From positions 29,973 through 93,972 of the forward strand of contig CAVPCP010000025.1 in the NCBI GenBank assembly GCA_963702415.1: a DNA stretch of 64,000 nucleotides, given 5' to 3'. The position numbers were made by a program, and so were the translations under genes. Origin of the DNA: an uncultured Bacteroidales bacterium (lineage in GTDB: Bacteria; Bacteroidota; Bacteroidia; Bacteroidales; VadinHA17). This document shows, in pieces, positions 1 to 64,000 of the stretch; position 1 is the stretch's first letter; the number at the start of each line of letters is the position of its first letter. Under the pieces are notes generated by a model. That model worked only from the letters and a program-made list of their open reading frames with translations, had not been told where the DNA came from and searched no databases.

Positions 1-2426
1 TACCCCCTCCTTACATAAGGACCTGCCATCATTAATATCGAGCGGTGGGCATCAACATGATCGACACCTCCCTGCGGGTCATCTTCTGTAATTATGACCA
101 GCATGTTTTTCCAGTATTTTGTCCGGGATAAAAAGTGCAATATCCTGCCAAGTGCCAGATCGTTATCGACCATGAATGAATGAGGATAAAAGTAGCCATC
201 CTCTGGCCTGATACGGGCTCCGTGATCATTTGGCAACTGCAATGTTACAAGCGAAGGCATCTCTTCGTTTCCGCTTATCCATTTTTCAGTGAATTCCTTT
301 TCAAACTGATCCATTCTGTACTGATCCGGTATATTCATATTGTATCCTGCATAGTTGTGACTTGTCCTGCCGAATAAAGCTTTTTGCATCGGAACCATAA
401 CACCATGTGATGCTCCTGTAAGTGTATCGTACCATTCCTCCCTTACGTGTGCAGTCTCATTGGCTTCACCAAAGTTATAGAACGAAACATTTTCCCTGTC
501 GAGCGCTTCCCAAAGTCCTCCGATTTCAGCATAATCTTCAGGATCAATGCTTCCTGTTGTTCCCGGATGACGCCTTCCCGGAGCATCAGAAAATATCTTC
601 GCAGTTTTTGAAACACTCGAATTCACTTCAACCCATTCATTTGGGATAACTCCCATCATCCAATGGTGGCCGTGGATAGACGCATCACTATCGCAATAAT
701 AGTTATCTGAAAATGCAAACTCTCCGGCCGCTTTATGGTGGTTAGGACTGATTCGGAGACCAGGGAATTTATCTATCATTGATAAAGGAAGCGTATACTC
801 ATTTTTAATGCCATACCGTGCCAGAGTACTGTCTCCATCGGCATTTTTAAGCTGACCGAAAACCTCGTCATAGGTCCTGTTCTCCTTTGTGATATAAACT
901 ACGTACTTTATCGGGGACTCACGCAATCCTGGAAGAGCCGGAAGAGGATTATCAGTATCATCCTTAATGTTCCGGACCATGAAAGTATTTTCAATTGATT
1001 GTTCAGTATAAAATGCCAGTTTGTCTTTGTCAGGCTGACTGACTTTCTGAAAACTACCCAGCTGAATATCGCTTATAAAGTCACCCTGAACCGGGATTAC
1101 GAAATCCTTTCCGCCGTTAGGACCGGCGCCCAGCCCCCTGCATGTGATTATATACAGATTCTCCTCATCCTTCGATAACAATACCCTTGTGGGGCCCCAC
1201 CCTGCAGGTATTAATCCTGTTGTTGTGCCTTTCTGAACATCAATTACTGCAACGGCATTGAAACCCAGAAGAGCCACATACAGGGTTTTTTCATCTTTGC
1301 TCAACGTCAGACCGAAAGGCAGTAATCCCCTGAATTTATCAATCCGGTCATCGACGCTTATCGGTATGTGTCCTGTTATCTTGTGGTTTCTGTAATCAAT
1401 TACTGAAATATTATCATTGGTTGCATTTGACACATAGGCAAACTGTGATCCTGCTGCTATTGAGTTAGGGCTTGCTCCACCAACAATTTCAGCATCTTCA
1501 ATCATTTGTCCTATCTGGTGACCCGTTTTGAATTTATCAGTCACCTGATTGGTTTGCAGGTCAACAGCAAATACACTCATTGCATCAGGATGAAGCGGGC
1601 TTCCGACTCCCGGAACCTCACGCCCTTCAATGACCGTTCCATTTATTGACTCAGGGGTATTATTCCCATAAGGATGATGTGAGATCAGCAATGAATCGTA
1701 GTTTTCAGGGGTGGCACCTGTTATCAGCGGGTATTCATACATCCCGACATTTGCAACGAATGCAGTTTTCTTATCCGGACTTAAAGTAAGGCCAAACGGC
1801 TGCCTTCCTGTCTTTACTGATGCCGTAACCTTTTTTGAGGAGAGATCAATGCGCACCATCCTGAAATTTCCCCTGTCAAGAACCAGCAGTTCATTTCCGG
1901 ATTCGTTTAATACCAGATCAGAGGTGAAACTGTCATTGTAAGTGGTACCATCAGCAACGCCATTCAGAGAAATTGAATCGAGACGCATCAGGGTTTCTGT
2001 ATCATAAACGATTACAGCTCCGTTATCGCCCCCGCTCAGATAGACAGTCCTTGAATCGCCTGCAAAACAAACGCCCAGGTAAGATCCGTTTGATAATGGC
2101 GATTTGATTGTTTTATCATAGCTTGGAACCCTTAAGGAAGTCATCGACTGCAGATCAATTATTGTAAACACACCATCGTGCAGTGTAACAGCTTTTTTGC
2201 CATCGGGCGACAGGGCCATTCCAAAAGGATCATGAGTGATCCTGATTAATTCACCGGCAGGCGTAAGAAATCTTCCGCTGGCAAGAACTGCGGTACCATC
2301 TTTTCTGATGACAGCTGGCATATTCCCGGCCGGTACAGTTAAAATCTCAACCTTTTTGTCAGTGCATCCGGATATGCAGGCTCCGGCAAGAATTAACAAC
2401 AAGAAGAAACGGCTGTAAAAATGCAT
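1..2426 (-). CDS. YncE/YVTN beta-propeller + phosphoesterase (alkaline phosphatase superfamily) lipoprotein, 3' end runs off the window
   Basis: Not in the ORF track because there is no stop inside the window. Manual translation from ATG 2426: MHFYSRFFLLLILAGACISGCTDKK (lipobox), PFGMALSPDGK propeller repeats, PIKYVVYITKENRTYDEVFG and EDDPQGGVDHVDAHRS. The three checked segments are in one frame. Confidence 0.85.
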   Translation of the reverse strand, partial: MHFYSRFFLLLILAGACISGCTDKKVEILTVPAGNMPAVIRKDGTAVLASGRFLTPAGELIRITHDPFGMALSPDGKKAVTLHDGVFTIIDLQSMTSLRVPSYDKTIKSPLSNGSYLGVCFAGDSRTVYLSGGDNGAVIVYDTETLMRLDSISLNGVADGTTYNDSFTSDLVLNESGNELLVLDRGNFRMVRIDLSSKKVTASVKTGRQPFGLTLSPDKKTAFVANVGMYEYPLITGATPENYDSLLISHHPYGNNTPESINGTVIEGREVPGVGSPLHPDAMSVFAVDLQTNQVTDKFKTGHQIGQMIEDAEIVGGASPNSIAAGSQFAYVSNATNDNISVIDYRNHKITGHIPISVDDRIDKFRGLLPFGLTLSKDEKTLYVALLGFNAVAVIDVQKGTTTGLIPAGWGPTRVLLSKDEENLYIITCRGLGAGPNGGKDFVIPVQGDFISDIQLGSFQKVSQPDKDKLAFYTEQSIENTFMVRNIKDDTDNPLPALPGLRESPIKYVVYITKENRTYDEVFGQLKNADGDSTLARYGIKNEYTLPLSMIDKFPGLRISPNHHKAAGEFAFSDNYYCDSDASIHGHHWMMGVIPNEWVEVNSSVSKTAKIFSDAPGRRHPGTTGSIDPEDYAEIGGLWEALDRENVSFYNFGEANETAHVREEWYDTLTGASHGVMVPMQKALFGRTSHNYAGYNMNIPDQYRMDQFEKEFTEKWISGNEEMPSLVTLQLPNDHGARIRPEDGYFYPHSFMVDNDLALGRILHFLSRTKYWKNMLVIITEDDPQGGVDHVDAHRSILMMAGPYVRRG

Positions 2427-2547
2427 ACCTTAATTATTACAATCCAAATTAATAATAAATATTCCAGTAAACTCCTGTTTTCCTGGTTGAAATCAGGCAG
2501 AAAGTCTTTTCAATCTTCAATTCATGATAAAAACTGAAAAACTGGGG

Positions 2548-5500
2548 CTAATTTCTCATTAACCGCCGGTATCTTAAGTATGCATTCAGTGAAAGTGAAA
2601 CAAGTACGATAACGGCAATATATACAAATGCCGGTACAGGGACCGGGTCGCCCCCGGCATACGAATGCAGGCCCGAGAGGTAATAGTTAACCCCGAAATA
2701 AGTCATCAGGACTGACGAGAATGCAAAGAGCGACAGCAGGTTAAATGTGTAAATATCTTTCATCCCGGGATATTCCGTGAGTGAATGACAATACTATATA
2801 TAATAATAGTTATCAGCGACCAAGTTTCCTTTGGATCCCATCCCCAGTACCTGCCCCAGGATTCATTTGCCCAGACAGCTCCAAGAAAGGTTCCGATTGT
2901 AAGCAGATAGAGTCCTAATGTCAGTGTCCTGTAGTTTATTACAACAAGCTCATCAATTGTATCCGAGATCCTGTTCATATTACTTTTGTCTGCAAGCGAG
3001 AGCAGTATCATTGTTATTATGCTCAGAATTGCACCCAGACCAAGGAATCCATAGCTCCCCGTAATTACAGATACATGTAGTGTTAACCAGTAGGATTGCA
3101 ACACCGGTACCAGGCTGGTAATCTCAGGATCCATGAAGCTGAGATGAGCGACCATTAGTGTCATTCCTGCAAGCACCGCTGTTGCGGAAAGTGCAAAAAC
3201 CGATTTCCGGCTGAAAATGAAACCTGCAAGGAGTGTAACCCACGAAATGAAAATCATCGATTCATAGCCGTTGCTCATGGGTGAATGTCCGGAAATGTAC
3301 CAGCGAAGCCCCAGTCCAAATGTATGGAAGAGGAATCCTGCAAAAAGATCCCAGCCCATGAATCTTAACAAATAATGAAATTTTGTTTCTGCCTCTTAAC
3401 ACCATTATTATCAGGCCTGTAAGCATAAGAAGGCCTATCGAGGCATAAAAGGGAAAAAGTCTCTCAAAAATCATTAGCCTGTAATACAAATATTCAGCTT
3501 TCGATTTTGAATCAGGAGGCAGATCGTACTTTGCAAATTTCTTCTGATAATCGATCACTGATGTTGTGACCTGTTTTGCGGTCTGAAGGTTATTGGTATG
3601 CAATGCTTCGGCAAGCAAGGGGATAATGTTCTTGAGATAAGTGGAATCTTCCCTGTTCATCGCCGTCTTCAGAGCTTCATCCGGGGAGGCCCAGTTGTGG
3701 GAATCATCATGAAGGGGAAATATCTTAAGGAAATTGCCAGTATAGATCATATACAGTATATTCACCCTCTCGTCGACTTTCATAATTTCCTTATCAGTCT
3801 TTGTCCTTTCACCCGGGGCTTTTGAATACGCTTTATTAATCCCTTCAGTTAGTTTATACGATCCTCCGTTATCAAAATTGACAAGATCAGAAAAAGCAAC
3901 ACGGTTTACGCTGATGCCAAGGCTTTTCTGCAGGTCCTTGTTTGATACCCTGATCATCGGGACATCTTTCCAGTTATCGAAATCGAGATAGACACCAAGA
4001 AATACCTGCATTGGGGTAAATCCATCCAATTTGCTTTCCCTGGCAACTTTTCTCAGAATGTCATTACTGAGAGTGAACAGAGGTTTCGTCCGTCCCTTCT
4101 GATCCTGAACCAGGACCTTTCCAAATTCTTCCGCACTATTTTTATCTGCAACAAGTTTCTGGGCATCTGTAAATCCGGTACCTGAAAACAATAATAAAAT
4201 AACAGCTGCCGTTACTTTCTTTCTCAGTGCAGATTCCCAGCGCCCGGCATTAATATTATTAAAAACAGATTCCCTGTTAAAAAGAGAAAGGATAATAAAC
4301 AGAACCAGCAATCCGTAGCCTGTATAAGTCACCAACATACCTGCCCGATCGTTATTAACCGACAGAATTGTACCCATTTCATCAGGATCATAAGATGACT
4401 GGTAAAAGCGATAACCTTTGTATTTCAGAATATTATTCATAAAGACTGTATAAGGCTTTTCAATGTTTGCTGCCTTATCTATCAGAACCACCTCGCTTTT
4501 ATAGCCCGATGGGCTGTTTGAACCCGGATACCTTTCAATCTGAAAATCATTCAGCCTTAATGAGAATGGAAGGGAGACTTCTGCTGACCCATATATTATT
4601 TCAAGGGTTTTATTATCAAAGTATACTGACTCTGAAACACGATTTACATCTGCATTATCCCATAAATTTATTGTTGAGACTATTTCATCGCCTGAATGAA
4701 GATTGAAAGTAAACAGGTTCTTCCCTGTCTCCTGATGATTGATGTCGACCGAAACAGTTTTTAAGATCCCTTTTAATGACATCTCCTGGGGCACAATTCT
4801 CAAGCCTTTGACTGTAATGATCTGCATCTGCTTTAATTCGGCCGTAACGCCCGATATCGACCGGTAAGGTTTCACGGGTCATCATATTGGTCAGGTCAAA
4901 CCTGAACTTTGATTTTACGAGGAATGAAACAGAATCATTGAAAAAGGTAATATCGCAATCAGCAGGTGGATTTAAGCCTATGGAGAAATCATTAAAAACA
5001 GTCGATTCGCCGTCTTTCAGGTGTAAGGTTTCCCTTTTAACAGTGTCGGTAACAACTATCGAAATTACCGGCTTCCCCTGGGGAGAATCGGAAACTACCT
5101 CAGCTGCATTCGGCAAAATGCTGGCAAGGATAAGCTTATAATCCCCGCCATCTGATTTTAACTTTTTCTTATATTTTTCAGCAGAAGCAGATCCCATATA
5201 ATATTTCTCTGAACTCTGATCAAGAATATTTCCTGAATTATCTTTCAGGATATAGCCAAGATTTTTATCCGATGAGAAGCATTTATTCTGTTCCTCTCCC
5301 TCCCGGATATGAATTGATCCCTCCCATCCGGTATATCTTGTAATTCCGGCACCTGCAATAATAAGTATGAAAGATAAATGGAATAGTAATATAGTAAGTT
5401 TTGATTTTTTATACAACTTATAAATTATCATCTGTCCTGCCAGATTGACAGCCAGGAGAAGCAATATAAGCTCAAACCATCTTGTATCATAAACAAAATT

Positions 5501-5620
5501 ATATGCTGCTGAGGAGCCATAGTCATTTTCAATAAATGTGGCGGCAGCCATTGATGCAGCAAATACTACAAACAGAATCCCCATAAAGACAGGGGAAAAC
5601 AGATATTTCATTCCTTTCAT
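2548..5620 (-). CDS. ccsA: System II cytochrome c biogenesis protein, fused ResB/ResC (CcsBA), split by 3 frameshifts
   Basis: Four overlapping ORFs join into one protein: ATFIEND/FHLSFILI ResB N-terminus, YRFYQSSYD, and WWD domain WANESWGRYWGWDPKETW with GVNYYLSGLHSY. Breaks near 4860, 3360 and 2761. Confidence 0.9.
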
Positions 5621-5640
5621 AATTTCAAATAGTTAATTCA

Positions 5641-5791
5641 AGTTCCTGGTTTCTGGGTACTTGTTGCTGGTTAAATACTGATTAATAATGGAATTCATTC
5701 TTAAATACTAATTCATCAAATTATTTAGCATATTCAAAATGCACATTTTTAAACACGTCAGCTGAGCAACCAGCAATCAGTATCAAGCAAC
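5641..5791. repeat. degenerate heptamer repeats in inverted arms
   Basis: ttcctgg/ttgctgg units at 5641-5672 are mirrored by agcaacc/agcaatc units at 5764-5791; ttgctggtt pairs with aaccagcaa. Confidence 0.5.
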
Positions 5792-5828
5792 ATTAAGTTA
5801 GTTAATCCTTTATTCAGAATTTTTATTT

Positions 5829-6526
5829 TTATCCTTTTTCCGAAATTTGATGTAGTCTTTTCCCTGTTAAGAATTTTTAAATCCGACAACCTGGTTTTTA
5901 TTAACTCCCAAATCTTCAAATTCTTTAAGAATTCTAACTACGCTTTCCTTAACCATGTTTGTCATTTCACCAAGTTCCTGCCTCGAAAGAATCATCTCAT
6001 ACTCATCTGATCCAAAAACATCATCGGATAAATAGAGTAATACCTCTGCCATCCTTCCGGGCATTTTTTTCTGTGCCAGATTAACCATTCGTGTATGGGA
6101 CCTTAGCGATTTTACACTAATATCCTGAAGCATACTTTCGGCAAAATCGCCATTTACCTTTACAAGATGTTTGAATATATCAAAGCTGATAAAGCATGCC
6201 CTTACGGAAGTCAATGCTGAAACCGAATAGGTATACCTCGAATTGACATAGGCTCCTGGTCCCATGATAAGCATGCCCGGAAGCAAAATACTCATTATAA
6301 AATTCCTGCCATGCAATCCTTCAACATAATTCTTTGCCATGCCCGAAGCAATGAATAAAGCGTTAGAGGAAGGGGATCCCTGTTTAATCAGTATCTCCCC
6401 GGGCTTAAACGTCGCTTCATACCTGTTCTCGTTAACCTGCTGCAATTCTGATTTTGTAAGGTGCTTAAAGTTCTCCCATCTTACCAGACAATTCTCACAA
6501 CTTTCAATTGAATTTGTTCCGGACAT
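5829..6526 (-). CDS. Crp/Fnr family transcriptional regulator (C-terminus apparently frameshifted)
   Basis: cNMP-binding-like domain (FKPGEILIKQG), HTH LSRQELGEMTNMVKESVVRILKEF and N-terminal CxxC. The track ORF ends at 5867, but other frames continue ...LKILNREK..HQISEKG* to 5829. Confidence 0.88.
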
Positions 6527-6604
6527 GATCCTTAAATTAAGGGGTTTAAAAATATAGTTACTAAATGCATAAAAATGGAAACCTCACAAAGATCACTATT
6601 TTAA

Positions 6605-6618
6605 GTGACATATATCAC
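6605..6618. promoter_or_regulatory. Crp/Fnr-type operator GTGA-N6-TCAC
   Basis: GTGACATATATCAC lies in the divergent spacer between the Crp/Fnr gene and the hexaheme cytochrome gene. Confidence 0.65.
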
Positions 6619-6733
6619 CTGATCTCTTTATATCTGTCAATCTTGCATATTGCAAATAGCATGAGCACTGTTAATAAATTAACAATAGTTAATGACTAAA
6701 TTGCATCCGGAAATCAATCTTAAAACCGATATT

Positions 6734-7936
6734 ATGAAAAACCTGTTAAAACTGTTTACCATTTTCTTTTCTGCAGCTCTTCTGTTTTCAGCCTGTGAAG
6801 GACCAATGGGTCCGGCCGGTGCAGACGGATCAGACGGAGCTGACGGAGCTGACGGCACAGATGCAAATGAGACCTGCAAAACCTGTCATAACAGTACAGT
6901 TGTTCAGGCAAAAGCCATTGAATATGAGCACTCGCTTCATTTCACCGGAGAGGCCTTTGAGGAAGGGACGAGAAATAATTGTGCCCCTTGCCACTCTCAT
7001 CAGGGGTTCCTTGATGTTATCAAGAACAATACTCCGGCAACTATTGTTGTGAATCCTACAGATCCCACTAAATATGTAAATAATTATGTGGCGAGCGCTT
7101 CAGCAATTGCTCTGCCCGGAGCGATAAGCTGTTTCACCTGCCACAGTTCACTTCATAAAGAGTATGAATCGACAGAATTCATGCCGCTCGCAACCACAGC
7201 TTCGGTATCAATGACCATGTGGGGCGGATCAAAAAGTATCAATTTTGCACAGACCACCTCGAACCTTTGTGCTAAATGTCACCAGCCAAGACCAATAACT
7301 GCTTCTTCTGGCGCTTTGATTGATTATTCAAAACTGGTTTCAGAACCAGCAACAACTTATTCACTGTCGTCAATATCGTACCGGACTGGTGTTCATTATG
7401 GAACTCATGCTGCGATGGCTGCAGGAGTAGGAGGCATTGAATTCGGAACAGGATATACTAATTCTGCACACGTTGCCGGCGCTTCATGTACGGATTGCCA
7501 TATGGCCACTCCTTCAGGACTTGCCGGAGGACATTCATTTAATGCCACAGGGAATTTTGCAGGCTGCAACACCACAGGTTGCCACACATCAATGAGTTCA
7601 TCAAATGCAACATTCACAGCTGCAACGGCAGATATCACTACCAAGCTTGGTGAACTTGCTGCCGAGATCAATGCTATAGGGGCGGGACACGATATTCTTC
7701 AGAAAGATCCTGTAGATGGGTTATATCATGGATATTTTGATATTTATGATCAATCCGCTAATCCAACCGGATATTGGAAGAATCCGGCAAACGGGACTCC
7801 TGCATTCCCGGCATTAACCAATGCACAGTTTGGCGCAGTCCTTAATTACCAGCTTGTATTCAGGGATGCAAGTAAGGGGGTACATAATTATCCATACATT
7901 AAAAAACTCCTTGAGAACACATTATCTGCGATCTAA
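6734..7936 (+). CDS. multiheme (5 CXXCH + 1 CX4CH) cytochrome c lipoprotein with collagen-like linker
   Basis: Start MKNLLK at 6734; lipobox FSA-C; 7 Gly-X-Y triplets; CKTCH, CAPCH, CFTCH, CAKCH, CTDCH, CNTTGCH; C-terminal DASKGVHNYPY..LL helix. Confidence 0.9.
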   Translation: MKNLLKLFTIFFSAALLFSACEGPMGPAGADGSDGADGADGTDANETCKTCHNSTVVQAKAIEYEHSLHFTGEAFEEGTRNNCAPCHSHQGFLDVIKNNTPATIVVNPTDPTKYVNNYVASASAIALPGAISCFTCHSSLHKEYESTEFMPLATTASVSMTMWGGSKSINFAQTTSNLCAKCHQPRPITASSGALIDYSKLVSEPATTYSLSSISYRTGVHYGTHAAMAAGVGGIEFGTGYTNSAHVAGASCTDCHMATPSGLAGGHSFNATGNFAGCNTTGCHTSMSSSNATFTAATADITTKLGELAAEINAIGAGHDILQKDPVDGLYHGYFDIYDQSANPTGYWKNPANGTPAFPALTNAQFGAVLNYQLVFRDASKGVHNYPYIKKLLENTLSAI

Positions 7937-7957
7937 TTAGAAGTAAATCCTGATAAA

Positions 7958-8002
7958 AAAAACAGAAGGGGCGTTGCATGATGCAACGCCCCTTCTGTTT
8001 TT
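7958..8002. terminator. bidirectional intrinsic terminator
   Basis: Perfect inverted repeat AAAAACAGAAGGGGCGTTGCAT-G-ATGCAACGCCCCTTCTGTTTTT between convergent genes, with A/T tails on both sides. Confidence 0.9.
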
Positions 8003-8026
8003 ATATCCGATTTCTGAAACTGAAAT

Positions 8027-8443
8027 CTATTTCTTGAATGTCCTCATATAATTTACCGTATTCCAGAGATCATCATCCGATAATTTACCTTCATACTTGG
8101 GCATTTCATCCCTTCCGAATTTGGACTTGTAAAAATGTTCACCATCAGTCTGGTTCTGATAAGCTGCACCTGAGAAGTCACCAGGATGACTTTTCAGAGC
8201 TCTGGCTTTAACTCCGTCCCCAAGGCCTGTTTTACCATGACATGAAGCACAATTCTTATCATACAGGGTCTTTCCTGCTTTGTTACTTGCCTCACCTGGT
8301 GCAACGGGATTTTTCATCGTTTTAAAGTTAGCCGGAACATCCCATGGTTTTGGCTGAGTCTGTGCCTCCAGATTCATAGTAATGAAAGAAAGGCCAATAA
8401 CTGCCACTGCTGAACTAATTAAGATTTTCTTAAATGTTTTCAT
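8027..8443 (-). CDS. periplasmic class I monoheme cytochrome c
   Basis: Signal peptide, KNP..GKTLYDKNCASCHG, and distal Met (DEMP). Confidence 0.9.
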   Translation of the reverse strand: MKTFKKILISSAVAVIGLSFITMNLEAQTQPKPWDVPANFKTMKNPVAPGEASNKAGKTLYDKNCASCHGKTGLGDGVKARALKSHPGDFSGAAYQNQTDGEHFYKSKFGRDEMPKYEGKLSDDDLWNTVNYMRTFKK

Positions 8444-8510
8444 AATTTACTGTTTTCTAATTTTTGTTAAATAATACAATAATCGTGCAAATATTAATTT
8501 AATGTCAATA

Positions 8511-9401
8511 TTACAGCTTAGCTTTTTTCTTACTTTCTCTTTTAATTAGAATAAGACTTATGATTGCAAACAGATAGTGCCCCCATACACCTGCAAGAAG
8601 AACTGAGAGTGTAATTATCATCCACCTCGGTGCAGTCTTTGTCCAAAGGGCTCTATGTGATACCGGGGCCTGATTTGCAGAAGGAACGCCCCATTTTATT
8701 TCAACTTTCTTTTCAACATTCCCAAAATCCGGATGTTCTTCAAATTTTGAAATAATTGTAAGATTCCCTTCACTGTCTCCCGGTAAGTCAGATGGAAATT
8801 CAAGGCTGGCAGTCCCGCCTTCATCCAGTGTTGCCTCACCTATGGGCAACAGACTGAACATCCTTGGCACATATATCATCACCACTTCTTCTGAGACCGG
8901 GATGTCTGAGGTATTTTGCGGTGCAACAGCTTTCAGGGAAATAGTTTTAATACTGTCAACCTCCTGTAAAGACATTTCAAGCCTGACATCCTTGATTGAA
9001 AGTTCTGAGTTGGCCGCTTCGATTGTATCGTTCCCATTAAACTCAGTACTGAACATCCAAAGTCCATCTTCATTAATTGGGAGTCTGATATTTTTTGTCA
9101 ATTCCAGGCTGGCAACACCTTTATAATCGGTAAAAACGGTACCCAGTAACTCTTTTCCTTCTGCTTCGGAAAAAAATGATATTTCCATCCCGGGAATGGG
9201 TATTTCCATTCTGTTAAAAGAATAGGTCAGCGTTGTTTTCAGAGACCGCGATTCATCAGTATTCTTAAAGTACTGAAGCTGGATGTATGGACTTATTATA
9301 TTTTCTTCCTGTGATAATATTGGATATGAACCTAATAAAAGAAACAATAAGGCAGTATAAAATATTGATGATCCGTTTTTCATATTAAATACCTTAATCA
9401 T
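8511..9401 (-). CDS. exported protein with C-terminal membrane anchor, function unknown (cytochrome operon member)
   Basis: N-terminal signal, acidic beta-rich body, C-terminal hydrophobic helix and Lys-rich tail; no heme motif; abuts nrfD. Confidence 0.7.
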   Translation of the reverse strand: MIKVFNMKNGSSIFYTALLFLLLGSYPILSQEENIISPYIQLQYFKNTDESRSLKTTLTYSFNRMEIPIPGMEISFFSEAEGKELLGTVFTDYKGVASLELTKNIRLPINEDGLWMFSTEFNGNDTIEAANSELSIKDVRLEMSLQEVDSIKTISLKAVAPQNTSDIPVSEEVVMIYVPRMFSLLPIGEATLDEGGTASLEFPSDLPGDSEGNLTIISKFEEHPDFGNVEKKVEIKWGVPSANQAPVSHRALWTKTAPRWMIITLSVLLAGVWGHYLFAIISLILIKRESKKKAKL

Positions 9402-10710
9402 CTATTTAAGAATTTCCTCAGCGTCGTGTTCCTGCATCTCGGATATTGATACTATAGGGGCTATTTTCGAAATAAGCATGAACAGCATTACAAAAACTGA
9501 AACTCCGGCAAGAGTAAGAGACCATTCAATCCATGTCGGAGAATATTTAATCCATTCTGCCCTTGTATCCTGAACTGGCAGGAACGGTGTTTCAAGTGTT
9601 GGTATTACAATAATGTAACGGTTAACCCACAATGCAAGTACGGCAATAACAGATGCCACAGTAATGTTAGGAATTGTACGGAATTTAGGGAATGCAATTA
9701 TAATTGCGGGAAGCAGTATTCCTATATAATTGGCAAAAATAAAGAGCAAATAATATTCGTTAAAAAGTTTGTCGATCAGAATTGAATCCATTTTTATTGA
9801 TCCGTACCATTTTGTCAGGTAATCACTGAATGTAAAGTATCCGTAAAATGCTGCAATAACTGTAAGCAGGACACCGACATTTACAAAATGACGTTTAGTT
9901 ATATACTCTTCAAGATGATAAATTCTTCTGAATATCCACATTAGTATTATTAGGAGCCCCGTACCTGAAAAGACAGCTGCAATGACAAAGTAAGGACCGA
10001 AAATTGTTGAGTGCCAGCCAGGCTGTAATGTAACACCAAAAATCCAGGCAAGAACTGAATAAACAATAATTGCTATTGCAATTATCATCACCGACATAAT
10101 TGTCCTTGCGTTTGATAACAGCTTTTTTTGTCGTGGAGACCCATCATATCCAAGTGAAAGTACTTTATATAACTTTCTTTTCCATGGGGGAACCCGGAGC
10201 CCGTCGTAGTCGCGTAATATTGCAAAATCCTCAACAAATGAGAGGTACAGATAAATAAAACACCCGAAAAGGTCTGTTATAATTGCTATAACGTCCCATG
10301 TTATTGGTGATTGTATTCTTGGATGAATAAACAGGAAGTATAATCTGTCAAGGCGGCCTATGCAGAAAAAAATAAAAAAAGGACCTATTATCAGCGAAAT
10401 AACAGTAATCAGCTCAGCCATTCTGATTACCGGCTTTCTCCATCCGGTATTGAACAAATGCAAGGACTCCCGAAATAAGTGCCCCCGAATAACTTAACCC
10501 CATAAAAAAGATAAAATTCACTATATAAAAGCCCCAGACAACATTATCGCGCATGCCTGTTACAATATGTCCTTTATCGATCTGCTGTATCAATCCATAA
10601 ATTCCTAAAAGGAAAAAGCCAAGGAAAACTGAAAAGGTAATATACCAGGTTGTGCTGGTACTTTCAATTTCCGGAGTAAGATCTTTAAGAAGTTTTTTGT
10701 CAGCTTGCAT
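9402..10710 (-). CDS. NrfD/PsrC family quinol-interacting membrane subunit (one frameshift near 10460)
   Basis: VTGMRDNVVWGFYIVNFIFFMG (ORF 10414-10710) continues into R.AEL..GRLDR..SPITWD..GWHST..PYFV..A.FSG (ORF 9402-10463); many TM helices. Confidence 0.9.
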
Positions 10711-10733
10711 CCTGAATTATTTTCCGAAGTTTA

Positions 10734-11699
10734 TTAACGTGGCCCGGCTTTTTCGTACCTTCCTTTTATATTTTCATCATAGCCATCAAGACCTCTTTCA
10801 ACAGGAAACATTCTCTGGGTCGGTGGCAGGTAGAAAACACTTGGCAATGTCCCCAGTTCTTCACGGTATCTGAAACCGGCCCTGTCGTTCATCAGCTTGC
10901 TGAATCGGACAGTCTCTTCTCCATTTGTAACTGTATCTTCAAGAAGATCCCCGAAGTAGATAACTCCCATCGGACATGCGGTTACACAACGCGGAAGCAG
11001 ATTCTTCCGGAGGTTATCGGCACAGAATACACATTTTCCGACAGTTCCTTCCACCGGAGGGATATTGGTCTCTGGATCATATACATGCCCTTCGGGTAAT
11101 TTAACTTCCGGATCTTTCCAGTTGAATACTCTTGCAGAATAAGGGCAACCAGTCATACAGAATTTGCAGCCAATGCACCTTTGATTATCTACAAGTACAA
11201 TTCCATCAGCACGCTTGTATGTTGCACCAACAGGGCAAACGCTTACACACATCGGTTTATCGCAGTGAAAGCAAGGTCTCGGGAACCAGTATTTTGAAGT
11301 GTTGTTATCATCCTGAAGAAGGTATAGTTTAATCCATTCATGGTCTTTTGGGAGCATATGACCTTCCTGACAGGCATCGACGCATTTTCTGGCATTTTTG
11401 CACTTTGCCAGGTCGATTACCATAACGAATTTCCTGTATGGCAATCCCTTTCTTGCTTCCTCCTTAAGTTCTGCAACAATTTCGCGGGATGGCCTGATAT
11501 CATCCTTATCGACTTCAACAAGTTTACCTTCAGGCGATAAAAGCTTAATCTTAACGCCTGATTTTGTACCACTTTCGTGATTCATGCCTGCAGAACCTGC
11601 AACACCTGCAAGCGTTACAGCACCAACTCCGGCACTCATCTTTTTGAGGAATCCGCGCCGTGATGATTTTCCTGATTTTTCCGGGTCTTTACCTTTCAT
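10734..11699 (-). CDS. Tat-exported NrfC/DmsB-like 4Fe-4S protein
   Basis: SRRGFLK Tat motif; CKNARKC..C, CFHC..PMCVSVCP, CIGCKFCMTGCP, KCVFC..PRCVTACP. Confidence 0.92.
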   Translation of the reverse strand: MKGKDPEKSGKSSRRGFLKKMSAGVGAVTLAGVAGSAGMNHESGTKSGVKIKLLSPEGKLVEVDKDDIRPSREIVAELKEEARKGLPYRKFVMVIDLAKCKNARKCVDACQEGHMLPKDHEWIKLYLLQDDNNTSKYWFPRPCFHCDKPMCVSVCPVGATYKRADGIVLVDNQRCIGCKFCMTGCPYSARVFNWKDPEVKLPEGHVYDPETNIPPVEGTVGKCVFCADNLRKNLLPRCVTACPMGVIYFGDLLEDTVTNGEETVRFSKLMNDRAGFRYREELGTLPSVFYLPPTQRMFPVERGLDGYDENIKGRYEKAGPR

Positions 11700-11702
11700 T
11701 TC

Positions 11703-12326
11703 TTAGTCATTGTGATTTTCCGGTTCATGGTAGCCTGAAACCATACTTTTAAAAAGGGAAGTCGGACGTGCGCCGAGTGTACAGGTATAAATATGAATTA
11801 TCATAAATACAGATAAGAAAAATCCCATCGTAATATGAAGAATATCTGTAAGTATCATTCCGCTGATCCCGATAAACCGGTTTATGACAGTTTCAGGGAA
11901 AAGTAACCCCAGCCCCGAGATTATAAGCAGGGGTACAGCAACATACATCGCAAGAAAATAGGAGAGTTTCTGTAACGGATTGAATTTTTGTTCCAGTGTT
12001 ACCGGAAATGGATGTTTCTGCCCTTTAAAAATCCCGAATGCATAATACTTAACCTGGGTTGTCAAATCTGCGAGGAAATTCTTTTTTTCAATTTTGTAGT
12101 ACCTGCCGTTTCCCGAAAGGATATTACCTGTTACAAAAATTATATAATTTATGGTAAGAAGTATCGCAGCAATATTATGCCATTTTACCGCTCTGGCAAA
12201 ACCGACCATCAGAATGTAATCCTTCATGTCAGTATACTGCATGCTGATACCGGTTACGATCAAAACAAGGAAAAGGATCGCATTAAACAGATGCCATAAC
12301 CTTACCCATATAGGATATAGATACAT
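11703..12326 (-). CDS. di-heme cytochrome b membrane subunit (FdnI/HydC/PhsC type)
   Basis: Four TM helices with His in RLWH, WHN, ILHI and IHIY; KFNPLQKLSY motif. Confidence 0.9.
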   Translation of the reverse strand: MYLYPIWVRLWHLFNAILFLVLIVTGISMQYTDMKDYILMVGFARAVKWHNIAAILLTINYIIFVTGNILSGNGRYYKIEKKNFLADLTTQVKYYAFGIFKGQKHPFPVTLEQKFNPLQKLSYFLAMYVAVPLLIISGLGLLFPETVINRFIGISGMILTDILHITMGFFLSVFMIIHIYTCTLGARPTSLFKSMVSGYHEPENHND

Positions 12327-12338
12327 TTTCGTTTGTTT

Positions 12339-13318
12339 TTATTTTCTGATAACCCTGAAATAAATATGTACAATAATAATTATCAATACAATGCCAGTTA
12401 TGAGAAGGCTTATAATATTAAGATACTCATTCCTGTTTGCACCGATTACATATGACTGGTTCAGGATTATTCCATTAAGAAATCCATCCTGCCGTTGTTC
12501 TTTTGACTGGAATTTATAAAGTGATGACATTAGTAATGAGTTCCTGGAGTGACATTCATTGCACCCTTTTACTGCTTCCTCCTTTGGCTTGATAAGATGT
12601 GCAACAAGAATAGTATCATTGACCATCGTATGGCATTCAATGCATCTGACACTTTTAAAATGGGTTTCCTGATTTGGCAGCCATTCATGTTTCTTTAGAA
12701 TGTTTATCTCTTCTTTCTCGGATAATAACTGGAACTGGTCATAATGTGAGTGACACCTCAGACATATGTTATTATCGTAAAGAATTGTCTCCTTCAGATT
12801 TGAAGTGTTCCGGATACTGATTTTGTAGTCATGCGGTCCATGGCATTTCCAGCAGGAAAAACCTTCTTCTTCTAATTTAAAATGAGAACTCTTCTGGTAT
12901 TCAGATTCTATTTCTTCAAAATTAAACTGAGCAAATTTTTCATCATTTCCATGGCAGTCAATGCAATTGTACATCTGTTCCATCCGTAGTTCCCCGGAAT
13001 GCGGGAAGTTTTCATAATCGGAGGAATGACAATCGGTACAACTGAAACTTTTATGGTTTGACTGATAAAACTTATCCCTGTTAATTATCCTTTCTGAAAA
13101 CATTGATGCCTTAACCATGGCGTCCAAGGTTTTCATTATTATACTCATACTTATTCTGTCCGTGACATTTAAAACAGCGCTCATTATCTTCGTAAAAAGG
13201 AGATTTAAAGGATACTGTATCCTGCGTACCAGTTTGTTTATTGTAAAAAACCGATCCGTTTACTGAAATATTTGAAATTAAAGTGACAAACAAAACAAAA
13301 AGAACATGTCTGAACATT
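12339..13318 (-). CDS. membrane-anchored heptaheme cytochrome c (one frameshift near 13120)
   Basis: N-terminal ORF has a signal and CFKCH; C-terminal ORF has CTDCH, CIDCH, CWKCH, CLRCH, CIECH, CNECH, then YVIGANR and a TM helix containing His. Confidence 0.88.
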
Positions 13319-13349
13319 GTTAAACTTATCACGTGCTTTTAAAATTAGT

Positions 13350-14213
13350 TTAGAATCTCACTGTAATATTAAACCCTACAAGATATTCCCAATCTGTAAG
13401 GGCATTTGTATTATATAGCAGATTGTACTGGTTTATAATGTTCGAATAATTTGTGACGAAAACCTGGAACGAGTGAGTAGCTGTGCCTATTTCCCAGCCC
13501 AGTGACAGGCTTGGTTTTGGCTGTTCATCAAGATCCTGTTTTGTCAGAAGCTGATCATATTCAAAAATTAACGAATGAGAACCAAAAAGATTTGCCCGGC
13601 CTCCTGCCGATACCCCGAAATTGAGGTTCTTATAACTTGATTCATTAGAATACTGGGGCACCGCATTGAAATAGATAACTGACGGTGCCAACTGGAAGGA
13701 GAATTTTTCACTGAACTTACGGGCCAGGATCAGTTGCGTAAAATACGATAACCGGTGTATGAACCTGTACCTTTCCTCCGGACCGAAAGCATCCTGATCG
13801 CGAAGGTCAAGCACAAGATTTCCATAATATGAAAGAGAAACGGGCATACTGTTATCTTCCGTTTGCTGAAGAATCAGATATTTCCATTGAAGGTCCTGGA
13901 GCTTATAATCCTTTGTTGTTCCTGCTCCAATCATTATTCTGTCAGTTATTCCGTAATTCAAACCCAGCCGTGTATTTGCAGCGCCATAAATTCCAAAAAG
14001 ATTATCAATGTTTTCAATCAGACTGAACCTGTGATGTATCTGAAATTCAAGCCCTCCCTTGTAAGGAGTTGCAACTGTCTGATTCTCAATAAGTGTACCA
14101 GTACCAAATGTGAATCGTACAGGTTTGGATTTTTCAGGTGCCGGGGCCTCCTCCTGAGCTGATAATGAAACCATGAAGGCCGATAACAGCAACAATAAAA
14201 AAGTCTTTTTCAT
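13350..14213 (-). CDS. outer-membrane beta-barrel protein (DUF5777-like)
   Basis: Signal peptide, alternating amphipathic strands, EFQIHHRF / HSFQVF motifs, and terminal GFNITVRF BAM signal. Confidence 0.8.
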   Translation of the reverse strand: MKKTFLLLLLSAFMVSLSAQEEAPAPEKSKPVRFTFGTGTLIENQTVATPYKGGLEFQIHHRFSLIENIDNLFGIYGAANTRLGLNYGITDRIMIGAGTTKDYKLQDLQWKYLILQQTEDNSMPVSLSYYGNLVLDLRDQDAFGPEERYRFIHRLSYFTQLILARKFSEKFSFQLAPSVIYFNAVPQYSNESSYKNLNFGVSAGGRANLFGSHSLIFEYDQLLTKQDLDEQPKPSLSLGWEIGTATHSFQVFVTNYSNIINQYNLLYNTNALTDWEYLVGFNITVRF

Positions 14214-14240
14214 TTTATCTGGTTTTAGGATTATTTTTAA

Positions 14241-14618
14241 TTAATTGTTTTGTGCGCCCTGATCGATCCAGTTATAAATCAGTTGTTTTTCAGGATCGAT
14301 TGTAAAGGATGTATGATTGGATGAAGTAATCTTCTTATAGAGTCTGCTGTCGGCTGCCGGAAGATTTACATACCCTCCTGTGGTAAGCGACTCATAGGAA
14401 TTACCATCTCTCAGGTCAGGATCACGTGAGCCTTTATGACAAGTGATGCAGTTATCATTGAATATTGGCTGAACCTGGGTCTGAAACAAGACCGTTTCCC
14501 CCGGATCGACTTCCTCCTGGACAATTTTATATTCTTCACAGGATGAAAAGAAGATCATACATGCCGGAATTAATAATGCCGTCATAGCCCTCCAAAACAA
14601 TTTCGTTCTTATTTTCAT
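14241..14618 (-). CDS. monoheme cytochrome c lipoprotein
   Basis: Lipobox FSS-C followed by EEYK; FQTQVQPIFNDNCITCH; C-terminal WIDQGAQNN. Confidence 0.85.
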   Translation of the reverse strand: MKIRTKLFWRAMTALLIPACMIFFSSCEEYKIVQEEVDPGETVLFQTQVQPIFNDNCITCHKGSRDPDLRDGNSYESLTTGGYVNLPAADSRLYKKITSSNHTSFTIDPEKQLIYNWIDQGAQNN

Positions 14619-14643
14619 TATTTAATTACTGTTAATTTATTCA

Positions 14644-14740
14644 CAAAGATATCGGGATTACTGACTAATAGAATATTACAGCCATTATTTTTGTATCCTA
14701 TTCCATGCTGTTTATCATATAAGAAATTGATCTATGTCAT
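14644..14740 (-). promoter_or_regulatory. promoter of cytochrome operon: -7 box plus two Fnr-like sites
   Basis: Minus-strand TATCTTTG at 14644-14651; TTGATCTATGTCAT at 14727-14740 and ATGCTGTTTATCAT at 14705-14718 match or approach TGA-N6-TCA. Confidence 0.6.
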
Positions 14741-14800
14741 TCACGATGATGATATATGCTTGTTACCTGCTACCAGGGGAAAGTTAAACCTGTCATGATA

Positions 14801-14909
14801 ATTTCGGATTTCGGATTTGTGATTTCGGATTTCAAATCCGAACTCGGCAACCCGGATATTTATTTAAATCCGCAGTCAAAAATCCGCAATCCGCAATTAG
14901 CATCCGCAA
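14801..14909. repeat. heptamer tandem repeats in inverted arms (ATTTCGG / AATCCGC)
   Basis: atttcgg-atttcgg-atttgtg-atttcgg-atttc followed by aatccgc-agtcaaa..aatccgc-aatccgc, just 3' of the acyl-CoA dehydrogenase gene. Confidence 0.75.
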
Positions 14910-14916
14910 AGACATC

Positions 14917-16695
14917 CTAAAAGTTATAAAAGTTATCCTCAATAAGCTTATCGGCTATCCGCCTTCGTGCGTCCTTAATATTTATTCCTTTTACCTTAGC
15001 CAGTATTTCAATGGCACTGACCAGTCCTGGCATTGATTCCGGGGAGGCAAAAGAACAGACAGCATCCATTGCTGATTTTCTGACTATGTCGGATGTATCA
15101 TAGATATTTACGTCGAGCATATCTTTATAAACTGATACATGACCCTTTAATGCTTCAAGTTTTTCAACACGCAATGCAAGTGATTCGGAAAGATATGTTT
15201 CCATCATCATTTCGGCAATATTGTTCATTACCTCCTGCTCGCTGACAAGATTCTTGCCAAATTGACTGACTGCCCCATGCATGCAAAGAAGGATTATCTT
15301 CTTGAAATTCCTTGTATACCTCTTTTTTTCCTGGAAATATGACTCCTCTGAATTTTTTCCGTCGGTTATTTCATCCAGTTCATTATATAGTTTCTCAGCC
15401 TCTCCGAAAAGGTTAAAATCACCTTTCATGGCGCGTTTCATTGCAGTATCAGAAACCAGAAGCCGGTTGATCTCGTTTGTTCCTTCGAAGATCCTGTTTA
15501 TTCTCGAATCACGGTACCCTCTTTCCACATCCATTTCAGCTGAATATCCCATACCTCCATAAATCTGAACAGCTTCATCAGCAATAAAATCAAGCATTTC
15601 AGAACCGACTACCTTCAGGATTGCAGCTTCGACTGCATAATGGCTTATGGCCTCAATGGCGGCCCTTCCTTTGTCGCCGCATTCTGATTTCATCTTTTCC
15701 ATCAGATCATCAATATCACTGCTTACCCTGTAGACAGCTGATTCTGACGCAAAAAGTCTGATTACCTGTTCAGCAAGCTTATGTTTTATGGCTCCGAAAG
15801 TTGAGATCAGAACCCCGAACTGCTTGCGCTCATTGGCGTATTTCACCGAATCGTTAATCGCTTTCTTTGCAGCTCCAAGGACATTGGCACCAAGCTTCAG
15901 CCTTCCCATATGAAGAATGCTAAGAGCAATCCTGAAACCTTCGCCTCTTTTTCCAAGGAGATTTTCAACAGGGACATTAACATCGTTAAAATAGATCTGA
16001 GCTGTCGAAGATCCCTTTATACCCATCTTGTGCTCATCAGGACCAATCACCACACCGGGATATTTGCTTTCAATAATGAAGGCGCTCAGTACCCTGTCGT
16101 TGTCAATTTTTGCAAAAACGACAAGAGTATCTGCAAATCCGGCATTGGTGATCCACATCTTTTGCCCGTTAATTATATAGTGTTTACTGTCGTCCGAAAG
16201 CTTCGCGTTTGTTTTTCCTGAATTAGCATCACTGCCTGCACCTGGTTCTGTAAGGCAATAAGCGCCAATCAATTCACCGGTAGCAAGTTTCGTAACGTAC
16301 CGCTGCCTCTGATCTTCATTCCCGTAGTACATTATCGGCAGTGTTCCAATACCGCAATGAGCCATATAAGCTACTGAAAATGAATAACCTGCACCTGTCG
16401 TTTCAGCAACAAGCATTTGGGTAACAAAATTCTGTCCGAACCCGCCGTATTCTTCGGGTATGGAAATTCCCAGCATCCCAAGATCTCCGGATTTCTTCAG
16501 GATGATTTTCATAAGCTCCCGGTCGCTTTTCTCAAGCGCCTCCATGCTGGGATAAACTTCAGCCTCAAGAAAATCCTTGCATGACTGGGCAATCATTCTC
16601 TGTTCCTCGTTAAATTCTTCGGGAATAAAAATATCCTTTGCTTCAATTTCATTAACAAGGAATTCTCCGCTTTTCAAGATTTTTCTGGTCTCCAT
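14917..16695 (-). CDS. acyl-CoA dehydrogenase (long, FadE/VLCAD-like)
   Basis: AYCLTEPGAGSDA, NGQKMWITN, KMGIKGSST, ERKQFG, GGMGYS, RIFEGTNEINR. Confidence 0.95.
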   Translation of the reverse strand: METRKILKSGEFLVNEIEAKDIFIPEEFNEEQRMIAQSCKDFLEAEVYPSMEALEKSDRELMKIILKKSGDLGMLGISIPEEYGGFGQNFVTQMLVAETTGAGYSFSVAYMAHCGIGTLPIMYYGNEDQRQRYVTKLATGELIGAYCLTEPGAGSDANSGKTNAKLSDDSKHYIINGQKMWITNAGFADTLVVFAKIDNDRVLSAFIIESKYPGVVIGPDEHKMGIKGSSTAQIYFNDVNVPVENLLGKRGEGFRIALSILHMGRLKLGANVLGAAKKAINDSVKYANERKQFGVLISTFGAIKHKLAEQVIRLFASESAVYRVSSDIDDLMEKMKSECGDKGRAAIEAISHYAVEAAILKVVGSEMLDFIADEAVQIYGGMGYSAEMDVERGYRDSRINRIFEGTNEINRLLVSDTAMKRAMKGDFNLFGEAEKLYNELDEITDGKNSEESYFQEKKRYTRNFKKIILLCMHGAVSQFGKNLVSEQEVMNNIAEMMMETYLSESLALRVEKLEALKGHVSVYKDMLDVNIYDTSDIVRKSAMDAVCSFASPESMPGLVSAIEILAKVKGINIKDARRRIADKLIEDNFYNF

Positions 16696-16736
16696 TTCGG
16701 TTATTTAAAAATTAAGTAATTCATTTTACAATTTTG

Positions 16737-16844
16737 TTTGCCCCCAACCCCCTGAAGGGGGCTAAACCCATTGCTTTTACTACCAACTCATTTGCCCCCA
16801 ACCCCCTGAAGGGGGCTTAATCCAATGCTTTCACCACCAATTCA
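16737..16844. repeat. 54-bp tandem duplication containing a REP-like hairpin and the 3' end of the Fe-S oxidoreductase gene
   Basis: Units 16737-16790 and 16791-16844 share TTTGCCCCCAACCCCCTGAAGGGGGCT exactly and differ at 6 positions in the remainder. Confidence 0.85.
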
Positions 16845-18910
16845 GCTATATCCAAATTCTTTATCTCCTCCTCCTTATTCTTGTACTTCAACCCGTCGGT
16901 CATCATTGTCATGCAAAAAGGGCATGCAGTTGCAATAACAGAGGCTCTGGTCTCAAGTGCTTCTTCGGTTCTTTCGATAAATATCTCCTTATCCCCTTTC
17001 TCTGCTTCTTTAAACATCTGGGCTCCTCCTGCCCCGCAGCATAATGCAAAGCTATTATTCCTCTTCATTTCTAAAAGGTTAGAGTTAAGAGATTTAATAA
17101 TTGAGCGTGGCTCAGAATAAATATCATTTGCCCTTCCAAGGTAACAGGGATCATGGTAAGTAATATTAATATCCCTGAGGATTTTTGTATTAAGTTTAAG
17201 CCGGCCCTCTTCAATATTTTTGCTTATAAACCTGAGATAATTTATAACCTCGTAATTTCCGCCCAGATCGGGATATTCATTCGAAAAAATATTAAAACAG
17301 TGCGGACATGTGGTTATGATCTTTTTGATATCGTACCGCTTAAGTATTTCAATTACCTGCAGCGCCTGCATCTGGTAAAGCATTTCATTGCCAGCCCTGC
17401 GGGCAGGATCGCCTGTACAGGTCTCTTCCTTACCCAGCACAGCATAGCTGACATTCAGTTTGTCAAGTATCATTGCAAAGGCTCTGACCACCTTTTTATA
17501 TCTGTCATCAAAAGCTCCTGCACATCCTACCCAGAACAGATATTCAGGCTTATCATCACCTTCTTCTATTTCAGAAAATACAGGCACTTTAAATCCCAGG
17601 TCCTTTGTCCAGATTAATCTGTCCTCAGCTGAGTACTGCCAAGGCGCACCGTTATTTTCGATATTGTTAAAAACACCCTTTAATTCCCCGGGAGCTGAAG
17701 CTTCCTCCAGTACAAGGTATCTGCGCATATCTACAATCAGTGAAGGATGGTTAATATTTATCGGACACTCTTTTGCACAAGCGTTGCAGGTTGTACATGC
17801 CCAGAGCTCCTCTTCCGATATATAGTCTCTTAAAAGGGACCTGTTATCATTGAAATCCTTTCCGTTTCTGATCAAAAGAGGACCCTTCTCCTTCATTCTT
17901 GCACGAAGATCCATCATGATTTTTCGTGGCGACAATTTCTTTCCCGTAATACTTGCAGGGCATACTGATGTGCATCTGCCGCATTCAGTGCATGAGAGAG
18001 AATCAAAATAGTTTTTCCATGTTGCATCATCAGCGTCTTTAACTCCAAACCGTTCTACAGGAGTATCGGCTGGTGCTGCAGAGAAAGCTGTGTCGGGATT
18101 GAGCATCATTTTTACCTCCCTTGTAATATTGTCCATATTTGTCAGCTTTCCAAGAGGTTCAAGCCTCGAAAGAAAAACATTTGGGACCGACATGAAAACA
18201 TGAAAATGCTTTGAATACGGGAGGTAGTTTGCAAAAACAAATATCAGTAGTATGTGAGCCCACCAGGAAATATCGTGAAGCAGTCTGAAGTTTTCCGGAG
18301 AGATTCCCGACAGGTAACCGGCTATCAAACTGCTGACAGGATAGACGCCGTATAACTCTCCTCCGGTTGAGGCCTGATAACCTGAATAACCGGTATTCAT
18401 CGACAGAAGGGTGATCATCAACAGCAGAATAAGCGATAGTGCAACAGCTGCATCAAGATGCGATCTTCTTTTCATCTCAATGCCTTCAAATCTGCTGATG
18501 TGCAGGAAAAGACGTCTTACCAGGAATATGATAATTGAAACAGCAACAAGAAGTGCAAAAATATCACCTGAAGCAATAATAAAATTGTAGACCGGACCAA
18601 GAAAATGGAGAGCCCTTTCTGTCCCTGTCAATCCATCAACGACCATTTCAGCACTGCCAATCAGAATCACACAAAAACCCCAGAAGACCAGTGCATGGAA
18701 GAATCCTATTACGGGACGGCGAAAAATTTTTGTCTGGCCAAAGGCCACCTGCATCATCACCCTGAATCTTTTTCCCGGATTCTTTACGGAAAATCCCGAT
18801 TTTGTGAAACTGAAGAATTTTAAAATCCTCCTTACAGTAAAGATGAATACTCCTAATGTTATGAGTAGTGCAATTGCGAATATTATCTGCCGGGTCATAG
18901 AGTGTATCAA
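16817..18910 (-). CDS. fadF: membrane Fe-S oxidoreductase FadF / ETF:menaquinone oxidoreductase (EMO)-like
   Basis: N-terminal TM domain with His, PYSKHFH, CTECGRCTSVCP, CTTCNACAKECP, and CCG domains (CTGDPARR, YHDPCYLGR, CCGAGG, ACPFC); adjacent to etfAB. Confidence 0.9.
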   Translation of the reverse strand: MIHSMTRQIIFAIALLITLGVFIFTVRRILKFFSFTKSGFSVKNPGKRFRVMMQVAFGQTKIFRRPVIGFFHALVFWGFCVILIGSAEMVVDGLTGTERALHFLGPVYNFIIASGDIFALLVAVSIIIFLVRRLFLHISRFEGIEMKRRSHLDAAVALSLILLLMITLLSMNTGYSGYQASTGGELYGVYPVSSLIAGYLSGISPENFRLLHDISWWAHILLIFVFANYLPYSKHFHVFMSVPNVFLSRLEPLGKLTNMDNITREVKMMLNPDTAFSAAPADTPVERFGVKDADDATWKNYFDSLSCTECGRCTSVCPASITGKKLSPRKIMMDLRARMKEKGPLLIRNGKDFNDNRSLLRDYISEEELWACTTCNACAKECPININHPSLIVDMRRYLVLEEASAPGELKGVFNNIENNGAPWQYSAEDRLIWTKDLGFKVPVFSEIEEGDDKPEYLFWVGCAGAFDDRYKKVVRAFAMILDKLNVSYAVLGKEETCTGDPARRAGNEMLYQMQALQVIEILKRYDIKKIITTCPHCFNIFSNEYPDLGGNYEVINYLRFISKNIEEGRLKLNTKILRDINITYHDPCYLGRANDIYSEPRSIIKSLNSNLLEMKRNNSFALCCGAGGAQMFKEAEKGDKEIFIERTEEALETRASVIATACPFCMTMMTDGLKYKNKEEEIKNLDIAELVVKALD

Positions 18911-18923
18911 TATTATAGTTATT

Positions 18924-18950
18924 GTACGGGCATAGCATGCTATGCCCCGC
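18924..18950. repeat. REP-like palindrome
   Basis: GTAC followed by the perfect 20-bp palindrome GGGCATAGCATGCTATGCCC (18928-18947) between etfA and fadF. Confidence 0.65.
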
Positions 18951-18959
18951 CCCTTCCAT

Positions 18960-19928
18960 CTACCTTTTCAGATTTTTCACAGCATCCACCAATTTTGGCA
19001 GAACCTTCATTGCATCACCGACAATCCCGTACTGGGCTGCCTCAAAAATCGGAGCATCCTTATCAGTATTGATTGCTGCTATATATTTTGATGAGCTTAT
19101 CCCCGCTAAATGCTGTGTCGCTCCTGAGATACCGACTGCAATATAGAGGTTGGGTGCGATAATTTTCCCGGTCTGGCCGGTATGTTCTTCATGTGGTCTC
19201 CACCCCTCATCGGAAACAGGCCTCGAACATGCTGTTGCCCCTTTAAGAAGTGAAGCGAGTTCAACCAGGGGGGCCCAGTTATCGGGCGATTTCATTCCTC
19301 TTCCTCCTGAAACCACCACATCTGCATCAGTGAGCACTATTTTACCTGTTTGTTTTATCGTTTCAGTAACAGTTGTTTTAATCGATGAACCATCAATTGC
19401 AACCTCCACTGTTTCAGGAACAGCACCTGTAGGTTTTTCAATCAGATCAAATGAGTTCTGGGCTAAAGTAAGAATCCTGATATCAGACCTGATAACAACA
19501 TTTGCAAAGGCATTGCCGGAATATGCTCTTTTACGGACTGTAAAAGGTTCAAGACTCAGAGGCAGTTTGCTGACACCAGTTCCAATCCCCGCCCTGAGCC
19601 TTACTGACAATCTCGGAGAAATTGCTTTTCCGGTTATATTATTCGAAAAGATGATAACATTTGAGCCCTCTTTCAGGGCTATGTCGGCAATGACTTTGGT
19701 ATACGCCTGGTTATCAAGCACCATAAGCTGATCACTGGTCACATTAATAATCTTTTCAGCTCCGTAATTACCAAGCTTTTTCAATTCATCCACGTCAGCC
19801 TTGCCAATTGATAATGCTGTAACGTTTGTTTTAAGCATTTCAGCAACTGATGATGCATAGGAAACCAGCTCATAAGAGAGTTTCTTGAATTTCCCTTCCC
19901 AGTTTTCGGTATATACTAATACTGACAT
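18960..19928 (-). CDS. etfA: electron transfer flavoprotein alpha subunit
   Basis: VVSGGRG, GQTGK, LYIAVGISGATQHLAG, AINTDKDAPIF. Confidence 0.96.
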   Translation of the reverse strand: MSVLVYTENWEGKFKKLSYELVSYASSVAEMLKTNVTALSIGKADVDELKKLGNYGAEKIINVTSDQLMVLDNQAYTKVIADIALKEGSNVIIFSNNITGKAISPRLSVRLRAGIGTGVSKLPLSLEPFTVRKRAYSGNAFANVVIRSDIRILTLAQNSFDLIEKPTGAVPETVEVAIDGSSIKTTVTETIKQTGKIVLTDADVVVSGGRGMKSPDNWAPLVELASLLKGATACSRPVSDEGWRPHEEHTGQTGKIIAPNLYIAVGISGATQHLAGISSSKYIAAINTDKDAPIFEAAQYGIVGDAMKVLPKLVDAVKNLKR

Positions 19929-19953
19929 ATGGTTTGGTGTTTTTTGAATATTT

Positions 19954-20703
19954 TTAAATAACTTTTGCTTCGTTCTGGAGAAGCTCTATCAGTTGTGCAG
20001 GATTTTCTGCATCAATATATTTACAGGCAGCACGTGGTTGCGGTTTTTCAAAGCCTGCTATTTCTGTCATCTTTTCAACAGCAACCGGTTCATAGAGCTT
20101 TACAGATTTTGTCCTGGCAGTCATTATTCCCCGCATTGAAGCAATCCTGGGCTCTTTTGCAATACCTTTCTGTACAACAGCAACAAAAGGAACAGGAACT
20201 TTAACGCTCTCCCTGCCGCCATCAATCTCCCTTGTAAGGACCGGAGATCCGTTATCAATTTTCAGGTCCGACACTGAGGAAACAGAGGGGATCGCAAGAA
20301 ATTCCGATATCATTCCTCCAACTGCAGAACCGTTGAAATCGCTCGACTCTATTCCGCATAAAACAATATCAAATCCTTCTTTTCTGACCACTTCAGCAAT
20401 CTGGGCTGCAACAGAATATGCATCCGACGGATCCGAATTGATCCTTATTGCATCATCTGCACCTATTGCTAAAGCTTTTCTGATTGTTGGTTCTGATCCT
20501 GCTGACCCAACATGAGCCACTGTTACTGATTTAACGCCGCTTGAGGCATCATCCTTCAATTCCAGGGCACGCGTAAGGGATAGTTCATCCCATGGATTAA
20601 TAACCCACTGAATGCCTGAAATATCAATAGAGGCATTACCTTCAGCAAATTTAATCTTTGTAGTAGTATCCGGAACATTACTTATGCAGACCAATATTTT
20701 CAT
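19954..20703 (-). CDS. etfB: electron transfer flavoprotein beta subunit
   Basis: MKILVCISNVPD, INPWDE, RKALAIGADDA, REIDGG, EPRIASMRGIM. Confidence 0.96.
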   Translation of the reverse strand: MKILVCISNVPDTTTKIKFAEGNASIDISGIQWVINPWDELSLTRALELKDDASSGVKSVTVAHVGSAGSEPTIRKALAIGADDAIRINSDPSDAYSVAAQIAEVVRKEGFDIVLCGIESSDFNGSAVGGMISEFLAIPSVSSVSDLKIDNGSPVLTREIDGGRESVKVPVPFVAVVQKGIAKEPRIASMRGIMTARTKSVKLYEPVAVEKMTEIAGFEKPQPRAACKYIDAENPAQLIELLQNEAKVI

Positions 20704-21024
20704 CTGTTTCCTGTTTTTAGTTAATTTATTCCTGTTTTGATCTGAAAGAAAAAACCCAATGCTTTCTGTCGCCGAGGCGGCAAATATAATAATTTAAGGT
20801 TCAAAAGCAAATCCGGGTCCATTCATTTTTTTACACGTATTCGAAACTATAAATTATTTTAACTGACTAAATTTCTATTAATTAGCACAGCGTTCTCCGG
20901 AAAGTTTATCAATCAGTCGAATTGGTTACATTATAAAAGTCTTCTGAATATTTTTATACACGTCTTGATAACTTTTAATTATTAAAGTTAAATTCGCACG
21001 CCCAAACAATTGGCCTTTAAATTA

Positions 21025-21948
21025 ATGAAAAGTAAAATAAGGATATACGGAGGTGTTTCTCTGGCGATGATATTCTGGGCATTTTCATTTATCTGGTTTA
21101 AAATAGCAAATGAAACATTCCGTCCGATTACAATAGTATTTTTACGACTGGTCTTTTCAATATTACTTCTATCGACCTACCTGGGAATTAAAAAGAAATT
21201 TGAGAAGATCCGTAAAGAGGATCGCAAATTATTTTTTATGCTGGCCCTTTTTGAACCATTCTTTTATTTTCTGGGGGAAAGCTTCGGGCTGACTTATGTT
21301 TCTGCCACCGTTGGGTCAGTACTGATCTCTACAATTCCTGTTGTTGCCACGATCGGAGCCTGGATATTCTTTAAGGAAAGGTTAAAAGCCATAAATTATT
21401 TCGGCATAATTGTCTCGTTCGCCGGCATTATTATTTTTGTCATGAACAGAGAAGGATCTCTGACATTCAATATGAAAGGATTAAGTCTTTTATTGCTGGC
21501 AGTTTTTTCTGCATCCGGTTATAATCTAACGCTTAGCAGGCTGGTTGGAAGATATAACCCGGTATTTATTGTAAATCTCCAGAACATCATTGGTGCGATC
21601 CTTTTTTTGCCGGTTTTTCTTATTTCCGATTTCCGGTATTTCATAAGTACTCCATTCAGCCTCAGCGCCATGAAACCAGTTATTCAGCTGTCTGTTTTCG
21701 CATCATGCGGAGCATTCATTTTATTTGCCTTTTCAGTCAGGAATATGGGAATAACCAGGGCTAATGTCTTCACATATTTCATTCCTATTTTCACTGCATT
21801 TTTTTCGTTTTTTATTTTAGATGAGAAGCTAACGGGGCAGAATATTATCGGGATGGCTGTTGTAATATCAGGACTGATAATGTCGCAGATTAACGGACGA
21901 CCAAAGAAAAACGAAGAAGCCATGATACTTACAGGAAAGACCGCCTGA
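21025..21948 (+). CDS. DMT/EamA family transporter
   Basis: About 10 TM helices in two EamA-like repeats (FWAFSFIW, FFKERL, ILDEKL). ATG at 21025 preferred over TTG at 21010. Confidence 0.88.
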   Translation: MKSKIRIYGGVSLAMIFWAFSFIWFKIANETFRPITIVFLRLVFSILLLSTYLGIKKKFEKIRKEDRKLFFMLALFEPFFYFLGESFGLTYVSATVGSVLISTIPVVATIGAWIFFKERLKAINYFGIIVSFAGIIIFVMNREGSLTFNMKGLSLLLLAVFSASGYNLTLSRLVGRYNPVFIVNLQNIIGAILFLPVFLISDFRYFISTPFSLSAMKPVIQLSVFASCGAFILFAFSVRNMGITRANVFTYFIPIFTAFFSFFILDEKLTGQNIIGMAVVISGLIMSQINGRPKKNEEAMILTGKTA

Positions 21949-22038
21949 TATTTCAGTTCATTGCCAGTTTCAGTTGAGATGTTTTATCCTGAAACCTGCC
22001 GGTAAAAATTATATATTTACATTCATTTTCAAATATCA

Positions 22039-23076
22039 GTGAAACAAATTGTATTCATATTTCTCTTTTGCATGATGCCGGTATACTCTGCTTCCCAGAC
22101 CGGGGGAGATAATATTTATGAGTTCCTAAATCTGACTCATTCCGGACGGATTTCATCGCTTGGAGGTTCAAATGTATCACTGACAGGCATTAATCTGAAT
22201 TTTGCCAGTATTAATCCCGCACTCCTTGATGCACAAATGGATAACAGTCTCGCGCTGGACTATTCAAACTATTTTGCAGGAATTAATTATGGGCTGGTAA
22301 TGTATTCACGGTCGCTGCAAAAATCAGGCAGCATTGCAGGAGGAATAACTTACCTGAATTATGGTTCCTTTACTGAAGCAGATGCTTCAGGTAATATAAC
22401 CGGTTCCTTCAATGCTTCAGAAACGGCTTTTTCAATAATTTATTCCCGTGAACTGGATTCATTGTTCTCAGTAGGAATAAATTTCAAGCCTGTTCTCTCT
22501 CATCTTGAAAATTATTCATCGTTTGGATTCGCTTTCGATATCGGCGCATCCTGGCACAATCGCGAAAATCTTTTATCAGCAGGCCTGGTAATCAGGAATA
22601 TAGGTTACCAGGTTACTACTTATGCCGGTGAAGCAAGAGGTAACCTGCCATTAGAGGTACTGGCAGGTGTATCAGCCAGACTTGCTCATGCGCCTTTCAG
22701 ATTTTCACTGACTCTCAGGCATCTTGAAAAATATGACCTCACCTATCAGTACGCTCCAACAGATGAGGGATCAGACCCTGGAACATCAGAATTCTTTGAG
22801 AACATGATGAAACATATTATAATGGGTGCGGAAATAATCCCTCACAAAAATTTCTACCTGAGCCTTGGATACAATCATCAGAGAAGAAGTGAACTGCAGA
22901 CTGACTCAAAAGTTGCAGGAACAGGATTCACATGGGGATTCGGGGTCAATACTTCAATGCTCGATATAGAATTCGGCAGGGCATCATATCATCTTGCAGG
23001 ATCGTCAAATCATGTTTCTTTGATTTTGAGACCTGATTTTATGGCCAAAAAATTCATAAGCCCCCAAACCCCCTGA
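22039..23076 (+). CDS. porQ: type IX secretion system beta-barrel PorQ
   Basis: YEFLNL..S.R..SLGG..NPALL, YLNYGSF, GYNHQRRSEL; position directly upstream of cmk-ispH as in other Bacteroidota. Confidence 0.85.
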   Translation: MKQIVFIFLFCMMPVYSASQTGGDNIYEFLNLTHSGRISSLGGSNVSLTGINLNFASINPALLDAQMDNSLALDYSNYFAGINYGLVMYSRSLQKSGSIAGGITYLNYGSFTEADASGNITGSFNASETAFSIIYSRELDSLFSVGINFKPVLSHLENYSSFGFAFDIGASWHNRENLLSAGLVIRNIGYQVTTYAGEARGNLPLEVLAGVSARLAHAPFRFSLTLRHLEKYDLTYQYAPTDEGSDPGTSEFFENMMKHIIMGAEIIPHKNFYLSLGYNHQRRSELQTDSKVAGTGFTWGFGVNTSMLDIEFGRASYHLAGSSNHVSLILRPDFMAKKFISPQTP

Positions 23077-23270
23077 AGGGTGCTTTTAGAAAATAATTAA
23101 CTTTAGGGCCCGATTGGGGATAAAATTGACAATGAAATAATCCGGAATTAATGTAATCCTCTTTACTGAAAAACCCCCTTTCTTATTTCCCCCAGGGGGG
23201 AAAAGATAAGTTAGCTCCTTCCCCCTTGGGGGAAAGCCTGCCCCGCTTCGGCGGGGGTTGGGAAGGGGGT
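23060..23270. repeat. cluster of REP-like GC hairpins
   Basis: GCCCCCAAACCCCCTGAAGGG (same family as 16740/16794) overlaps the porQ stop; also TTTCCCCCAGGGGGGAAA, TTCCCCCTTGGGGGAA, CCCCGC-TTCG-GCGGGG, with outer arms ACCCCCTT / AAGGGGGT. Confidence 0.75.
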
Positions 23271-23327
23271 CGTTAAGATGAAAAACTTGTCGCATGAAAT
23301 ATGAATAAATGGTTTGATATAAAGGCA

Positions 23328-24023
23328 ATGGATAAGAAACTGATTATTGCAATTGATGGTTATTCATCATGCGGCAAGAGTACTTTTGCAAAGGCAATTG
23401 CCATGGAGATGAACTATATCTATATCGACAGCGGAGCCATGTACCGTGCTGTCACTCTGTATTGCCTGAGAAAAGGATACGCAGGAAAAGGTAATATCAG
23501 AATGAGAAACATACTTGACGATATTATAAATATGCATATCAGTTTTGTCTATAACTCTGACCTTTCTGAATACGAGACCTATCTTAACTCAGAAAATGTC
23601 GAAAGCGAGATCAGGGGAATTGAAGTTTCATCGTATGTAAGCAGAATCAGCCAGATCCCGGAGGTTCGTGCCCGCATGGTCGGATTACAGAGGCAGATTG
23701 GCGTTTTCAAAGGTATCGTAATGGATGGCAGGGATATAGGCACTGTTGTGTTTCCTGATGCCGATCTGAAGATTTTCATGACTGCCTCAGTTGACATAAG
23801 GGCTAAAAGAAGGTTTGATGAGCTCAGAAATAAAAAAGTGGAAGTTGAATTTGAAGAAATTAAAAAAAATATAATTGCCAGGGATATAGCCGATGAGAAC
23901 AGGGACATAAGTCCATTGAGACGAGCTGAAGATGCTTTAGTATTGGATAACAGCCGTATGACAGTGGCTAAGCAGATGGAATGGGTTATGAATATTATCA
24001 GAAACAGGATAAATGCTGGTTGA
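23328..24023 (+). CDS. cmk: cytidylate kinase
   Basis: IAIDGYSSCGKST, IDSGAMYR, VMDGRDIGTVVFPDA. Confidence 0.97.
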   Translation: MDKKLIIAIDGYSSCGKSTFAKAIAMEMNYIYIDSGAMYRAVTLYCLRKGYAGKGNIRMRNILDDIINMHISFVYNSDLSEYETYLNSENVESEIRGIEVSSYVSRISQIPEVRARMVGLQRQIGVFKGIVMDGRDIGTVVFPDADLKIFMTASVDIRAKRRFDELRNKKVEVEFEEIKKNIIARDIADENRDISPLRRAEDALVLDNSRMTVAKQMEWVMNIIRNRINAG

Positions 24024-24978
24024 AATTGATAAAAGGTCAGGGTTTTGTTTTGGCGTGCAGAATGCGGTTGAAATAGCTGAGAAGGCTTTGAGCCGCGGAG
24101 AGAAAGTATTCTCCCTCGGCCCGATTGTCCACAACGATAAAGAAATGGAACGTTTATCCTCCCTGGGGCTGGTCAATATCAATCACGAACAATTCAGGCA
24201 ACTTCAAAACTGCAATGTGCTTATTCGAGCCCATGGAGAACCACCTGATATATACACTTATGCACAAAAGAACAATATCACAATCATTGAAGCAACATGC
24301 CCGATAGTAAAAACACTGCAGTCGAGAATCAGCACGAGATGGTTGAATCTGAAGAAGGATAACGGACAGATTGCCATTTTCGGCAAACCAGGGCATGCCG
24401 AGGTTATCGGATTAATGGGTCAGACATACAATGAAGGTATTCTGATATCAAGCTCTGCCGACATTGATAAAATTGATCTTTCCCGTCCGGTTGCTCTCTT
24501 TTCCCAGACAACTATGGATTTAAATGAGTATAACCACATCAAAAAGCTGATATATAACAAGATGAAAGAACACGGGGTTCTGGACCCTGATAAAAACTTT
24601 CAGATAAACAATACTGTCTGCGGACAAGTATCAAACAGGGAATCTCATCTGAGGATCTTTGCAGGAAGACATGATATTATAATTTTTGTCAGTGGGAAAG
24701 AGAGTTCCAATGGCAGGATGCTTTACGCTACATGTAAAAGTGTTAATCCTGACACCTATTTTGTTTCCTCTCCTGAAGAAATCGAGGTTTCATGGTTTGC
24801 AGGGAAGAAATCAGCAGGAATATGCGGAGCAACTTCAACACCGAAATGGCTTATCAAGCAAATACTGGACCTTATCCAAGAGATATTAAATATAATCCTA
24901 AATTACATTACCCAGAATGTTAAAATCAAAAGTATATTTTACAGACCTCAGAATAAAATCATCGGTAAACCTGCTTAA
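24013..24978 (+). CDS. ispH: 4-hydroxy-3-methylbut-2-enyl diphosphate reductase
   Basis: SGFCFGV, IVHN, RAHG, ATCP, HAEV, SQTT, TVCGQV, SSNG, GATSTP. The last ~30 aa overlap the next gene and may be a frameshift artefact. Confidence 0.95.
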   Translation: MLVEIDKRSGFCFGVQNAVEIAEKALSRGEKVFSLGPIVHNDKEMERLSSLGLVNINHEQFRQLQNCNVLIRAHGEPPDIYTYAQKNNITIIEATCPIVKTLQSRISTRWLNLKKDNGQIAIFGKPGHAEVIGLMGQTYNEGILISSSADIDKIDLSRPVALFSQTTMDLNEYNHIKKLIYNKMKEHGVLDPDKNFQINNTVCGQVSNRESHLRIFAGRHDIIIFVSGKESSNGRMLYATCKSVNPDTYFVSSPEEIEVSWFAGKKSAGICGATSTPKWLIKQILDLIQEILNIILNYITQNVKIKSIFYRPQNKIIGKPA

Positions 24979-26035
24979 AAAGCTTGAAAATCTTGTCATC
25001 CGTGCAGGTATTGAACAAATTGACTTCAAACAGAAATTTGTTGCCATTAAGATTCACTTCGGTGAACCAGGCAATATGGCATATCTTCGCCCAAACTATG
25101 CTGCCAGGATAGTAAGAATGCTGAAATCAAAGCAGGCTGTTCCGTTCCTTACCGACTGCAATACTCTTTACTGGGGAAGAAGGTCAAATGCACCTTCGCA
25201 TCTGGAAGCTGCTTTCGAAAACGGTTATAATCCACTTGCAACTGATTGTCATGTAATTATTGCAGATGGCATTAAGGGAACTGAATATCGCGAAGTCGGT
25301 ATTGATCTTGAATTGTGCAAATCGGCAAAAATAGGATCTGCAATTGCAGATGCCGATATTATAATCTCAATGAACCATTTCAAGGGACACGAACTGACAG
25401 GTTTTGGTGGTGCACTGAAAAACCTTGGGATGGGCTGCGCTTCAGTGGGCGGAAAACTGTTTCTTCACTCAGGATCTTCGCCGGAGATCCATGAAAAGAA
25501 TTGCACGGGATGCAGAATCTGTGAAAAGTACTGCGCCCATGATGCCATAAAGGTAGGTAATGATAAAATTGCTCATATCGATTATGAAAAATGTGTCGGA
25601 TGCGGACAATGTGTAGCTGTATGCCAGTATGATTCTGCAAGAGTAGTCTGGAAAAGCTCTTCGGAAACGGTGTGTAAAAGGATTTCCGAATACGCTCTTG
25701 CAGCAGTTAAGGACAAGCCGTCATTTCATATCAACTTTATAATGGATGTTTCTCCCAATTGCGATTGCTGGGATGCAAATGATTTTCCAGTTGTTCCCGA
25801 CATTGGAATTGCTGCTTCATCAGATCCAGTAGCTCTCGATCAGGCATGCGCCGATATGGTAAAAAAAGCTCCCGCACTTCCCGGAAGTGCTATTCGCGAT
25901 AAGAATTCCGATGATGATATGGCCGGAATGGATAAATTTCAGATTGCCCATCCCGATACCAACTGGCAATCAGGCATAGAACATGCTGTAAAAATCGGTC
26001 TGGGCAACAGTGACTATGAATTAATTAAAGTCTGA
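24917..26035 (+). CDS. DUF362 domain Fe-S protein with 2x4Fe-4S ferredoxin insert
   Basis: VAIKIHFGE, HFKGHE, GGALKNLGMG, CTGCRICEKYC, CVGCGQCVAVC, CDC, DPVALDQA. Confidence 0.88.
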   Translation: MLKSKVYFTDLRIKSSVNLLKKLENLVIRAGIEQIDFKQKFVAIKIHFGEPGNMAYLRPNYAARIVRMLKSKQAVPFLTDCNTLYWGRRSNAPSHLEAAFENGYNPLATDCHVIIADGIKGTEYREVGIDLELCKSAKIGSAIADADIIISMNHFKGHELTGFGGALKNLGMGCASVGGKLFLHSGSSPEIHEKNCTGCRICEKYCAHDAIKVGNDKIAHIDYEKCVGCGQCVAVCQYDSARVVWKSSSETVCKRISEYALAAVKDKPSFHINFIMDVSPNCDCWDANDFPVVPDIGIAASSDPVALDQACADMVKKAPALPGSAIRDKNSDDDMAGMDKFQIAHPDTNWQSGIEHAVKIGLGNSDYELIKV

Positions 26036-26115
26036 ATTCCACTTCTTATACTCATTTAAATTTGGCTGTTAAAAATTCTGTATAAATTAGTCCATCCGTA
26101 GTTACTCCATCACTT

Positions 26116-26964
26116 ATGAGTGTAAAAACAAGCATTGCCAGGCTTTCTGTCTTTTCAAATACCCTTCTGATAGCGATGAAGCTGATCGTCGGGATTATAA
26201 GCGGATCAGTAAGCATAATATCAGAAGCTATCCACTCATCAATGGATCTTGTGGCTGCAGTTATTGCATTTTTCGCGGTAAAAGTTTCTGATAATCCACC
26301 TGATTCAAAACATCCTTACGGGCACGGAAAGGTTGAAAACATTTCAGGAGTTGTTGAAGGGGTCCTGATACTTGCTGCCGCTGCATTGATAATAGTTGAA
26401 GCTATTAAAAAACTGCTGGGCGACCCTTTGGAGCTCGAATCAATCTGGATAGGTTCGCTGGTAATGTTTGTGTCAGCTGCTGTAAATGCATATGTTTCGC
26501 GAAGACTCTATAAAGTGGCCCGCGAAACCAATTCTGTGGCCCTTGAAGCAGATGCTCTGCATCTAAAGACTGATGTTTATACATCGCTGGGGGTTGGAAT
26601 CGGACTCGGCCTGATAATTGTGACCGGAATTAAGTGGTTTGATCCTGTAATTGCTATCCTGGTTGCCCTTTTTATAATCAATGAATCTTACAATCTGATA
26701 AGCAGGGCATTCTCACCACTTCTCGATACAGCATGGGGCGAATTTGAGATAGAAGATCTGGAAAGAAGACTTAATAATCTGGAAGTAAACTACCATGACC
26801 TGAGAACCCGCGTGGCAGGAAATTACAGGTTTATTGATATTCATGTTGAGATCCCCGAAAGTGAATCAGTTGGTAATGCTCACAATTATTGTGACAAAAT
26901 TGAAGAGGCACTTAAAAATGCATACAGCAATCTGACAGTAACAATACATGTAGAGCCCCGATGA
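26116..26964 (+). CDS. cation diffusion facilitator (FieF-like)
   Basis: EAIHSSMD, HPYGHGKVE, ADALHLKTD, IHVEP. Confidence 0.92.
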   Translation: MSVKTSIARLSVFSNTLLIAMKLIVGIISGSVSIISEAIHSSMDLVAAVIAFFAVKVSDNPPDSKHPYGHGKVENISGVVEGVLILAAAALIIVEAIKKLLGDPLELESIWIGSLVMFVSAAVNAYVSRRLYKVARETNSVALEADALHLKTDVYTSLGVGIGLGLIIVTGIKWFDPVIAILVALFIINESYNLISRAFSPLLDTAWGEFEIEDLERRLNNLEVNYHDLRTRVAGNYRFIDIHVEIPESESVGNAHNYCDKIEEALKNAYSNLTVTIHVEPR

Positions 26965-26983
26965 AGCAATTAATAATATGATC

Positions 26984-29237
26984 CTACTTCAGATATTTCA
27001 GCCTCAGGCTGTTGCTTACAACACTCACGCTGCTTAGTGCCATTGCTGCGCCTGCAATCATCGGGTTAAGAAGGAATCCGTTGATGGGAAAAAGAACGCC
27101 TGCAGCGATCGGAATTCCGATCACATTATAAATAAACGCCCAGAAGAGATTCTGCCTGATGGTCTTTACAGTATTGCGGCTTAAACGGATTGCAGCCGGA
27201 ATGACTGAAAGATCGTTGCTTATTATTGTCATTTTTGCGGCATCAATTGCTATATCCGAACCTTTGCCCATTGCAATACTGACATCTGCTGTTGCCAGAG
27301 CCTGGCTGTCGTTGATGCCGTCACCAACCATACCAACTGTTTTTCCCCGCTTCTGAAGAGCGGCAATGAAATCAGCTTTTTCCGAAGGCATCATTTCTGC
27401 TTTAAAATTCTGTATACCTGCTTTTTTAGCAACTGCTTCAGCAGTTCTGGTATTATCACCTGTAACCAGATAAACCTCTATGCCCATTTTACCCAGCTGT
27501 TCTACAGTACCAGAAGATGTTGGTCTGATCTTGTCAGAGACTGACATAATTGCAAGAACATCATTGCTGTCAGCAAAACCTATAACCGTCGATGCATCAG
27601 CTTCCCATCTTTCAGCCAGATCTTCAAGGCCCGATTCAATTCTGATTGCTTTCTCCCGGAAAAATTTTAGCTGTCCGGCATAGTATAGTTCCTTCTTGTA
27701 TTTACCTGTAATCCCTTTCCCCGTAATGCTTGTGACGCCGGAAAGGGAGACCGGTTCAGCCGAATCTTTAAGATATCTTACAACAGCCTCAGCCAAAGGA
27801 TGTTCAGACATTCTTTCAAGGCTGAATAAAATGTTTTTTCCATTGATCTTATCTTCATCACTCCTCCATTCGATCATTTCAACTGATGGTTTCCCTTCTG
27901 TTACAGTTCCGGTCTTGTCAAGTACCAGAGCATTCATCTATATGAGTAAGTTCAAGCGCTTCGGCATCCTTTATCAGGATATTGTTTTCCGCTCCTTTAC
28001 CAATACCGACCATAATGGCGGTGGGTGTTGCAAGGCCAAGGGCACACGGACATGCAATTACCAGAACGGTGATCATCGAAAGCAGTCCCTGGACAAATCC
28101 GTTTTCTCCTCCCAGGATCCACCAGATTACCAACGTGATAATTGAAATTCCGACAACAACCGGTACAAATACTCCTGCAATCCTGTCAACGAGTTTCTGT
28201 ACAGGTGCTTTACTCCCCTGAGCTTCCTGCACCCGCCTGATAATACTGCTTAAAAGAGTTTCTGATCCCACTTTTTCAGCCATGATCCGGAAAGTTCCTT
28301 TCTGATTTACTGTTCCGGTGAAAACATACGAATCCTTCTCCTTTATTACCGGTACAGGTTCGCCTGTAATCATGCTTTCATCAACAAAACTGCTCCCTTC
28401 AGTGACTTTTCCGTCGACAGGAATTTTATCTCCCGGTTTTACAAGAATTATATCACCAGGTTTCACTTTGGCTATTAGAAATTCTCTGATCTCGCCGCTT
28501 TCAAGAACTTTAAAGACAGTTCTGGGCTGTAATCCAATAAGTTTTTTTATTGCTGATGATGTGTTTGCTTTTGCGCCTTCCTCAAGAAGCTTTCCAAGCA
28601 TTACCAGGGCAATCACAACACCCGAGGCTTCAAAATAGACATGAGCATGCAAGCCCCTGTTTTCCCAGAACTCAGGAAAAAGTGTATTAAATACACTAAA
28701 TATATATGCTATTCCTGTACTTAATGCGACAAGGGTATCCATCGTTGCAATACCATGCATTATCTGCTTCCATGCATTAATGAAGAAGGAACGTCCGAAC
28801 CAGAATACAATTGGTGTAGCCAGAGCCCACATGATGTAGCTGGCGTATGGCAGCTTCATGAAGACCATACTTAATAACACCAGAGGTACCGCCAGGATAA
28901 TTGCCCATATCACCCTGTTTTTCAGCGAAGTGTATCGTTTATGCTGAATATTTTCAAGTTCTTCCCGTGCATTCTCCGATTCATCAATTATCAGGTCATA
29001 CCCGGCTGAGGAAACAGCCTCTTTAAGATCAAGGGGGTTAACAACAGAAGGATTGAATTCAAGAGTCGCTATCTGAGATGCGAGGTTCACTGAAGCTTTC
29101 ACAACTCCTGGCTGTTTTTTCAGGGTAGTTTCAATATTGGAAGCGCATGAAGCACACGACATTCCCGTGACAGGAAATTGTTTCTTCACAATTTTCAGAT
29201 CAGTAATTTGTTTCTCCTGATTAAAATACTCTTCCAT
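26984..29237 (-). CDS. copA: Cu(I)-translocating P1B-type ATPase (frameshift near 27935)
   Basis: GMSCASC, TGEP, CPCALG in the 5' ORF; DKTGT, SEHPL, GDGIND, YN and MALSS in the 3' ORF. Confidence 0.92.
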
Positions 29238-29467
29238 TACTTCAACAGAGTCTGAATTACCATTTACAGGTTTTCATGTTTTTCCCCCGTGTATCTTCCC
29301 GAAAATTATTATATCGTTTCTTTCCGGTTAAATCATGGTGTGAAATTAGATATTAATAATAAACAATTGATATACAAATTAGTTTGTTCATAGATTTTCC
29401 CCTTTGTTAATAGTGTAAAAATAAGGTGCATGCAGATTATACCGGTATGCTTTTCGATGGTTTAGTC

Positions 29468-29532
29468 AGTAAATAATATAACTTTTTTATGGAATTCTGT
29501 AACACTTTCGGGTATCAAATGATTTAACTTTG
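29468..29532 (+). promoter_or_regulatory. regulon motif copy 1 (TATAA-N16-TGTAA-N22-TAACTTTG)
   Basis: Cores at 29477 and 29498, -7 box at 29525; upstream of the 29575 ORF. Confidence 0.7.
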
Positions 29533-29574
29533 GCCTGTTAGGTTCCATTTGTATCTCACATCATAAAAGGAAAA

Positions 29575-29820
29575 ATGAACGCTACAGAAATAAAAGAAAG
29601 GCTTAACAGACGGAATGAAGCGCTCAAACAGAAATTTACTGTCGCAAATGGTAATTCCATCAGGCCGAAAACAGAAAGACAATATGCGATTTTAAAACAG
29701 CTTCGCAATAAACTTGGTAAGTCAAAAGTTGAATTTAATAAGATTTTCGACCTCTATAAACATCTGCTTGGCCAGAAGAATCCGGGAGCCTTTCGCAGAA
29801 CGTCTCCACCTGAACAATAA
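29575..29820 (+). CDS. small protein with CsbD-like C-terminal helix pair; paralog of 55995-56207
   Basis: QYAILKQLRNKLGKSKVEFNKIFDLYKHLL aligns with KYEMLGNLRKRLGKSKEEFNRILEFYKHLL; both share the same promoter motif. Confidence 0.6.
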   Translation: MNATEIKERLNRRNEALKQKFTVANGNSIRPKTERQYAILKQLRNKLGKSKVEFNKIFDLYKHLLGQKNPGAFRRTSPPEQ

Positions 29821-29823
29821 ATC

Positions 29824-32796
29824 TCATTTTAATCTGATAGGATTTAACACGTTAAGTTTGAATACAAACCGGATCCTGTCTTTATATGATCCGGTTATTG
29901 ATTCAATATTGGCAGAAACAAGCAAAGGAATATAGATCTCGAAGAAGTTCCATAATCCAGCCTTAAACCCTGCTTCAAAAAACAGAGGGGATTTAACAGT
30001 TCCTTCAATACCATGATCGTTCAGCAATACATTAACAAAGGGTTTGACAGGAATCCATAATGCCGGACCGGGCAGGCTGCTTGTCAATGAGAGTGAGAAA
30101 AGCCAGCGGCTGTATCCCAGGGTATTATTGACCGGAGACACTAATCCCCCCTCAGACAGGCTCATCTGATGCGACCAGAAAGTTTCGTTAAGGTTAAAAC
30201 GATCAAGATAAAACCCCTGGTATAAATATTGTTCACTGCCACTTCTGCCGCTTGCGGAAAATCGATAAAACGGATATTCAGCATTGTTTTTCAGCATGAT
30301 TCCCGAAAAAAATCTAATACCCAGACCTCTGTTTCTACCCCTGTAACTAAGTGTGTAGTTTAAATCGACCGATGTCTTCTGAAACGATTTTCCCGATTCG
30401 GAAGAAACCGAAAAATTAAAAGGATTTATCAAACCGGATCTTTCCAGAATGTATCCAAACTGCAGGAATGGAAGCATCGGCGCCGGCATAAGAAGTTCAA
30501 TATCATGCAGGTCCGATGCAGCCAGAAAATATCCAAAGACCTTATGATTGACAGGATTAATATTATTCCCTGATCTGAACGCAATATCTAATCCTATCTT
30601 CGCTTTATGATATTTCTGATTACCCGGTGCACCAAATTGTTCACCCTCAAGTGTAAATGTTGCTATCCTGATCAGATTGTCATAAGGAGTTATATTGAAT
30701 GAAATTCTTCCGTACCCGGTAAGCCAATGATTACTGAACGTATAAAAAGGAATGAAAAAGTATTCCACCGGTTTGGGCACGAGAGTTCCATTGTTTAAGA
30801 ACAAACCTGCCATAAAACCATCCACGCTGTTCCAGTTTATTACAGGAACATATATTAAAGATCTTTTCTCAATCTCCTCAATGGTATACAAGAACCGGAG
30901 CTGAAAAGGATCAGCCTTACGACATGTTGCTGATGTCCGGATATTATTGTTAAGCCTGAATAATTCGGGCATCTTATGTTCCGGGTCGATTATTATTTCT
31001 GAATTATCACTCCAGGGTAAATTGATCCATTTTTCCCCTTCAAACCCATCTATCCAATATTCCATGGAGACTGAATCTCCGTTTATTTCTGTTAATATCA
31101 AAGGGGCATTCAGCTCACCTTTGTTTTTAATAAGTAATTTCTGATTACCGGTACGGATTATTTCATAATCGAGCCGTTTGGTTGTACCAAGGAAATCATC
31201 AAAGAACCATGAGAGATCGCGGGATGACTGAGATTCAAAGACAGCCCTGAGATCTGCCGGCAGGGGATGCCTGTTTTTCCATTTGCTGTAGTAATCATGC
31301 ATAATGGAATCAAAGAGTGAATCTCCAAGATAAGCCCGCAGATAATTGAATCCATGGGCGGCTTTACTATATATCAGACTTCCATAGTTTCCGTATCCGT
31401 AATCGGTCGCCGCAAGATTTAAAGGTTGTTCCAGATTCCTTCGGGCCGGGATTAGCCATTCGAGCTCCTGAATTCTCTGTATCGGGATTTCATCAATGTT
31501 GAAAAATTTTGCCACTTTTATGTTTCTGAAACTATTTTCCCAAAGTTTTTTTCCGGGGTATTTTTCATTCAGATATCTCGATTCATAAGCAGTGGCAATA
31601 CTTTCATCCATATAAGGGAATTTTCGTTCATCAGAACCGATCGCACTGTAAAACCAGTTATGAGAAATCTCATGTGCTATCACCTGATCGAGCTGGTAAG
31701 GATCACCTGCAAGACCAATAACAGTGAGACCAGGATATTCCATCCCCGATCCTGAACTCAGAGCGCTCTGAACAGCTGTAAAAGAGTTATAAGGATAATC
31801 CCCGATCAATTTTGAGAAATAACTGATAGCATCATTTGTGTATGAAATTGCTTTCTTCCAGAGACGCGCTTCCTGATCAGTGAACATCGCCCATGTGGTA
31901 ACTTCCCTTTTCGAGTCAGGCAGCTTTACAATTCCTTTCAAAACATGAAATCTCTTATCAGCGAACCATGCGAAATCATGTATATTATTCTCTGTATAGT
32001 GTAAAGTCTTCATCTCCTTTGAGGATGGAGGAAAATCTTCACTCCTGAAGTAAATGTATTTCATCCAGGATGTATCAGAAGCCAGTATATCAAGGAATTT
32101 CCATTCCTCTTCATCCATCAGGTTTCCTGTTGCACCAACAACATAATTAGCAGGCAGAGTAATGCTTACATCAAAACTTCCAAATTCTGAATAGAACTCC
32201 GCCTGATCAAGATATGGCATCTGATGCCAGCCGTTTCTGTCATAAACCGCCGGTTTTGGAAACCATTGTGAGATCTGATATGATTCCCCAATATGACCCA
32301 GCCTCGAAGTGACCCCTTTGGGGATCTTTACATGGAAAGGAGTTGTTATTTGTATTGTGTCACCAGGCTCAAGGGCCTTATTAAGAATGATCGTGCAAAT
32401 ATCAGGAGATTCAGGCAATAAGTACCATTGAACCTGATTACTTTCTACCTCAAAATCCAGAGAGTCAATATATCCTTTTAATTCAGGATCATTGAATAAT
32501 TTTTCCTTCCCCTTCATGTTGAATATTTGTCTGGCCAATGCAGTGTTATTATTTGAATATGCATTCGGCCAGAGATGAAAATATAAAAACCTGAGAGTGT
32601 CGGGGGAATTGTTAATATACTCAACTGACTCGAAACCATATAGTTCGTGGGTAGTATCATTAAGAGTCACATTAATTTTATAATTTACCTCCTGCTGAAA
32701 ATAATCCTGTGATGAAACCTTCAGAAAAGGCAGGAATAATATCAGAATAAAGGGTAAATATTTCCTGAAGTCATATTGAAAAACAATTTCTGGCAT
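29824..32796 (-). CDS. M1 family metallo-aminopeptidase with C-terminal beta-rich extension
   Basis: YFQQEVNYKI, QWFPK, HDFAWFAD, SGMEYP, HEISHNWF..MDE, YSKA. Confidence 0.9.
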   Translation of the reverse strand: MPEIVFQYDFRKYLPFILILFLPFLKVSSQDYFQQEVNYKINVTLNDTTHELYGFESVEYINNSPDTLRFLYFHLWPNAYSNNNTALARQIFNMKGKEKLFNDPELKGYIDSLDFEVESNQVQWYLLPESPDICTIILNKALEPGDTIQITTPFHVKIPKGVTSRLGHIGESYQISQWFPKPAVYDRNGWHQMPYLDQAEFYSEFGSFDVSITLPANYVVGATGNLMDEEEWKFLDILASDTSWMKYIYFRSEDFPPSSKEMKTLHYTENNIHDFAWFADKRFHVLKGIVKLPDSKREVTTWAMFTDQEARLWKKAISYTNDAISYFSKLIGDYPYNSFTAVQSALSSGSGMEYPGLTVIGLAGDPYQLDQVIAHEISHNWFYSAIGSDERKFPYMDESIATAYESRYLNEKYPGKKLWENSFRNIKVAKFFNIDEIPIQRIQELEWLIPARRNLEQPLNLAATDYGYGNYGSLIYSKAAHGFNYLRAYLGDSLFDSIMHDYYSKWKNRHPLPADLRAVFESQSSRDLSWFFDDFLGTTKRLDYEIIRTGNQKLLIKNKGELNAPLILTEINGDSVSMEYWIDGFEGEKWINLPWSDNSEIIIDPEHKMPELFRLNNNIRTSATCRKADPFQLRFLYTIEEIEKRSLIYVPVINWNSVDGFMAGLFLNNGTLVPKPVEYFFIPFYTFSNHWLTGYGRISFNITPYDNLIRIATFTLEGEQFGAPGNQKYHKAKIGLDIAFRSGNNINPVNHKVFGYFLAASDLHDIELLMPAPMLPFLQFGYILERSGLINPFNFSVSSESGKSFQKTSVDLNYTLSYRGRNRGLGIRFFSGIMLKNNAEYPFYRFSASGRSGSEQYLYQGFYLDRFNLNETFWSHQMSLSEGGLVSPVNNTLGYSRWLFSLSLTSSLPGPALWIPVKPFVNVLLNDHGIEGTVKSPLFFEAGFKAGLWNFFEIYIPLLVSANIESITGSYKDRIRFVFKLNVLNPIRLK

Positions 32797-32959
32797 AACT
32801 GGCCGGTCTGAATTTTTGCCGACATATAATCGGGAATACTAAGATACTGAAAATCATGGATGGTCAGGCTAATAAAGAAATGGGTATGATAAAAGTTGTA
32901 TACTTTCAATAATTAAATTATTTTTGCTTTAAGTGATTTAAATAAAGACATATAATTTA

Positions 32960-33520
32960 TTGAAAATCTACATTAAAAATATGGTTTGCATAAGGTGCCA
33001 GATGGCAGTTAAATCCGAGCTGGATAAACTCGGGTTGCATCACACTAAGGTTGAAATAGGTGAGACTGAAATCATGGAGGACCTTACACCAATGCAAATG
33101 GATAATCTGAGAAGTTCTCTTAAAAATATCGGGCTTGAATTGCTGGATGATAAGAAAAACATTATGGTTGAGAGAATAAAAACAATTATCATTGAACTGG
33201 TACACTATAATGAAGATCAAATCAAAACAAACCTTTCCGATTACCTGAGCGAAAAGCTCAATCACAATTATACTTATCTTTCTAATCTCTTTTCTGAGGT
33301 CAAAGGATCTACCATTGAGAAGTTTTACCTGTCAAATAAAATAGAAAGGGTAAAAGAGCTGCTTGTATATGGTGAGCTCAATCTTTCCGAAATTGCCTGG
33401 AAAATGCATTACAGCAGTGTTGCCCATCTGTCGAACCAGTTTAAGAAAATGACAGGTCTTACCCCATCGCACTTCAAAAATCTCAGGATCAAAAATCGCA
33501 CATCTCCGGAGAATGATTGA
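32960..33520 (+). CDS. AraC family regulator with N-terminal HMA-like CxxC domain
   Basis: IKNMVCIRC; YLSNLFSEVKG; LSEIAWKMHYSSVAHLSNQFKKMTGLTPS double HTH. Confidence 0.92.
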   Translation: MKIYIKNMVCIRCQMAVKSELDKLGLHHTKVEIGETEIMEDLTPMQMDNLRSSLKNIGLELLDDKKNIMVERIKTIIIELVHYNEDQIKTNLSDYLSEKLNHNYTYLSNLFSEVKGSTIEKFYLSNKIERVKELLVYGELNLSEIAWKMHYSSVAHLSNQFKKMTGLTPSHFKNLRIKNRTSPEND

Positions 33521-33536
33521 ATGATTTAACAGCAGT

Positions 33537-34115
33537 CTATTTAAGGACTATTTTACTGTTATGTCCGAAAATGTAAAATATGCCCAGCTGAATTCCCCTG
33601 TTGGTTGATTTTACATCACTGTCTTTATTTATATTGCTTAATCCAAGATTATATCTTGCATCAATACCAAAACCCGTTGACGGAACTACATAGCTCACAC
33701 CAAAGCTTACTCCAAACTCAATGGGATTTAATTCGTCTTTATTGTCGGCACTAACCAGAAAACCTACCTGCGGGCCAGCCTGTAATCTGAATCCATTGTC
33801 AAACATATACTGAATCAGGACGGGAACATTAATATAACCCAGCTCATAATTAGCATCCCCGCTTTTTGCCCCCTGGGTTGAATATACCAGCTCAGGCTGA
33901 ATTGCCCACGGATTCTTGAGATGGATATGGCCGAGCAGGCCAAAATGATACCCTGTTATCTGGTCATATGTGCTATTGTTGTCATTGTTTATGTTGTACA
34001 GATTTAACCCGCCTTTAATTCCAAGGCTCACGTGTCCTTCAGGTGCATTACCATGTTGTGCGCTTGCAATGCCCGTAATCAATATTGCTGTAATTAATCC
34101 GATTAAATATTTCAT
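33537..34115 (-). CDS. small outer-membrane beta-barrel (PorT/OMP_b-brl_2-like)
   Basis: Signal, GIKGGLN, QPELVYSTQG, YINVPV, AGPQVGFL, DARYNLGL. Confidence 0.85.
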   Translation of the reverse strand: MKYLIGLITAILITGIASAQHGNAPEGHVSLGIKGGLNLYNINNDNNSTYDQITGYHFGLLGHIHLKNPWAIQPELVYSTQGAKSGDANYELGYINVPVLIQYMFDNGFRLQAGPQVGFLVSADNKDELNPIEFGVSFGVSYVVPSTGFGIDARYNLGLSNINKDSDVKSTNRGIQLGIFYIFGHNSKIVLK

Positions 34116-34155
34116 ATTTTTTTTTTATCTGTTTAAAATTACTTGTAAAAAACCT

Positions 34156-34710
34156 TTACCTGGCCCCTAAAATCGTCCAGCCTAAATAAATCTGAAATGT
34201 GCGGTTTTTAATACTCTCGCCCGATACATCGGAGATATCAGTAAACCCCAGGACATACCTCACGCCGGCATTGAATCCGAGTGGCAGATGCAAACCTGCT
34301 CCAAACGCCAGACCAAAATCGTTGTTTTTAAGTTGATCCTTTACATCACCCGCATTTTCAACTTCTGCCTTTGTCAGAAAACTGAACTGTGGGCCTGCTT
34401 CTAGGCTCAATAGACTCATTGGCATGAACCGGAACATCACAGGGATGGCTATATAATCAAAATCTACCTTTATATCATCCCATTTGCTTCCATAGGCAGT
34501 ATACAGGACTTCGGGGGTTATTCCGAATTTTTCTGACAAATTCAGATTAACGTAGGCTCCGAAATGATAATCAGTAACTGTTTTAACATTAATATCTTCA
34601 ACTGCCTGATTGGCAAAATTTGCCCCGGCTTTTATGCCCAGGCCAATACCTTGTGCCTCGATTACAAAAGGTATTAAAAATAATACCCCGAATAGAAATA
34701 ACTTTTTCAT
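34156..34710 (-). CDS. small outer-membrane beta-barrel (PorT/OMP_b-brl_2-like), tandem paralog
   Basis: GIKAGAN, PEVLY, YIAIPV, AGPQFSFL, RYVLG. Confidence 0.85.
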   Translation of the reverse strand: MKKLFLFGVLFLIPFVIEAQGIGLGIKAGANFANQAVEDINVKTVTDYHFGAYVNLNLSEKFGITPEVLYTAYGSKWDDIKVDFDYIAIPVMFRFMPMSLLSLEAGPQFSFLTKAEVENAGDVKDQLKNNDFGLAFGAGLHLPLGFNAGVRYVLGFTDISDVSGESIKNRTFQIYLGWTILGAR

Positions 34711-34733
34711 TTTATTAATTATTGGTTATACAA

Positions 34734-36209
34734 TCAAATAACATCCCTGAATACTCTCCTGAAATGATACCCGTAAATGCTGTAAGTAACTGCAAGCGGG
34801 AATGCCTTTGGCTTATTTAAGATGCTCCAGAAGACTATTTTCCAGAAATAGATACGGTTCTTCGTAAGAACTCCCAGATATATTATAGATTTTATTAATG
34901 CCATAAACCTGTTCATTGAAAGAGGCTGGGTAAACGGAGGATCGTATTGCTTCAGAAATAATAAGACTCTGGTATAATATGCCTTGCCGGAATATATACT
35001 CTTAATGATTTCCCGGTATCCTTTCATCAGTTCTTCTTTGTCCATTACCGGAACAAAATTCATTGAATAATCAGTATTGTCGCCAGTAAACTCATCAGTT
35101 ATTCTGCCTTCATTCTCTAATCGCCTGTAGAGTTTTGATAATCGCGGTGCATTCAGCAGCCCTACCATTGCTGTTATAATTCCGCTTTTCTGAATAAAGT
35201 CGATCTGCCGCTGGAAGATGTTCGGAGGATCATTATCGAACCCTACAATAAATCCTGCATACACTTCCATTCCATACCGCTGAATTATTTTTACGCAATC
35301 AATAAGATCGCGGTTTTTATTATTCACCTTATTACATTCCATTAAACAACTCTCCTCCGGGGTTTCAATGCCTACGAATACTTTAGCAAAGCCGGCTTTG
35401 ACCATCATATCCATCAGATCCTTATCATCAGACAGATCAATAGAAGCTTCCGTGATGAAAAAGAACGGATATTTGTTGGATTTCATCCAGCTGATAACGG
35501 CAGGCAGCAATTCATTCTTAAGTTTCTTTTTGTGGCCGATAAAATTATCATCGACGAAGAACACACTACCCCTCCATCCTATTTGTATCAACTGGTCCAG
35601 TTCAGCAATAATCTGTGCTGAGGTTTTTGTCCGGACATGACGACCAAACAAAGCTGTTATATCGCAAAATTCGCAATCATAAGGACATCCTCTTGAGTAT
35701 TGTATTCCTGCAGAAGCATATTTTCCGGCTTTAAGAAGTGAATAATCAGGTAAGGGTGATTTTGTGATATCAGCAAATTTATCTGACTGATATATCTTTT
35801 TTGGCCTGCCATTTTTAAGGTCTTCGATAAAGAGAGGTAAGGTTATTTCTGCTTCGTTAAGCACTAAATGGTTAATCACGGGAAATTTTTCATATTCTTC
35901 AGTAAACAAAGGACCCCCCGCCACAATTTTTTTCTTTAGATGAATACATCGCTCTATGATTTGTTTTACAGAAGCAAGCTGTATCGACATAGCACTTATG
36001 AAAACATAATCGGCCCATTTAATATCTTCATCCTTAAGCCTGGAAACGTTGAGGTCGATAAGTTTCTTATTCCAGTCGTCAGGCAATAATGGCGCTATTG
36101 TGATCAAACCCAAAGGTACATTAGATGCCTTTTTGGAAATAAACTTCAGAGCATGCTTAAAGCTCCAGTAGGTATCGGGATACTGAGGATAAACCAATAG
36201 AATATTCAT
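34734..36209 (-). CDS. B12-binding radical SAM protein (DUF4070 C-terminus)
   Basis: PLGLITIA, SRGCPYDCEFC, FVDDNFIG, FVGIET, GFIVGFDND. Confidence 0.9.
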   Translation of the reverse strand: MNILLVYPQYPDTYWSFKHALKFISKKASNVPLGLITIAPLLPDDWNKKLIDLNVSRLKDEDIKWADYVFISAMSIQLASVKQIIERCIHLKKKIVAGGPLFTEEYEKFPVINHLVLNEAEITLPLFIEDLKNGRPKKIYQSDKFADITKSPLPDYSLLKAGKYASAGIQYSRGCPYDCEFCDITALFGRHVRTKTSAQIIAELDQLIQIGWRGSVFFVDDNFIGHKKKLKNELLPAVISWMKSNKYPFFFITEASIDLSDDKDLMDMMVKAGFAKVFVGIETPEESCLMECNKVNNKNRDLIDCVKIIQRYGMEVYAGFIVGFDNDPPNIFQRQIDFIQKSGIITAMVGLLNAPRLSKLYRRLENEGRITDEFTGDNTDYSMNFVPVMDKEELMKGYREIIKSIYSGKAYYTRVLLFLKQYDPPFTQPLSMNRFMALIKSIIYLGVLTKNRIYFWKIVFWSILNKPKAFPLAVTYSIYGYHFRRVFRDVI

Positions 36210-36247
36210 AATACTTTATAATACTTCTAAACTTTTAAAACAAATCA

Positions 36248-36970
36248 TTAATCCATTACACACCTGACATATTTCCCTGCTGCTTTTGTGGTACCTTCTC
36301 TGTAAACACCATCGTTACTTCCGTCCAGCCGACGATAATTACCTGTGGCGGGACTACTTTCATCGGAACACCACCAGTAGCTAAGTGTACCCTCATTGAA
36401 GAATGAACCATCGGCATAATACCTGAACCCACCCGGGAGTGCTGAAAATCCACTTGTATTTGTGCTGCCTTTCCCGGCACTCCATCCGGTGGAACTCTTC
36501 ATCTGAGAACCCTGATTAGTCCCCCGCCATGTTGTTTCATCAGCTTGTTCCTGAGTCATACCGAGATACATTTCCAGTGTTTTAAATTCAGCATCAGTCG
36601 GCACATGCCAGCCAGTGGGGCATAGTTTTCCTGTATTTGCAGTATACCAATTATAGATGGCTCCGTATAAAGGTTTGTTTGTAGTTTCATCATTATCATA
36701 CCAGCAATAACCCGGAGTTGTCAGTCGTGTCCATGCTGAATTAACCGTAACATTAGGTATGTCTTTGCCATCATTATATTTCGTTGTTTTAAGGTTCTCA
36801 CCCATCCAGGTTTGTGAACCGATTTCTACTGTTATGTAGGTATTGCCTGACAGATCAGTCAAACTACCGGTAATAATTTCCGGATCGTCCTTTTCACAGC
36901 CGCTTGTAAAAATTAAAATCAAGGCGATTACTAATAACATCTGACTCAAAAATCTTCTTTTGTTTTTCAT
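36248..36970 (-). CDS. FISUMP (Fibrobacter succinogenes major paralogous domain) lipoprotein
   Basis: Lipobox TSG-C then EKDD; IGSQTWMGENL, YGAIYNW, LCPTGWHVP, GFSALPGG, VRCVMD. Confidence 0.9.
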   Translation of the reverse strand: MKNKRRFLSQMLLVIALILIFTSGCEKDDPEIITGSLTDLSGNTYITVEIGSQTWMGENLKTTKYNDGKDIPNVTVNSAWTRLTTPGYCWYDNDETTNKPLYGAIYNWYTANTGKLCPTGWHVPTDAEFKTLEMYLGMTQEQADETTWRGTNQGSQMKSSTGWSAGKGSTNTSGFSALPGGFRYYADGSFFNEGTLSYWWCSDESSPATGNYRRLDGSNDGVYREGTTKAAGKYVRCVMD

Positions 36971-37065
36971 CTCCGTTAGTTTTTAAATTATCATCCAGTT
37001 TTTTCATTTATTTGCTGTCCGTATTCTTTTATTTTACCCTGCCAAAGTATTAAAGAGACTATCGA

Positions 37066-38400
37066 TTAGTTGGTTACAACCAGTTTCTGAGTATTTTGGG
37101 GTGTGTCATTTAGTCCCATTTGAACAAAATAGGCACCAGGTGAAAGATTTAAAGGAATTTGAAACTCCCTGACATCCCGATTCATTTTATCCTGAAAAAC
37201 AATACGCCCCGATAAATCAATGATTTTAATATAGTCAAGTATTAATGCCGGTTCATCTATCGAAATCTTAATATAGTGGAGTGCGGGATTCGGATATATC
37301 TTAACAGTTTGATCCTTGTTATTTGCTGCGAATACCCTTGCTCCCACCTGCCAAGTTCCATTCTGGGCTGTGGTTGCCGGATTAGCTGAACTCCATGTCG
37401 CATTTGTTGAAAGACCCGTTTGCCATTCAGGCCCTAAATTAGTCCCATGATCTAATCTTGATACTGGGACAAAACTGGTTGTATTCAGGAAATCAGGATT
37501 AACAACGACCGAATGTATATCATATCCCAGTTCCTGCCATTCTGCAAACGTTTTTACTGTACCACTGATAACAAACACAGGTGTGCCGGTTTCACAATAG
37601 AAAACATTATAATCGCTCTCAAAATCATTCAGACACCACGATTCTATCCTCACATTTGGAATCTGATTTTTCGTATAAAAAATATTGTTATAAATTCTGG
37701 TGCCAAGTGAAGGTGACGGAACTAATCTGTCGTTATTTGCATCTATATCTATTATGGATGCGGACCAATCAGAAAACTCATCATTATAAAAGGTATTATT
37801 ATACACATGAACACCATTAATACCCTTTATTCTCAGTGAGAGTCCTGCATTTTTTAAAATATTATAAGCAGCTCCTCCGGAGGTATATGTCATATTAAAA
37901 CCCTCATCTGACCCTGATTTAAACAATATCCCGTGAGGAGTTTTATCAAGATAATTATACTGAACTACTGAATTTATATTATAACCGGTAAATACAGCAT
38001 GTGTAATGCTGGAGGCGTCTGTTCCGTTCCATGTAAATTTATTGCCTGTTATTATCATCCCGTCAAGATTGTTATTCTGAGAATTTTCACCTTCATCTCC
38101 TGATTGTAACAAATAGCCGGTCGAATTTATTGATGTAATGGTGTTATTACGATAAGTGAATGCAGTGGGTTTACTTCTTTGAATATTTACTCCTTCCCAG
38201 GTTCCTGTATCTGTATTAATAATATAAGTCCCTTCTATTGTCAGAACAGTCTGTGCAGACAAAGCAGAACCTGTTATAAGAAATAATATTATGTATATCC
38301 TTTTCAGCAAATGCAAATCATAAGAATTATAGAACCGTAAGGCCAATATATCTATCAATGAGTGTCTCCTCTTCAGTGTTTTCATGATAAAAAATTCCAT
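37066..38400 (-). CDS. T9SS-secreted protein with parallel beta-helix repeats
   Basis: Asn-rich repeats (VYNNTFY, IYNNIF, SDYNVFY) and type A CTD IYPNPA...DLSGRIV...LSPGAYFV...KLVV; exact start uncertain. Confidence 0.85.
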   Translation of the reverse strand: MEFFIMKTLKRRHSLIDILALRFYNSYDLHLLKRIYIILFLITGSALSAQTVLTIEGTYIINTDTGTWEGVNIQRSKPTAFTYRNNTITSINSTGYLLQSGDEGENSQNNNLDGMIITGNKFTWNGTDASSITHAVFTGYNINSVVQYNYLDKTPHGILFKSGSDEGFNMTYTSGGAAYNILKNAGLSLRIKGINGVHVYNNTFYNDEFSDWSASIIDIDANNDRLVPSPSLGTRIYNNIFYTKNQIPNVRIESWCLNDFESDYNVFYCETGTPVFVISGTVKTFAEWQELGYDIHSVVVNPDFLNTTSFVPVSRLDHGTNLGPEWQTGLSTNATWSSANPATTAQNGTWQVGARVFAANNKDQTVKIYPNPALHYIKISIDEPALILDYIKIIDLSGRIVFQDKMNRDVREFQIPLNLSPGAYFVQMGLNDTPQNTQKLVVTN

Positions 38401-38416
38401 GAAAATTCCAACGATA

Positions 38417-38481
38417 TAAATGTAAACCCTTTAGATTCTGGAATCTTTACACAATTCCCTGACAGATTTACATAATTCACA
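38417..38481 (-). promoter_or_regulatory. regulon motif copy 2
   Basis: Reverse strand TGTGAATTATGTAA-N16-TGTAA-N22-TACATTTA; drives the 38400-33537 gene run. Confidence 0.8.
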
Positions 38482-38502
38482 TATGGTATCCTGTGGAGTG
38501 TG

Positions 38503-38567
38503 TGTGAATGATGTAACTATTACCATGAAAAGTGTAACGTTGCCCGGAATTAAAGGACTCACCTTTA
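38503..38567 (+). promoter_or_regulatory. regulon motif copy 3
   Basis: TGTGAATGATGTAA-N16-TGTAA-N22-CACCTTTA. Confidence 0.8.
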
Positions 38568-38604
38568 CATCGTGAAAATTCATTCACAATTTAAAATTCA
38601 AAAA

Positions 38605-39093
38605 ATGAAAAAAGTATTATTAGTAATGGTTTTCGTTATGGGAGTTCTGGTTGTCAATGCGCAGGCAGGTCTGACTGATTTTGCCGGCACATGGACTTTA
38701 AATACGGAAAAAAGCACTCAGCCAAAAGACGGCATGAGAATGGGTGGCGGCAATTTCGTTGCTGTACAGGATTCTAATCTCCTGACAGTTGAAAGAACAG
38801 TGGCAGCTCAGGATGTTAACTCCACAAAAACGATTCTGAAATATACTCTGGACGGAAAAGAGAGTATAAACACATCAACAAGAGGCGACAGTAAATCAGT
38901 TGCAAACTGGTCTTCTGACGGAAAGTCTCTTACTATTGAAACCTCAAGAACCATGGATGTGAATGGTGAGCCCACTACAATGACATCAACAGAAGTGTGG
39001 GCACTTACTGACGTAAAAACACTAACAGTATCATCAACAAGACAGGGTCCAAATGGTGCAGAAATCACAAAGATGATTTATGATAAGGTATAA
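38605..39093 (+). CDS. secreted lipocalin/calycin-like beta protein, function unknown
   Basis: MKKVLL signal, DFAGTWTLNTEKS, YTLDGKE, WSSDGKSL. Confidence 0.7.
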   Translation: MKKVLLVMVFVMGVLVVNAQAGLTDFAGTWTLNTEKSTQPKDGMRMGGGNFVAVQDSNLLTVERTVAAQDVNSTKTILKYTLDGKESINTSTRGDSKSVANWSSDGKSLTIETSRTMDVNGEPTTMTSTEVWALTDVKTLTVSSTRQGPNGAEITKMIYDKV

Positions 39094-39116
39094 TTTGTGA
39101 ATTAAAGAAAAAGTTC

Positions 39117-39146
39117 AAAGAGGCTCCGTAAGGGGTCTTTTTTTTT
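39117..39146 (+). terminator. intrinsic terminator
   Basis: GAGGCTCC-GTAA-GGGGTCTT stem-loop followed by a T run. Confidence 0.8.
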
Positions 39147-39220
39147 AGAAAAAGCTTTGGCTTGCAATGCCTGTCAATAAACTCATCTCCGGTGCAGTAA
39201 ACTATAATGGCAATGCAATC

Positions 39221-39285
39221 TGTAAATTATGTAACTTTTTTCAAAAGTTGTGTAATACTTATCCTTTGAAGGGTATCGACCTTTA
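39221..39285 (+). promoter_or_regulatory. regulon motif copy 4 (susC promoter)
   Basis: TGTAAATTATGTAA-N16-TGTAA-N22-GACCTTTA. Confidence 0.8.
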
Positions 39286-39309
39286 TGGTGTGATAATCCA
39301 TTCAGACTT

Positions 39310-42300
39310 ATGAGAAGTTTATTTGTGCTTTTCATTTCATTACTATGCGCTTTGCAGATAAATGCCCAGCAGGTGGTTACCGGGAAAGTAATGGATGACA
39401 AAGACACTCCTCTGCCAGGAGTTTCAGTTCAGGTTATAAACACACTCCGCGGAATCTATACCGGAATTGACGGTAGTTATACGATTACGGCACAGCCTTC
39501 CGATACGCTGGTTTTCAGAATGATGGGAATGACTACTCTTAAAGAGTTCGTCGGTAACAGAACTCTCATAAATGTCAATATGAATGTTGATACAAAGCTA
39601 ATGGAAGAGGTTGTTGTGATCGGCTATGGAAAGGTAAAGAAAAGTGACCTTACCGGCTCTGTAAGTTCTGTAAAAACTGAGGACCTGTTAAAAATAACTT
39701 CACTGAACCCTGCACAAAGTCTCCAGGGTAAGGCGACAGGGGTTCAGGTCAGCAGCACCTCGGGGGCACCCGGAGCAGGAGCTACAATAAGAGTACGTGG
39801 AGTAGGCACTTTTAACAACTCTTCTCCCATCTTTGTCGTCGACGGAGTTATCCTGGATGATATCTCCTTCCTCAACACTTCTGATATAGCTTCCATGGAA
39901 GTTCTGAAGGATGCTTCTGCTACAGCTATTTACGGATCAAGGGGAGCAAACGGTGTAATTATCATCACAACAAAAACAGGGACAATAGGCCAGGAAAAGG
40001 CCAGTTTTAATTTCAGCTCGGAGTTTGGAATCCAAAGCCTGGCAAAAAAGATTGACCTGCTAAACGGGAGAGAGTTTGCTGAAATATCCAATGAAATCGT
40101 TCCCGGATCGTATAATAATGTGGATCTTGTTCCCAACACCGACTGGCAGGACCTGATATTCAATACCGCACCTGTTCAGAATCACCAGTTTTCAATTACC
40201 GGTGCAACCAAACTCACCCAGTATTATGTAGGTATTGGCATGTTCATCCAGGATGGGATCATTGATAAATCGAGTTACAATCGTTTCACGCTTAAGCTGA
40301 ACAATACATATAATTTAACTCCCCACTTCAGGCTTGGTAATAATCTGACTATTGCGCCTTTCAGGCAGGAAAATGCACCAAACGTCACCTATTCTGTTTA
40401 CCGTGCACAACCTTTACTGGAACCTTATTATGAGGATGGTTCCTATGCTGTAGTGTATAATGTTGGAAATCCTCTGGCCGATCTTTCTTATTCGAACAAC
40501 TTTGGGAAGGGAATTCGTGGTGTTGGGAATATTTTTGCAGAAGCAACCTTTTTGAAATCATTCACCTTTAAGTCAAGCTTTGGGATTGATGCTTCCTACA
40601 ATAAATACAACAGCTTCACTCCGGCTTATACCGTATATAATCCCGACGGAACCGCTTCCCAGCAGCAGAATGTTCTCAGCGATATATATAAAGGAAATTC
40701 TGAAAACCTTAACTGGCTCTGGGAAAACACACTCAATTTCAATAAAATCTTCAACGATATTCATGCCCTTGATATTGTTGCGGGTTATACCATGCAGGAG
40801 ACATCCTCTGAGTCAATGAGTATCTCCGGAGAGAACGTAATACGTGACGGGAAAGATTTCTGGTACATCAATCCCTCGTACATTTACGACCCTGCCAATA
40901 ATGTCAATAAGATCCAATCCATATATAACGGAGTGGATCCGGGCCAGTACTATTCAATGATCTCCTACTTATTCAGGGCCAATTATACTCTGAGAGACAA
41001 ATACATTCTAACCTTTACATTCAGGCGGGACGGTTCATCAAAATTTGAAAAAGAAAACAGGTTTTCCAATTTCCCTTCGTTTGCAGTCGGATGGAACGTG
41101 GGGAGAGAAGAGTTTATGAAGTCGATCCCTTTTATTTCGAGCCTGAAAGTCAGGGGCAGCTGGGGCATTATTGGCAATGAGAAGATCAGCTATTATGACC
41201 GTTACTCGAGAGTTCAGTCAGACCTGCTCGCAGTGTTGGGGAATCCGGATGCTCCCCTGCCCGGAGCTTCCTACGGTAAGAACGGTAATCCTGACCTGAA
41301 GTGGGAGAGCACCACCCAGACAGACCTGGGAGCAGAGATTGGATTTTTTAATAACAGGTTGACGAGTGAGTTTGATTATTATCACCGTAAGACAGATGAC
41401 ATTCTTGTTGAACTTTCCACTCCTGGTCATCTTGGAAACGGACAGGGACAAAAAGTACGGTATAATGCTGCTTCGGTATTGAACAGCGGATTCGAATTTA
41501 ACCTGAGCTGGAAAGAAAGCAGCGGCGATTTCAATTACAAGATAGGAATTCTCGGATCTACCATTCATAATGAAGTATTGAGCATCGGTGGTAGTAACAG
41601 CGGAGTAGATTCTGTTCTGATCGGAGGCTACCTGGGTGACGGCAGACCTGTAACACTTAGCCGCGAGGGCTTACCTATCGGGGCTTTCTACGGATATAAG
41701 ACAGATGGCATCTTCCAAACCAATGAAGAGCTTGATGATTATCCTCACTCTTCACAGGCAGAAGCAGGGGACCTCCGGTTTGTCGATGTTAACAACGACG
41801 GGATATTGGACGGGCTTGACAGAACTTACATTGGATCACCTATACCAAAGCTTATTTTTGGATTCAATGCTGAGGCTGAATACAAGGGAATTGACTTTTC
41901 TTTAGATTTTCAGGGGCAGACTGGTAACAAGATTTTCAATGGGAAGGAAGTTGTCAGGCCTGATCCATATAACTTCGAGCAACACGTCTTCGACCGGTGG
42001 ACCGGTCCTGGAACCAGCGATAAGGAACCAAAACCGTCGTTTGGAGGATATAATTACACCCCTTCCGACCGGTTCATTCAGGATGGTTCATTCGTCAGAC
42101 TAAGGAGCGTGACTTTGGGTTATACCATGCCTTCTTCACTCATTAAGAAAGAGTTAATACAACAATTAAGGGTATATATCAAAGGATCTAACCTCTTTAC
42201 CCTGAGCAAATTCACAGGGTACTCCCCGGAAATTGGAAGCTACGATGTGTTATCCAACGGGATTGATTTTGGTATTTACCCCATTACATCAACATATTCA

Positions 42301-42324
42301 ATTGGCGTCAATCTGACTTTCTGA
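39310..42324 (+). CDS. susC: SusC/RagA family TonB-dependent transporter
   Basis: EEVVVIGYG, DLTGSVSSV, EVLKDASATAIYGSRGANGVIIITTK, NPDLKWE, terminal NLTF. Confidence 0.97.
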   Translation: MRSLFVLFISLLCALQINAQQVVTGKVMDDKDTPLPGVSVQVINTLRGIYTGIDGSYTITAQPSDTLVFRMMGMTTLKEFVGNRTLINVNMNVDTKLMEEVVVIGYGKVKKSDLTGSVSSVKTEDLLKITSLNPAQSLQGKATGVQVSSTSGAPGAGATIRVRGVGTFNNSSPIFVVDGVILDDISFLNTSDIASMEVLKDASATAIYGSRGANGVIIITTKTGTIGQEKASFNFSSEFGIQSLAKKIDLLNGREFAEISNEIVPGSYNNVDLVPNTDWQDLIFNTAPVQNHQFSITGATKLTQYYVGIGMFIQDGIIDKSSYNRFTLKLNNTYNLTPHFRLGNNLTIAPFRQENAPNVTYSVYRAQPLLEPYYEDGSYAVVYNVGNPLADLSYSNNFGKGIRGVGNIFAEATFLKSFTFKSSFGIDASYNKYNSFTPAYTVYNPDGTASQQQNVLSDIYKGNSENLNWLWENTLNFNKIFNDIHALDIVAGYTMQETSSESMSISGENVIRDGKDFWYINPSYIYDPANNVNKIQSIYNGVDPGQYYSMISYLFRANYTLRDKYILTFTFRRDGSSKFEKENRFSNFPSFAVGWNVGREEFMKSIPFISSLKVRGSWGIIGNEKISYYDRYSRVQSDLLAVLGNPDAPLPGASYGKNGNPDLKWESTTQTDLGAEIGFFNNRLTSEFDYYHRKTDDILVELSTPGHLGNGQGQKVRYNAASVLNSGFEFNLSWKESSGDFNYKIGILGSTIHNEVLSIGGSNSGVDSVLIGGYLGDGRPVTLSREGLPIGAFYGYKTDGIFQTNEELDDYPHSSQAEAGDLRFVDVNNDGILDGLDRTYIGSPIPKLIFGFNAEAEYKGIDFSLDFQGQTGNKIFNGKEVVRPDPYNFEQHVFDRWTGPGTSDKEPKPSFGGYNYTPSDRFIQDGSFVRLRSVTLGYTMPSSLIKKELIQQLRVYIKGSNLFTLSKFTGYSPEIGSYDVLSNGIDFGIYPITSTYSIGVNLTF

Positions 42325-42329
42325 ACAAG

Positions 42330-43811
42330 ATGAAAACCACAATAAAAATATCAGTTCTTCTTATTCCCTTCCTGTTTTTCACATCCGGATGCGAAGATTT
42401 TCTGCAGAAGGATCCACAGGGAGAGCTGACACAGGAAGAATTTCCTGTTAGTCAATCAGATGCTTTACTGGCTACAAATGCCGTTTATTCGACCATTCGC
42501 GAATGGGGCTATCATTCAGGGGGTTATCCCATTCTGGACATCATTTCGGACGATTCGCATAAAGGGAGCAATCCAAATGATCAGCGTCCCACAGTGGGTC
42601 CGTATGATAATTTTACCCATTTATCCACCCAGGATGGTCTCGACCGATGGTGGAGCACATTGTACCAGGGAATAAAACGGGCAAATGTTGTTATTACAAA
42701 AGTACCCCTGATCGGGATGGATACTGTGTTACGTAATCGTTATGTGGCAGAAGCAGAATTTTTTCGGGGATTATTTTACTTTGATCTGGTGAGAGCCTGG
42801 GGCGGGGTTCCCATGATCACTTCACTCAATCCACCTCTGAAAGTTGCAAGGTCGGCAAAAGAGGAGATATATGATCTCATTATTAGTGACCTGTTAAACG
42901 CTGTGAAAAATCTGGCTGAAAAGAGTGCACTGGAAACAGGGGACATCGGACGGGTAACTAGAGGTGCCGCCAAATCGCTGCTTGCAAAGGTATATTTATT
43001 CCAGGGGGACTTTGTCAATGCAGAGAAATATGCTCTTGAGGTTATCAATTCAGATGAGTACGAACTAGAGGCTCTGTTTGCCGATGCCAACAGCAAGCCT
43101 GGTGAACATGGAAGTGAGTCGATCCTTGAGGTGGGTGCACTAGAGGTTGAAGGGTCAGGTGGTAACCAGTATGCAAACACTCAGGGAGTAAGGGGTTCAC
43201 CTAACAGGGGGTGGGGTTTTAACAGGCCTTCGCTCGATTTACGCAATTCATTCGAACCCGGTGATCCCCGTCTCGATGCAACGATAATCGATCTTGGAGA
43301 AACATTGGATGGTGTCCTGATCCTTGGTGATGGGACAACACCCGATGAAACATTGGATGAATTAAATAATGTGATTGAAGTAGAATGCTACAACCAAAAG
43401 GTATGGTACCCAGGACCAAATACGATCACCCAGTGGGGACATAACAGAAGGTTGATCCGTTATGCCGACGTTCTGCTTATTGCTGCTGAGGCATTAAACG
43501 AGAATGACAAACCAGGTGAAGCGGTTGTTTACCTGAACCAGGTAAGGGAAAGAGCCAGAGAAGGCAACAACGCCATCCTACCTGCAATTACAGAAACAAA
43601 CAAGGATCTCCTGCGGGATATTATCCTGAATGAGAGGAGACATGAGCTCGCTCTTGAAGGACACAGGTTCTGGGACCTGATAAGGACAGGGAAAGCATCA
43701 TCTGTCCTTGCTCCGCTCGGATTTGTCACCGGGAAACACGAACTATTACCGATCCCTCAGAATGAAATAGATATTTCACAGGGTACTTTAATACAGAATC
43801 CAAACTGGTAA
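42330..43811 (+). CDS. susD: SusD/RagB family glycan-binding lipoprotein
   Basis: TSG-C lipobox, RYADVLLIAAEA, ERRHELALEGHRFWDLIR, QNPNW. Confidence 0.96.
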   Translation: MKTTIKISVLLIPFLFFTSGCEDFLQKDPQGELTQEEFPVSQSDALLATNAVYSTIREWGYHSGGYPILDIISDDSHKGSNPNDQRPTVGPYDNFTHLSTQDGLDRWWSTLYQGIKRANVVITKVPLIGMDTVLRNRYVAEAEFFRGLFYFDLVRAWGGVPMITSLNPPLKVARSAKEEIYDLIISDLLNAVKNLAEKSALETGDIGRVTRGAAKSLLAKVYLFQGDFVNAEKYALEVINSDEYELEALFADANSKPGEHGSESILEVGALEVEGSGGNQYANTQGVRGSPNRGWGFNRPSLDLRNSFEPGDPRLDATIIDLGETLDGVLILGDGTTPDETLDELNNVIEVECYNQKVWYPGPNTITQWGHNRRLIRYADVLLIAAEALNENDKPGEAVVYLNQVRERAREGNNAILPAITETNKDLLRDIILNERRHELALEGHRFWDLIRTGKASSVLAPLGFVTGKHELLPIPQNEIDISQGTLIQNPNW

Positions 43812-43843
43812 ATTTTTTTGTTTAACTAAATACGCGATTGATT

Positions 43844-45079
43844 ATGAAAAGAAAACATGTTATTTTAAGTCTTATTCTTGCCACTGTGTTGATCTCAGTA
43901 GTGGTACACGGCTGCAAAGAAGATGAGCCTCTACCCCTGGCTTTGGAGTCACTTGTTGCAGGAACGATCGACCTCAATGGTGCGACCTCCCCGGCAAATG
44001 TACCGGTAATGCCCACGATTACGGCAACCTTCAATGTATCGGTTGATCCGGCTACCGCAACTGCGGCTAATATTACAATGGTTCAGGATTATGATGACGC
44101 AGCTATTACGCTCGACATTGTATCGGATGATAAAGTTATTACAATTACTCCAACCGCTGATCTGGGTCCGGGAACTCTCTACCAGCTTAGCTTCGGTGCA
44201 GGATTGATGTCAACAGACGGTCTGCCTCTTACAGCAGTGCAAAGGACTTTTACTACAGAAGGCACTTTTGCTCCTGCAGGAGCTATCGCTTATTTTGCTT
44301 TTGAAGATAATGCCAACGATCAGGTTGGGACATTCGATCCTGTGCCAGCTGATATAATAGCTATAACCTATACTGCTTCGAGAAAAGCAGCTGCAGGAAA
44401 GGCAGCAACCTTCAATGGAACAACCAGTATTATTGAAGTCCCTAATGGAGATGATCTGATAACTACTAATAATTTCTCGATTTCTTTCTGGGTAAAAACC
44501 AATTCAACGGATAAGACAAGCGGAAATTTTGTTATGGGCCTTGCAGGTTGGAATGGTTTCCAGTATGAAATATTCGGAGGATTTGAAGGAGCAAAATTCG
44601 CTTTCCAGTACAAGTTTGCTGATAATACATCCGGTTCAGAAGATATGTGGTTTCCAGCTCTTGCAGATCTTGGCTGGCAGGGTTGGACCTTTGCGAAAAG
44701 TCTTACCATTGCCCAGATGACTGCCCTTCTGAAAGATTCATGGCTTAATGTTGCCTACACCTACAATGCAGCAACCAAAGTCGGTACCTTATACTATAAT
44801 GGAGAGAAAATGAAGAGCTTTGATTTCAACCTGTGGCCTGCCACAGATCCTAAAAAGGGTGTCACCGGACTGAAGTATGCCGGAAACGCATTGGGTAATA
44901 ACCTTGCATTCGGATTTATCCAGGGAAGGAATAACAGGACTATTACTGATACCTGGGCTGATTATGCTCATGCTGATGCAGCTAACCATTTTAAAGGGCA
45001 GCTCGATGATGTCAGGATCTGGCATAAAGTCATTTCGGCCAACGAAATCCTTTTGATGTACAACTCAGAGAAACCGTAA
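43844..45079 (+). CDS. surface glycan-binding lipoprotein (Ig-like Big_5 + LamG/ConA domain)
   Basis: VHG-C-KEDE (acidic export signal), ITATFN..D, TFTT, FSISFWVK, FKGQLDDVRIW. Confidence 0.8.
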   Translation: MKRKHVILSLILATVLISVVVHGCKEDEPLPLALESLVAGTIDLNGATSPANVPVMPTITATFNVSVDPATATAANITMVQDYDDAAITLDIVSDDKVITITPTADLGPGTLYQLSFGAGLMSTDGLPLTAVQRTFTTEGTFAPAGAIAYFAFEDNANDQVGTFDPVPADIIAITYTASRKAAAGKAATFNGTTSIIEVPNGDDLITTNNFSISFWVKTNSTDKTSGNFVMGLAGWNGFQYEIFGGFEGAKFAFQYKFADNTSGSEDMWFPALADLGWQGWTFAKSLTIAQMTALLKDSWLNVAYTYNAATKVGTLYYNGEKMKSFDFNLWPATDPKKGVTGLKYAGNALGNNLAFGFIQGRNNRTITDTWADYAHADAANHFKGQLDDVRIWHKVISANEILLMYNSEKP

Positions 45080-45100
45080 TTCGTATATTTGAAGTCAGTT

Positions 45101-45143
45101 TAGGGAGAGTACGGCAAGTTCCCTGTCCTCTCCCTTATTTTTT
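45101..45143 (+). terminator. intra-PUL stem-loop / terminator
   Basis: AGGGAGAG...CTCTCCCT followed by TATTTTTT. Confidence 0.55.
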
Positions 45144-45152
45144 CTCTTAAAA

Positions 45153-47129
45153 ATGAAAATTCTTTTCAGAGGGGTCTGGTTGCTCATCTTCACTTTTACC
45201 CTTTTTTCGTGCGAGAATAAGGATAAAAATGATGGCATTCCGCCAGGTTATGTTCAGCTTGTACGTTCCAGAGTCGGTACCGTCTATCTTGATCTAATGC
45301 AAACTGTCCATGAAATACCTGTGGATAAGAACATTGTGATAGAATTCAGCAATGTATTGGATACCTCGACCGTTAAAAAGAGCATATTGCTTAAAAAAGA
45401 AGGCACCGCAATAGTGGACGTCAAAGTTTCTTACATGGATGATAACCGGACGGTAGTTCTTATCCCCTTTCAAGACCTTGATCATTATATTGATTATACC
45501 CTCGAAATAACATCTTCCCTGAAGGGGATTAACAAGGAGACCTTCCCGGGAGTGACCTATAGCTTTACTACCATTAATGGTACAATGGTAATCACCAATA
45601 TTACCCTGAACGATCAATCGTTTAATCCACCTGCGCTGCCAAAGGATGTAAGCCGAACATCGAATACCATCGTGATTGATTTCTCTGAAGCCCTTGATCC
45701 GGTCACTTATCAGTCCTCCTTCGTTTTTTCAGGTCCCACTGTCCCTTCGATTGCTCTCTCGGATGGAAATAAGAAGGTGACACTTACTAACTTTGGTACA
45801 CTTGACTATTATAAAAGATTTTATTTGACTATTTCAGTTAACCTTACCGCACAAAATGGTTTCAACTTCGATGGTTTCACAAATTCTTTCTATACCTCCC
45901 TTGATTCAACTTATAAATTTCCTCAGCTGACGGATGAAGAGCTGCTTGAACTTGTACAGCACCAAACCTTCAGGTATTTTTACGACTTTGCTCATCCCAA
46001 CAGCGGATTGGCACGTGATCGTAACACATCAGGTGATGTAGTTACCATAGGTGGCACCGGGTTTGGAGTAATGGCTTTGATAGTGGGAATAGAAAGAGGA
46101 TTTATTACCAGGGCACAGGGACTTACCCACATGGATAAAATGCTCGGTTTCCTTGAAACCTGCGATCGCTATCACGGTGTATGGCCGCACTGGCTCAACG
46201 GAGCGACAGGAAAAACTGTACCATTCAGTTCAAAAGATGATGGAGGCGACCTGGTGGAAACCTCATTCCTGATCCAGGGACTTTTATGTTTCAGGCAATA
46301 CCTCGATTCAGACATCCCGGAGGAACAGTCCATGATAAACCGGATTAATAGTCTTTGGCAAGCAGTGGAGTATGACTTCTTCACTCAGGGACTGAATGCC
46401 CTCTACTGGCACTGGTCGCCCAACTATGGTTTCCAGATAAACATGATGCTCAGGGGATACAATGAGACTTTAATCTGTTATGTACTTGGTGCCGGATCTC
46501 CCACACATTCAATCAGTAAGGATACTTATAAATATGGATACATGAATAACGGATCCATTCTTAACGGAAATACTTATTATGGAATTACACTGCCAATTGG
46601 AGGGCCGTATGGCGGACCACTCTTTTTTACTCATTATTCCTTTCTTGGGCTTGATCCGGGTAGCCTTGAAGATATTTATGTGAATTACCGGGACCAGAAT
46701 GTAGCCCATGCTCTTATTAACTGGAAGTATTGTGAAGAAAATCCCATACATTACGTAGGATATAGTGCTGATTGCTGGGGGCTTACTGCCAGTGATAATC
46801 AATCGGGGTACAGTTCCCATTCCCCCACAAACGACCTTGGAGTGATAAGCCCTACCGCTGCTGTCTCATCACTTCCCTATACTCCTGAACAATCCATGAA
46901 TGCTATCAGGCACTTTTACTATATGCTCGGTGACAGGCTCTGGGGTCCATACGGATTCTATGATGCTTTTAATATCACTGCCGGCTGGTGGGGCACCTCC
47001 TATCTCTCAATTGATCAGGGGCCTATGGTGATCATGATCGAAAATTACCGTACAGGACTGATCTGGGATCTTTTCATGAGCTGCCCGGAAGTGCAGAATG
47101 GATTGACGAAACTCGGGTTTCAAAAATAA
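45153..47129 (+). CDS. lipoprotein with two Ig-like domains + glucoamylase-family GH144 endo-beta-1,2-glucanase
   Basis: QTFRYFYDFAHPNSGLARDR, GGTGFG, HGVWPHW, DDGGDLVET, GGPLFFTHYSFLG, WGLTASD, YGFYDAF, IDQGP..MIENYR. Confidence 0.88.
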   Translation: MKILFRGVWLLIFTFTLFSCENKDKNDGIPPGYVQLVRSRVGTVYLDLMQTVHEIPVDKNIVIEFSNVLDTSTVKKSILLKKEGTAIVDVKVSYMDDNRTVVLIPFQDLDHYIDYTLEITSSLKGINKETFPGVTYSFTTINGTMVITNITLNDQSFNPPALPKDVSRTSNTIVIDFSEALDPVTYQSSFVFSGPTVPSIALSDGNKKVTLTNFGTLDYYKRFYLTISVNLTAQNGFNFDGFTNSFYTSLDSTYKFPQLTDEELLELVQHQTFRYFYDFAHPNSGLARDRNTSGDVVTIGGTGFGVMALIVGIERGFITRAQGLTHMDKMLGFLETCDRYHGVWPHWLNGATGKTVPFSSKDDGGDLVETSFLIQGLLCFRQYLDSDIPEEQSMINRINSLWQAVEYDFFTQGLNALYWHWSPNYGFQINMMLRGYNETLICYVLGAGSPTHSISKDTYKYGYMNNGSILNGNTYYGITLPIGGPYGGPLFFTHYSFLGLDPGSLEDIYVNYRDQNVAHALINWKYCEENPIHYVGYSADCWGLTASDNQSGYSSHSPTNDLGVISPTAAVSSLPYTPEQSMNAIRHFYYMLGDRLWGPYGFYDAFNITAGWWGTSYLSIDQGPMVIMIENYRTGLIWDLFMSCPEVQNGLTKLGFQK

Positions 47130-47281
47130 ATGACAGGTAAGCTTCTTTCCTCCTTGTAAACACGAACTCCATTCATCCTCTTTATTTTCAATTAAAGCTT
47201 TGCATTTTTCACAATATTACAGGCAGCTCCTCCGGAGATATTTATGATCCGGGGTGGTGTCTCTCCCTGCTTTAGCCGATA

Positions 47282-47346
47282 TGTGAATGATGTAATTAGT
47301 TTCAAAAGTTATGTAACACTTATCAGGTCAGATATGACGATCTTTA
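47282..47346 (+). promoter_or_regulatory. regulon motif copy 5
   Basis: TGTGAATGATGTAA-N16-TGTAA-N22-GATCTTTA. Confidence 0.8.
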
Positions 47347-47382
47347 TCGTTTAAAAATTCATCCCCGGTAAAATACAATTAA

Positions 47383-47850
47383 ATGAAAAAAATTATATTT
47401 TTCACCGTTTTTACAATACCTGTTATGGCAGGAATAATCTTCACAGGTTATTGGTCATCAATCCAAAAGCAAAAAGCTGCCCAGACTAAAAATGTGTTTA
47501 CTAATCCTGAATTGGCTTCAGCCCAGGAGGATGCAAATGTCACAGCTCAAACAGCGGCAATCCCTGAGGAGTGGAAAACATTCAGAAGCAAGTCAGAACT
47601 GAAAGTCAGAGAAAATGAAGTCCGAATCACTGAATTAAATTTAAAATTGAATAAACCTGGAGAAAAATTTGATACAATTTACGAAAAAAAGATTGCTATT
47701 CTGGGACTACAAAACAATGACATGAAGGCAAGGTTGGAGGCTTATGAGAAAATCCAAAGCGATTGGGCAACTTTTAAGGGTGAATTTAATCATGAAATGT
47801 TTGAGGTTGAAGAAGCATTGAAGGATCTAATGGTTGACAACAAAAATTAA
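47383..47850 (+). CDS. exported coiled-coil protein, stress-island type
   Basis: Hydrophobic N-terminus; EEWKTFR..E....NE..I, SDWATFKGEFNH. Confidence 0.65.
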   Translation: MKKIIFFTVFTIPVMAGIIFTGYWSSIQKQKAAQTKNVFTNPELASAQEDANVTAQTAAIPEEWKTFRSKSELKVRENEVRITELNLKLNKPGEKFDTIYEKKIAILGLQNNDMKARLEAYEKIQSDWATFKGEFNHEMFEVEEALKDLMVDNKN

Positions 47851-47862
47851 TTAAGTCAACTT

Positions 47863-48591
47863 TTAGTGTTCAGTTTTCTTTTGCTTTTGCTTTAGTTTTA
47901 GCTTTAATTCTGCAATAATCAGCTCATATTTGGTTATTCCTTTAGCCAGTTTTTTATTAGTAATCCTTAAATTATTCAACGCTACTTCAGCATCAATCTT
48001 TTCATCGATAAGTTGCATGCGCAAACGCTGTATCACATCCAGTTTTTTTTCCAATAAATAATGCAATTTAATAAGTTTCTCTTCTTCTTTCTTAATTTCT
48101 GATATGTCAGTTGCCACCAGTATGCAATAATCCCCTTGCAGATAAGCAGGTAAAAACTGAATGGATAGTTTCAGATATAATGAGTTGATCAATGATATTA
48201 TCAGATCATTGTTTTTTTTATGGGTCTGTTGAGTAACCAATTTGTCAAATTTTGGTTTATCATCTGGAACGATGAAACGATTAAAGTATGAACCAATCAC
48301 TCGCTCAATTGGTTCATTCACAATATCAGCAAATCTCTGATTACAATAGATAATTATACATTCTTTTGAAAGAGTAATGGCTCCTTCATTCATTTCTTCA
48401 ATAAACATACGATATGGTGTTTCAGCAGAACTAATAGAATAAACTTGTTCTCCTTTAGCACCAGAAACCACAATCGCATCCACTTCTCCGCTTCGGATTG
48501 CTGTGAGCGTTTCTTCAGTTTCAGCCAGGCGAGAATGTAATTCTTCATTCTCAATAATGAGTTGTTCTTTTGTTTTGCTCATTGATATCAT
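47863..48591 (-). CDS. Kai-associated PAS/coiled-coil protein lacking a kinase domain
   Basis: ETEETLTAIRSGEVDAIVV, ETPYRMFIEEMNEGA, YCNQRFA; basic coiled-coil C-terminus with no H-box. Confidence 0.8.
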   Translation of the reverse strand: MISMSKTKEQLIIENEELHSRLAETEETLTAIRSGEVDAIVVSGAKGEQVYSISSAETPYRMFIEEMNEGAITLSKECIIIYCNQRFADIVNEPIERVIGSYFNRFIVPDDKPKFDKLVTQQTHKKNNDLIISLINSLYLKLSIQFLPAYLQGDYCILVATDISEIKKEEEKLIKLHYLLEKKLDVIQRLRMQLIDEKIDAEVALNNLRITNKKLAKGITKYELIIAELKLKLKQKQKKTEH

Positions 48592-48627
48592 TATTATAAA
48601 TCAAATGTGCTATAATACCTGAAAATC

Positions 48628-48977
48628 TTACAGGTCTTTTACCTTTTTTAAGTCTAACCCCAAAAGTACTTTTTCCACGTTTGACATATCTCCAATAATA
48701 CGACGGAATGGAAGCGGTAGTTTCTTAATCAATGTCGGCGCCGCAATAATCTGCTCATCTTTTGCTAAGCTTGGCATTTTATACAGGTCAATCACTTCAA
48801 GTTCGTATCTCCCTTCAAGATTTTCTTCGCAAATCTTTTTCAGGTTAGTCAGTGCCAGGACTGACCGGCTTGTTGTACCGGTAATGTATAAACGCAATAT
48901 ATATTTGTCCTTGCCTGATTGAGATATTGATCATATCAAACTCTGCTGATGAGTCTTTTTGTTTTTTTCTCTTTCAT
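48628..48977 (-). CDS. kaiB: KaiB family protein (second copy; 5' end apparently frameshifted)
   Basis: [48 protein letters not shown]. The track ORF starts at TTG 48897; the likely ATG is at 48977 in another frame. Confidence 0.9.
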
Positions 48978-49008
48978 AATTTTGACTGATAAATATTCTA
49001 TTTACAAA

Positions 49009-49350
49009 TCAGTTGACAGGCAGTAAATCCAATCCAACAAGAACCCGTTCTCTATCTGAGAGATCACCGATTATCTTGCGAACAGGTACCGGCAATTTTC
49101 TTACTAATGTTGGTAAGGCAAGGATCTGGTCCTCGTTACCCAACTGTGGATTTATCAATAGGTCAATTACTTCAATGGAATATTTCCCCTTCAATTGTTC
49201 TTCACATATTTTTTTCAGATTTGTAAATGCGGTAAGAGCTTTTGGTGTTTGTCCTGCAACATATAAACGAAGCATCCACTTATCATTTTCTGTTTTATCA
49301 GGTTTTTCTTTTTTAATTTTTTTATCTGAATTTTCCTTCTTTGATTTCAT
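49009..49350 (-). CDS. kaiB: KaiB family protein
   Basis: [41 protein letters not shown]. Confidence 0.95.
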
Positions 49351-49366
49351 TGGATATTCGTTTTAA

Positions 49367-51102
49367 TTATCTTTTCAATTTGCTTGCAGTACTTTTTTTA
49401 ATATCAGCTTTTCTGCTGACTGCCATTTCTATTTTATCCTGTTCCAGTCGTTTAATCATATCTTGTTCTGTTCGTATCATTTTAATAGCTTCGGATTCTT
49501 CCGACTCAAAATCGGCATTCAAGGAAGCAATCTGAGCTTCCATTGCCTTGCGTTTTCGTTCTAATTCACGTTTTTTATGTTCAATATCATGCTTATGCGT
49601 CAACACTTCGGCATTTTCAAGAGCTTCCTGTGCAATACGGGCTGAGCCGGTTAATACTCCACTGGCACCAATATAAACCTCACGTAATTTTACACCATGG
49701 TTAGTCAGGATGAATTCGCGGATTTGGTTAGAGTTAGCCATTCCGCGCGATTTAAGAACATACATTCCCCTGTTCCGTTCACCGTTTAATTCAATATCAC
49801 GAAGCAATAACCAGGTATCTATCAGCGATGATATTCCGACATCAGAACTCTCCAATGTACTATCGCCGGAAGTCAGGCTGGTAAACAATGCTGTTATTTG
49901 ATTCAACTTAAGAAAATCAACAATACGCATTAACATCGTTTTTACTTCGTTCTCTTTATCACCAACAAAGAAAGTATTTATTGGATCCAGAATAACAATA
50001 TCAGGTTTGAAATGCTTTTACAGCTTTGTGAGTTACAGCCAGATGCATTTCAAGACCATAAAATGTTGGCCGGGTTGCCTGAAATTGTAAAAGTCCTTTT
50101 TGCACCCAGGTCTCTAATTTTATACCTATAGAACGCATATTGCGCATTAACTGGTTTGGAGATTCCTCGAAACAGAAATAAAGAACACGTTCACCTCTTT
50201 TACATGCAGCTTCTGCAAAGTGAGCTGCAATGCTCGTTTTTCCTACTCCCGCAGTACCGGAAACAAGTACGGTGCTGCCGCGGTAATAACCTTTCCCTTC
50301 GAGCATTGTATCAAGTTCAGTTATCCCACTTGAGATTCTTTCGTTTGATACAATATGTTCTAATCCTAAAGAAGTTACCGGTAATACTGAAAAGCCATTT
50401 TCATCAATCAGAAATGGATACTCATTTGTTCCATGCATTGAACCACGGTATTTTACAACCCGTAAACGGCGTGTAGAAGTCTGTTCCGTTACCCGATGGT
50501 CGAGCATAATGACACAATCTGAAACATATTCTTCCAAACCTTGCCTGGTATAAGTCTCTTCTCCACGCTCTCCCGTAATGATTGCAGGTAACACCTTTAT
50601 CTTTTAACCAGCGAAATAACCGCCGCAGTTCAGCGCGTAAGATAAGTTGGTTCGGCAATCCGGCAAACAGTGATTCAATGGTATCCAAAACAACACGTTT
50701 TGCCCCAATCGAATCAATTGCATAATTAAGCCGTATGAATAAGCCTTCCAGATCGTATTCCCCGGTTTCTTCTATTTCACTGCGCTCAATATGAACGTGT
50801 TCAAGTACAATTTTTTTATGTTTAATAAGGTCTTCCAGATCAAAACCGAGCGAAGCAACATTTTTGGTTAATTCTTCATTGGTTTCTTCGAATGACATAA
50901 ATACACCCGGTTCGTTAAACTGAGTTGTACCACGTACCAGAAACTCCATTCCAAAAAGTGTCTTTCCGCATCCTGCACCACCACATACGAGGGTGGGTCT
51001 GCCTGTTGGTAATCCACCGCCAGTTATTTCATCAAACCCCTGAATTCCCGTCGGAGATTTGGGGAGATTTTTATTTAAAATTTTGTGCTCTGTCTTTTTC
51101 AT
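49367..51102 (-). CDS. kaiC: double-domain KaiC (2 frameshifts, near 50585 and 50005)
   Basis: CI: TGIQGFDEITGGGLP, GGAGCGKT, SFEE, RVVLDTI, EEYVSDCV; CII: GTAGVGKT, FEES, ISSLIDTWLLLR, KSRGMANSNQIREF; C-terminal coiled coil. Confidence 0.95.
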
Positions 51103-51201
51103 TGATCTTTATATAGCCACAATATATAGTTATAGTCATAATCTGTTCAGTGGCAACGAGTTGATATTTAAGGCCTATTCTATTTTAAGAAAATCAATCT
51201 T

Positions 51202-51266
51202 TAAAGATTTAATTATTTTTTGAGATATGAATTACATAATTATTGAAAAATGTTACATAATTCACA
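51202..51266 (-). promoter_or_regulatory. regulon motif copy 6 (kaiC promoter)
   Basis: Reverse strand TGTGAATTATGTAA-N16-TGTAA-N22-AATCTTTA. Confidence 0.8.
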
Positions 51267-51423
51267 TATCTTCTTTCTCTATAGCGATTGAAAAACCATT
51301 AACCTTGACCGCCTTAATTTGAGTAAATATCCATAAAATAACTTGTCCGGAACACTCTTTACAACTTTGCTCTATCAAACCTCAGAAATCTCAAGCAAAA
51401 AAGGTAGACCGCTTTGTGTGATG

Positions 51424-51488
51424 CGTGAATTATGTAATATTTGCCGGGAATTGTGTAACTCTTCTGTTCCTGCCTGCCCCTAAATTTG
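51424..51488 (+). promoter_or_regulatory. regulon motif copy 7 (hybrid kinase promoter)
   Basis: CGTGAATTATGTAA-N16-TGTAA-N22-TAAATTTG. Confidence 0.82.
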
Positions 51489-51570
51489 TGTACTGCCATT
51501 CATTTAGAATTTAAATGAATGATTTGTTAATTATTTCGATTGATTGTCAACTCAATCTAAAATATTCAGT

Positions 51571-53556
51571 ATGGTAACACACAGCCTACAGGAATCCCGA
51601 TATGCCAGAAGCCTCATAGAGGCAAGTCTTGATCCATTGTTCACAATTAGTCCCGAAGGGAAAATTACTGATATAAACAATGCTTCGATAGACATAACAG
51701 AAGTAACCCGCGAGAATCTGATCGGCACAGATTTTTTTGAATACTTTACAGAACCTGAAAAAGCACGTGAAATTTATAAACAAGTATTCACTGAAGGTTT
51801 TGTAGCCGATTACCCTTTAACCATACGCGACGGCAAGCTTACTGAAGTATTGTTTAATGGCTCGGTTTATAAAGATGAGCGGGGAAAAGTGATTGGTGTT
51901 GTTGTTGTGGCAAGGGATATTACCGACCATAAAAGAGTTGAGAAAGAATTGAAGGAGGCTAAAGTGAATGCTGAGTCTGCAACGCAAATCGCCGTAGTAG
52001 CACAAAGTAAAGCTGAAAGCGCCACACACATTGCTGAAGAAGCTGTGAGATCCAAGCAACAGTTTTTGTCGAACATGAGCCATGAGATCCGGACACCAAT
52101 GAATGCAATTATAGGGTTTACAAAAGTATTACTGAAATCAGAACTCGACACAAAACAGAGAGAGTATTTAAACGCCATTAAGATGAGTGGTGATGCTTTG
52201 ACAGTTTTGATCAACGACATTCTCGACCTTGCAAAAGTGGATGCCGGGAAAATGATATTTGAGCAGATACCTTTCAAAATGGATGCGTCAATATCTGCCA
52301 TGATTCATTTGTTTGAAACAAAAATTCAGGAAAAAAATCTGCTTTTGATAAAAGAATATGACAATAAAATTCCGAAAGTATTGATTGGTGATCCCGTTCG
52401 TCTGCATCAGATCATCTTGAACCTGCTAAGCAATGCGGTTAAGTTTACATCAAAGGGGAAGGTTACTATGAGCGTGAAATTAATCAGTGAAGATGAGGAG
52501 AAGGTAATAATTGAATTTTCAGTTACTGATACCGGAATCGGGATCCCGGAAGACAGACTTGGTCATATTTTTGAGAACTTTCAGCAGGCATCCAGCGAAA
52601 CTGCAAGGTTGTATGGAGGTACAGGCCTGGGACTTGCCATTTCTAAACAATTGGTAGAATCGCAGGGGGGGAGCATTACTGTAAAAAGTAAAATGGAAGA
52701 AGGCTCAATGTTTAGGTTTGTTTTACCATTTCAGAAAACAGATGCTGAGGTCGAGTTAGAGAAGGTGATGAATATTCTGAATACCAGAGTTCAAAATATT
52801 AAAGTACTGGTTGTTGAAGATATAGCTCTCAATCAATTACTGATGAAAACACTCTTAGACGATTTTGGATTTAAACTTGATATTGCTGACAATGGAAAAA
52901 CAGCTATAGAAAAACTACAGAATAATTCGTATGATATTATTTTAATGGACCTGCATATGCCTGAGATGAACGGTTTTGAAGCAACCGAATACATTCGCAA
53001 CAAAATGAATTCTCAGATTCCAATAATCGCTTTAACTGCTGATGTAACTACTGCTGATTTAAGAAGATGCACAGCTGTAGGAATGAATGATTATATCTCA
53101 AAACCTCTTGACGAACAATTATTATACGGTAAAATACTTAAATTGTTAAAGATAGTCGACCTGTCAAAGGATAGCCAAATGCCGCCGGTGAAGACAAGAA
53201 TTACCAATTTGACTTATCTGAACCAACGTACTAAAGCCAATCCGGAACTCATGACGGAAATGATTGGGCTTTATTTGAAGCAGACACTCCCATTGATAAG
53301 CAAATTGAAACAAAGCATGAACAATAATGACTGGAATTCGGTGTATGAAGCTGCTCATAAATTGATTCCTTCATTTTCAATAATGGGCATAAACAAAGAT
53401 TTTGAAGAGACTGCAAGAAAAATTCAGGAATATTCGAATACAAAAAAGCAACTTAAGGAAGTGCCTGAAATGGTTCTGCAACTTGAAACCGTTTGTTCCA
53501 AAGCATGCGAAGAACTGGAAGAAGAGTTAAATATCATCAAAAAATCCAAAGGATGA
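51571..53556 (+). CDS. cytoplasmic PAS hybrid histidine kinase (PAS-HisKA-HATPase-REC-Hpt)
   Basis: YARSLIEASLDP PAS, FLSNMSHEIRTPMN, NAVKFT, DTGIGI, GGTGLGL, ILMDLHMP, AAHKL; no TM segment. Confidence 0.93.
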   Translation: MVTHSLQESRYARSLIEASLDPLFTISPEGKITDINNASIDITEVTRENLIGTDFFEYFTEPEKAREIYKQVFTEGFVADYPLTIRDGKLTEVLFNGSVYKDERGKVIGVVVVARDITDHKRVEKELKEAKVNAESATQIAVVAQSKAESATHIAEEAVRSKQQFLSNMSHEIRTPMNAIIGFTKVLLKSELDTKQREYLNAIKMSGDALTVLINDILDLAKVDAGKMIFEQIPFKMDASISAMIHLFETKIQEKNLLLIKEYDNKIPKVLIGDPVRLHQIILNLLSNAVKFTSKGKVTMSVKLISEDEEKVIIEFSVTDTGIGIPEDRLGHIFENFQQASSETARLYGGTGLGLAISKQLVESQGGSITVKSKMEEGSMFRFVLPFQKTDAEVELEKVMNILNTRVQNIKVLVVEDIALNQLLMKTLLDDFGFKLDIADNGKTAIEKLQNNSYDIILMDLHMPEMNGFEATEYIRNKMNSQIPIIALTADVTTADLRRCTAVGMNDYISKPLDEQLLYGKILKLLKIVDLSKDSQMPPVKTRITNLTYLNQRTKANPELMTEMIGLYLKQTLPLISKLKQSMNNNDWNSVYEAAHKLIPSFSIMGINKDFEETARKIQEYSNTKKQLKEVPEMVLQLETVCSKACEELEEELNIIKKSKG

Positions 53557-53987
53557 AGGAAGATACTAAAATATTGCTTTTCCTGGTTGATGATGATGCT
53601 TTGTTCTTAAAATCATTGGAGATAGAATTTGGAGATAATACTGAATCTGTTATACAAACATATGCGACAGGGGAGCTCTGTCTCGAAAATATAACACAAA
53701 ATCCCGATGTTATAATTCTGGATTACCATCTTAACAGTGTTGATAAAAATGCAATAAACGGGCTGGAAACACTCGACAGAATAAAAAAAGTCAATCAGAC
53801 GATACCTGTCGTGATGCTCTCCTCGCAGGATAAGATAGAGGTGGCAGTGAATTGCATGAAACACCAGGCTTATGATTATATTGTTAAAAGTGAAACTGCT
53901 TTTATCCGGTTGCAGAAAACCATAACCACCATTTTTCATTATCAGAAATTAGAAAAGGCATTAAGCTGGTATATGGAGAAGATGTAA
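53553..53987 (+). CDS. single-domain response regulator
   Basis: ATG 53553 overlaps the kinase stop (ATGA); FLVDDD, IILDYHL, MLSS, YDYIVK. Confidence 0.9.
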   Translation: MKEDTKILLFLVDDDALFLKSLEIEFGDNTESVIQTYATGELCLENITQNPDVIILDYHLNSVDKNAINGLETLDRIKKVNQTIPVVMLSSQDKIEVAVNCMKHQAYDYIVKSETAFIRLQKTITTIFHYQKLEKALSWYMEKM

Positions 53988-54002
53988 CAACAACAGGTAC
54001 AA

Positions 54003-55844
54003 ATGTTGTTAAGGAAATTTTTCATACTTTTTTTTGTTACAATTTCAATAAGTGAATTTGCCAATGCACAGCAGGACAGTGTCAAAACAGATTCAACTCA
54101 GCTGTACAATAATATAGAATCCTATTCGAAGCGAAGTAAGTTTAACGGATTTATTTACCGGTTGATTTTTAAACCGGCTGCGACCGACTCAACAATTAAA
54201 GCAGCTAAAAGGAGAGCTTATAAAAAGCTGCTTCAAAATCAATACAACACCTTTGAAGGAAAAATCATCCGCAATATCGATATAGAAACTCTGGATCCTT
54301 TTGGATACTCAGTCTCTGATACCACGGTTAAAAGACAGAATATCTTATCCAAAGCAGGGAATTGGATGCATATAAAATCACAAGGTATTACGATCAGAAA
54401 TCTCTTGCTTATCCGTAAGAATCAATCTTTCAATACATTACTTGTGAAAGAATCGGAGCGTTTGATCCGCAGCCAGAAATATGTGCATGATGTTTCTTTT
54501 AATATTATAGCGGCTGGGGCAGGATCCGATTCAGTAGATATACTTATTCGTGAACTGGATAACTGGAGCATCATTCCGGAAGGATTTCTTATGACTTCAA
54601 AAATCAATGCCGGGTTGACTGATAAGAACTTTTTGGGGACCGGTCATGAATTCCGAAATGTATTTTCAAGGAATTTTATAGGGGAAATAAATTCCTTTAA
54701 TACATACTATTCTGTTCCAAACTTTCGTAACTCATACATCAGCACTAAGTTGCATTTTGGTTTTGACGGCTATGGAAATTACGCAAGGAGTGTTATCATT
54801 GACCGTCCTTTCTTTTCCCCGTTAGCTAAATGGGCAGCTGGTGTAACTTTAGCTTCTCAAACCAGAAAGGATTCCCTCCAGGATATAAATTCGGTTTATG
54901 TTCCTGTAACTTTGAAATTCGGGACACAGGATTACTGGGCAGGTAAAGCACTGCATCTTTTTAAAGGCAGCTCAGAAGAGGCCCTTGTAACCAATTTAAT
55001 CTTGGCCGCCCGATATCTGCATATACGATATACTGAAGAACCACCCGAGCTTTTGGATCCATTTCATAATTATTCCAGCGAAGACTTTTTTCTGGCTGAA
55101 GCCGGAATTTCCACAAGGAAATATGTACAGGATAAATACATCTTCCGATTCGGTATTAAAGAAGATGTACCAATCGGCAGCGTATACTCCTTAACAGGAG
55201 GTTACCAGATTAAGAATAATACTGGCCGGTTGTATTTCGGTTTGCGGGTCTATTTTGGGAACTATTACGAATGGGGATTCCTGAGTTCCAACTTCGAATA
55301 CGGAACATTCTTTAAAGCATCACATACCGAACAGGGTGTAGTGACAGCAGGCGTAAATTATTTTACCGGGTTATTTGAAATCGGAAAATGGAAATTCAGG
55401 CAGTTTGTTAAGCCACAGATGACGGTTGGCATTAACAGGTTTTCAAGTGATAGCCTGACGCTTAATGACAAATATGGCCTGGATGGATTTAACAGTCGCG
55501 TATTGTCGGGAACTAACCGCATTCTCTTCACTTTACAGACTCAGTCATACGCCCCGGGGAATTTAATCGGATTCCGTTTTGGGCCTTTTATTTCCTATTC
55601 GCTCGGCATGCTTAGCGATGCAGAAACAGGATTTAAAAACAGCAGAGTATATTCACAGATCAGTTTGGGGGTCCTGATTAAAAACGAGAACCTGATCTTT
55701 AACCCTTTTCAGATTTCCATCTCTTTTTATCCATTAATCCCGGGAACCGGACAGAATGTATTTAGGGTGAACTCATTTAAAACAACTGATTTTGGTTTCA
55801 GGGATTTTGAAATTGGGAAACCCGGACAGATGATGTATCAATGA
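54003..55844 (+). CDS. Omp85/TamA-like outer-membrane protein
   Basis: Signal; POTRA-like ESERLIR segment; DNWSI, DKNFLGTGH, RPFFSP barrel motifs. Confidence 0.65.
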   Translation: MLLRKFFILFFVTISISEFANAQQDSVKTDSTQLYNNIESYSKRSKFNGFIYRLIFKPAATDSTIKAAKRRAYKKLLQNQYNTFEGKIIRNIDIETLDPFGYSVSDTTVKRQNILSKAGNWMHIKSQGITIRNLLLIRKNQSFNTLLVKESERLIRSQKYVHDVSFNIIAAGAGSDSVDILIRELDNWSIIPEGFLMTSKINAGLTDKNFLGTGHEFRNVFSRNFIGEINSFNTYYSVPNFRNSYISTKLHFGFDGYGNYARSVIIDRPFFSPLAKWAAGVTLASQTRKDSLQDINSVYVPVTLKFGTQDYWAGKALHLFKGSSEEALVTNLILAARYLHIRYTEEPPELLDPFHNYSSEDFFLAEAGISTRKYVQDKYIFRFGIKEDVPIGSVYSLTGGYQIKNNTGRLYFGLRVYFGNYYEWGFLSSNFEYGTFFKASHTEQGVVTAGVNYFTGLFEIGKWKFRQFVKPQMTVGINRFSSDSLTLNDKYGLDGFNSRVLSGTNRILFTLQTQSYAPGNLIGFRFGPFISYSLGMLSDAETGFKNSRVYSQISLGVLIKNENLIFNPFQISISFYPLIPGTGQNVFRVNSFKTTDFGFRDFEIGKPGQMMYQ

Positions 55845-55894
55845 AATAAAAGCTGAATTGCTTTTCTGGCTGATCGGGGCATAATCTAAAAATA

Positions 55895-55958
55895 TGTAAA
55901 TCATGTAAATCTGTATTGGAATTCTGTAACATTTCAGGTGTCAACGGATTTATTTTTG
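55895..55958 (+). promoter_or_regulatory. regulon motif copy 8
   Basis: TGTAAATCATGTAA-N16-TGTAA-N21-TATTTTTG. Confidence 0.78.
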
Positions 55959-55994
55959 CCTGATGGATATTCATTGTTAATTGATTTGAAAAAA

Positions 55995-56207
55995 ATGAAT
56001 TCAACAAAATCAAATTTAATCCGGAACAGCAGGAGAAGCGGGCTCAGACAGAATCCGGTTGCCATAATTAACAATCAGGTTTCAATCGAAGAAGAAAGGA
56101 AATATGAGATGTTAGGAAACCTGCGTAAAAGGCTTGGCAAATCAAAAGAAGAATTTAACAGGATCCTGGAGTTTTACAAACACCTCCTTGAAAACAGAAC
56201 CCTGTAA
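55995..56207 (+). CDS. small protein with CsbD-like C-terminal helix pair; paralog of 29575-29820
   Basis: MLGNLRKRLGKSKEEFNRIL; the ATG at 55995 lies downstream of the promoter motif. Confidence 0.6.
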   Translation: MNSTKSNLIRNSRRSGLRQNPVAIINNQVSIEEERKYEMLGNLRKRLGKSKEEFNRILEFYKHLLENRTL

Positions 56208-56251
56208 TACCAGCTTGTAATCGTTTAATATTCAATGCTTTTAATTAAAGA

Positions 56252-56316
56252 TGTGAATTATGTAACTTATTACCACAATTGTGTAACACTCCCTGTGCAG
56301 GAGAGAGATACCTTTA
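56252..56316 (+). promoter_or_regulatory. regulon motif copy 9
   Basis: TGTGAATTATGTAA-N16-TGTAA-N22-TACCTTTA. Confidence 0.82.
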
Positions 56317-56434
56317 CCATTAGTAACTTAATTAAAGATAAAACTGGTACCAATGAACATTATTTCCTTTAAAAAACCAAAATCCAATAGAGTTGCACTT
56401 TTGGTGGATCTATTAATAATTAAAATCAAATAAG

Positions 56435-56755
56435 ATGAAAAAGATTGTTCTTTGTTTTATGGTGACATTCATGTCCCTGGCGTTTGTCCCGCTTCAATTA
56501 AAAGCTGTGACACCTGAGGAACCTTCCTCCATACCTGCTCCAAAACCTGTCGATTCAGCAGAAGTTAAAATCATGTTGCTAAGGTTAGATGAAATAAAGG
56601 CAACGGATATGTCGAATATGAAATCGGAGGAAAAGAAAGAGTTACGAAAAGAAGTAAAGTCAATCAAACATAATCTGAGAGAAGTAGGCGGCGGCGTATA
56701 TCTTTCAGTTGCTGCAATTGTTCTGATTATAGTTCTGTTAGTTGTTTTACTGTAA
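56435..56755 (+). CDS. small exported protein with C-terminal TM helix
   Basis: Signal, RLDEIK..D.S......EKKELRKEV, GGVYLSVAAIVLII. Confidence 0.75.
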   Translation: MKKIVLCFMVTFMSLAFVPLQLKAVTPEEPSSIPAPKPVDSAEVKIMLLRLDEIKATDMSNMKSEEKKELRKEVKSIKHNLREVGGGVYLSVAAIVLIIVLLVVLL

Positions 56756-56774
56756 ATAATAAAAATTTAAAATC

Positions 56775-56930
56775 ATGGGAAATTTACTTTATGTTGTAGC
56801 AGTTGTCCTTCTTATAGCATGGGCAATCGGATTTGTAGGCTTTCATGCCGGAGGTATCATACACGTTCTCCTTGTTATTGCAATCATTGCAGTAATACTC
56901 AGGGTTATTCAGGGGAAAAAAGTCATCTAA
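56775..56930 (+). CDS. lmo0937/DUF5670 family small membrane protein
   Basis: Below the track cutoff; translates to MGNLLYVVAVVLLIAWAIGFVGFHAGGIIHVLLVIAIIAVILRVIQGKKVI*. Confidence 0.88.
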   Translation: MGNLLYVVAVVLLIAWAIGFVGFHAGGIIHVLLVIAIIAVILRVIQGKKVI

Positions 56931-57072
56931 ATTGATTAATTCAGAAATTAATCAAATTAAAATTAACGCGTTAATAACAAACATTTAGTCCACTTTGAAT
57001 AGTCACTGTGAAGTAAAGAAACAAATAAACCGATGACTGTCTGGAGTGGACTTATTATTTAAAAACAAAATT

Positions 57073-57336
57073 ATGAGCTCAGGAAAAGTATTATTAGGCT
57101 TACTGGCCGGTGTTGCTGCCGGTGCATTATTGGGGATATTATTTGCCCCGGAAAAAGGTTCTGTCACCCGCAAAAAAATGTCTAAAAAGGCAGAAAAATA
57201 CGGGGATGATTTAAAAGAAAAATTCAATGAATTTGTTGACGATATCTCCGAAAAATTTGGAGAGGTCAAGGATGACATTTCTGACTTTGTAGAACCTAAA
57301 AAGTCCAGAACAGAAACTTCTCAAAAAGACGAATAA
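57073..57336 (+). CDS. YtxH domain protein
   Basis: MSSGKVLLGLLAGVAAGALLGILFAPEKGSVTRKK. Confidence 0.9.
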   Translation: MSSGKVLLGLLAGVAAGALLGILFAPEKGSVTRKKMSKKAEKYGDDLKEKFNEFVDDISEKFGEVKDDISDFVEPKKSRTETSQKDE

Positions 57337-57355
57337 ACTGCCACAGGCCGAAGCC

Positions 57356-57697
57356 ATGGAAGACAATACAAAGCTTATTGAGTCACTGCTTGAAAGGACT
57401 GCTGAATATGGCAAAGCGAGCTTTGAATTAGTAAAACTTAAAGCTCTTGATAAAACGTCAGACGCAGTTTCCTCATTAATACCGCATTCTGTTGTATTGG
57501 TATTAGCTGCTATATTCATGCTTTTCCTTAATCTGGGATTAGCTTTCTGGCTTGGAGAAATTTTGGGAAGGACCTTTTACGGATTTTTTGTCGTTGCTGC
57601 TTTTTATGGTTGTATAGGTTTTGTTTTGCATTTCTTTATGCATAAATGGCTTAAAAAGATTGCCGGGAATTTTTTCATTAAACATGTGTTAAAATAA
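57356..57697 (+). CDS. holin-like (YqjE/DUF1469-type) two-TM membrane protein
   Basis: EYGK..ELVKLK..DKT, two TM helices, GFFVVAAFY; follows ytxH. Confidence 0.7.
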   Translation: MEDNTKLIESLLERTAEYGKASFELVKLKALDKTSDAVSSLIPHSVVLVLAAIFMLFLNLGLAFWLGEILGRTFYGFFVVAAFYGCIGFVLHFFMHKWLKKIAGNFFIKHVLK

Positions 57698-57702
57698 AAT
57701 CC

Positions 57703-58101
57703 ATGCAAAAAATAGCATCCGTTGCCGAGCTTAAAAATGCAATTCAAATATTGGAAGTTGAACAATCTGAAAAGGGACAGCTTCTGAAAGAACAATTCTT
57801 CATTACTTATAAAAGCTTAAGGCCTGGCAATTTTCTCAGGAGCACGATGAAAGATATTTCTACGTCGCCATATCTGTTCGATAACATCTTAGGCGCTGCC
57901 ATGGGTTTGGTTTCCGGATTTATATCAAGAAAAATATTTATTGGTGCATCAGGCAATAAACTAAAAAAGCTCATCGGTCATGTTTTGCAGTTTGGCATTA
58001 TAAACTTTGTTGCCATGCATCCCGGAGCCATTAAAACAATCGGCTGGTCTATAATTCAACGTTTTACCCGCAAAAATAGAATGAATTCCATAAAGCCGTG
58101 A
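57703..58101 (+). CDS. hypothetical protein of the ytxH/holin-like cassette
   Basis: 132-aa ORF tightly coupled to both neighbours. Confidence 0.65.
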   Translation: MQKIASVAELKNAIQILEVEQSEKGQLLKEQFFITYKSLRPGNFLRSTMKDISTSPYLFDNILGAAMGLVSGFISRKIFIGASGNKLKKLIGHVLQFGIINFVAMHPGAIKTIGWSIIQRFTRKNRMNSIKP

Positions 58102-59204
58102 CAGATGAGAAATTAAAATTGCCGCTTATCATAAAAGCATCAGTTTCTGTCATTGGCCTGGTTGCCCTGTTTGCTGTCTTATACATCGCGAAGGGAATTA
58201 TTTTACCGGTCGTTTTCGCAGTCATTTTTGCTATTGTACTCCATCCGCTTGTAAATTTCTTCGTTGATAAAAAAATAAACAGGGTATTAGCTATTGTAAT
58301 CACTCTGTTCCTTACCTTATTAGTCATTACTTCTTTCGGCATTCTCTTCTTTTCTCAGGCAAGCCGGTTCAGCGAATCATGGCCGATACTGATCGATAAA
58401 TTTACCGAAATGTTCAACCAGACTATCACATGGGCTTCGGGTTATTTCGATATAAACGCACAAAAAATCCATGAATGGTTTGCAAATACTAAAAGTCAAC
58501 TCATCACTTCCAGTACCGCTGCCATAGGGAAAACACTGGTATCTGTCGGCAGCCTTTTAGTGGTTTTGTTTTTAATCCCTGTCTACGTATTTATGCTATT
58601 ATTTTACCACCCCATCTTAATTGAGTTTATACACAGATTATTTGGCACCAGCAACCGGATTCAGGTTAACCTTATTGTAACTAAGACCAAAAGCGTTATT
58701 CAACGTTATCTTATAGGACTGGTTATCGAGGCTGCAATAGTAGCAACACTGAATATAGTCGCTCTTTTACTGCTTGGAATTGAATACCCTGTACTGCTTG
58801 GTATTTTTGGCGCATTGGTCAACGTAATTCCATATATCGGAGGAATTATCGGGGTTGCAGTATTTATGCTGGTCGCGTTAATTACCAAATCGCCAGTTTA
58901 CATGATTTATATTATTGTGATTTATTCAGTCGTTCAGTTCATAGACAATCACTACATCGTTCCCAAAATAGTTGCCTCTAAAGTAAGAATCAATGCCCTT
59001 TTCGCCATAATAGCCGTAATTGCAGGGAATGCTTTATGGGGAATACCCGGTATGTTCCTTTCCATTCCCCTCCTTGCCATTGTAAAACTTATTTGCGACA
59101 ATATCGAACCATTGAATTCCTGGGGATTTCTATTGGGCGACACAATGCCTCCATTGATAAAAATAAAACCACTTTTTAAGAAGGCAAATATTAAATCTAC
59201 ATGA
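58098..59204 (+). CDS. AI-2E family transporter
   Basis: Multi-TM; IPYIG, QFIDNHYIVPKIV, WGIPGMFLSIP. Confidence 0.92.
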   Translation: MTDEKLKLPLIIKASVSVIGLVALFAVLYIAKGIILPVVFAVIFAIVLHPLVNFFVDKKINRVLAIVITLFLTLLVITSFGILFFSQASRFSESWPILIDKFTEMFNQTITWASGYFDINAQKIHEWFANTKSQLITSSTAAIGKTLVSVGSLLVVLFLIPVYVFMLLFYHPILIEFIHRLFGTSNRIQVNLIVTKTKSVIQRYLIGLVIEAAIVATLNIVALLLLGIEYPVLLGIFGALVNVIPYIGGIIGVAVFMLVALITKSPVYMIYIIVIYSVVQFIDNHYIVPKIVASKVRINALFAIIAVIAGNALWGIPGMFLSIPLLAIVKLICDNIEPLNSWGFLLGDTMPPLIKIKPLFKKANIKST

Positions 59205-60253
59205 TAGAGGTTAAACGAGAAGGAATTATACTAAATAAAACTTCTTTGGAATTTGAAAACGAGGGAGTTCTGAATCCCGCAGTAATACGTGAAGGAGACA
59301 GCGTTCATCTTTTTTATCGCGCTGTTCAAAAAGGAAATCATTCCAGCATCGGTTATTGCAGGCTGGATGGTCCGCTGACAGTTGCTGAACGATGGGATAA
59401 ACCGTTCATCCTTCCTGAATTCGAATATGAATCACAGGGTGTTGAAGATGCCCGCATTGTTAAAATTGATAACACTTATTTTTTAACATACACGGGATAC
59501 GATGGGACAAATGCCCGAGGGGCCTTAGCTACTTCAAAAGATTTAAGGCATTTTAAAAAAAAGGGGATCATTGTCCCTCCAATCACATACGCAGAGTTTG
59601 TATTCCTTGCTGAATCTGCCAATAAAGTGAATGAGAATTATTACCGTAATCATAAGTTTTATTACCAGGAAGCCGATCCTGAAAAAAAAATGATGCTGTG
59701 GGATAAAAATGTAGTTTTCTTCCCAAGGAGAATAAATGGGCAACTTGTGTTTCTTCACCGGATAAGACCAGGTATTCAGATTACTTTCGTAAAACGCCTA
59801 AAGGAACTGACCAAAGAATTTTGGATGAATTACTTCATGGACCTCCAGGAGCATATTGTGCTTGACCCCATTCATGGACATGAATCAAGTTACATAGGCA
59901 GCGGCTGCCCCCCAATTGAAACAGAACACGGGTGGCTCCTGATTTACCATGGAGTTGAGGAAACCGACAAAGGGCTTGTATATTCTGCATGTGCAGCTCT
60001 GCTCGATCTTAATGAACCTTCCAGAGAGCTTGCACGGCTTCCTTATGCATTGTTTTCTCCGGAACTTGAATGGGAGCTGCATGGCGAAGTAAATAATGTA
60101 GTTTTCCCTACCGGTACATCAATATTTGGAAGTACTTTATTTATTTATTATGGAGCTGCAGACACACACGTTGCATGCGCTTCGGTGAATTTAAAGGAAC
60201 TGGTAGCTGAATTATTAACATTTACCACAAAAGATGAAAAAGAAATCCGTTGA
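59201..60253 (+). CDS. GH130 family glycosidase/phosphorylase
   Basis: GVLNPAV, LFYRA, GVEDARI, TYTGYDG, DKN, WLLIYHGV, NVVFP, YYGAAD. Confidence 0.88.
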   Translation: MIEVKREGIILNKTSLEFENEGVLNPAVIREGDSVHLFYRAVQKGNHSSIGYCRLDGPLTVAERWDKPFILPEFEYESQGVEDARIVKIDNTYFLTYTGYDGTNARGALATSKDLRHFKKKGIIVPPITYAEFVFLAESANKVNENYYRNHKFYYQEADPEKKMMLWDKNVVFFPRRINGQLVFLHRIRPGIQITFVKRLKELTKEFWMNYFMDLQEHIVLDPIHGHESSYIGSGCPPIETEHGWLLIYHGVEETDKGLVYSACAALLDLNEPSRELARLPYALFSPELEWELHGEVNNVVFPTGTSIFGSTLFIYYGAADTHVACASVNLKELVAELLTFTTKDEKEIR

Positions 60254-62496
60254 ACTGTCTGAAATTCTGTTTATTACTTCATATCCGCCGAGGGTATGCG
60301 GTATAGCTACCTATTCGCAGGATCTGATAAGAGCACTTGATAATAAATTCAGTAATTCATTATCGATAAAAGTTTGTGCATTGGAATCAGGAGAAAAGGA
60401 TTTCCGGTATGGCAGCAAAGTAAAGTATATCCTTAAAACCTCAATAGCAGATGAATATGAAAAACTGGCATTAAAAATCAATAGTGACAATTGCATTAAA
60501 ATAATCCTGATCCAGCATGAGTTTGGCTTTTTTAAAGTTCAGGAACAATCATTTCAGCAATTCTTAAATAAACTTTCGAAGCCTGTTGTCATTGTTTTTC
60601 ATACCGTGCTGCCCAATCCAAATAAGCATTTAAGGATAAAAGTCCGGAATATTGCAGATGCCTGCCATTCGGTTGTGGTAATGACAAATAATTCCATGCA
60701 GATGTTAACAGATAGCTATGGAGTCGGGAAGGAAAAAATAAAAGTCATTGCACATGGTACCCATCTGGTACAACATTTAAGCAAAGCATTCCTCAAAAAA
60801 GGATATGGATTAACGCACGTAAAGTGCTTACAACATTCGGACTGCTAAGTTCCGGAAAGAGTATTGAAACTACACTCAGAGCATTACCAGCTATAATAAA
60901 AACCAATCCTGATGTTGTATTTCTTATAATTGGCAAAACTCATCCTGAGGTTGTGAAAAGTGAAGGAGAACAATACAGGGAAAAACTTAAGGCCATAGTA
61001 AAGGCAAAAAAGCTAACCGGGCATGTAAAATTCATTAACAGATTTTTACCGTTGCCGGATCTTCTCGAATATTTACAGCTTACAGATATTTACCTGTTTA
61101 CCACCAATGATCCTAACCAGGCTGTAAGCGGAACATTTGTTTATGCCATGAGTTGCGGCTGCCCTATCATTTCTACACCAATCCCTCATGCAAAGGAAGT
61201 ATTGACAACAGATACCGGTATTATTTTTGATTTTCGTAACTCCCGGCAATTGGCAGATGGCGTTATAAGGTTACTTAATGATGAACCATTGCGAAGGAAT
61301 ATCAGTTCAAATACCCTTCAGAAAATAGTCTCCACAGCCTGGGAAAATTCTGCTGTTGCTCATGCTATGCTATTTGAAAAAATATCCGGTGGCACTATTT
61401 CAATACTATATAACCTCCCGGCTATCAACCTGAATCACCTGAAACTGATGACAACCAATACAGGGATCATCCAGTTTTCAAAGATCAATCAACCCGATAT
61501 AAGTTCTGGCTACACCCTTGATGATAATGCAAGGGCACTGATTGCTATGTGCATGCATTTCAGAATGACAGGCGATAACCAAGAGTCTACGTTATATTAA
61601 ACTATATATCAGTTTTATAAGTCATTGTCTTCAGCCTGCCGGCGACTTTTTAAATTATGTGGATAAAAATAAAAGCTTTACGGGCCAGAACCAGGCTACC
61701 AATCTGGATGATTCTAATGGTAGGGCTATCTGGGCACTTGGTTATCTGGTCTCTGCAAAAGATATTCTCCCGGAAGAAATTATAACAGAAGCAGCTTCAA
61801 TTATTCAAAAAACACTGCAACATGTAGAAACGATAAATTCCACTCGGGCTATGGCATTTGCCATAAAAGGTCTGTATTACTACCATAATGCAATAAAGTC
61901 AACTGAGACATCTTAACCTGATTCAAACACTCTCAAAACGGCTGGTTCAGATGTACAGGCATGAATCGGTTGAAAAATGGGATTGGTTTGAAGGTTATCT
62001 TACTTATGCCAATAGCATTTTACCTGAGGCAATGTTATATGCCTGGTTGTTAACCGGAGAAACTATTTATAAAGATATTGCCATATCGTCGTTTAATTTT
62101 CTTTTATCCCAAACCTTTAATGAAAACGGAATAGAAGTAATTTCAAACAAAAACTGGCTTCAAAAGGGACATGTAGCAGGTAATTTTGGCGAACAACCAA
62201 TTGATGTTGCCTATACAATAATGACCTTAAGTAAGTTTTACGATGTATTTATGGACGAGGAGTACCGAATGAAAATGGAAACTGCATTCAACTGGTTTTT
62301 AGGGAACAACCGGCTGCATCAGATTATTTACAATCCATGTACCGGTGGTTGTTACGACGGGCTTGAGGAAACTCATGTGAACCTCAATCAGGGTGCAGAA
62401 TCAACAATAAGCTACCTGATGGCACGGTTGACAATCGAAAAGTACAAGATTCCGGAAAGGAAACCCTGCAGCCAGCCGGTGGCCGAAAAGCCGTGA
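60234..62496 (+). CDS. GT4 glycosyltransferase fused to an (alpha/alpha)6 domain (3 frameshifts)
   Basis: YPPRVCGIATY, QHEFG, FGLLSSGKSIE, QAVSGT..YA, GIIQF..GYTLDDNARAL, DSNGRAIWALG, WFE..LTYAN, GEQP, GGCYDGL..NQGAEST across four ORFs. Confidence 0.88.
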
Positions 62497-62556
62497 ATGA
62501 TGCAAATTATATCAATAAATATGTAACCTTTTAGCCTGGGCCTTTCCTTAACTTTC
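62492..62556 (+). promoter_or_regulatory. regulon motif copy 10
   Basis: CGTGAATGATGCAA-N16-TGTAA-N22-TAACTTTC. Confidence 0.72.
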
Positions 62557-62583
62557 CATCAATATAATTAATGAAAAAATAAA

Positions 62584-62792
62584 ATGAAAAAAGCTGGTAT
62601 TGCCATTATGATTATTGGTTTATTGCTAACCATTTTTACAGCTTTAATTATTTTACCAGAGAAAAAGTAGTTGACCTGGGAAAAGTTGAAATCACTGCGA
62701 ACAAACGGCACCATGTTACATGGTCGCCACTGATTGGACTCGCTGTAATGGGGGTTGGCGGAGTTGTTTTACTGGTGTCATCAAAAAAATAG
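62584..62792 (+). CDS. small two-TM membrane protein (one frameshift near 62645)
   Basis: MKKAGIAIMIIGLLLTIFTA / NYFTREKVVDLGKVEIT...WSPLIGLAVMGVGGVVLLVSSKK*. Confidence 0.7.
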
Positions 62793-63458
62793 TGAAATTT
62801 TCAAAAAAGCCTCTTTCTATCAGCAAAAACAGTCGCCATTATAGTTGCACATCCCGATGATGAAACATTATGGGCCGGCGGCACAATACTGAGCCATCCC
62901 TCATGGAAGTGGTTTATTGTTTGCCTTTGCCGTGGAAACGATAAAGAACGCGCTTCCAGGTTTTACAGAGCTTTAAAAATCCTTAAATCGGAAGGGATCA
63001 TGGGCTGCCTGGATGACGGGCCTGAACAGAAGCCATTGGATGAAAAAGAGGTTGAGCGAGTTATACTGGACTTATTACCTCCTCATCATTTCGACCTGAT
63101 AATTTCCCATAATCCTGCCGGAGAATACACGAGACACCTCAGACATGAGGAAACGGGCAAAGCAGTTATCAGACTCTGGCATAAAGGGAAAATATCTGCC
63201 AATGAACTTTGGGTTTTTGCTTACAATGACGGTAACAAGCTGAATTATCCCATGGCTATCGAAACTGCAAATATTTATCGAAAGCTTACGAAAAGCATCT
63301 GGTTAAGAAAATACTACATCATTACTGAAACGTACGGATTCGAAAAAAACAGCTTTGAAGCGGAAACAACACCAAGGGCAGAGTCATTCTGGCGATTTAC
63401 AAAACATAATGATGCTCAAAATTGGCTTAGACAATTTGAAAATTTGAAAATGAGATAA
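62792..63458 (+). CDS. PIG-L/LmbE family deacetylase (start region frameshifted)
   Basis: The frame upstream of the 63000 ORF reads VAIIVAHPDDETLWAGG; later ISH...GEY..HLRH. Confidence 0.82.
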
Positions 63459-63531
63459 TTTGAAAATCAGAAGTTCTGACTTTATTTCATCAAGAATTTT
63501 CAAATCTTCATATTAATACATTTTCAAATTA
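63434..63531. repeat. octamer repeats in inverted arms (ATTTGAAA / TTTCAAAT)
   Basis: Three ATTTGAAAA units, a central TCAGAAGTTCTGA palindrome, then two TTTTCAAAT units. Confidence 0.6.
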
Positions 63532-63538
63532 TTTATCT

Positions 63539-64000
63539 ATGAAAGTACTGGTATTATATGATTATCCTCCTTCACCCGGAGGTCTTGCAACCCAGGGAGA
63601 TCTTCTTTACAGAGGTCTTCTTGAAATGGGTGTTGATGCACATGCTGTTCATTTCGAATCAGCTCAGGAGAAGGAATGGTACTATCGCTGGTTTGAACCC
63701 AATGTTGTTGTTGGCGTGGGTTACTGGGGGCATACACCCCAATTGGTCCTTCACCCGCAACGATATGGTGTACAGCCGGTACCATGGTTGGTTGCCGATG
63801 GGTATATTGCAAATTACCAGGAGGTTTTGAATGCACTTCCGCTCATACTGGTAACATCGAACTGGGTAAAGGAGATGTATATCCGTGATGGTATAAATGG
63901 CGATAAAATTGAAGTGTTACCTGTAGGATGTGATACGGATGCTTTTATCCCTCACAGTAAGGATGATCCGAAAATACTTGGCTGTCCGCGAAGCATTGGG
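63539..64000 (+). CDS. probable GT4 glycosyltransferase, N-terminal part (runs off the window)
   Basis: MKVLVLYDYPPSPGGLATQGDLLYRGL...LVTSNWVKEMY..DG....IEVLPVGCDTDAF, a GT-B N-terminal pattern; absent from the track. Confidence 0.75.
   Translation, partial: MKVLVLYDYPPSPGGLATQGDLLYRGLLEMGVDAHAVHFESAQEKEWYYRWFEPNVVVGVGYWGHTPQLVLHPQRYGVQPVPWLVADGYIANYQEVLNALPLILVTSNWVKEMYIRDGINGDKIEVLPVGCDTDAFIPHSKDDPKILGCPRSIG

What the first reader, a model, noticed from the sequence alone, without database searches (positions are those of the whole stretch)
47863..53987. KaiA-less kaiC-kaiB-kaiB-PAS module wired to a divergent phosphorelay
Seen: KaiC has both P-loops, SS at the S431/T432-equivalent site (ISSLIDT) and a long C-terminal coiled coil, followed by two distinct KaiBs and a PAS protein. 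Across a 470-bp spacer are a soluble PAS-HK-REC-Hpt and a lone receiver. Both promoters carry the regulon motif. Known: SS plus coiled coil marks KaiC2-type systems (Rhodobacter hourglass timer; Legionella stress role under RpoS). Inference: an energy-state or timing switch embedded in the stress regulon, possibly with feedback.
Basis: partly seen in the sequence, partly recalled or inferred. Interest (0 to 1): 0.7.

Follow-up and report, generated by a model that had tools for sequence, protein, structure and literature searches.

The report
KaiC2-type KaiBC module in stress regulon
An uncultured Bacteroidales bacterium carries a KaiA-less clock-protein operon (kaiC, two old kaiB paralogues and a kinase-less PAS protein) that belongs to a stress regulon, and the breaks in its genes look like sequencing errors.

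Summary
On the minus strand lie kaiC (two P-loops, SS phosphosite, C-terminal tail aligned to the Rhodobacter sphaeroides KaiC coiled coil), two kaiB genes and a 242-aa PAS protein. Opposite lie a soluble PAS-HisKA-HATPase-REC-Hpt kinase and a lone receiver.

The operon has four 1-nt insertions, two in kaiC and two in the second kaiB. They are most likely assembly errors. Intact orthologues exist, the window shows no relaxed constraint, three other genes here are split, and relatives' short-read contigs lack the kaiC bases.

The regulon motif is real: a 21-bp-spaced direct repeat plus a fixed -7 box. The kaiC and kinase promoters are among its best copies.

The "wiring" is not supported as Kai-specific. 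The kinase-receiver cassette, a small AraC-type regulator and the motif occur together in many congeners without kaiC. They look like the regulon's own control module, with Kai as an accessory member.

Possibly new points:
- Second-position KaiBs form one clade across many phyla.
- The PAS module after kaiB is fused elsewhere to kinases, GGDEF-EAL or HD domains, but stands alone in this Bacteroidota clade.

Verdict: a new variant of the known KaiC2/KaiB2 kind.

The parts
50587..51102 (-). kaiC piece 1 (CI domain, Walker A GGAGCGKT, catalytic FEET); the frame is lost after ...KGVT at an extra base near 50586-50588
   Evidence: ORF. Pfam KaiC 1.1e-47. Aligns to 8db3/8dba residues 3/5-163/165. 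Insertion located.
50013..50585 (-). kaiC piece 2 (end of CI, start of CII, Walker A GTAGVGKT, catalytic FEES); the frame is lost at an extra base near 50012-50013
   Evidence: ORF. Pfam. Aligns to 8fwi residues 164-357, E 4.9e-98. Insertion located.
49367..50011 (-). kaiC piece 3 (rest of CII with the phosphosite ISSLIDTW, then a C-terminal tail of about 90 aa without Pro or Gly, aligned to the KaiC_RS coiled coil)
   Evidence: Aligns to 8dba residues 360-538, E 1.4e-42. With the two extra bases skipped the gene reads 577 aa without a stop.
49009..49350 (-). kaiB-I (first kaiB, 113 aa, Lys-rich N-terminal extension)
   Evidence: Pfam KaiB 8e-26. NCBIfam KaiB NF006798 119.1 bits against a cut-off of 110. 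Best PDB hit is KaiB_RS 8fwj_M, 5.4e-32. Falls with first-position and single KaiBs in the tree.
48628..48977 (-). kaiB-II (second kaiB). The core ORF is 48897-48628. The N-terminal extension with the ...AEFDM... motif starts at ATG 48977 and is broken by two 1-nt insertions near 48958 and 48931.
   Evidence: Pfam KaiB 3.6e-25. DNA alignment to G003 and G006. Orthologues are 115-117 aa. Falls in the second-position clade.
47863..48591 (-). Kinase-less PAS protein: N-terminal helix (...AIRSGEVDAIVV), PAS domain, and a C-terminal part of about 70 aa that reads as coiled coil; no histidine-kinase domain
   Evidence: Pfam PAS 5.3e-5. NCBIfam PAS S-box. Orthologues of 231-250 aa in 10 loci; homologous N-terminal modules are fused to output domains elsewhere. 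The coiled-coil call for the C-terminal part is my reading of the sequence.
51203..51262 (-). kaiC promoter: repeats 51262-51253 and 51241-51232 (both AATTATGTAA, 0 mismatches, the best copy in the genome) and a -7-like box ATCTTT at 51208-51203
   Evidence: The motif is conserved upstream of kaiC in 10 Bacteroidota-type loci.
51428..51488 (+). Kinase promoter: repeats 51428-51437 and 51449-51458 (1 mismatch) and TAAATTTG at 51481-51488, which fits TAnnTTTG (the Bacteroidetes -7 consensus as I recall it)
51544..53556 (+). Soluble hybrid histidine kinase PAS-HisKA-HATPase-REC-Hpt (the start is more likely ATG 51571)
   Evidence: Pfam. Colinear with BarA/TorS/ArcB models. Orthologues in 14 other genomes of the genus.
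53553..53987 (+). Single-domain receiver (144 aa from ATG 53553, which overlaps the kinase stop)
   Evidence: Pfam Response_reg 3.9e-17. Follows the kinase in G003, G041 and G042.
54003..55844 (+). 613-aa protein with no family match, always after the receiver in the cassette; the N-terminus looks like a signal peptide, so possibly an outer-membrane protein
   Evidence: No Pfam or NCBIfam hit. Syntenic in G003, G041 and G042. The signal-peptide reading is mine.
32960..33520 (+). Outside the finding: 186-aa AraC-type regulator (N-terminal MxCxxC domain plus HTH_18), candidate binder of the regulon motif
   Evidence: Pfam HTH_18. Next to kaiC in L046, L047, L101, G003 and G006 by Pfam; a 186-aa ORF stands at the same place in L048, L063 and L104. 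Co-occurs with the motif across the genus.

Best explanation
This is a working KaiA-independent KaiC2/KaiB2-type switch, and the breaks in it are consensus errors of the assembly.

By homology with R. sphaeroides KaiC, KaiC would assemble through its C-terminal coiled coil. It would autophosphorylate on the SS pair when ATP/ADP is high. It would be driven back to the unphosphorylated state when KaiB binds the CI ring at lower ATP/ADP. That makes it an energy-state or hourglass switch.

The operon has four parts that are conserved far beyond this organism:
- kaiC;
- kaiB-I, the type that also occurs alone;
- kaiB-II, an old paralogue with an N-terminal F(D/E)xx(L/M)-type extension;
- an N-terminal helix plus PAS module.

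In most phyla that PAS module is the input domain of a histidine kinase, and sometimes of GGDEF-EAL or HD proteins. I infer that it reads the state of KaiC/KaiB. In this Bacteroidota clade the PAS module has lost its kinase, so it must act in trans.

Transcription of the operon comes from a regulon promoter: two direct repeats 21 bp apart, abutting the -35 region, with a fixed -7 box. The regulon's own control module is most likely the small AraC-type regulator together with the hybrid kinase-Hpt and the lone receiver next door. Kai is then an accessory, co-induced member of the regulon and not its master.

Shown: gene content, homology, conservation of order, the motif and the co-occurrences. 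Inferred: every biochemical step, which protein binds the motif, and any contact between the PAS protein and KaiC, KaiB-II or the kinase.
For: Family
- The three kaiC pieces tile KaiC_RS, with E-values of 7.5e-76, 4.9e-98 and 1.4e-42 against about 1e-45, 1e-47 and 1e-15 for cyanobacterial KaiC.
- The SS pair aligns to S413/S414.
- The preprint 10.1101/2022.11.28.518275 (passages read) ties SS plus a tail of about 50 aa to the kaiC2 subgroup, the coiled-coil dodecamer, KaiA-free autophosphorylation and ATP/ADP control with KaiB.

Artefact
- Exactly two 1-nt insertions in kaiC against G003 (91% nt identity) and G006, and two more in kaiB-II.
- The read-through is 577 aa, the same length as G003. 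The window has 13 lineage-specific residue changes against 22 in G003, of which 1 against 4 are at sites invariant in the other four sequences. dN/dS is 0.13.
- Three other genes in the window are split. Against G003, two of them (the ATPase and ccsBA) carry net +1 insertions in the window.
- Two other contig_-named MAGs (L101, L104) carry their own +1 insertions at other kaiC sites, while the NODE_-named L046 and G006 are intact.
- Contigs of four public metagenomes leave out one letter at 50009-50014 (all covering depth in X2 and X3, most in X4, none reported in X1) and at 50585-50587 (all covering depth in X2, one contig in X1).
- The genome is 73% complete in only 27 contigs.

Architecture
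- Of 80 related loci, 35 have two kaiB after kaiC, 33 have one and 12 have none. A homologous PAS ORF follows in 32 of 35, 21 of 33 and 0 of 12.
- All 35 second-position KaiBs lie on one side of a branch (support 82/86, 80% of 200 bootstrap trees).
- Of 46 complete PAS ORFs, 31 carry HATPase_c (12 of them also REC), 1 carries GGDEF-EAL, 1 carries GAF-HD and 10 are stand-alone at 231-250 aa.
- KaiC-like proteins of Pseudomonas bind their neighbouring kinase, probably through its PAS domain (10.1101/2022.01.26.477890, passages read).

Regulon
- 24 sites with at most 3 mismatches, with a box at fixed distance (T in 23 of 24 at positions +57 and +58).
- The kaiC site is the only one with 0 mismatches.
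- The motif lies upstream of kaiC in 10 loci, and all 28 hits fall in Bacteroidota-type loci.
- 21 of 31 genomes of the genus have the pattern, and the reversed control has 0 hits in every genome.
- The AraC homologue is in all 17 genomes with 3 or more hits, in 1 of 4 with 1-2 hits and in 1 of 10 with none.
- The cassette motif-AraC-kinase-receiver-613-aa protein is seen in G003, G041 and G042.
Against: - The source reads were not found. The best run holds only 0.29 of the words, so the four insertions are not disproved in this very strain.
- Four insertions in about 2.1 kb is denser than the roughly four elsewhere in the 64-kb window. Either the locus is error-prone or it is decaying.
- In one search, X3 showed no 'left out' row at 50585. 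Its contig stops at 50588, and its loose end fits the one-letter-shorter form only on my reading.
- No tool showed any protein contact.
- The AraC-to-motif link rests on co-occurrence among related genomes, which are not independent, and on adjacency.
- G013 has the AraC homologue and no motif hit. G007 and G012 have motif and AraC but no close kinase orthologue.
- The KaiB-II branch has only moderate support, on 110 columns.
- G041-G046 were not searched for KaiC.
Confidence: 0.6

Rival explanations
1. One reading: the divergent PAS-HK-REC-Hpt kinase and the lone receiver are the dedicated output or input of this Kai module, with feedback onto the regulon. The kinase-less PAS protein would bridge KaiC to that kinase.
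For: - Kai operon and kinase share one intergenic region, with a motif on each side, in the window and in G003.
- Elsewhere the Kai-associated PAS module is fused to just this kind of hybrid kinase (PAS-HisKA-HATPase-REC in 12 of 46 ORFs).
- The window kinase is colinear with one such protein (26% identity over 533 aa, E 2e-38).
- The three genomes of the genus with a kinase-less PAS protein (G000, G003, G006) all have the kinase orthologue. G012, whose PAS protein is fused to a kinase, has none. That is only 4 genomes.
Against: - The kinase cassette occurs in 12 of the 24 congeners that were searched for both, and 10 of those 12 have no KaiC match.
- In G006 the two lie on different contigs (C9 and C16).
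- Only 1 of the 10 loci with a stand-alone PAS protein (L045) has the kinase beside kaiC.
- The two PAS domains are not specifically alike (E 0.042).
Confidence: 0.2
2. The operon is a true pseudogene in this strain: four real frameshifts, a Kai module in decay.
For: - Four insertions lie within about 2.1 kb, a density above that in the rest of the window.
- kaiC is patchy in the genus (3 of 24 genomes), so it is dispensable.
- The source reads were not available.
Against: - There are no stops, deletions or excess replacements. The window has fewer lineage-specific changes than the intact G003 gene, and dN/dS is 0.13.
- The split genes compared with G003 (the ATPase and ccsBA) also carry net +1 insertions in the window.
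- L101 and L104 show the same kind of error at other sites, while L046 and G006 are clean.
- Relatives' contigs lack the extra kaiC bases.
Confidence: 0.08
3. The repeat motif is not an AraC site. It is the promoter of an alternative (ECF-like) sigma factor or the site of another tandem binder such as a LytTR response regulator, and the AraC gene is merely a regulon member.
For: - The motif always points towards the downstream gene and sits 26-178 nt from start codons, as a promoter element would.
- From memory, 21-bp spacing of direct repeats is also typical of LytTR sites.
- In G003 and G042 the AraC gene itself follows a motif, which any regulon member could do.
Against: - A separate -7 box that fits TAnnTTTG (the primary-sigma consensus of Bacteroidetes as I recall it) lies 23 nt downstream at fixed distance, so the repeats occupy the activator position.
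- The two halves are the same 10-mer, unlike -35 and -10 elements.
- The phyletic match is with the AraC homologue (17 of 17 motif-rich genomes). No sigma or LytTR gene was seen in the cassette, but I did not test their co-occurrence.
Confidence: 0.25

Closest known systems
Rhodobacter sphaeroides KaiBC hourglass timer (KaiC_RS, PDB 8dba, 8db3, 8fwi; KaiB_RS in 8fwj)
   Same: - Closest solved relative of all three kaiC pieces and of both KaiBs.
- SS phosphosite, C-terminal extension aligned to its coiled coil, and no KaiA.
- The likely mechanism is taken from it.
   Different: - It has one kaiB, whereas here there are two old paralogues.
- Both KaiBs here keep 'GLD' near the C-terminus where KaiB_RS has 'NLK'.
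- The host here is an uncultured Bacteroidales bacterium; relatives' contigs come from sediment, freshwater and wetland metagenomes. It is probably not a phototroph, so a light-driven ATP/ADP cue cannot be assumed.
kaiC-kaiB-PAS/HK operon of Rhodopseudomonas palustris and Rhodobacter (Ma et al. 2016, PMC4794148; passages read)
   Same: Same order: kaiC, then kaiB, then a PAS gene, probably in one transcript.
   Different: - A second kaiB lies between kaiB and the PAS gene.
- The PAS protein here has no kinase domain.
KaiB2/KaiC2 of Bacteroidetes in the survey of Schmelling et al. 2017 (PMC5520375; passages read)
   Same: That survey states that a group of Bacteroidetes encodes only KaiB2/KaiC2-like proteins. 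This locus is of that kind.
   Different: The passages I read say nothing about tandem kaiB paralogues, the PAS partner or promoter motifs.
KaiC-like proteins of Pseudomonas with neighbouring kinase and single-domain receiver (preprint 10.1101/2022.01.26.477890; passages read); Legionella pneumophila KaiBC as cited there
   Same: - KaiC homologues sit next to histidine kinases and single-domain receivers and have a stress-resistance role.
- KaiC binds the kinase, probably via its PAS domain.
- The Legionella genes are growth-phase regulated and linked to oxidative stress.
   Different: - Pseudomonas has no KaiB.
- Here the kinase next door belongs to a cassette that exists without Kai.
Cyanobacterial KaiABC with SasA and CikA
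   Same: Double-domain KaiC, KaiB of the same family (E about 1e-30 to cyanobacterial KaiB), and output through two-component proteins.
   Different: - No KaiA.
- SS instead of ST.
- Below the cut-off of the cyanobacterial model TIGR02655 (351.9 against 546.25) but above NF006799 (739.7 against 408) for the intact orthologue.
- No SasA-like fusion.
Unorthodox hybrid kinases ArcB, BarA, TorS
   Same: HisKA-HATPase-REC-Hpt order; colinear matches to these NCBIfam models.
   Different: - Soluble, with a single N-terminal PAS domain.
- All matches are far below the equivalog cut-offs, so it is none of these.
- Its partner is a receiver without an output domain.

Membership tests
KaiC (double-domain, KaiC2 subgroup) | Two RecA-like KaiC domains, each with a Walker A loop and catalytic Glu pair | tested here: met
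   Pfam PF06745 on all three pieces. GGAGCGKT/FEET and GTAGVGKT/FEES are in the translations. Colinear with 8dba.
KaiC (double-domain, KaiC2 subgroup) | Curated family score | tested here: met
   The intact orthologue G003 (91% identical to the read-through) scores 739.7 bits against a cut-off of 408 on NF006799. It fails the cyanobacterial model TIGR02655 (351.9 against 546.25). Window piece 1 alone scores 251.3, below the cut-off because the gene is split.
KaiC (double-domain, KaiC2 subgroup) | Ser-Ser at the phosphorylation site, instead of Ser-Thr | tested here: met
   ISSLIDTW aligns to LSSLMDGW of KaiC_RS. SS is invariant in 5 of 5 orthologues (S424, S425).
KaiC (double-domain, KaiC2 subgroup) | C-terminal extension of about 50 aa or more that forms a coiled coil | tested here: met
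   The tail aligns to 8dba residues 489-538. It is present in G003, G006 and G012 and absent in G027 and G036. The coiled coil itself is inferred from that homology; it was not modelled.
KaiC (double-domain, KaiC2 subgroup) | One open reading frame | tested here: not met
   The assembly as given has two 1-nt insertions. The evidence favours assembly error, but the source reads were not seen.
KaiC (double-domain, KaiC2 subgroup) | Autokinase/ATPase activity and KaiA independence | not testable with these tools
   Only the lack of a KaiA match in the 73%-complete genome could be shown.
KaiB | KaiB domain above curated cut-offs | tested here: met
   Pfam PF07689 scores 90.0 and 87.9 bits against a cut-off of 27. 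On NCBIfam NF006798, KaiB-I scores 119.1 against 110 and passes. The KaiB-II core scores 94.8 and falls below; the core ORF lacks its N-terminal extension.
KaiB | Binding to the CI ring in the fold-switched state | not testable with these tools
   Inferred from 55-65% similarity to KaiB_RS and the cyanobacterial KaiBs.
kaiC-kaiB-PAS/HK operon | The PAS gene directly after kaiB encodes a histidine kinase | tested here: not met
   The 242-aa protein has PAS only. 31 of 46 homologous ORFs elsewhere have HATPase_c.
Unorthodox hybrid histidine kinase with phosphorelay | HisKA, HATPase_c, REC and Hpt in one chain, plus a separate receiver | tested here: met
   Pfam gives HisKA 1.6e-21, HATPase_c 1e-29 and REC 6.5e-28. 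Hpt scores only 17.8 bits against a cut-off of 24.6. The chain is colinear with ArcB to position 771 of 779 and with TorS to 948 of 967. The receiver scores 3.9e-17.
AraC/XylS regulator as binder of the regulon motif | The protein binds the repeats and activates the promoters | not testable with these tools
   Only an HTH_18 domain, adjacency to motif-bearing promoters and co-occurrence could be shown.

The most novel reading that the evidence does not exclude
KaiC2 systems are often four-part machines, not KaiBC pairs. KaiB-II would be an ancient paralogue found from Bacteroidota to Acidobacteriota, Proteobacteria, Nitrospirota and even Methanoperedens. It carries a conserved N-terminal F(D/E)xx(L/M) peptide. 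It would act as a dedicated adaptor that couples the phosphorylation state of KaiC to a portable helix-PAS input module, which evolution has plugged onto kinases, c-di-GMP enzymes or nothing at all. This would be a split counterpart of cyanobacterial SasA. In this Bacteroidales clade the free PAS protein would pass the KaiC state to the hybrid kinase of an AraC-controlled stress regulon, making cellular energy state a gate for the stress response in a non-phototroph.
Probability: 0.2. Interest if true: 0.7.

Novelty: new variant of a known kind. Interest (0 to 1): 0.45.

Why it matters
Almost all that is known about KaiA-less Kai systems comes from a few Proteobacteria. What they do in non-phototrophs, and how their state is read out, is still open.

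This locus and its 80 relatives give three concrete handles:
- a second, conserved KaiB type whose role is unknown;
- a portable PAS module that marks the output side of KaiC2 systems;
- a case where the module sits inside a defined promoter regulon with a candidate regulator, so its expression conditions can be tested.

It is also a caution. Highly conserved loci in long-read metagenome bins can collect frameshift errors that mimic pseudogenes.

Tried and rejected
- Complex prediction of KaiC (G003) + KaiB-II + PAS protein, with the PAS protein as partner, gave no verdict (score 0.16 against a mark of 0.32). This is evidence neither way.
- Rfam found no RNA family in 47000-57000.
- The PAS domains of the PAS protein and of the kinase are not specifically alike (E 0.042). 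I dropped the idea of a recent fission of one PAS-kinase gene.
- The 26% colinearity of the kinase with a Kai-linked hybrid kinase is the general likeness of such kinases, not orthology.
- A literature search for this regulon (Bacteroidetes, general stress, AraC, CsbD, stationary phase, regulon) gave nothing relevant. A search for tandem kaiB in non-cyanobacteria gave no paper that describes it in the listings I saw. Supplements were not read.
- I first assigned the perfect motif in G003 to the kinase promoter. One search shows it precedes the AraC gene that heads the cassette.
- I considered programmed +1 frameshifting for kaiC and rejected it. The breaks differ between bins and are absent in intact orthologues.

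Full report
WHAT IS THERE

On the minus strand the window holds kaiC in three ORF pieces (51102-50422, 50594-50001, 49936-49367). After it come a 113-aa KaiB (49350-49009), a second KaiB (core ORF 48897-48628) and a 242-aa PAS protein (48591-47863). On the plus strand lie a 670-aa soluble kinase (51544-53556), a receiver (to 53987) and a 613-aa protein with no family match (54003-55844).

The three kaiC pieces hit Pfam KaiC and tile R. sphaeroides KaiC (8dba, 8fwi, 8db3) without gap or overlap: residues 5-165, 164-357 and 360-538. Both Walker A loops and both catalytic Glu pairs are in the translations.

'GISSLIDTW' aligns to 'GLSSLMDGW' of KaiC_RS. The S413E/S414E mutant chain has EE at that place. 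The tail aligns to the coiled-coil part of KaiC_RS.

KaiA was not found in the genome, which is 73% complete. The control search found KaiA only in Synechococcus. The genome holds one kaiC and two kaiB.

THE FRAMESHIFTS

Against the intact orthologues of G003 (91% nt identity) and G006 (82%), the window's kaiC differs in length by exactly two single extra bases, near 50586 and 50012. The second kaiB has two more, near 48958 and 48931. They cut off an N-terminal extension that is intact in G003 (115 aa) and G006 (117 aa).

Six observations point to assembly error:

1. With the two bases skipped, kaiC reads 577 aa with no stop, the same length as in G003. The window lineage has 13 private residue changes against 22 in G003. 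Of these, 1 against 4 fall at sites invariant in the other four sequences. dN/dS is 0.13.
2. Three other genes in the window are split: ccsBA in three pieces, a P-type ATPase in two, and a GT4 glycosyltransferase in two. Against G003, the ATPase and ccsBA breaks are net +1 insertions in the window. The GT4 break was not compared.
3. Two other bins with contig_-style names (L101, L104) carry +1 insertions in kaiC at other sites, one of them shared between the two. L046 (a NODE_ assembly) and G006 are clean.
4. Contigs of four public metagenomes, 88-99% alike, leave out one letter at the kaiC sites.
   - At 50009-50014 this holds for all covering depth in X2 and X3 and most in X4.
   - At 50585-50587 it holds for all covering depth in X2 and one contig in X1.
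   - X3's contig stops at 50588 with a loose end that, on my reading, fits the shorter form.
   - Inside the gene, one more single-letter difference was listed, in one low-depth contig at 51052.
   - The laid stretch (49300-51200) did not reach the two kaiB-II sites.
5. The genome scores 73% complete in only 27 contigs, as expected if many marker genes are broken.
6. At the first site the window reads ACCTGCA where relatives read ACT-GCA or ACCT-CA.

The source reads were not found; the best run holds 0.29 of the words. Four errors in about 2.1 kb is also dense. A real pseudogene therefore keeps a small probability.

A possible reason for the density is that the kai operon is much more alike between species than its surroundings. 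dS to G003 is 0.31 for kaiC, 0.19 for kaiB-I and 0.22 for the PAS gene, against 0.82, 1.10 and 1.05 for the kinase, receiver and 613-aa genes. Reads of co-occurring congeners could then pile up on this locus. That last step is inference.

WHAT KIND OF KAI SYSTEM

The closest solved relatives of KaiC and of both KaiBs are the R. sphaeroides proteins. The preprint on that system (passages read) states several points:
- A tail of about 50 aa is found mainly in the kaiC2 subgroup, which has two serines.
- The tail forms a coiled-coil bundle that joins two hexamers.
- This allows autophosphorylation without KaiA.
- KaiB binding promotes dephosphorylation when ATP/ADP falls.

The intact orthologue passes NCBIfam NF006799 and fails the cyanobacterial model TIGR02655. 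A kaiC-kaiB-PAS/HK operon is on record for R. palustris and Rhodobacter (passages read). Bacteroidetes with only KaiB2/KaiC2-like proteins are on record too (passages read). So the kind is known.

WHAT GOES BEYOND THE KNOWN PICTURE

A scan of one genome per species gave 80 loci with KaiC 61-100% identical to G003, from many phyla and one archaeon.

Downstream of kaiC, 35 loci have two kaiB, 33 have one and 12 have none. An ORF homologous to the window's PAS protein follows in 32 of 35, 21 of 33 and 0 of 12.

I built a maximum-likelihood tree of 101 KaiB rows; KaiBs under 75 aa or with a stop in the hit were left out. All 35 second-position KaiBs lie on one side of a branch (support 82/86; 80% of 200 bootstrap trees need one change). 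A starred branch (95/81) separates 35 first-position plus 29 single KaiBs from the rest (the quick tree agreed). The bootstrap had not fully settled, and there are only 110 columns. The duplication is therefore old, and single KaiBs are of the first type.

KaiB-II proteins carry an N-terminal extension with a hydrophobic-acidic motif. In the alignment, by my count, 18 of 28 rows have F at that column and 25 of 28 have F, L, M, I or Y. The window keeps it as ...AEFDM... between its two insertions.

Of the 53 PAS ORFs, 46 were scanned against Pfam. I left out 5 cut by contig ends and 2 short ones (L104, L107). The results:
- 31 have HATPase_c, and 12 of these also have REC.
- 1 has GGDEF-EAL, 1 has GAF-HD and 1 has PAS-GAF only.
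- 1 has PAS plus HisKA, and 1 has two PAS domains.
- 10 are stand-alone at 231-250 aa.

The 10 stand-alone proteins all come from loci whose KaiC is at least 78% identical to G003. By record title these are Bacteroidales, Rikenellaceae, Lentimicrobium, Cryomorphaceae and one Balneolaceae bin.

The helix-PAS module thus behaves as a portable input domain of Kai-linked outputs. In Pseudomonas, KaiC-like proteins bind the neighbouring kinase, probably by its PAS domain (passages read). I infer that the PAS protein here reads the KaiC/KaiB state and acts in trans. No tool showed a contact.

THE REGULON

The motif is two copies of AATTATGTAA-like 10-mers with 21 bp from start to start.

In the genome, TGTAA pairs at spacing 21 number 58, against 28-39 at other multiples of three and 9-24 at other spacings. 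There are 24 sites with at most 3 mismatches and 37 with at most 4.

Anchored on the repeats, a third element appears 23 nt after the second repeat: A-n-C-T-T-T. T occurs in 23 of 24 sites at +57 and +58. It fits TAnnTTTG, the Bacteroidetes -7 box as I recall it. So the repeats abut the -35 region, the place of a class II activator.

The kaiC promoter is the only perfect copy, and the kinase promoter has one mismatch. Downstream genes include small proteins that I read as CsbD-like, GlsB/YeaQ-like, dodecin-like, DnaJ-like and SOD-like (no tool named them).

The motif stands upstream of kaiC in 10 related loci. All 28 hits in the 80 loci fall in Bacteroidota-type loci.

In the genus, 21 of 31 genomes have the pattern, and the reversed control has 0 hits everywhere. 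Many of these genomes have no kaiC.

WHO CONTROLS THE REGULON

A 186-aa AraC-type protein lies next to the kai operon. Its N-terminal domain carries MxCxxC, which I read as HMA-like; Pfam found only HTH_18. Pfam confirms it in L046, L047, L101, G003 and G006. A 186-aa ORF stands at the same place in L048, L063 and L104.

In L047, L048, L063, L101 and L104 that ORF ends 3 nt before the kaiC motif. In the window it lies at 32960-33520, next to an M1 peptidase. The peptidase is also a neighbour of kai in other loci, so the old neighbourhood seems to have been split by insertions.

Homologues (E at most 1e-20) occur in 19 of 31 genomes. That covers all 17 genomes with 3 or more motif hits, 1 of 4 with 1-2 hits and 1 of 10 with none. 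Related genomes are not independent, so this is a lead and not a test.

Full-length orthologues of the kinase (67-84% identity) occur in 14 other genomes, all among the motif-rich ones, usually beside an AraC paralogue. In G041 the order is AraC, then a perfect motif, then kinase, receiver and the 613-aa gene. In G003 and G042 the motif comes first and AraC heads the same four-gene row.

Of the 24 congeners searched for KaiC, 12 have the kinase orthologue and only G003 and G006 have kaiC as well. In G006 the two lie on different contigs.

I conclude that the phosphorelay belongs to the regulon's control module. Kai is an accessory member placed beside it in the window and in G003. How a kinase-Hpt and a receiver without an output domain would act on an AraC protein without a receiver domain is unknown.

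COMPARISON AND VERDICT

The locus works like the R. sphaeroides KaiBC switch and meets the sequence features of the KaiC2 subgroup. It fails the operon definition 'PAS gene = kinase'.

It is a new variant of a known kind. The parts that may be new are the KaiB-I/KaiB-II split, the portable PAS module with a kinase-less form, and membership in an AraC-linked regulon. My two searches found none of these in print, but listings and passages only were read, and no supplements.

A trans link through the PAS protein stays possible, supported by only four genomes.

Noticed in passing
window 2760-5620; 26984-29237; 60234-61600: Three more genes are split into overlapping ORFs. The ResB/CcsA-type cytochrome c assembly gene is in three pieces, a heavy-metal P-type ATPase in two and a GT4 glycosyltransferase in two. 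Against G003, the ATPase and ccsBA breaks are net +1 insertions in the window. This fits a systematic insertion error of the assembly.
   Followed up: partly
window 47863-51102 against 51544-55844: Synonymous divergence to G003 is 0.19-0.31 for kaiC, kaiB-I and the PAS gene (0.61 for the kaiB-II core), but 0.82-1.10 for the kinase, receiver and 613-aa genes. The kai operon seems to have been exchanged between species of the genus more recently than its flanks.
   Followed up: partly
G000 contig C25 about 59-104 kb (window about 29470 onwards) and contig C17 about 111-120 kb: The motif sites cluster. 17 of the 37 sites with at most 4 mismatches lie in one stretch of about 45 kb around the kai locus, and 7 lie in one 9-kb stretch of C17. 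Similar clusters are seen in G004, G019 and G010. These look like stress islands.
   Followed up: no
window 39225-39255 before the SusC-like gene at 39310-42324: A regulon motif with 2 mismatches also precedes a SusC/SusD-type polysaccharide uptake locus that includes a predicted glucoamylase. That is an odd member for a stress regulon. This locus is absent at the same place in G003.
   Followed up: no
window 47383-47850 and 55938-58101: A 155-aa protein with no family match follows a motif at 47286-47316 and has paralogues behind motifs on contig C17. After the 613-aa gene comes a row of small membrane or stress-type ORFs behind two more motifs at 55899 and 56256.
   Followed up: no
window about 23161-23238: A stretch of about 65-75 nt between two genes matches more than 20 places in G003 at 76-94% identity. 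It is not a tRNA. It is probably a small dispersed repeat.
   Followed up: partly
L023 (G027) and L024 (G036): Other families of the order have shorter KaiC proteins (484 and 469 aa) without the coiled-coil tail but still with SS. These are followed by two kaiB or one kaiB and a PAS-kinase fusion. So the tail and the SS site are not strictly linked.
   Followed up: no
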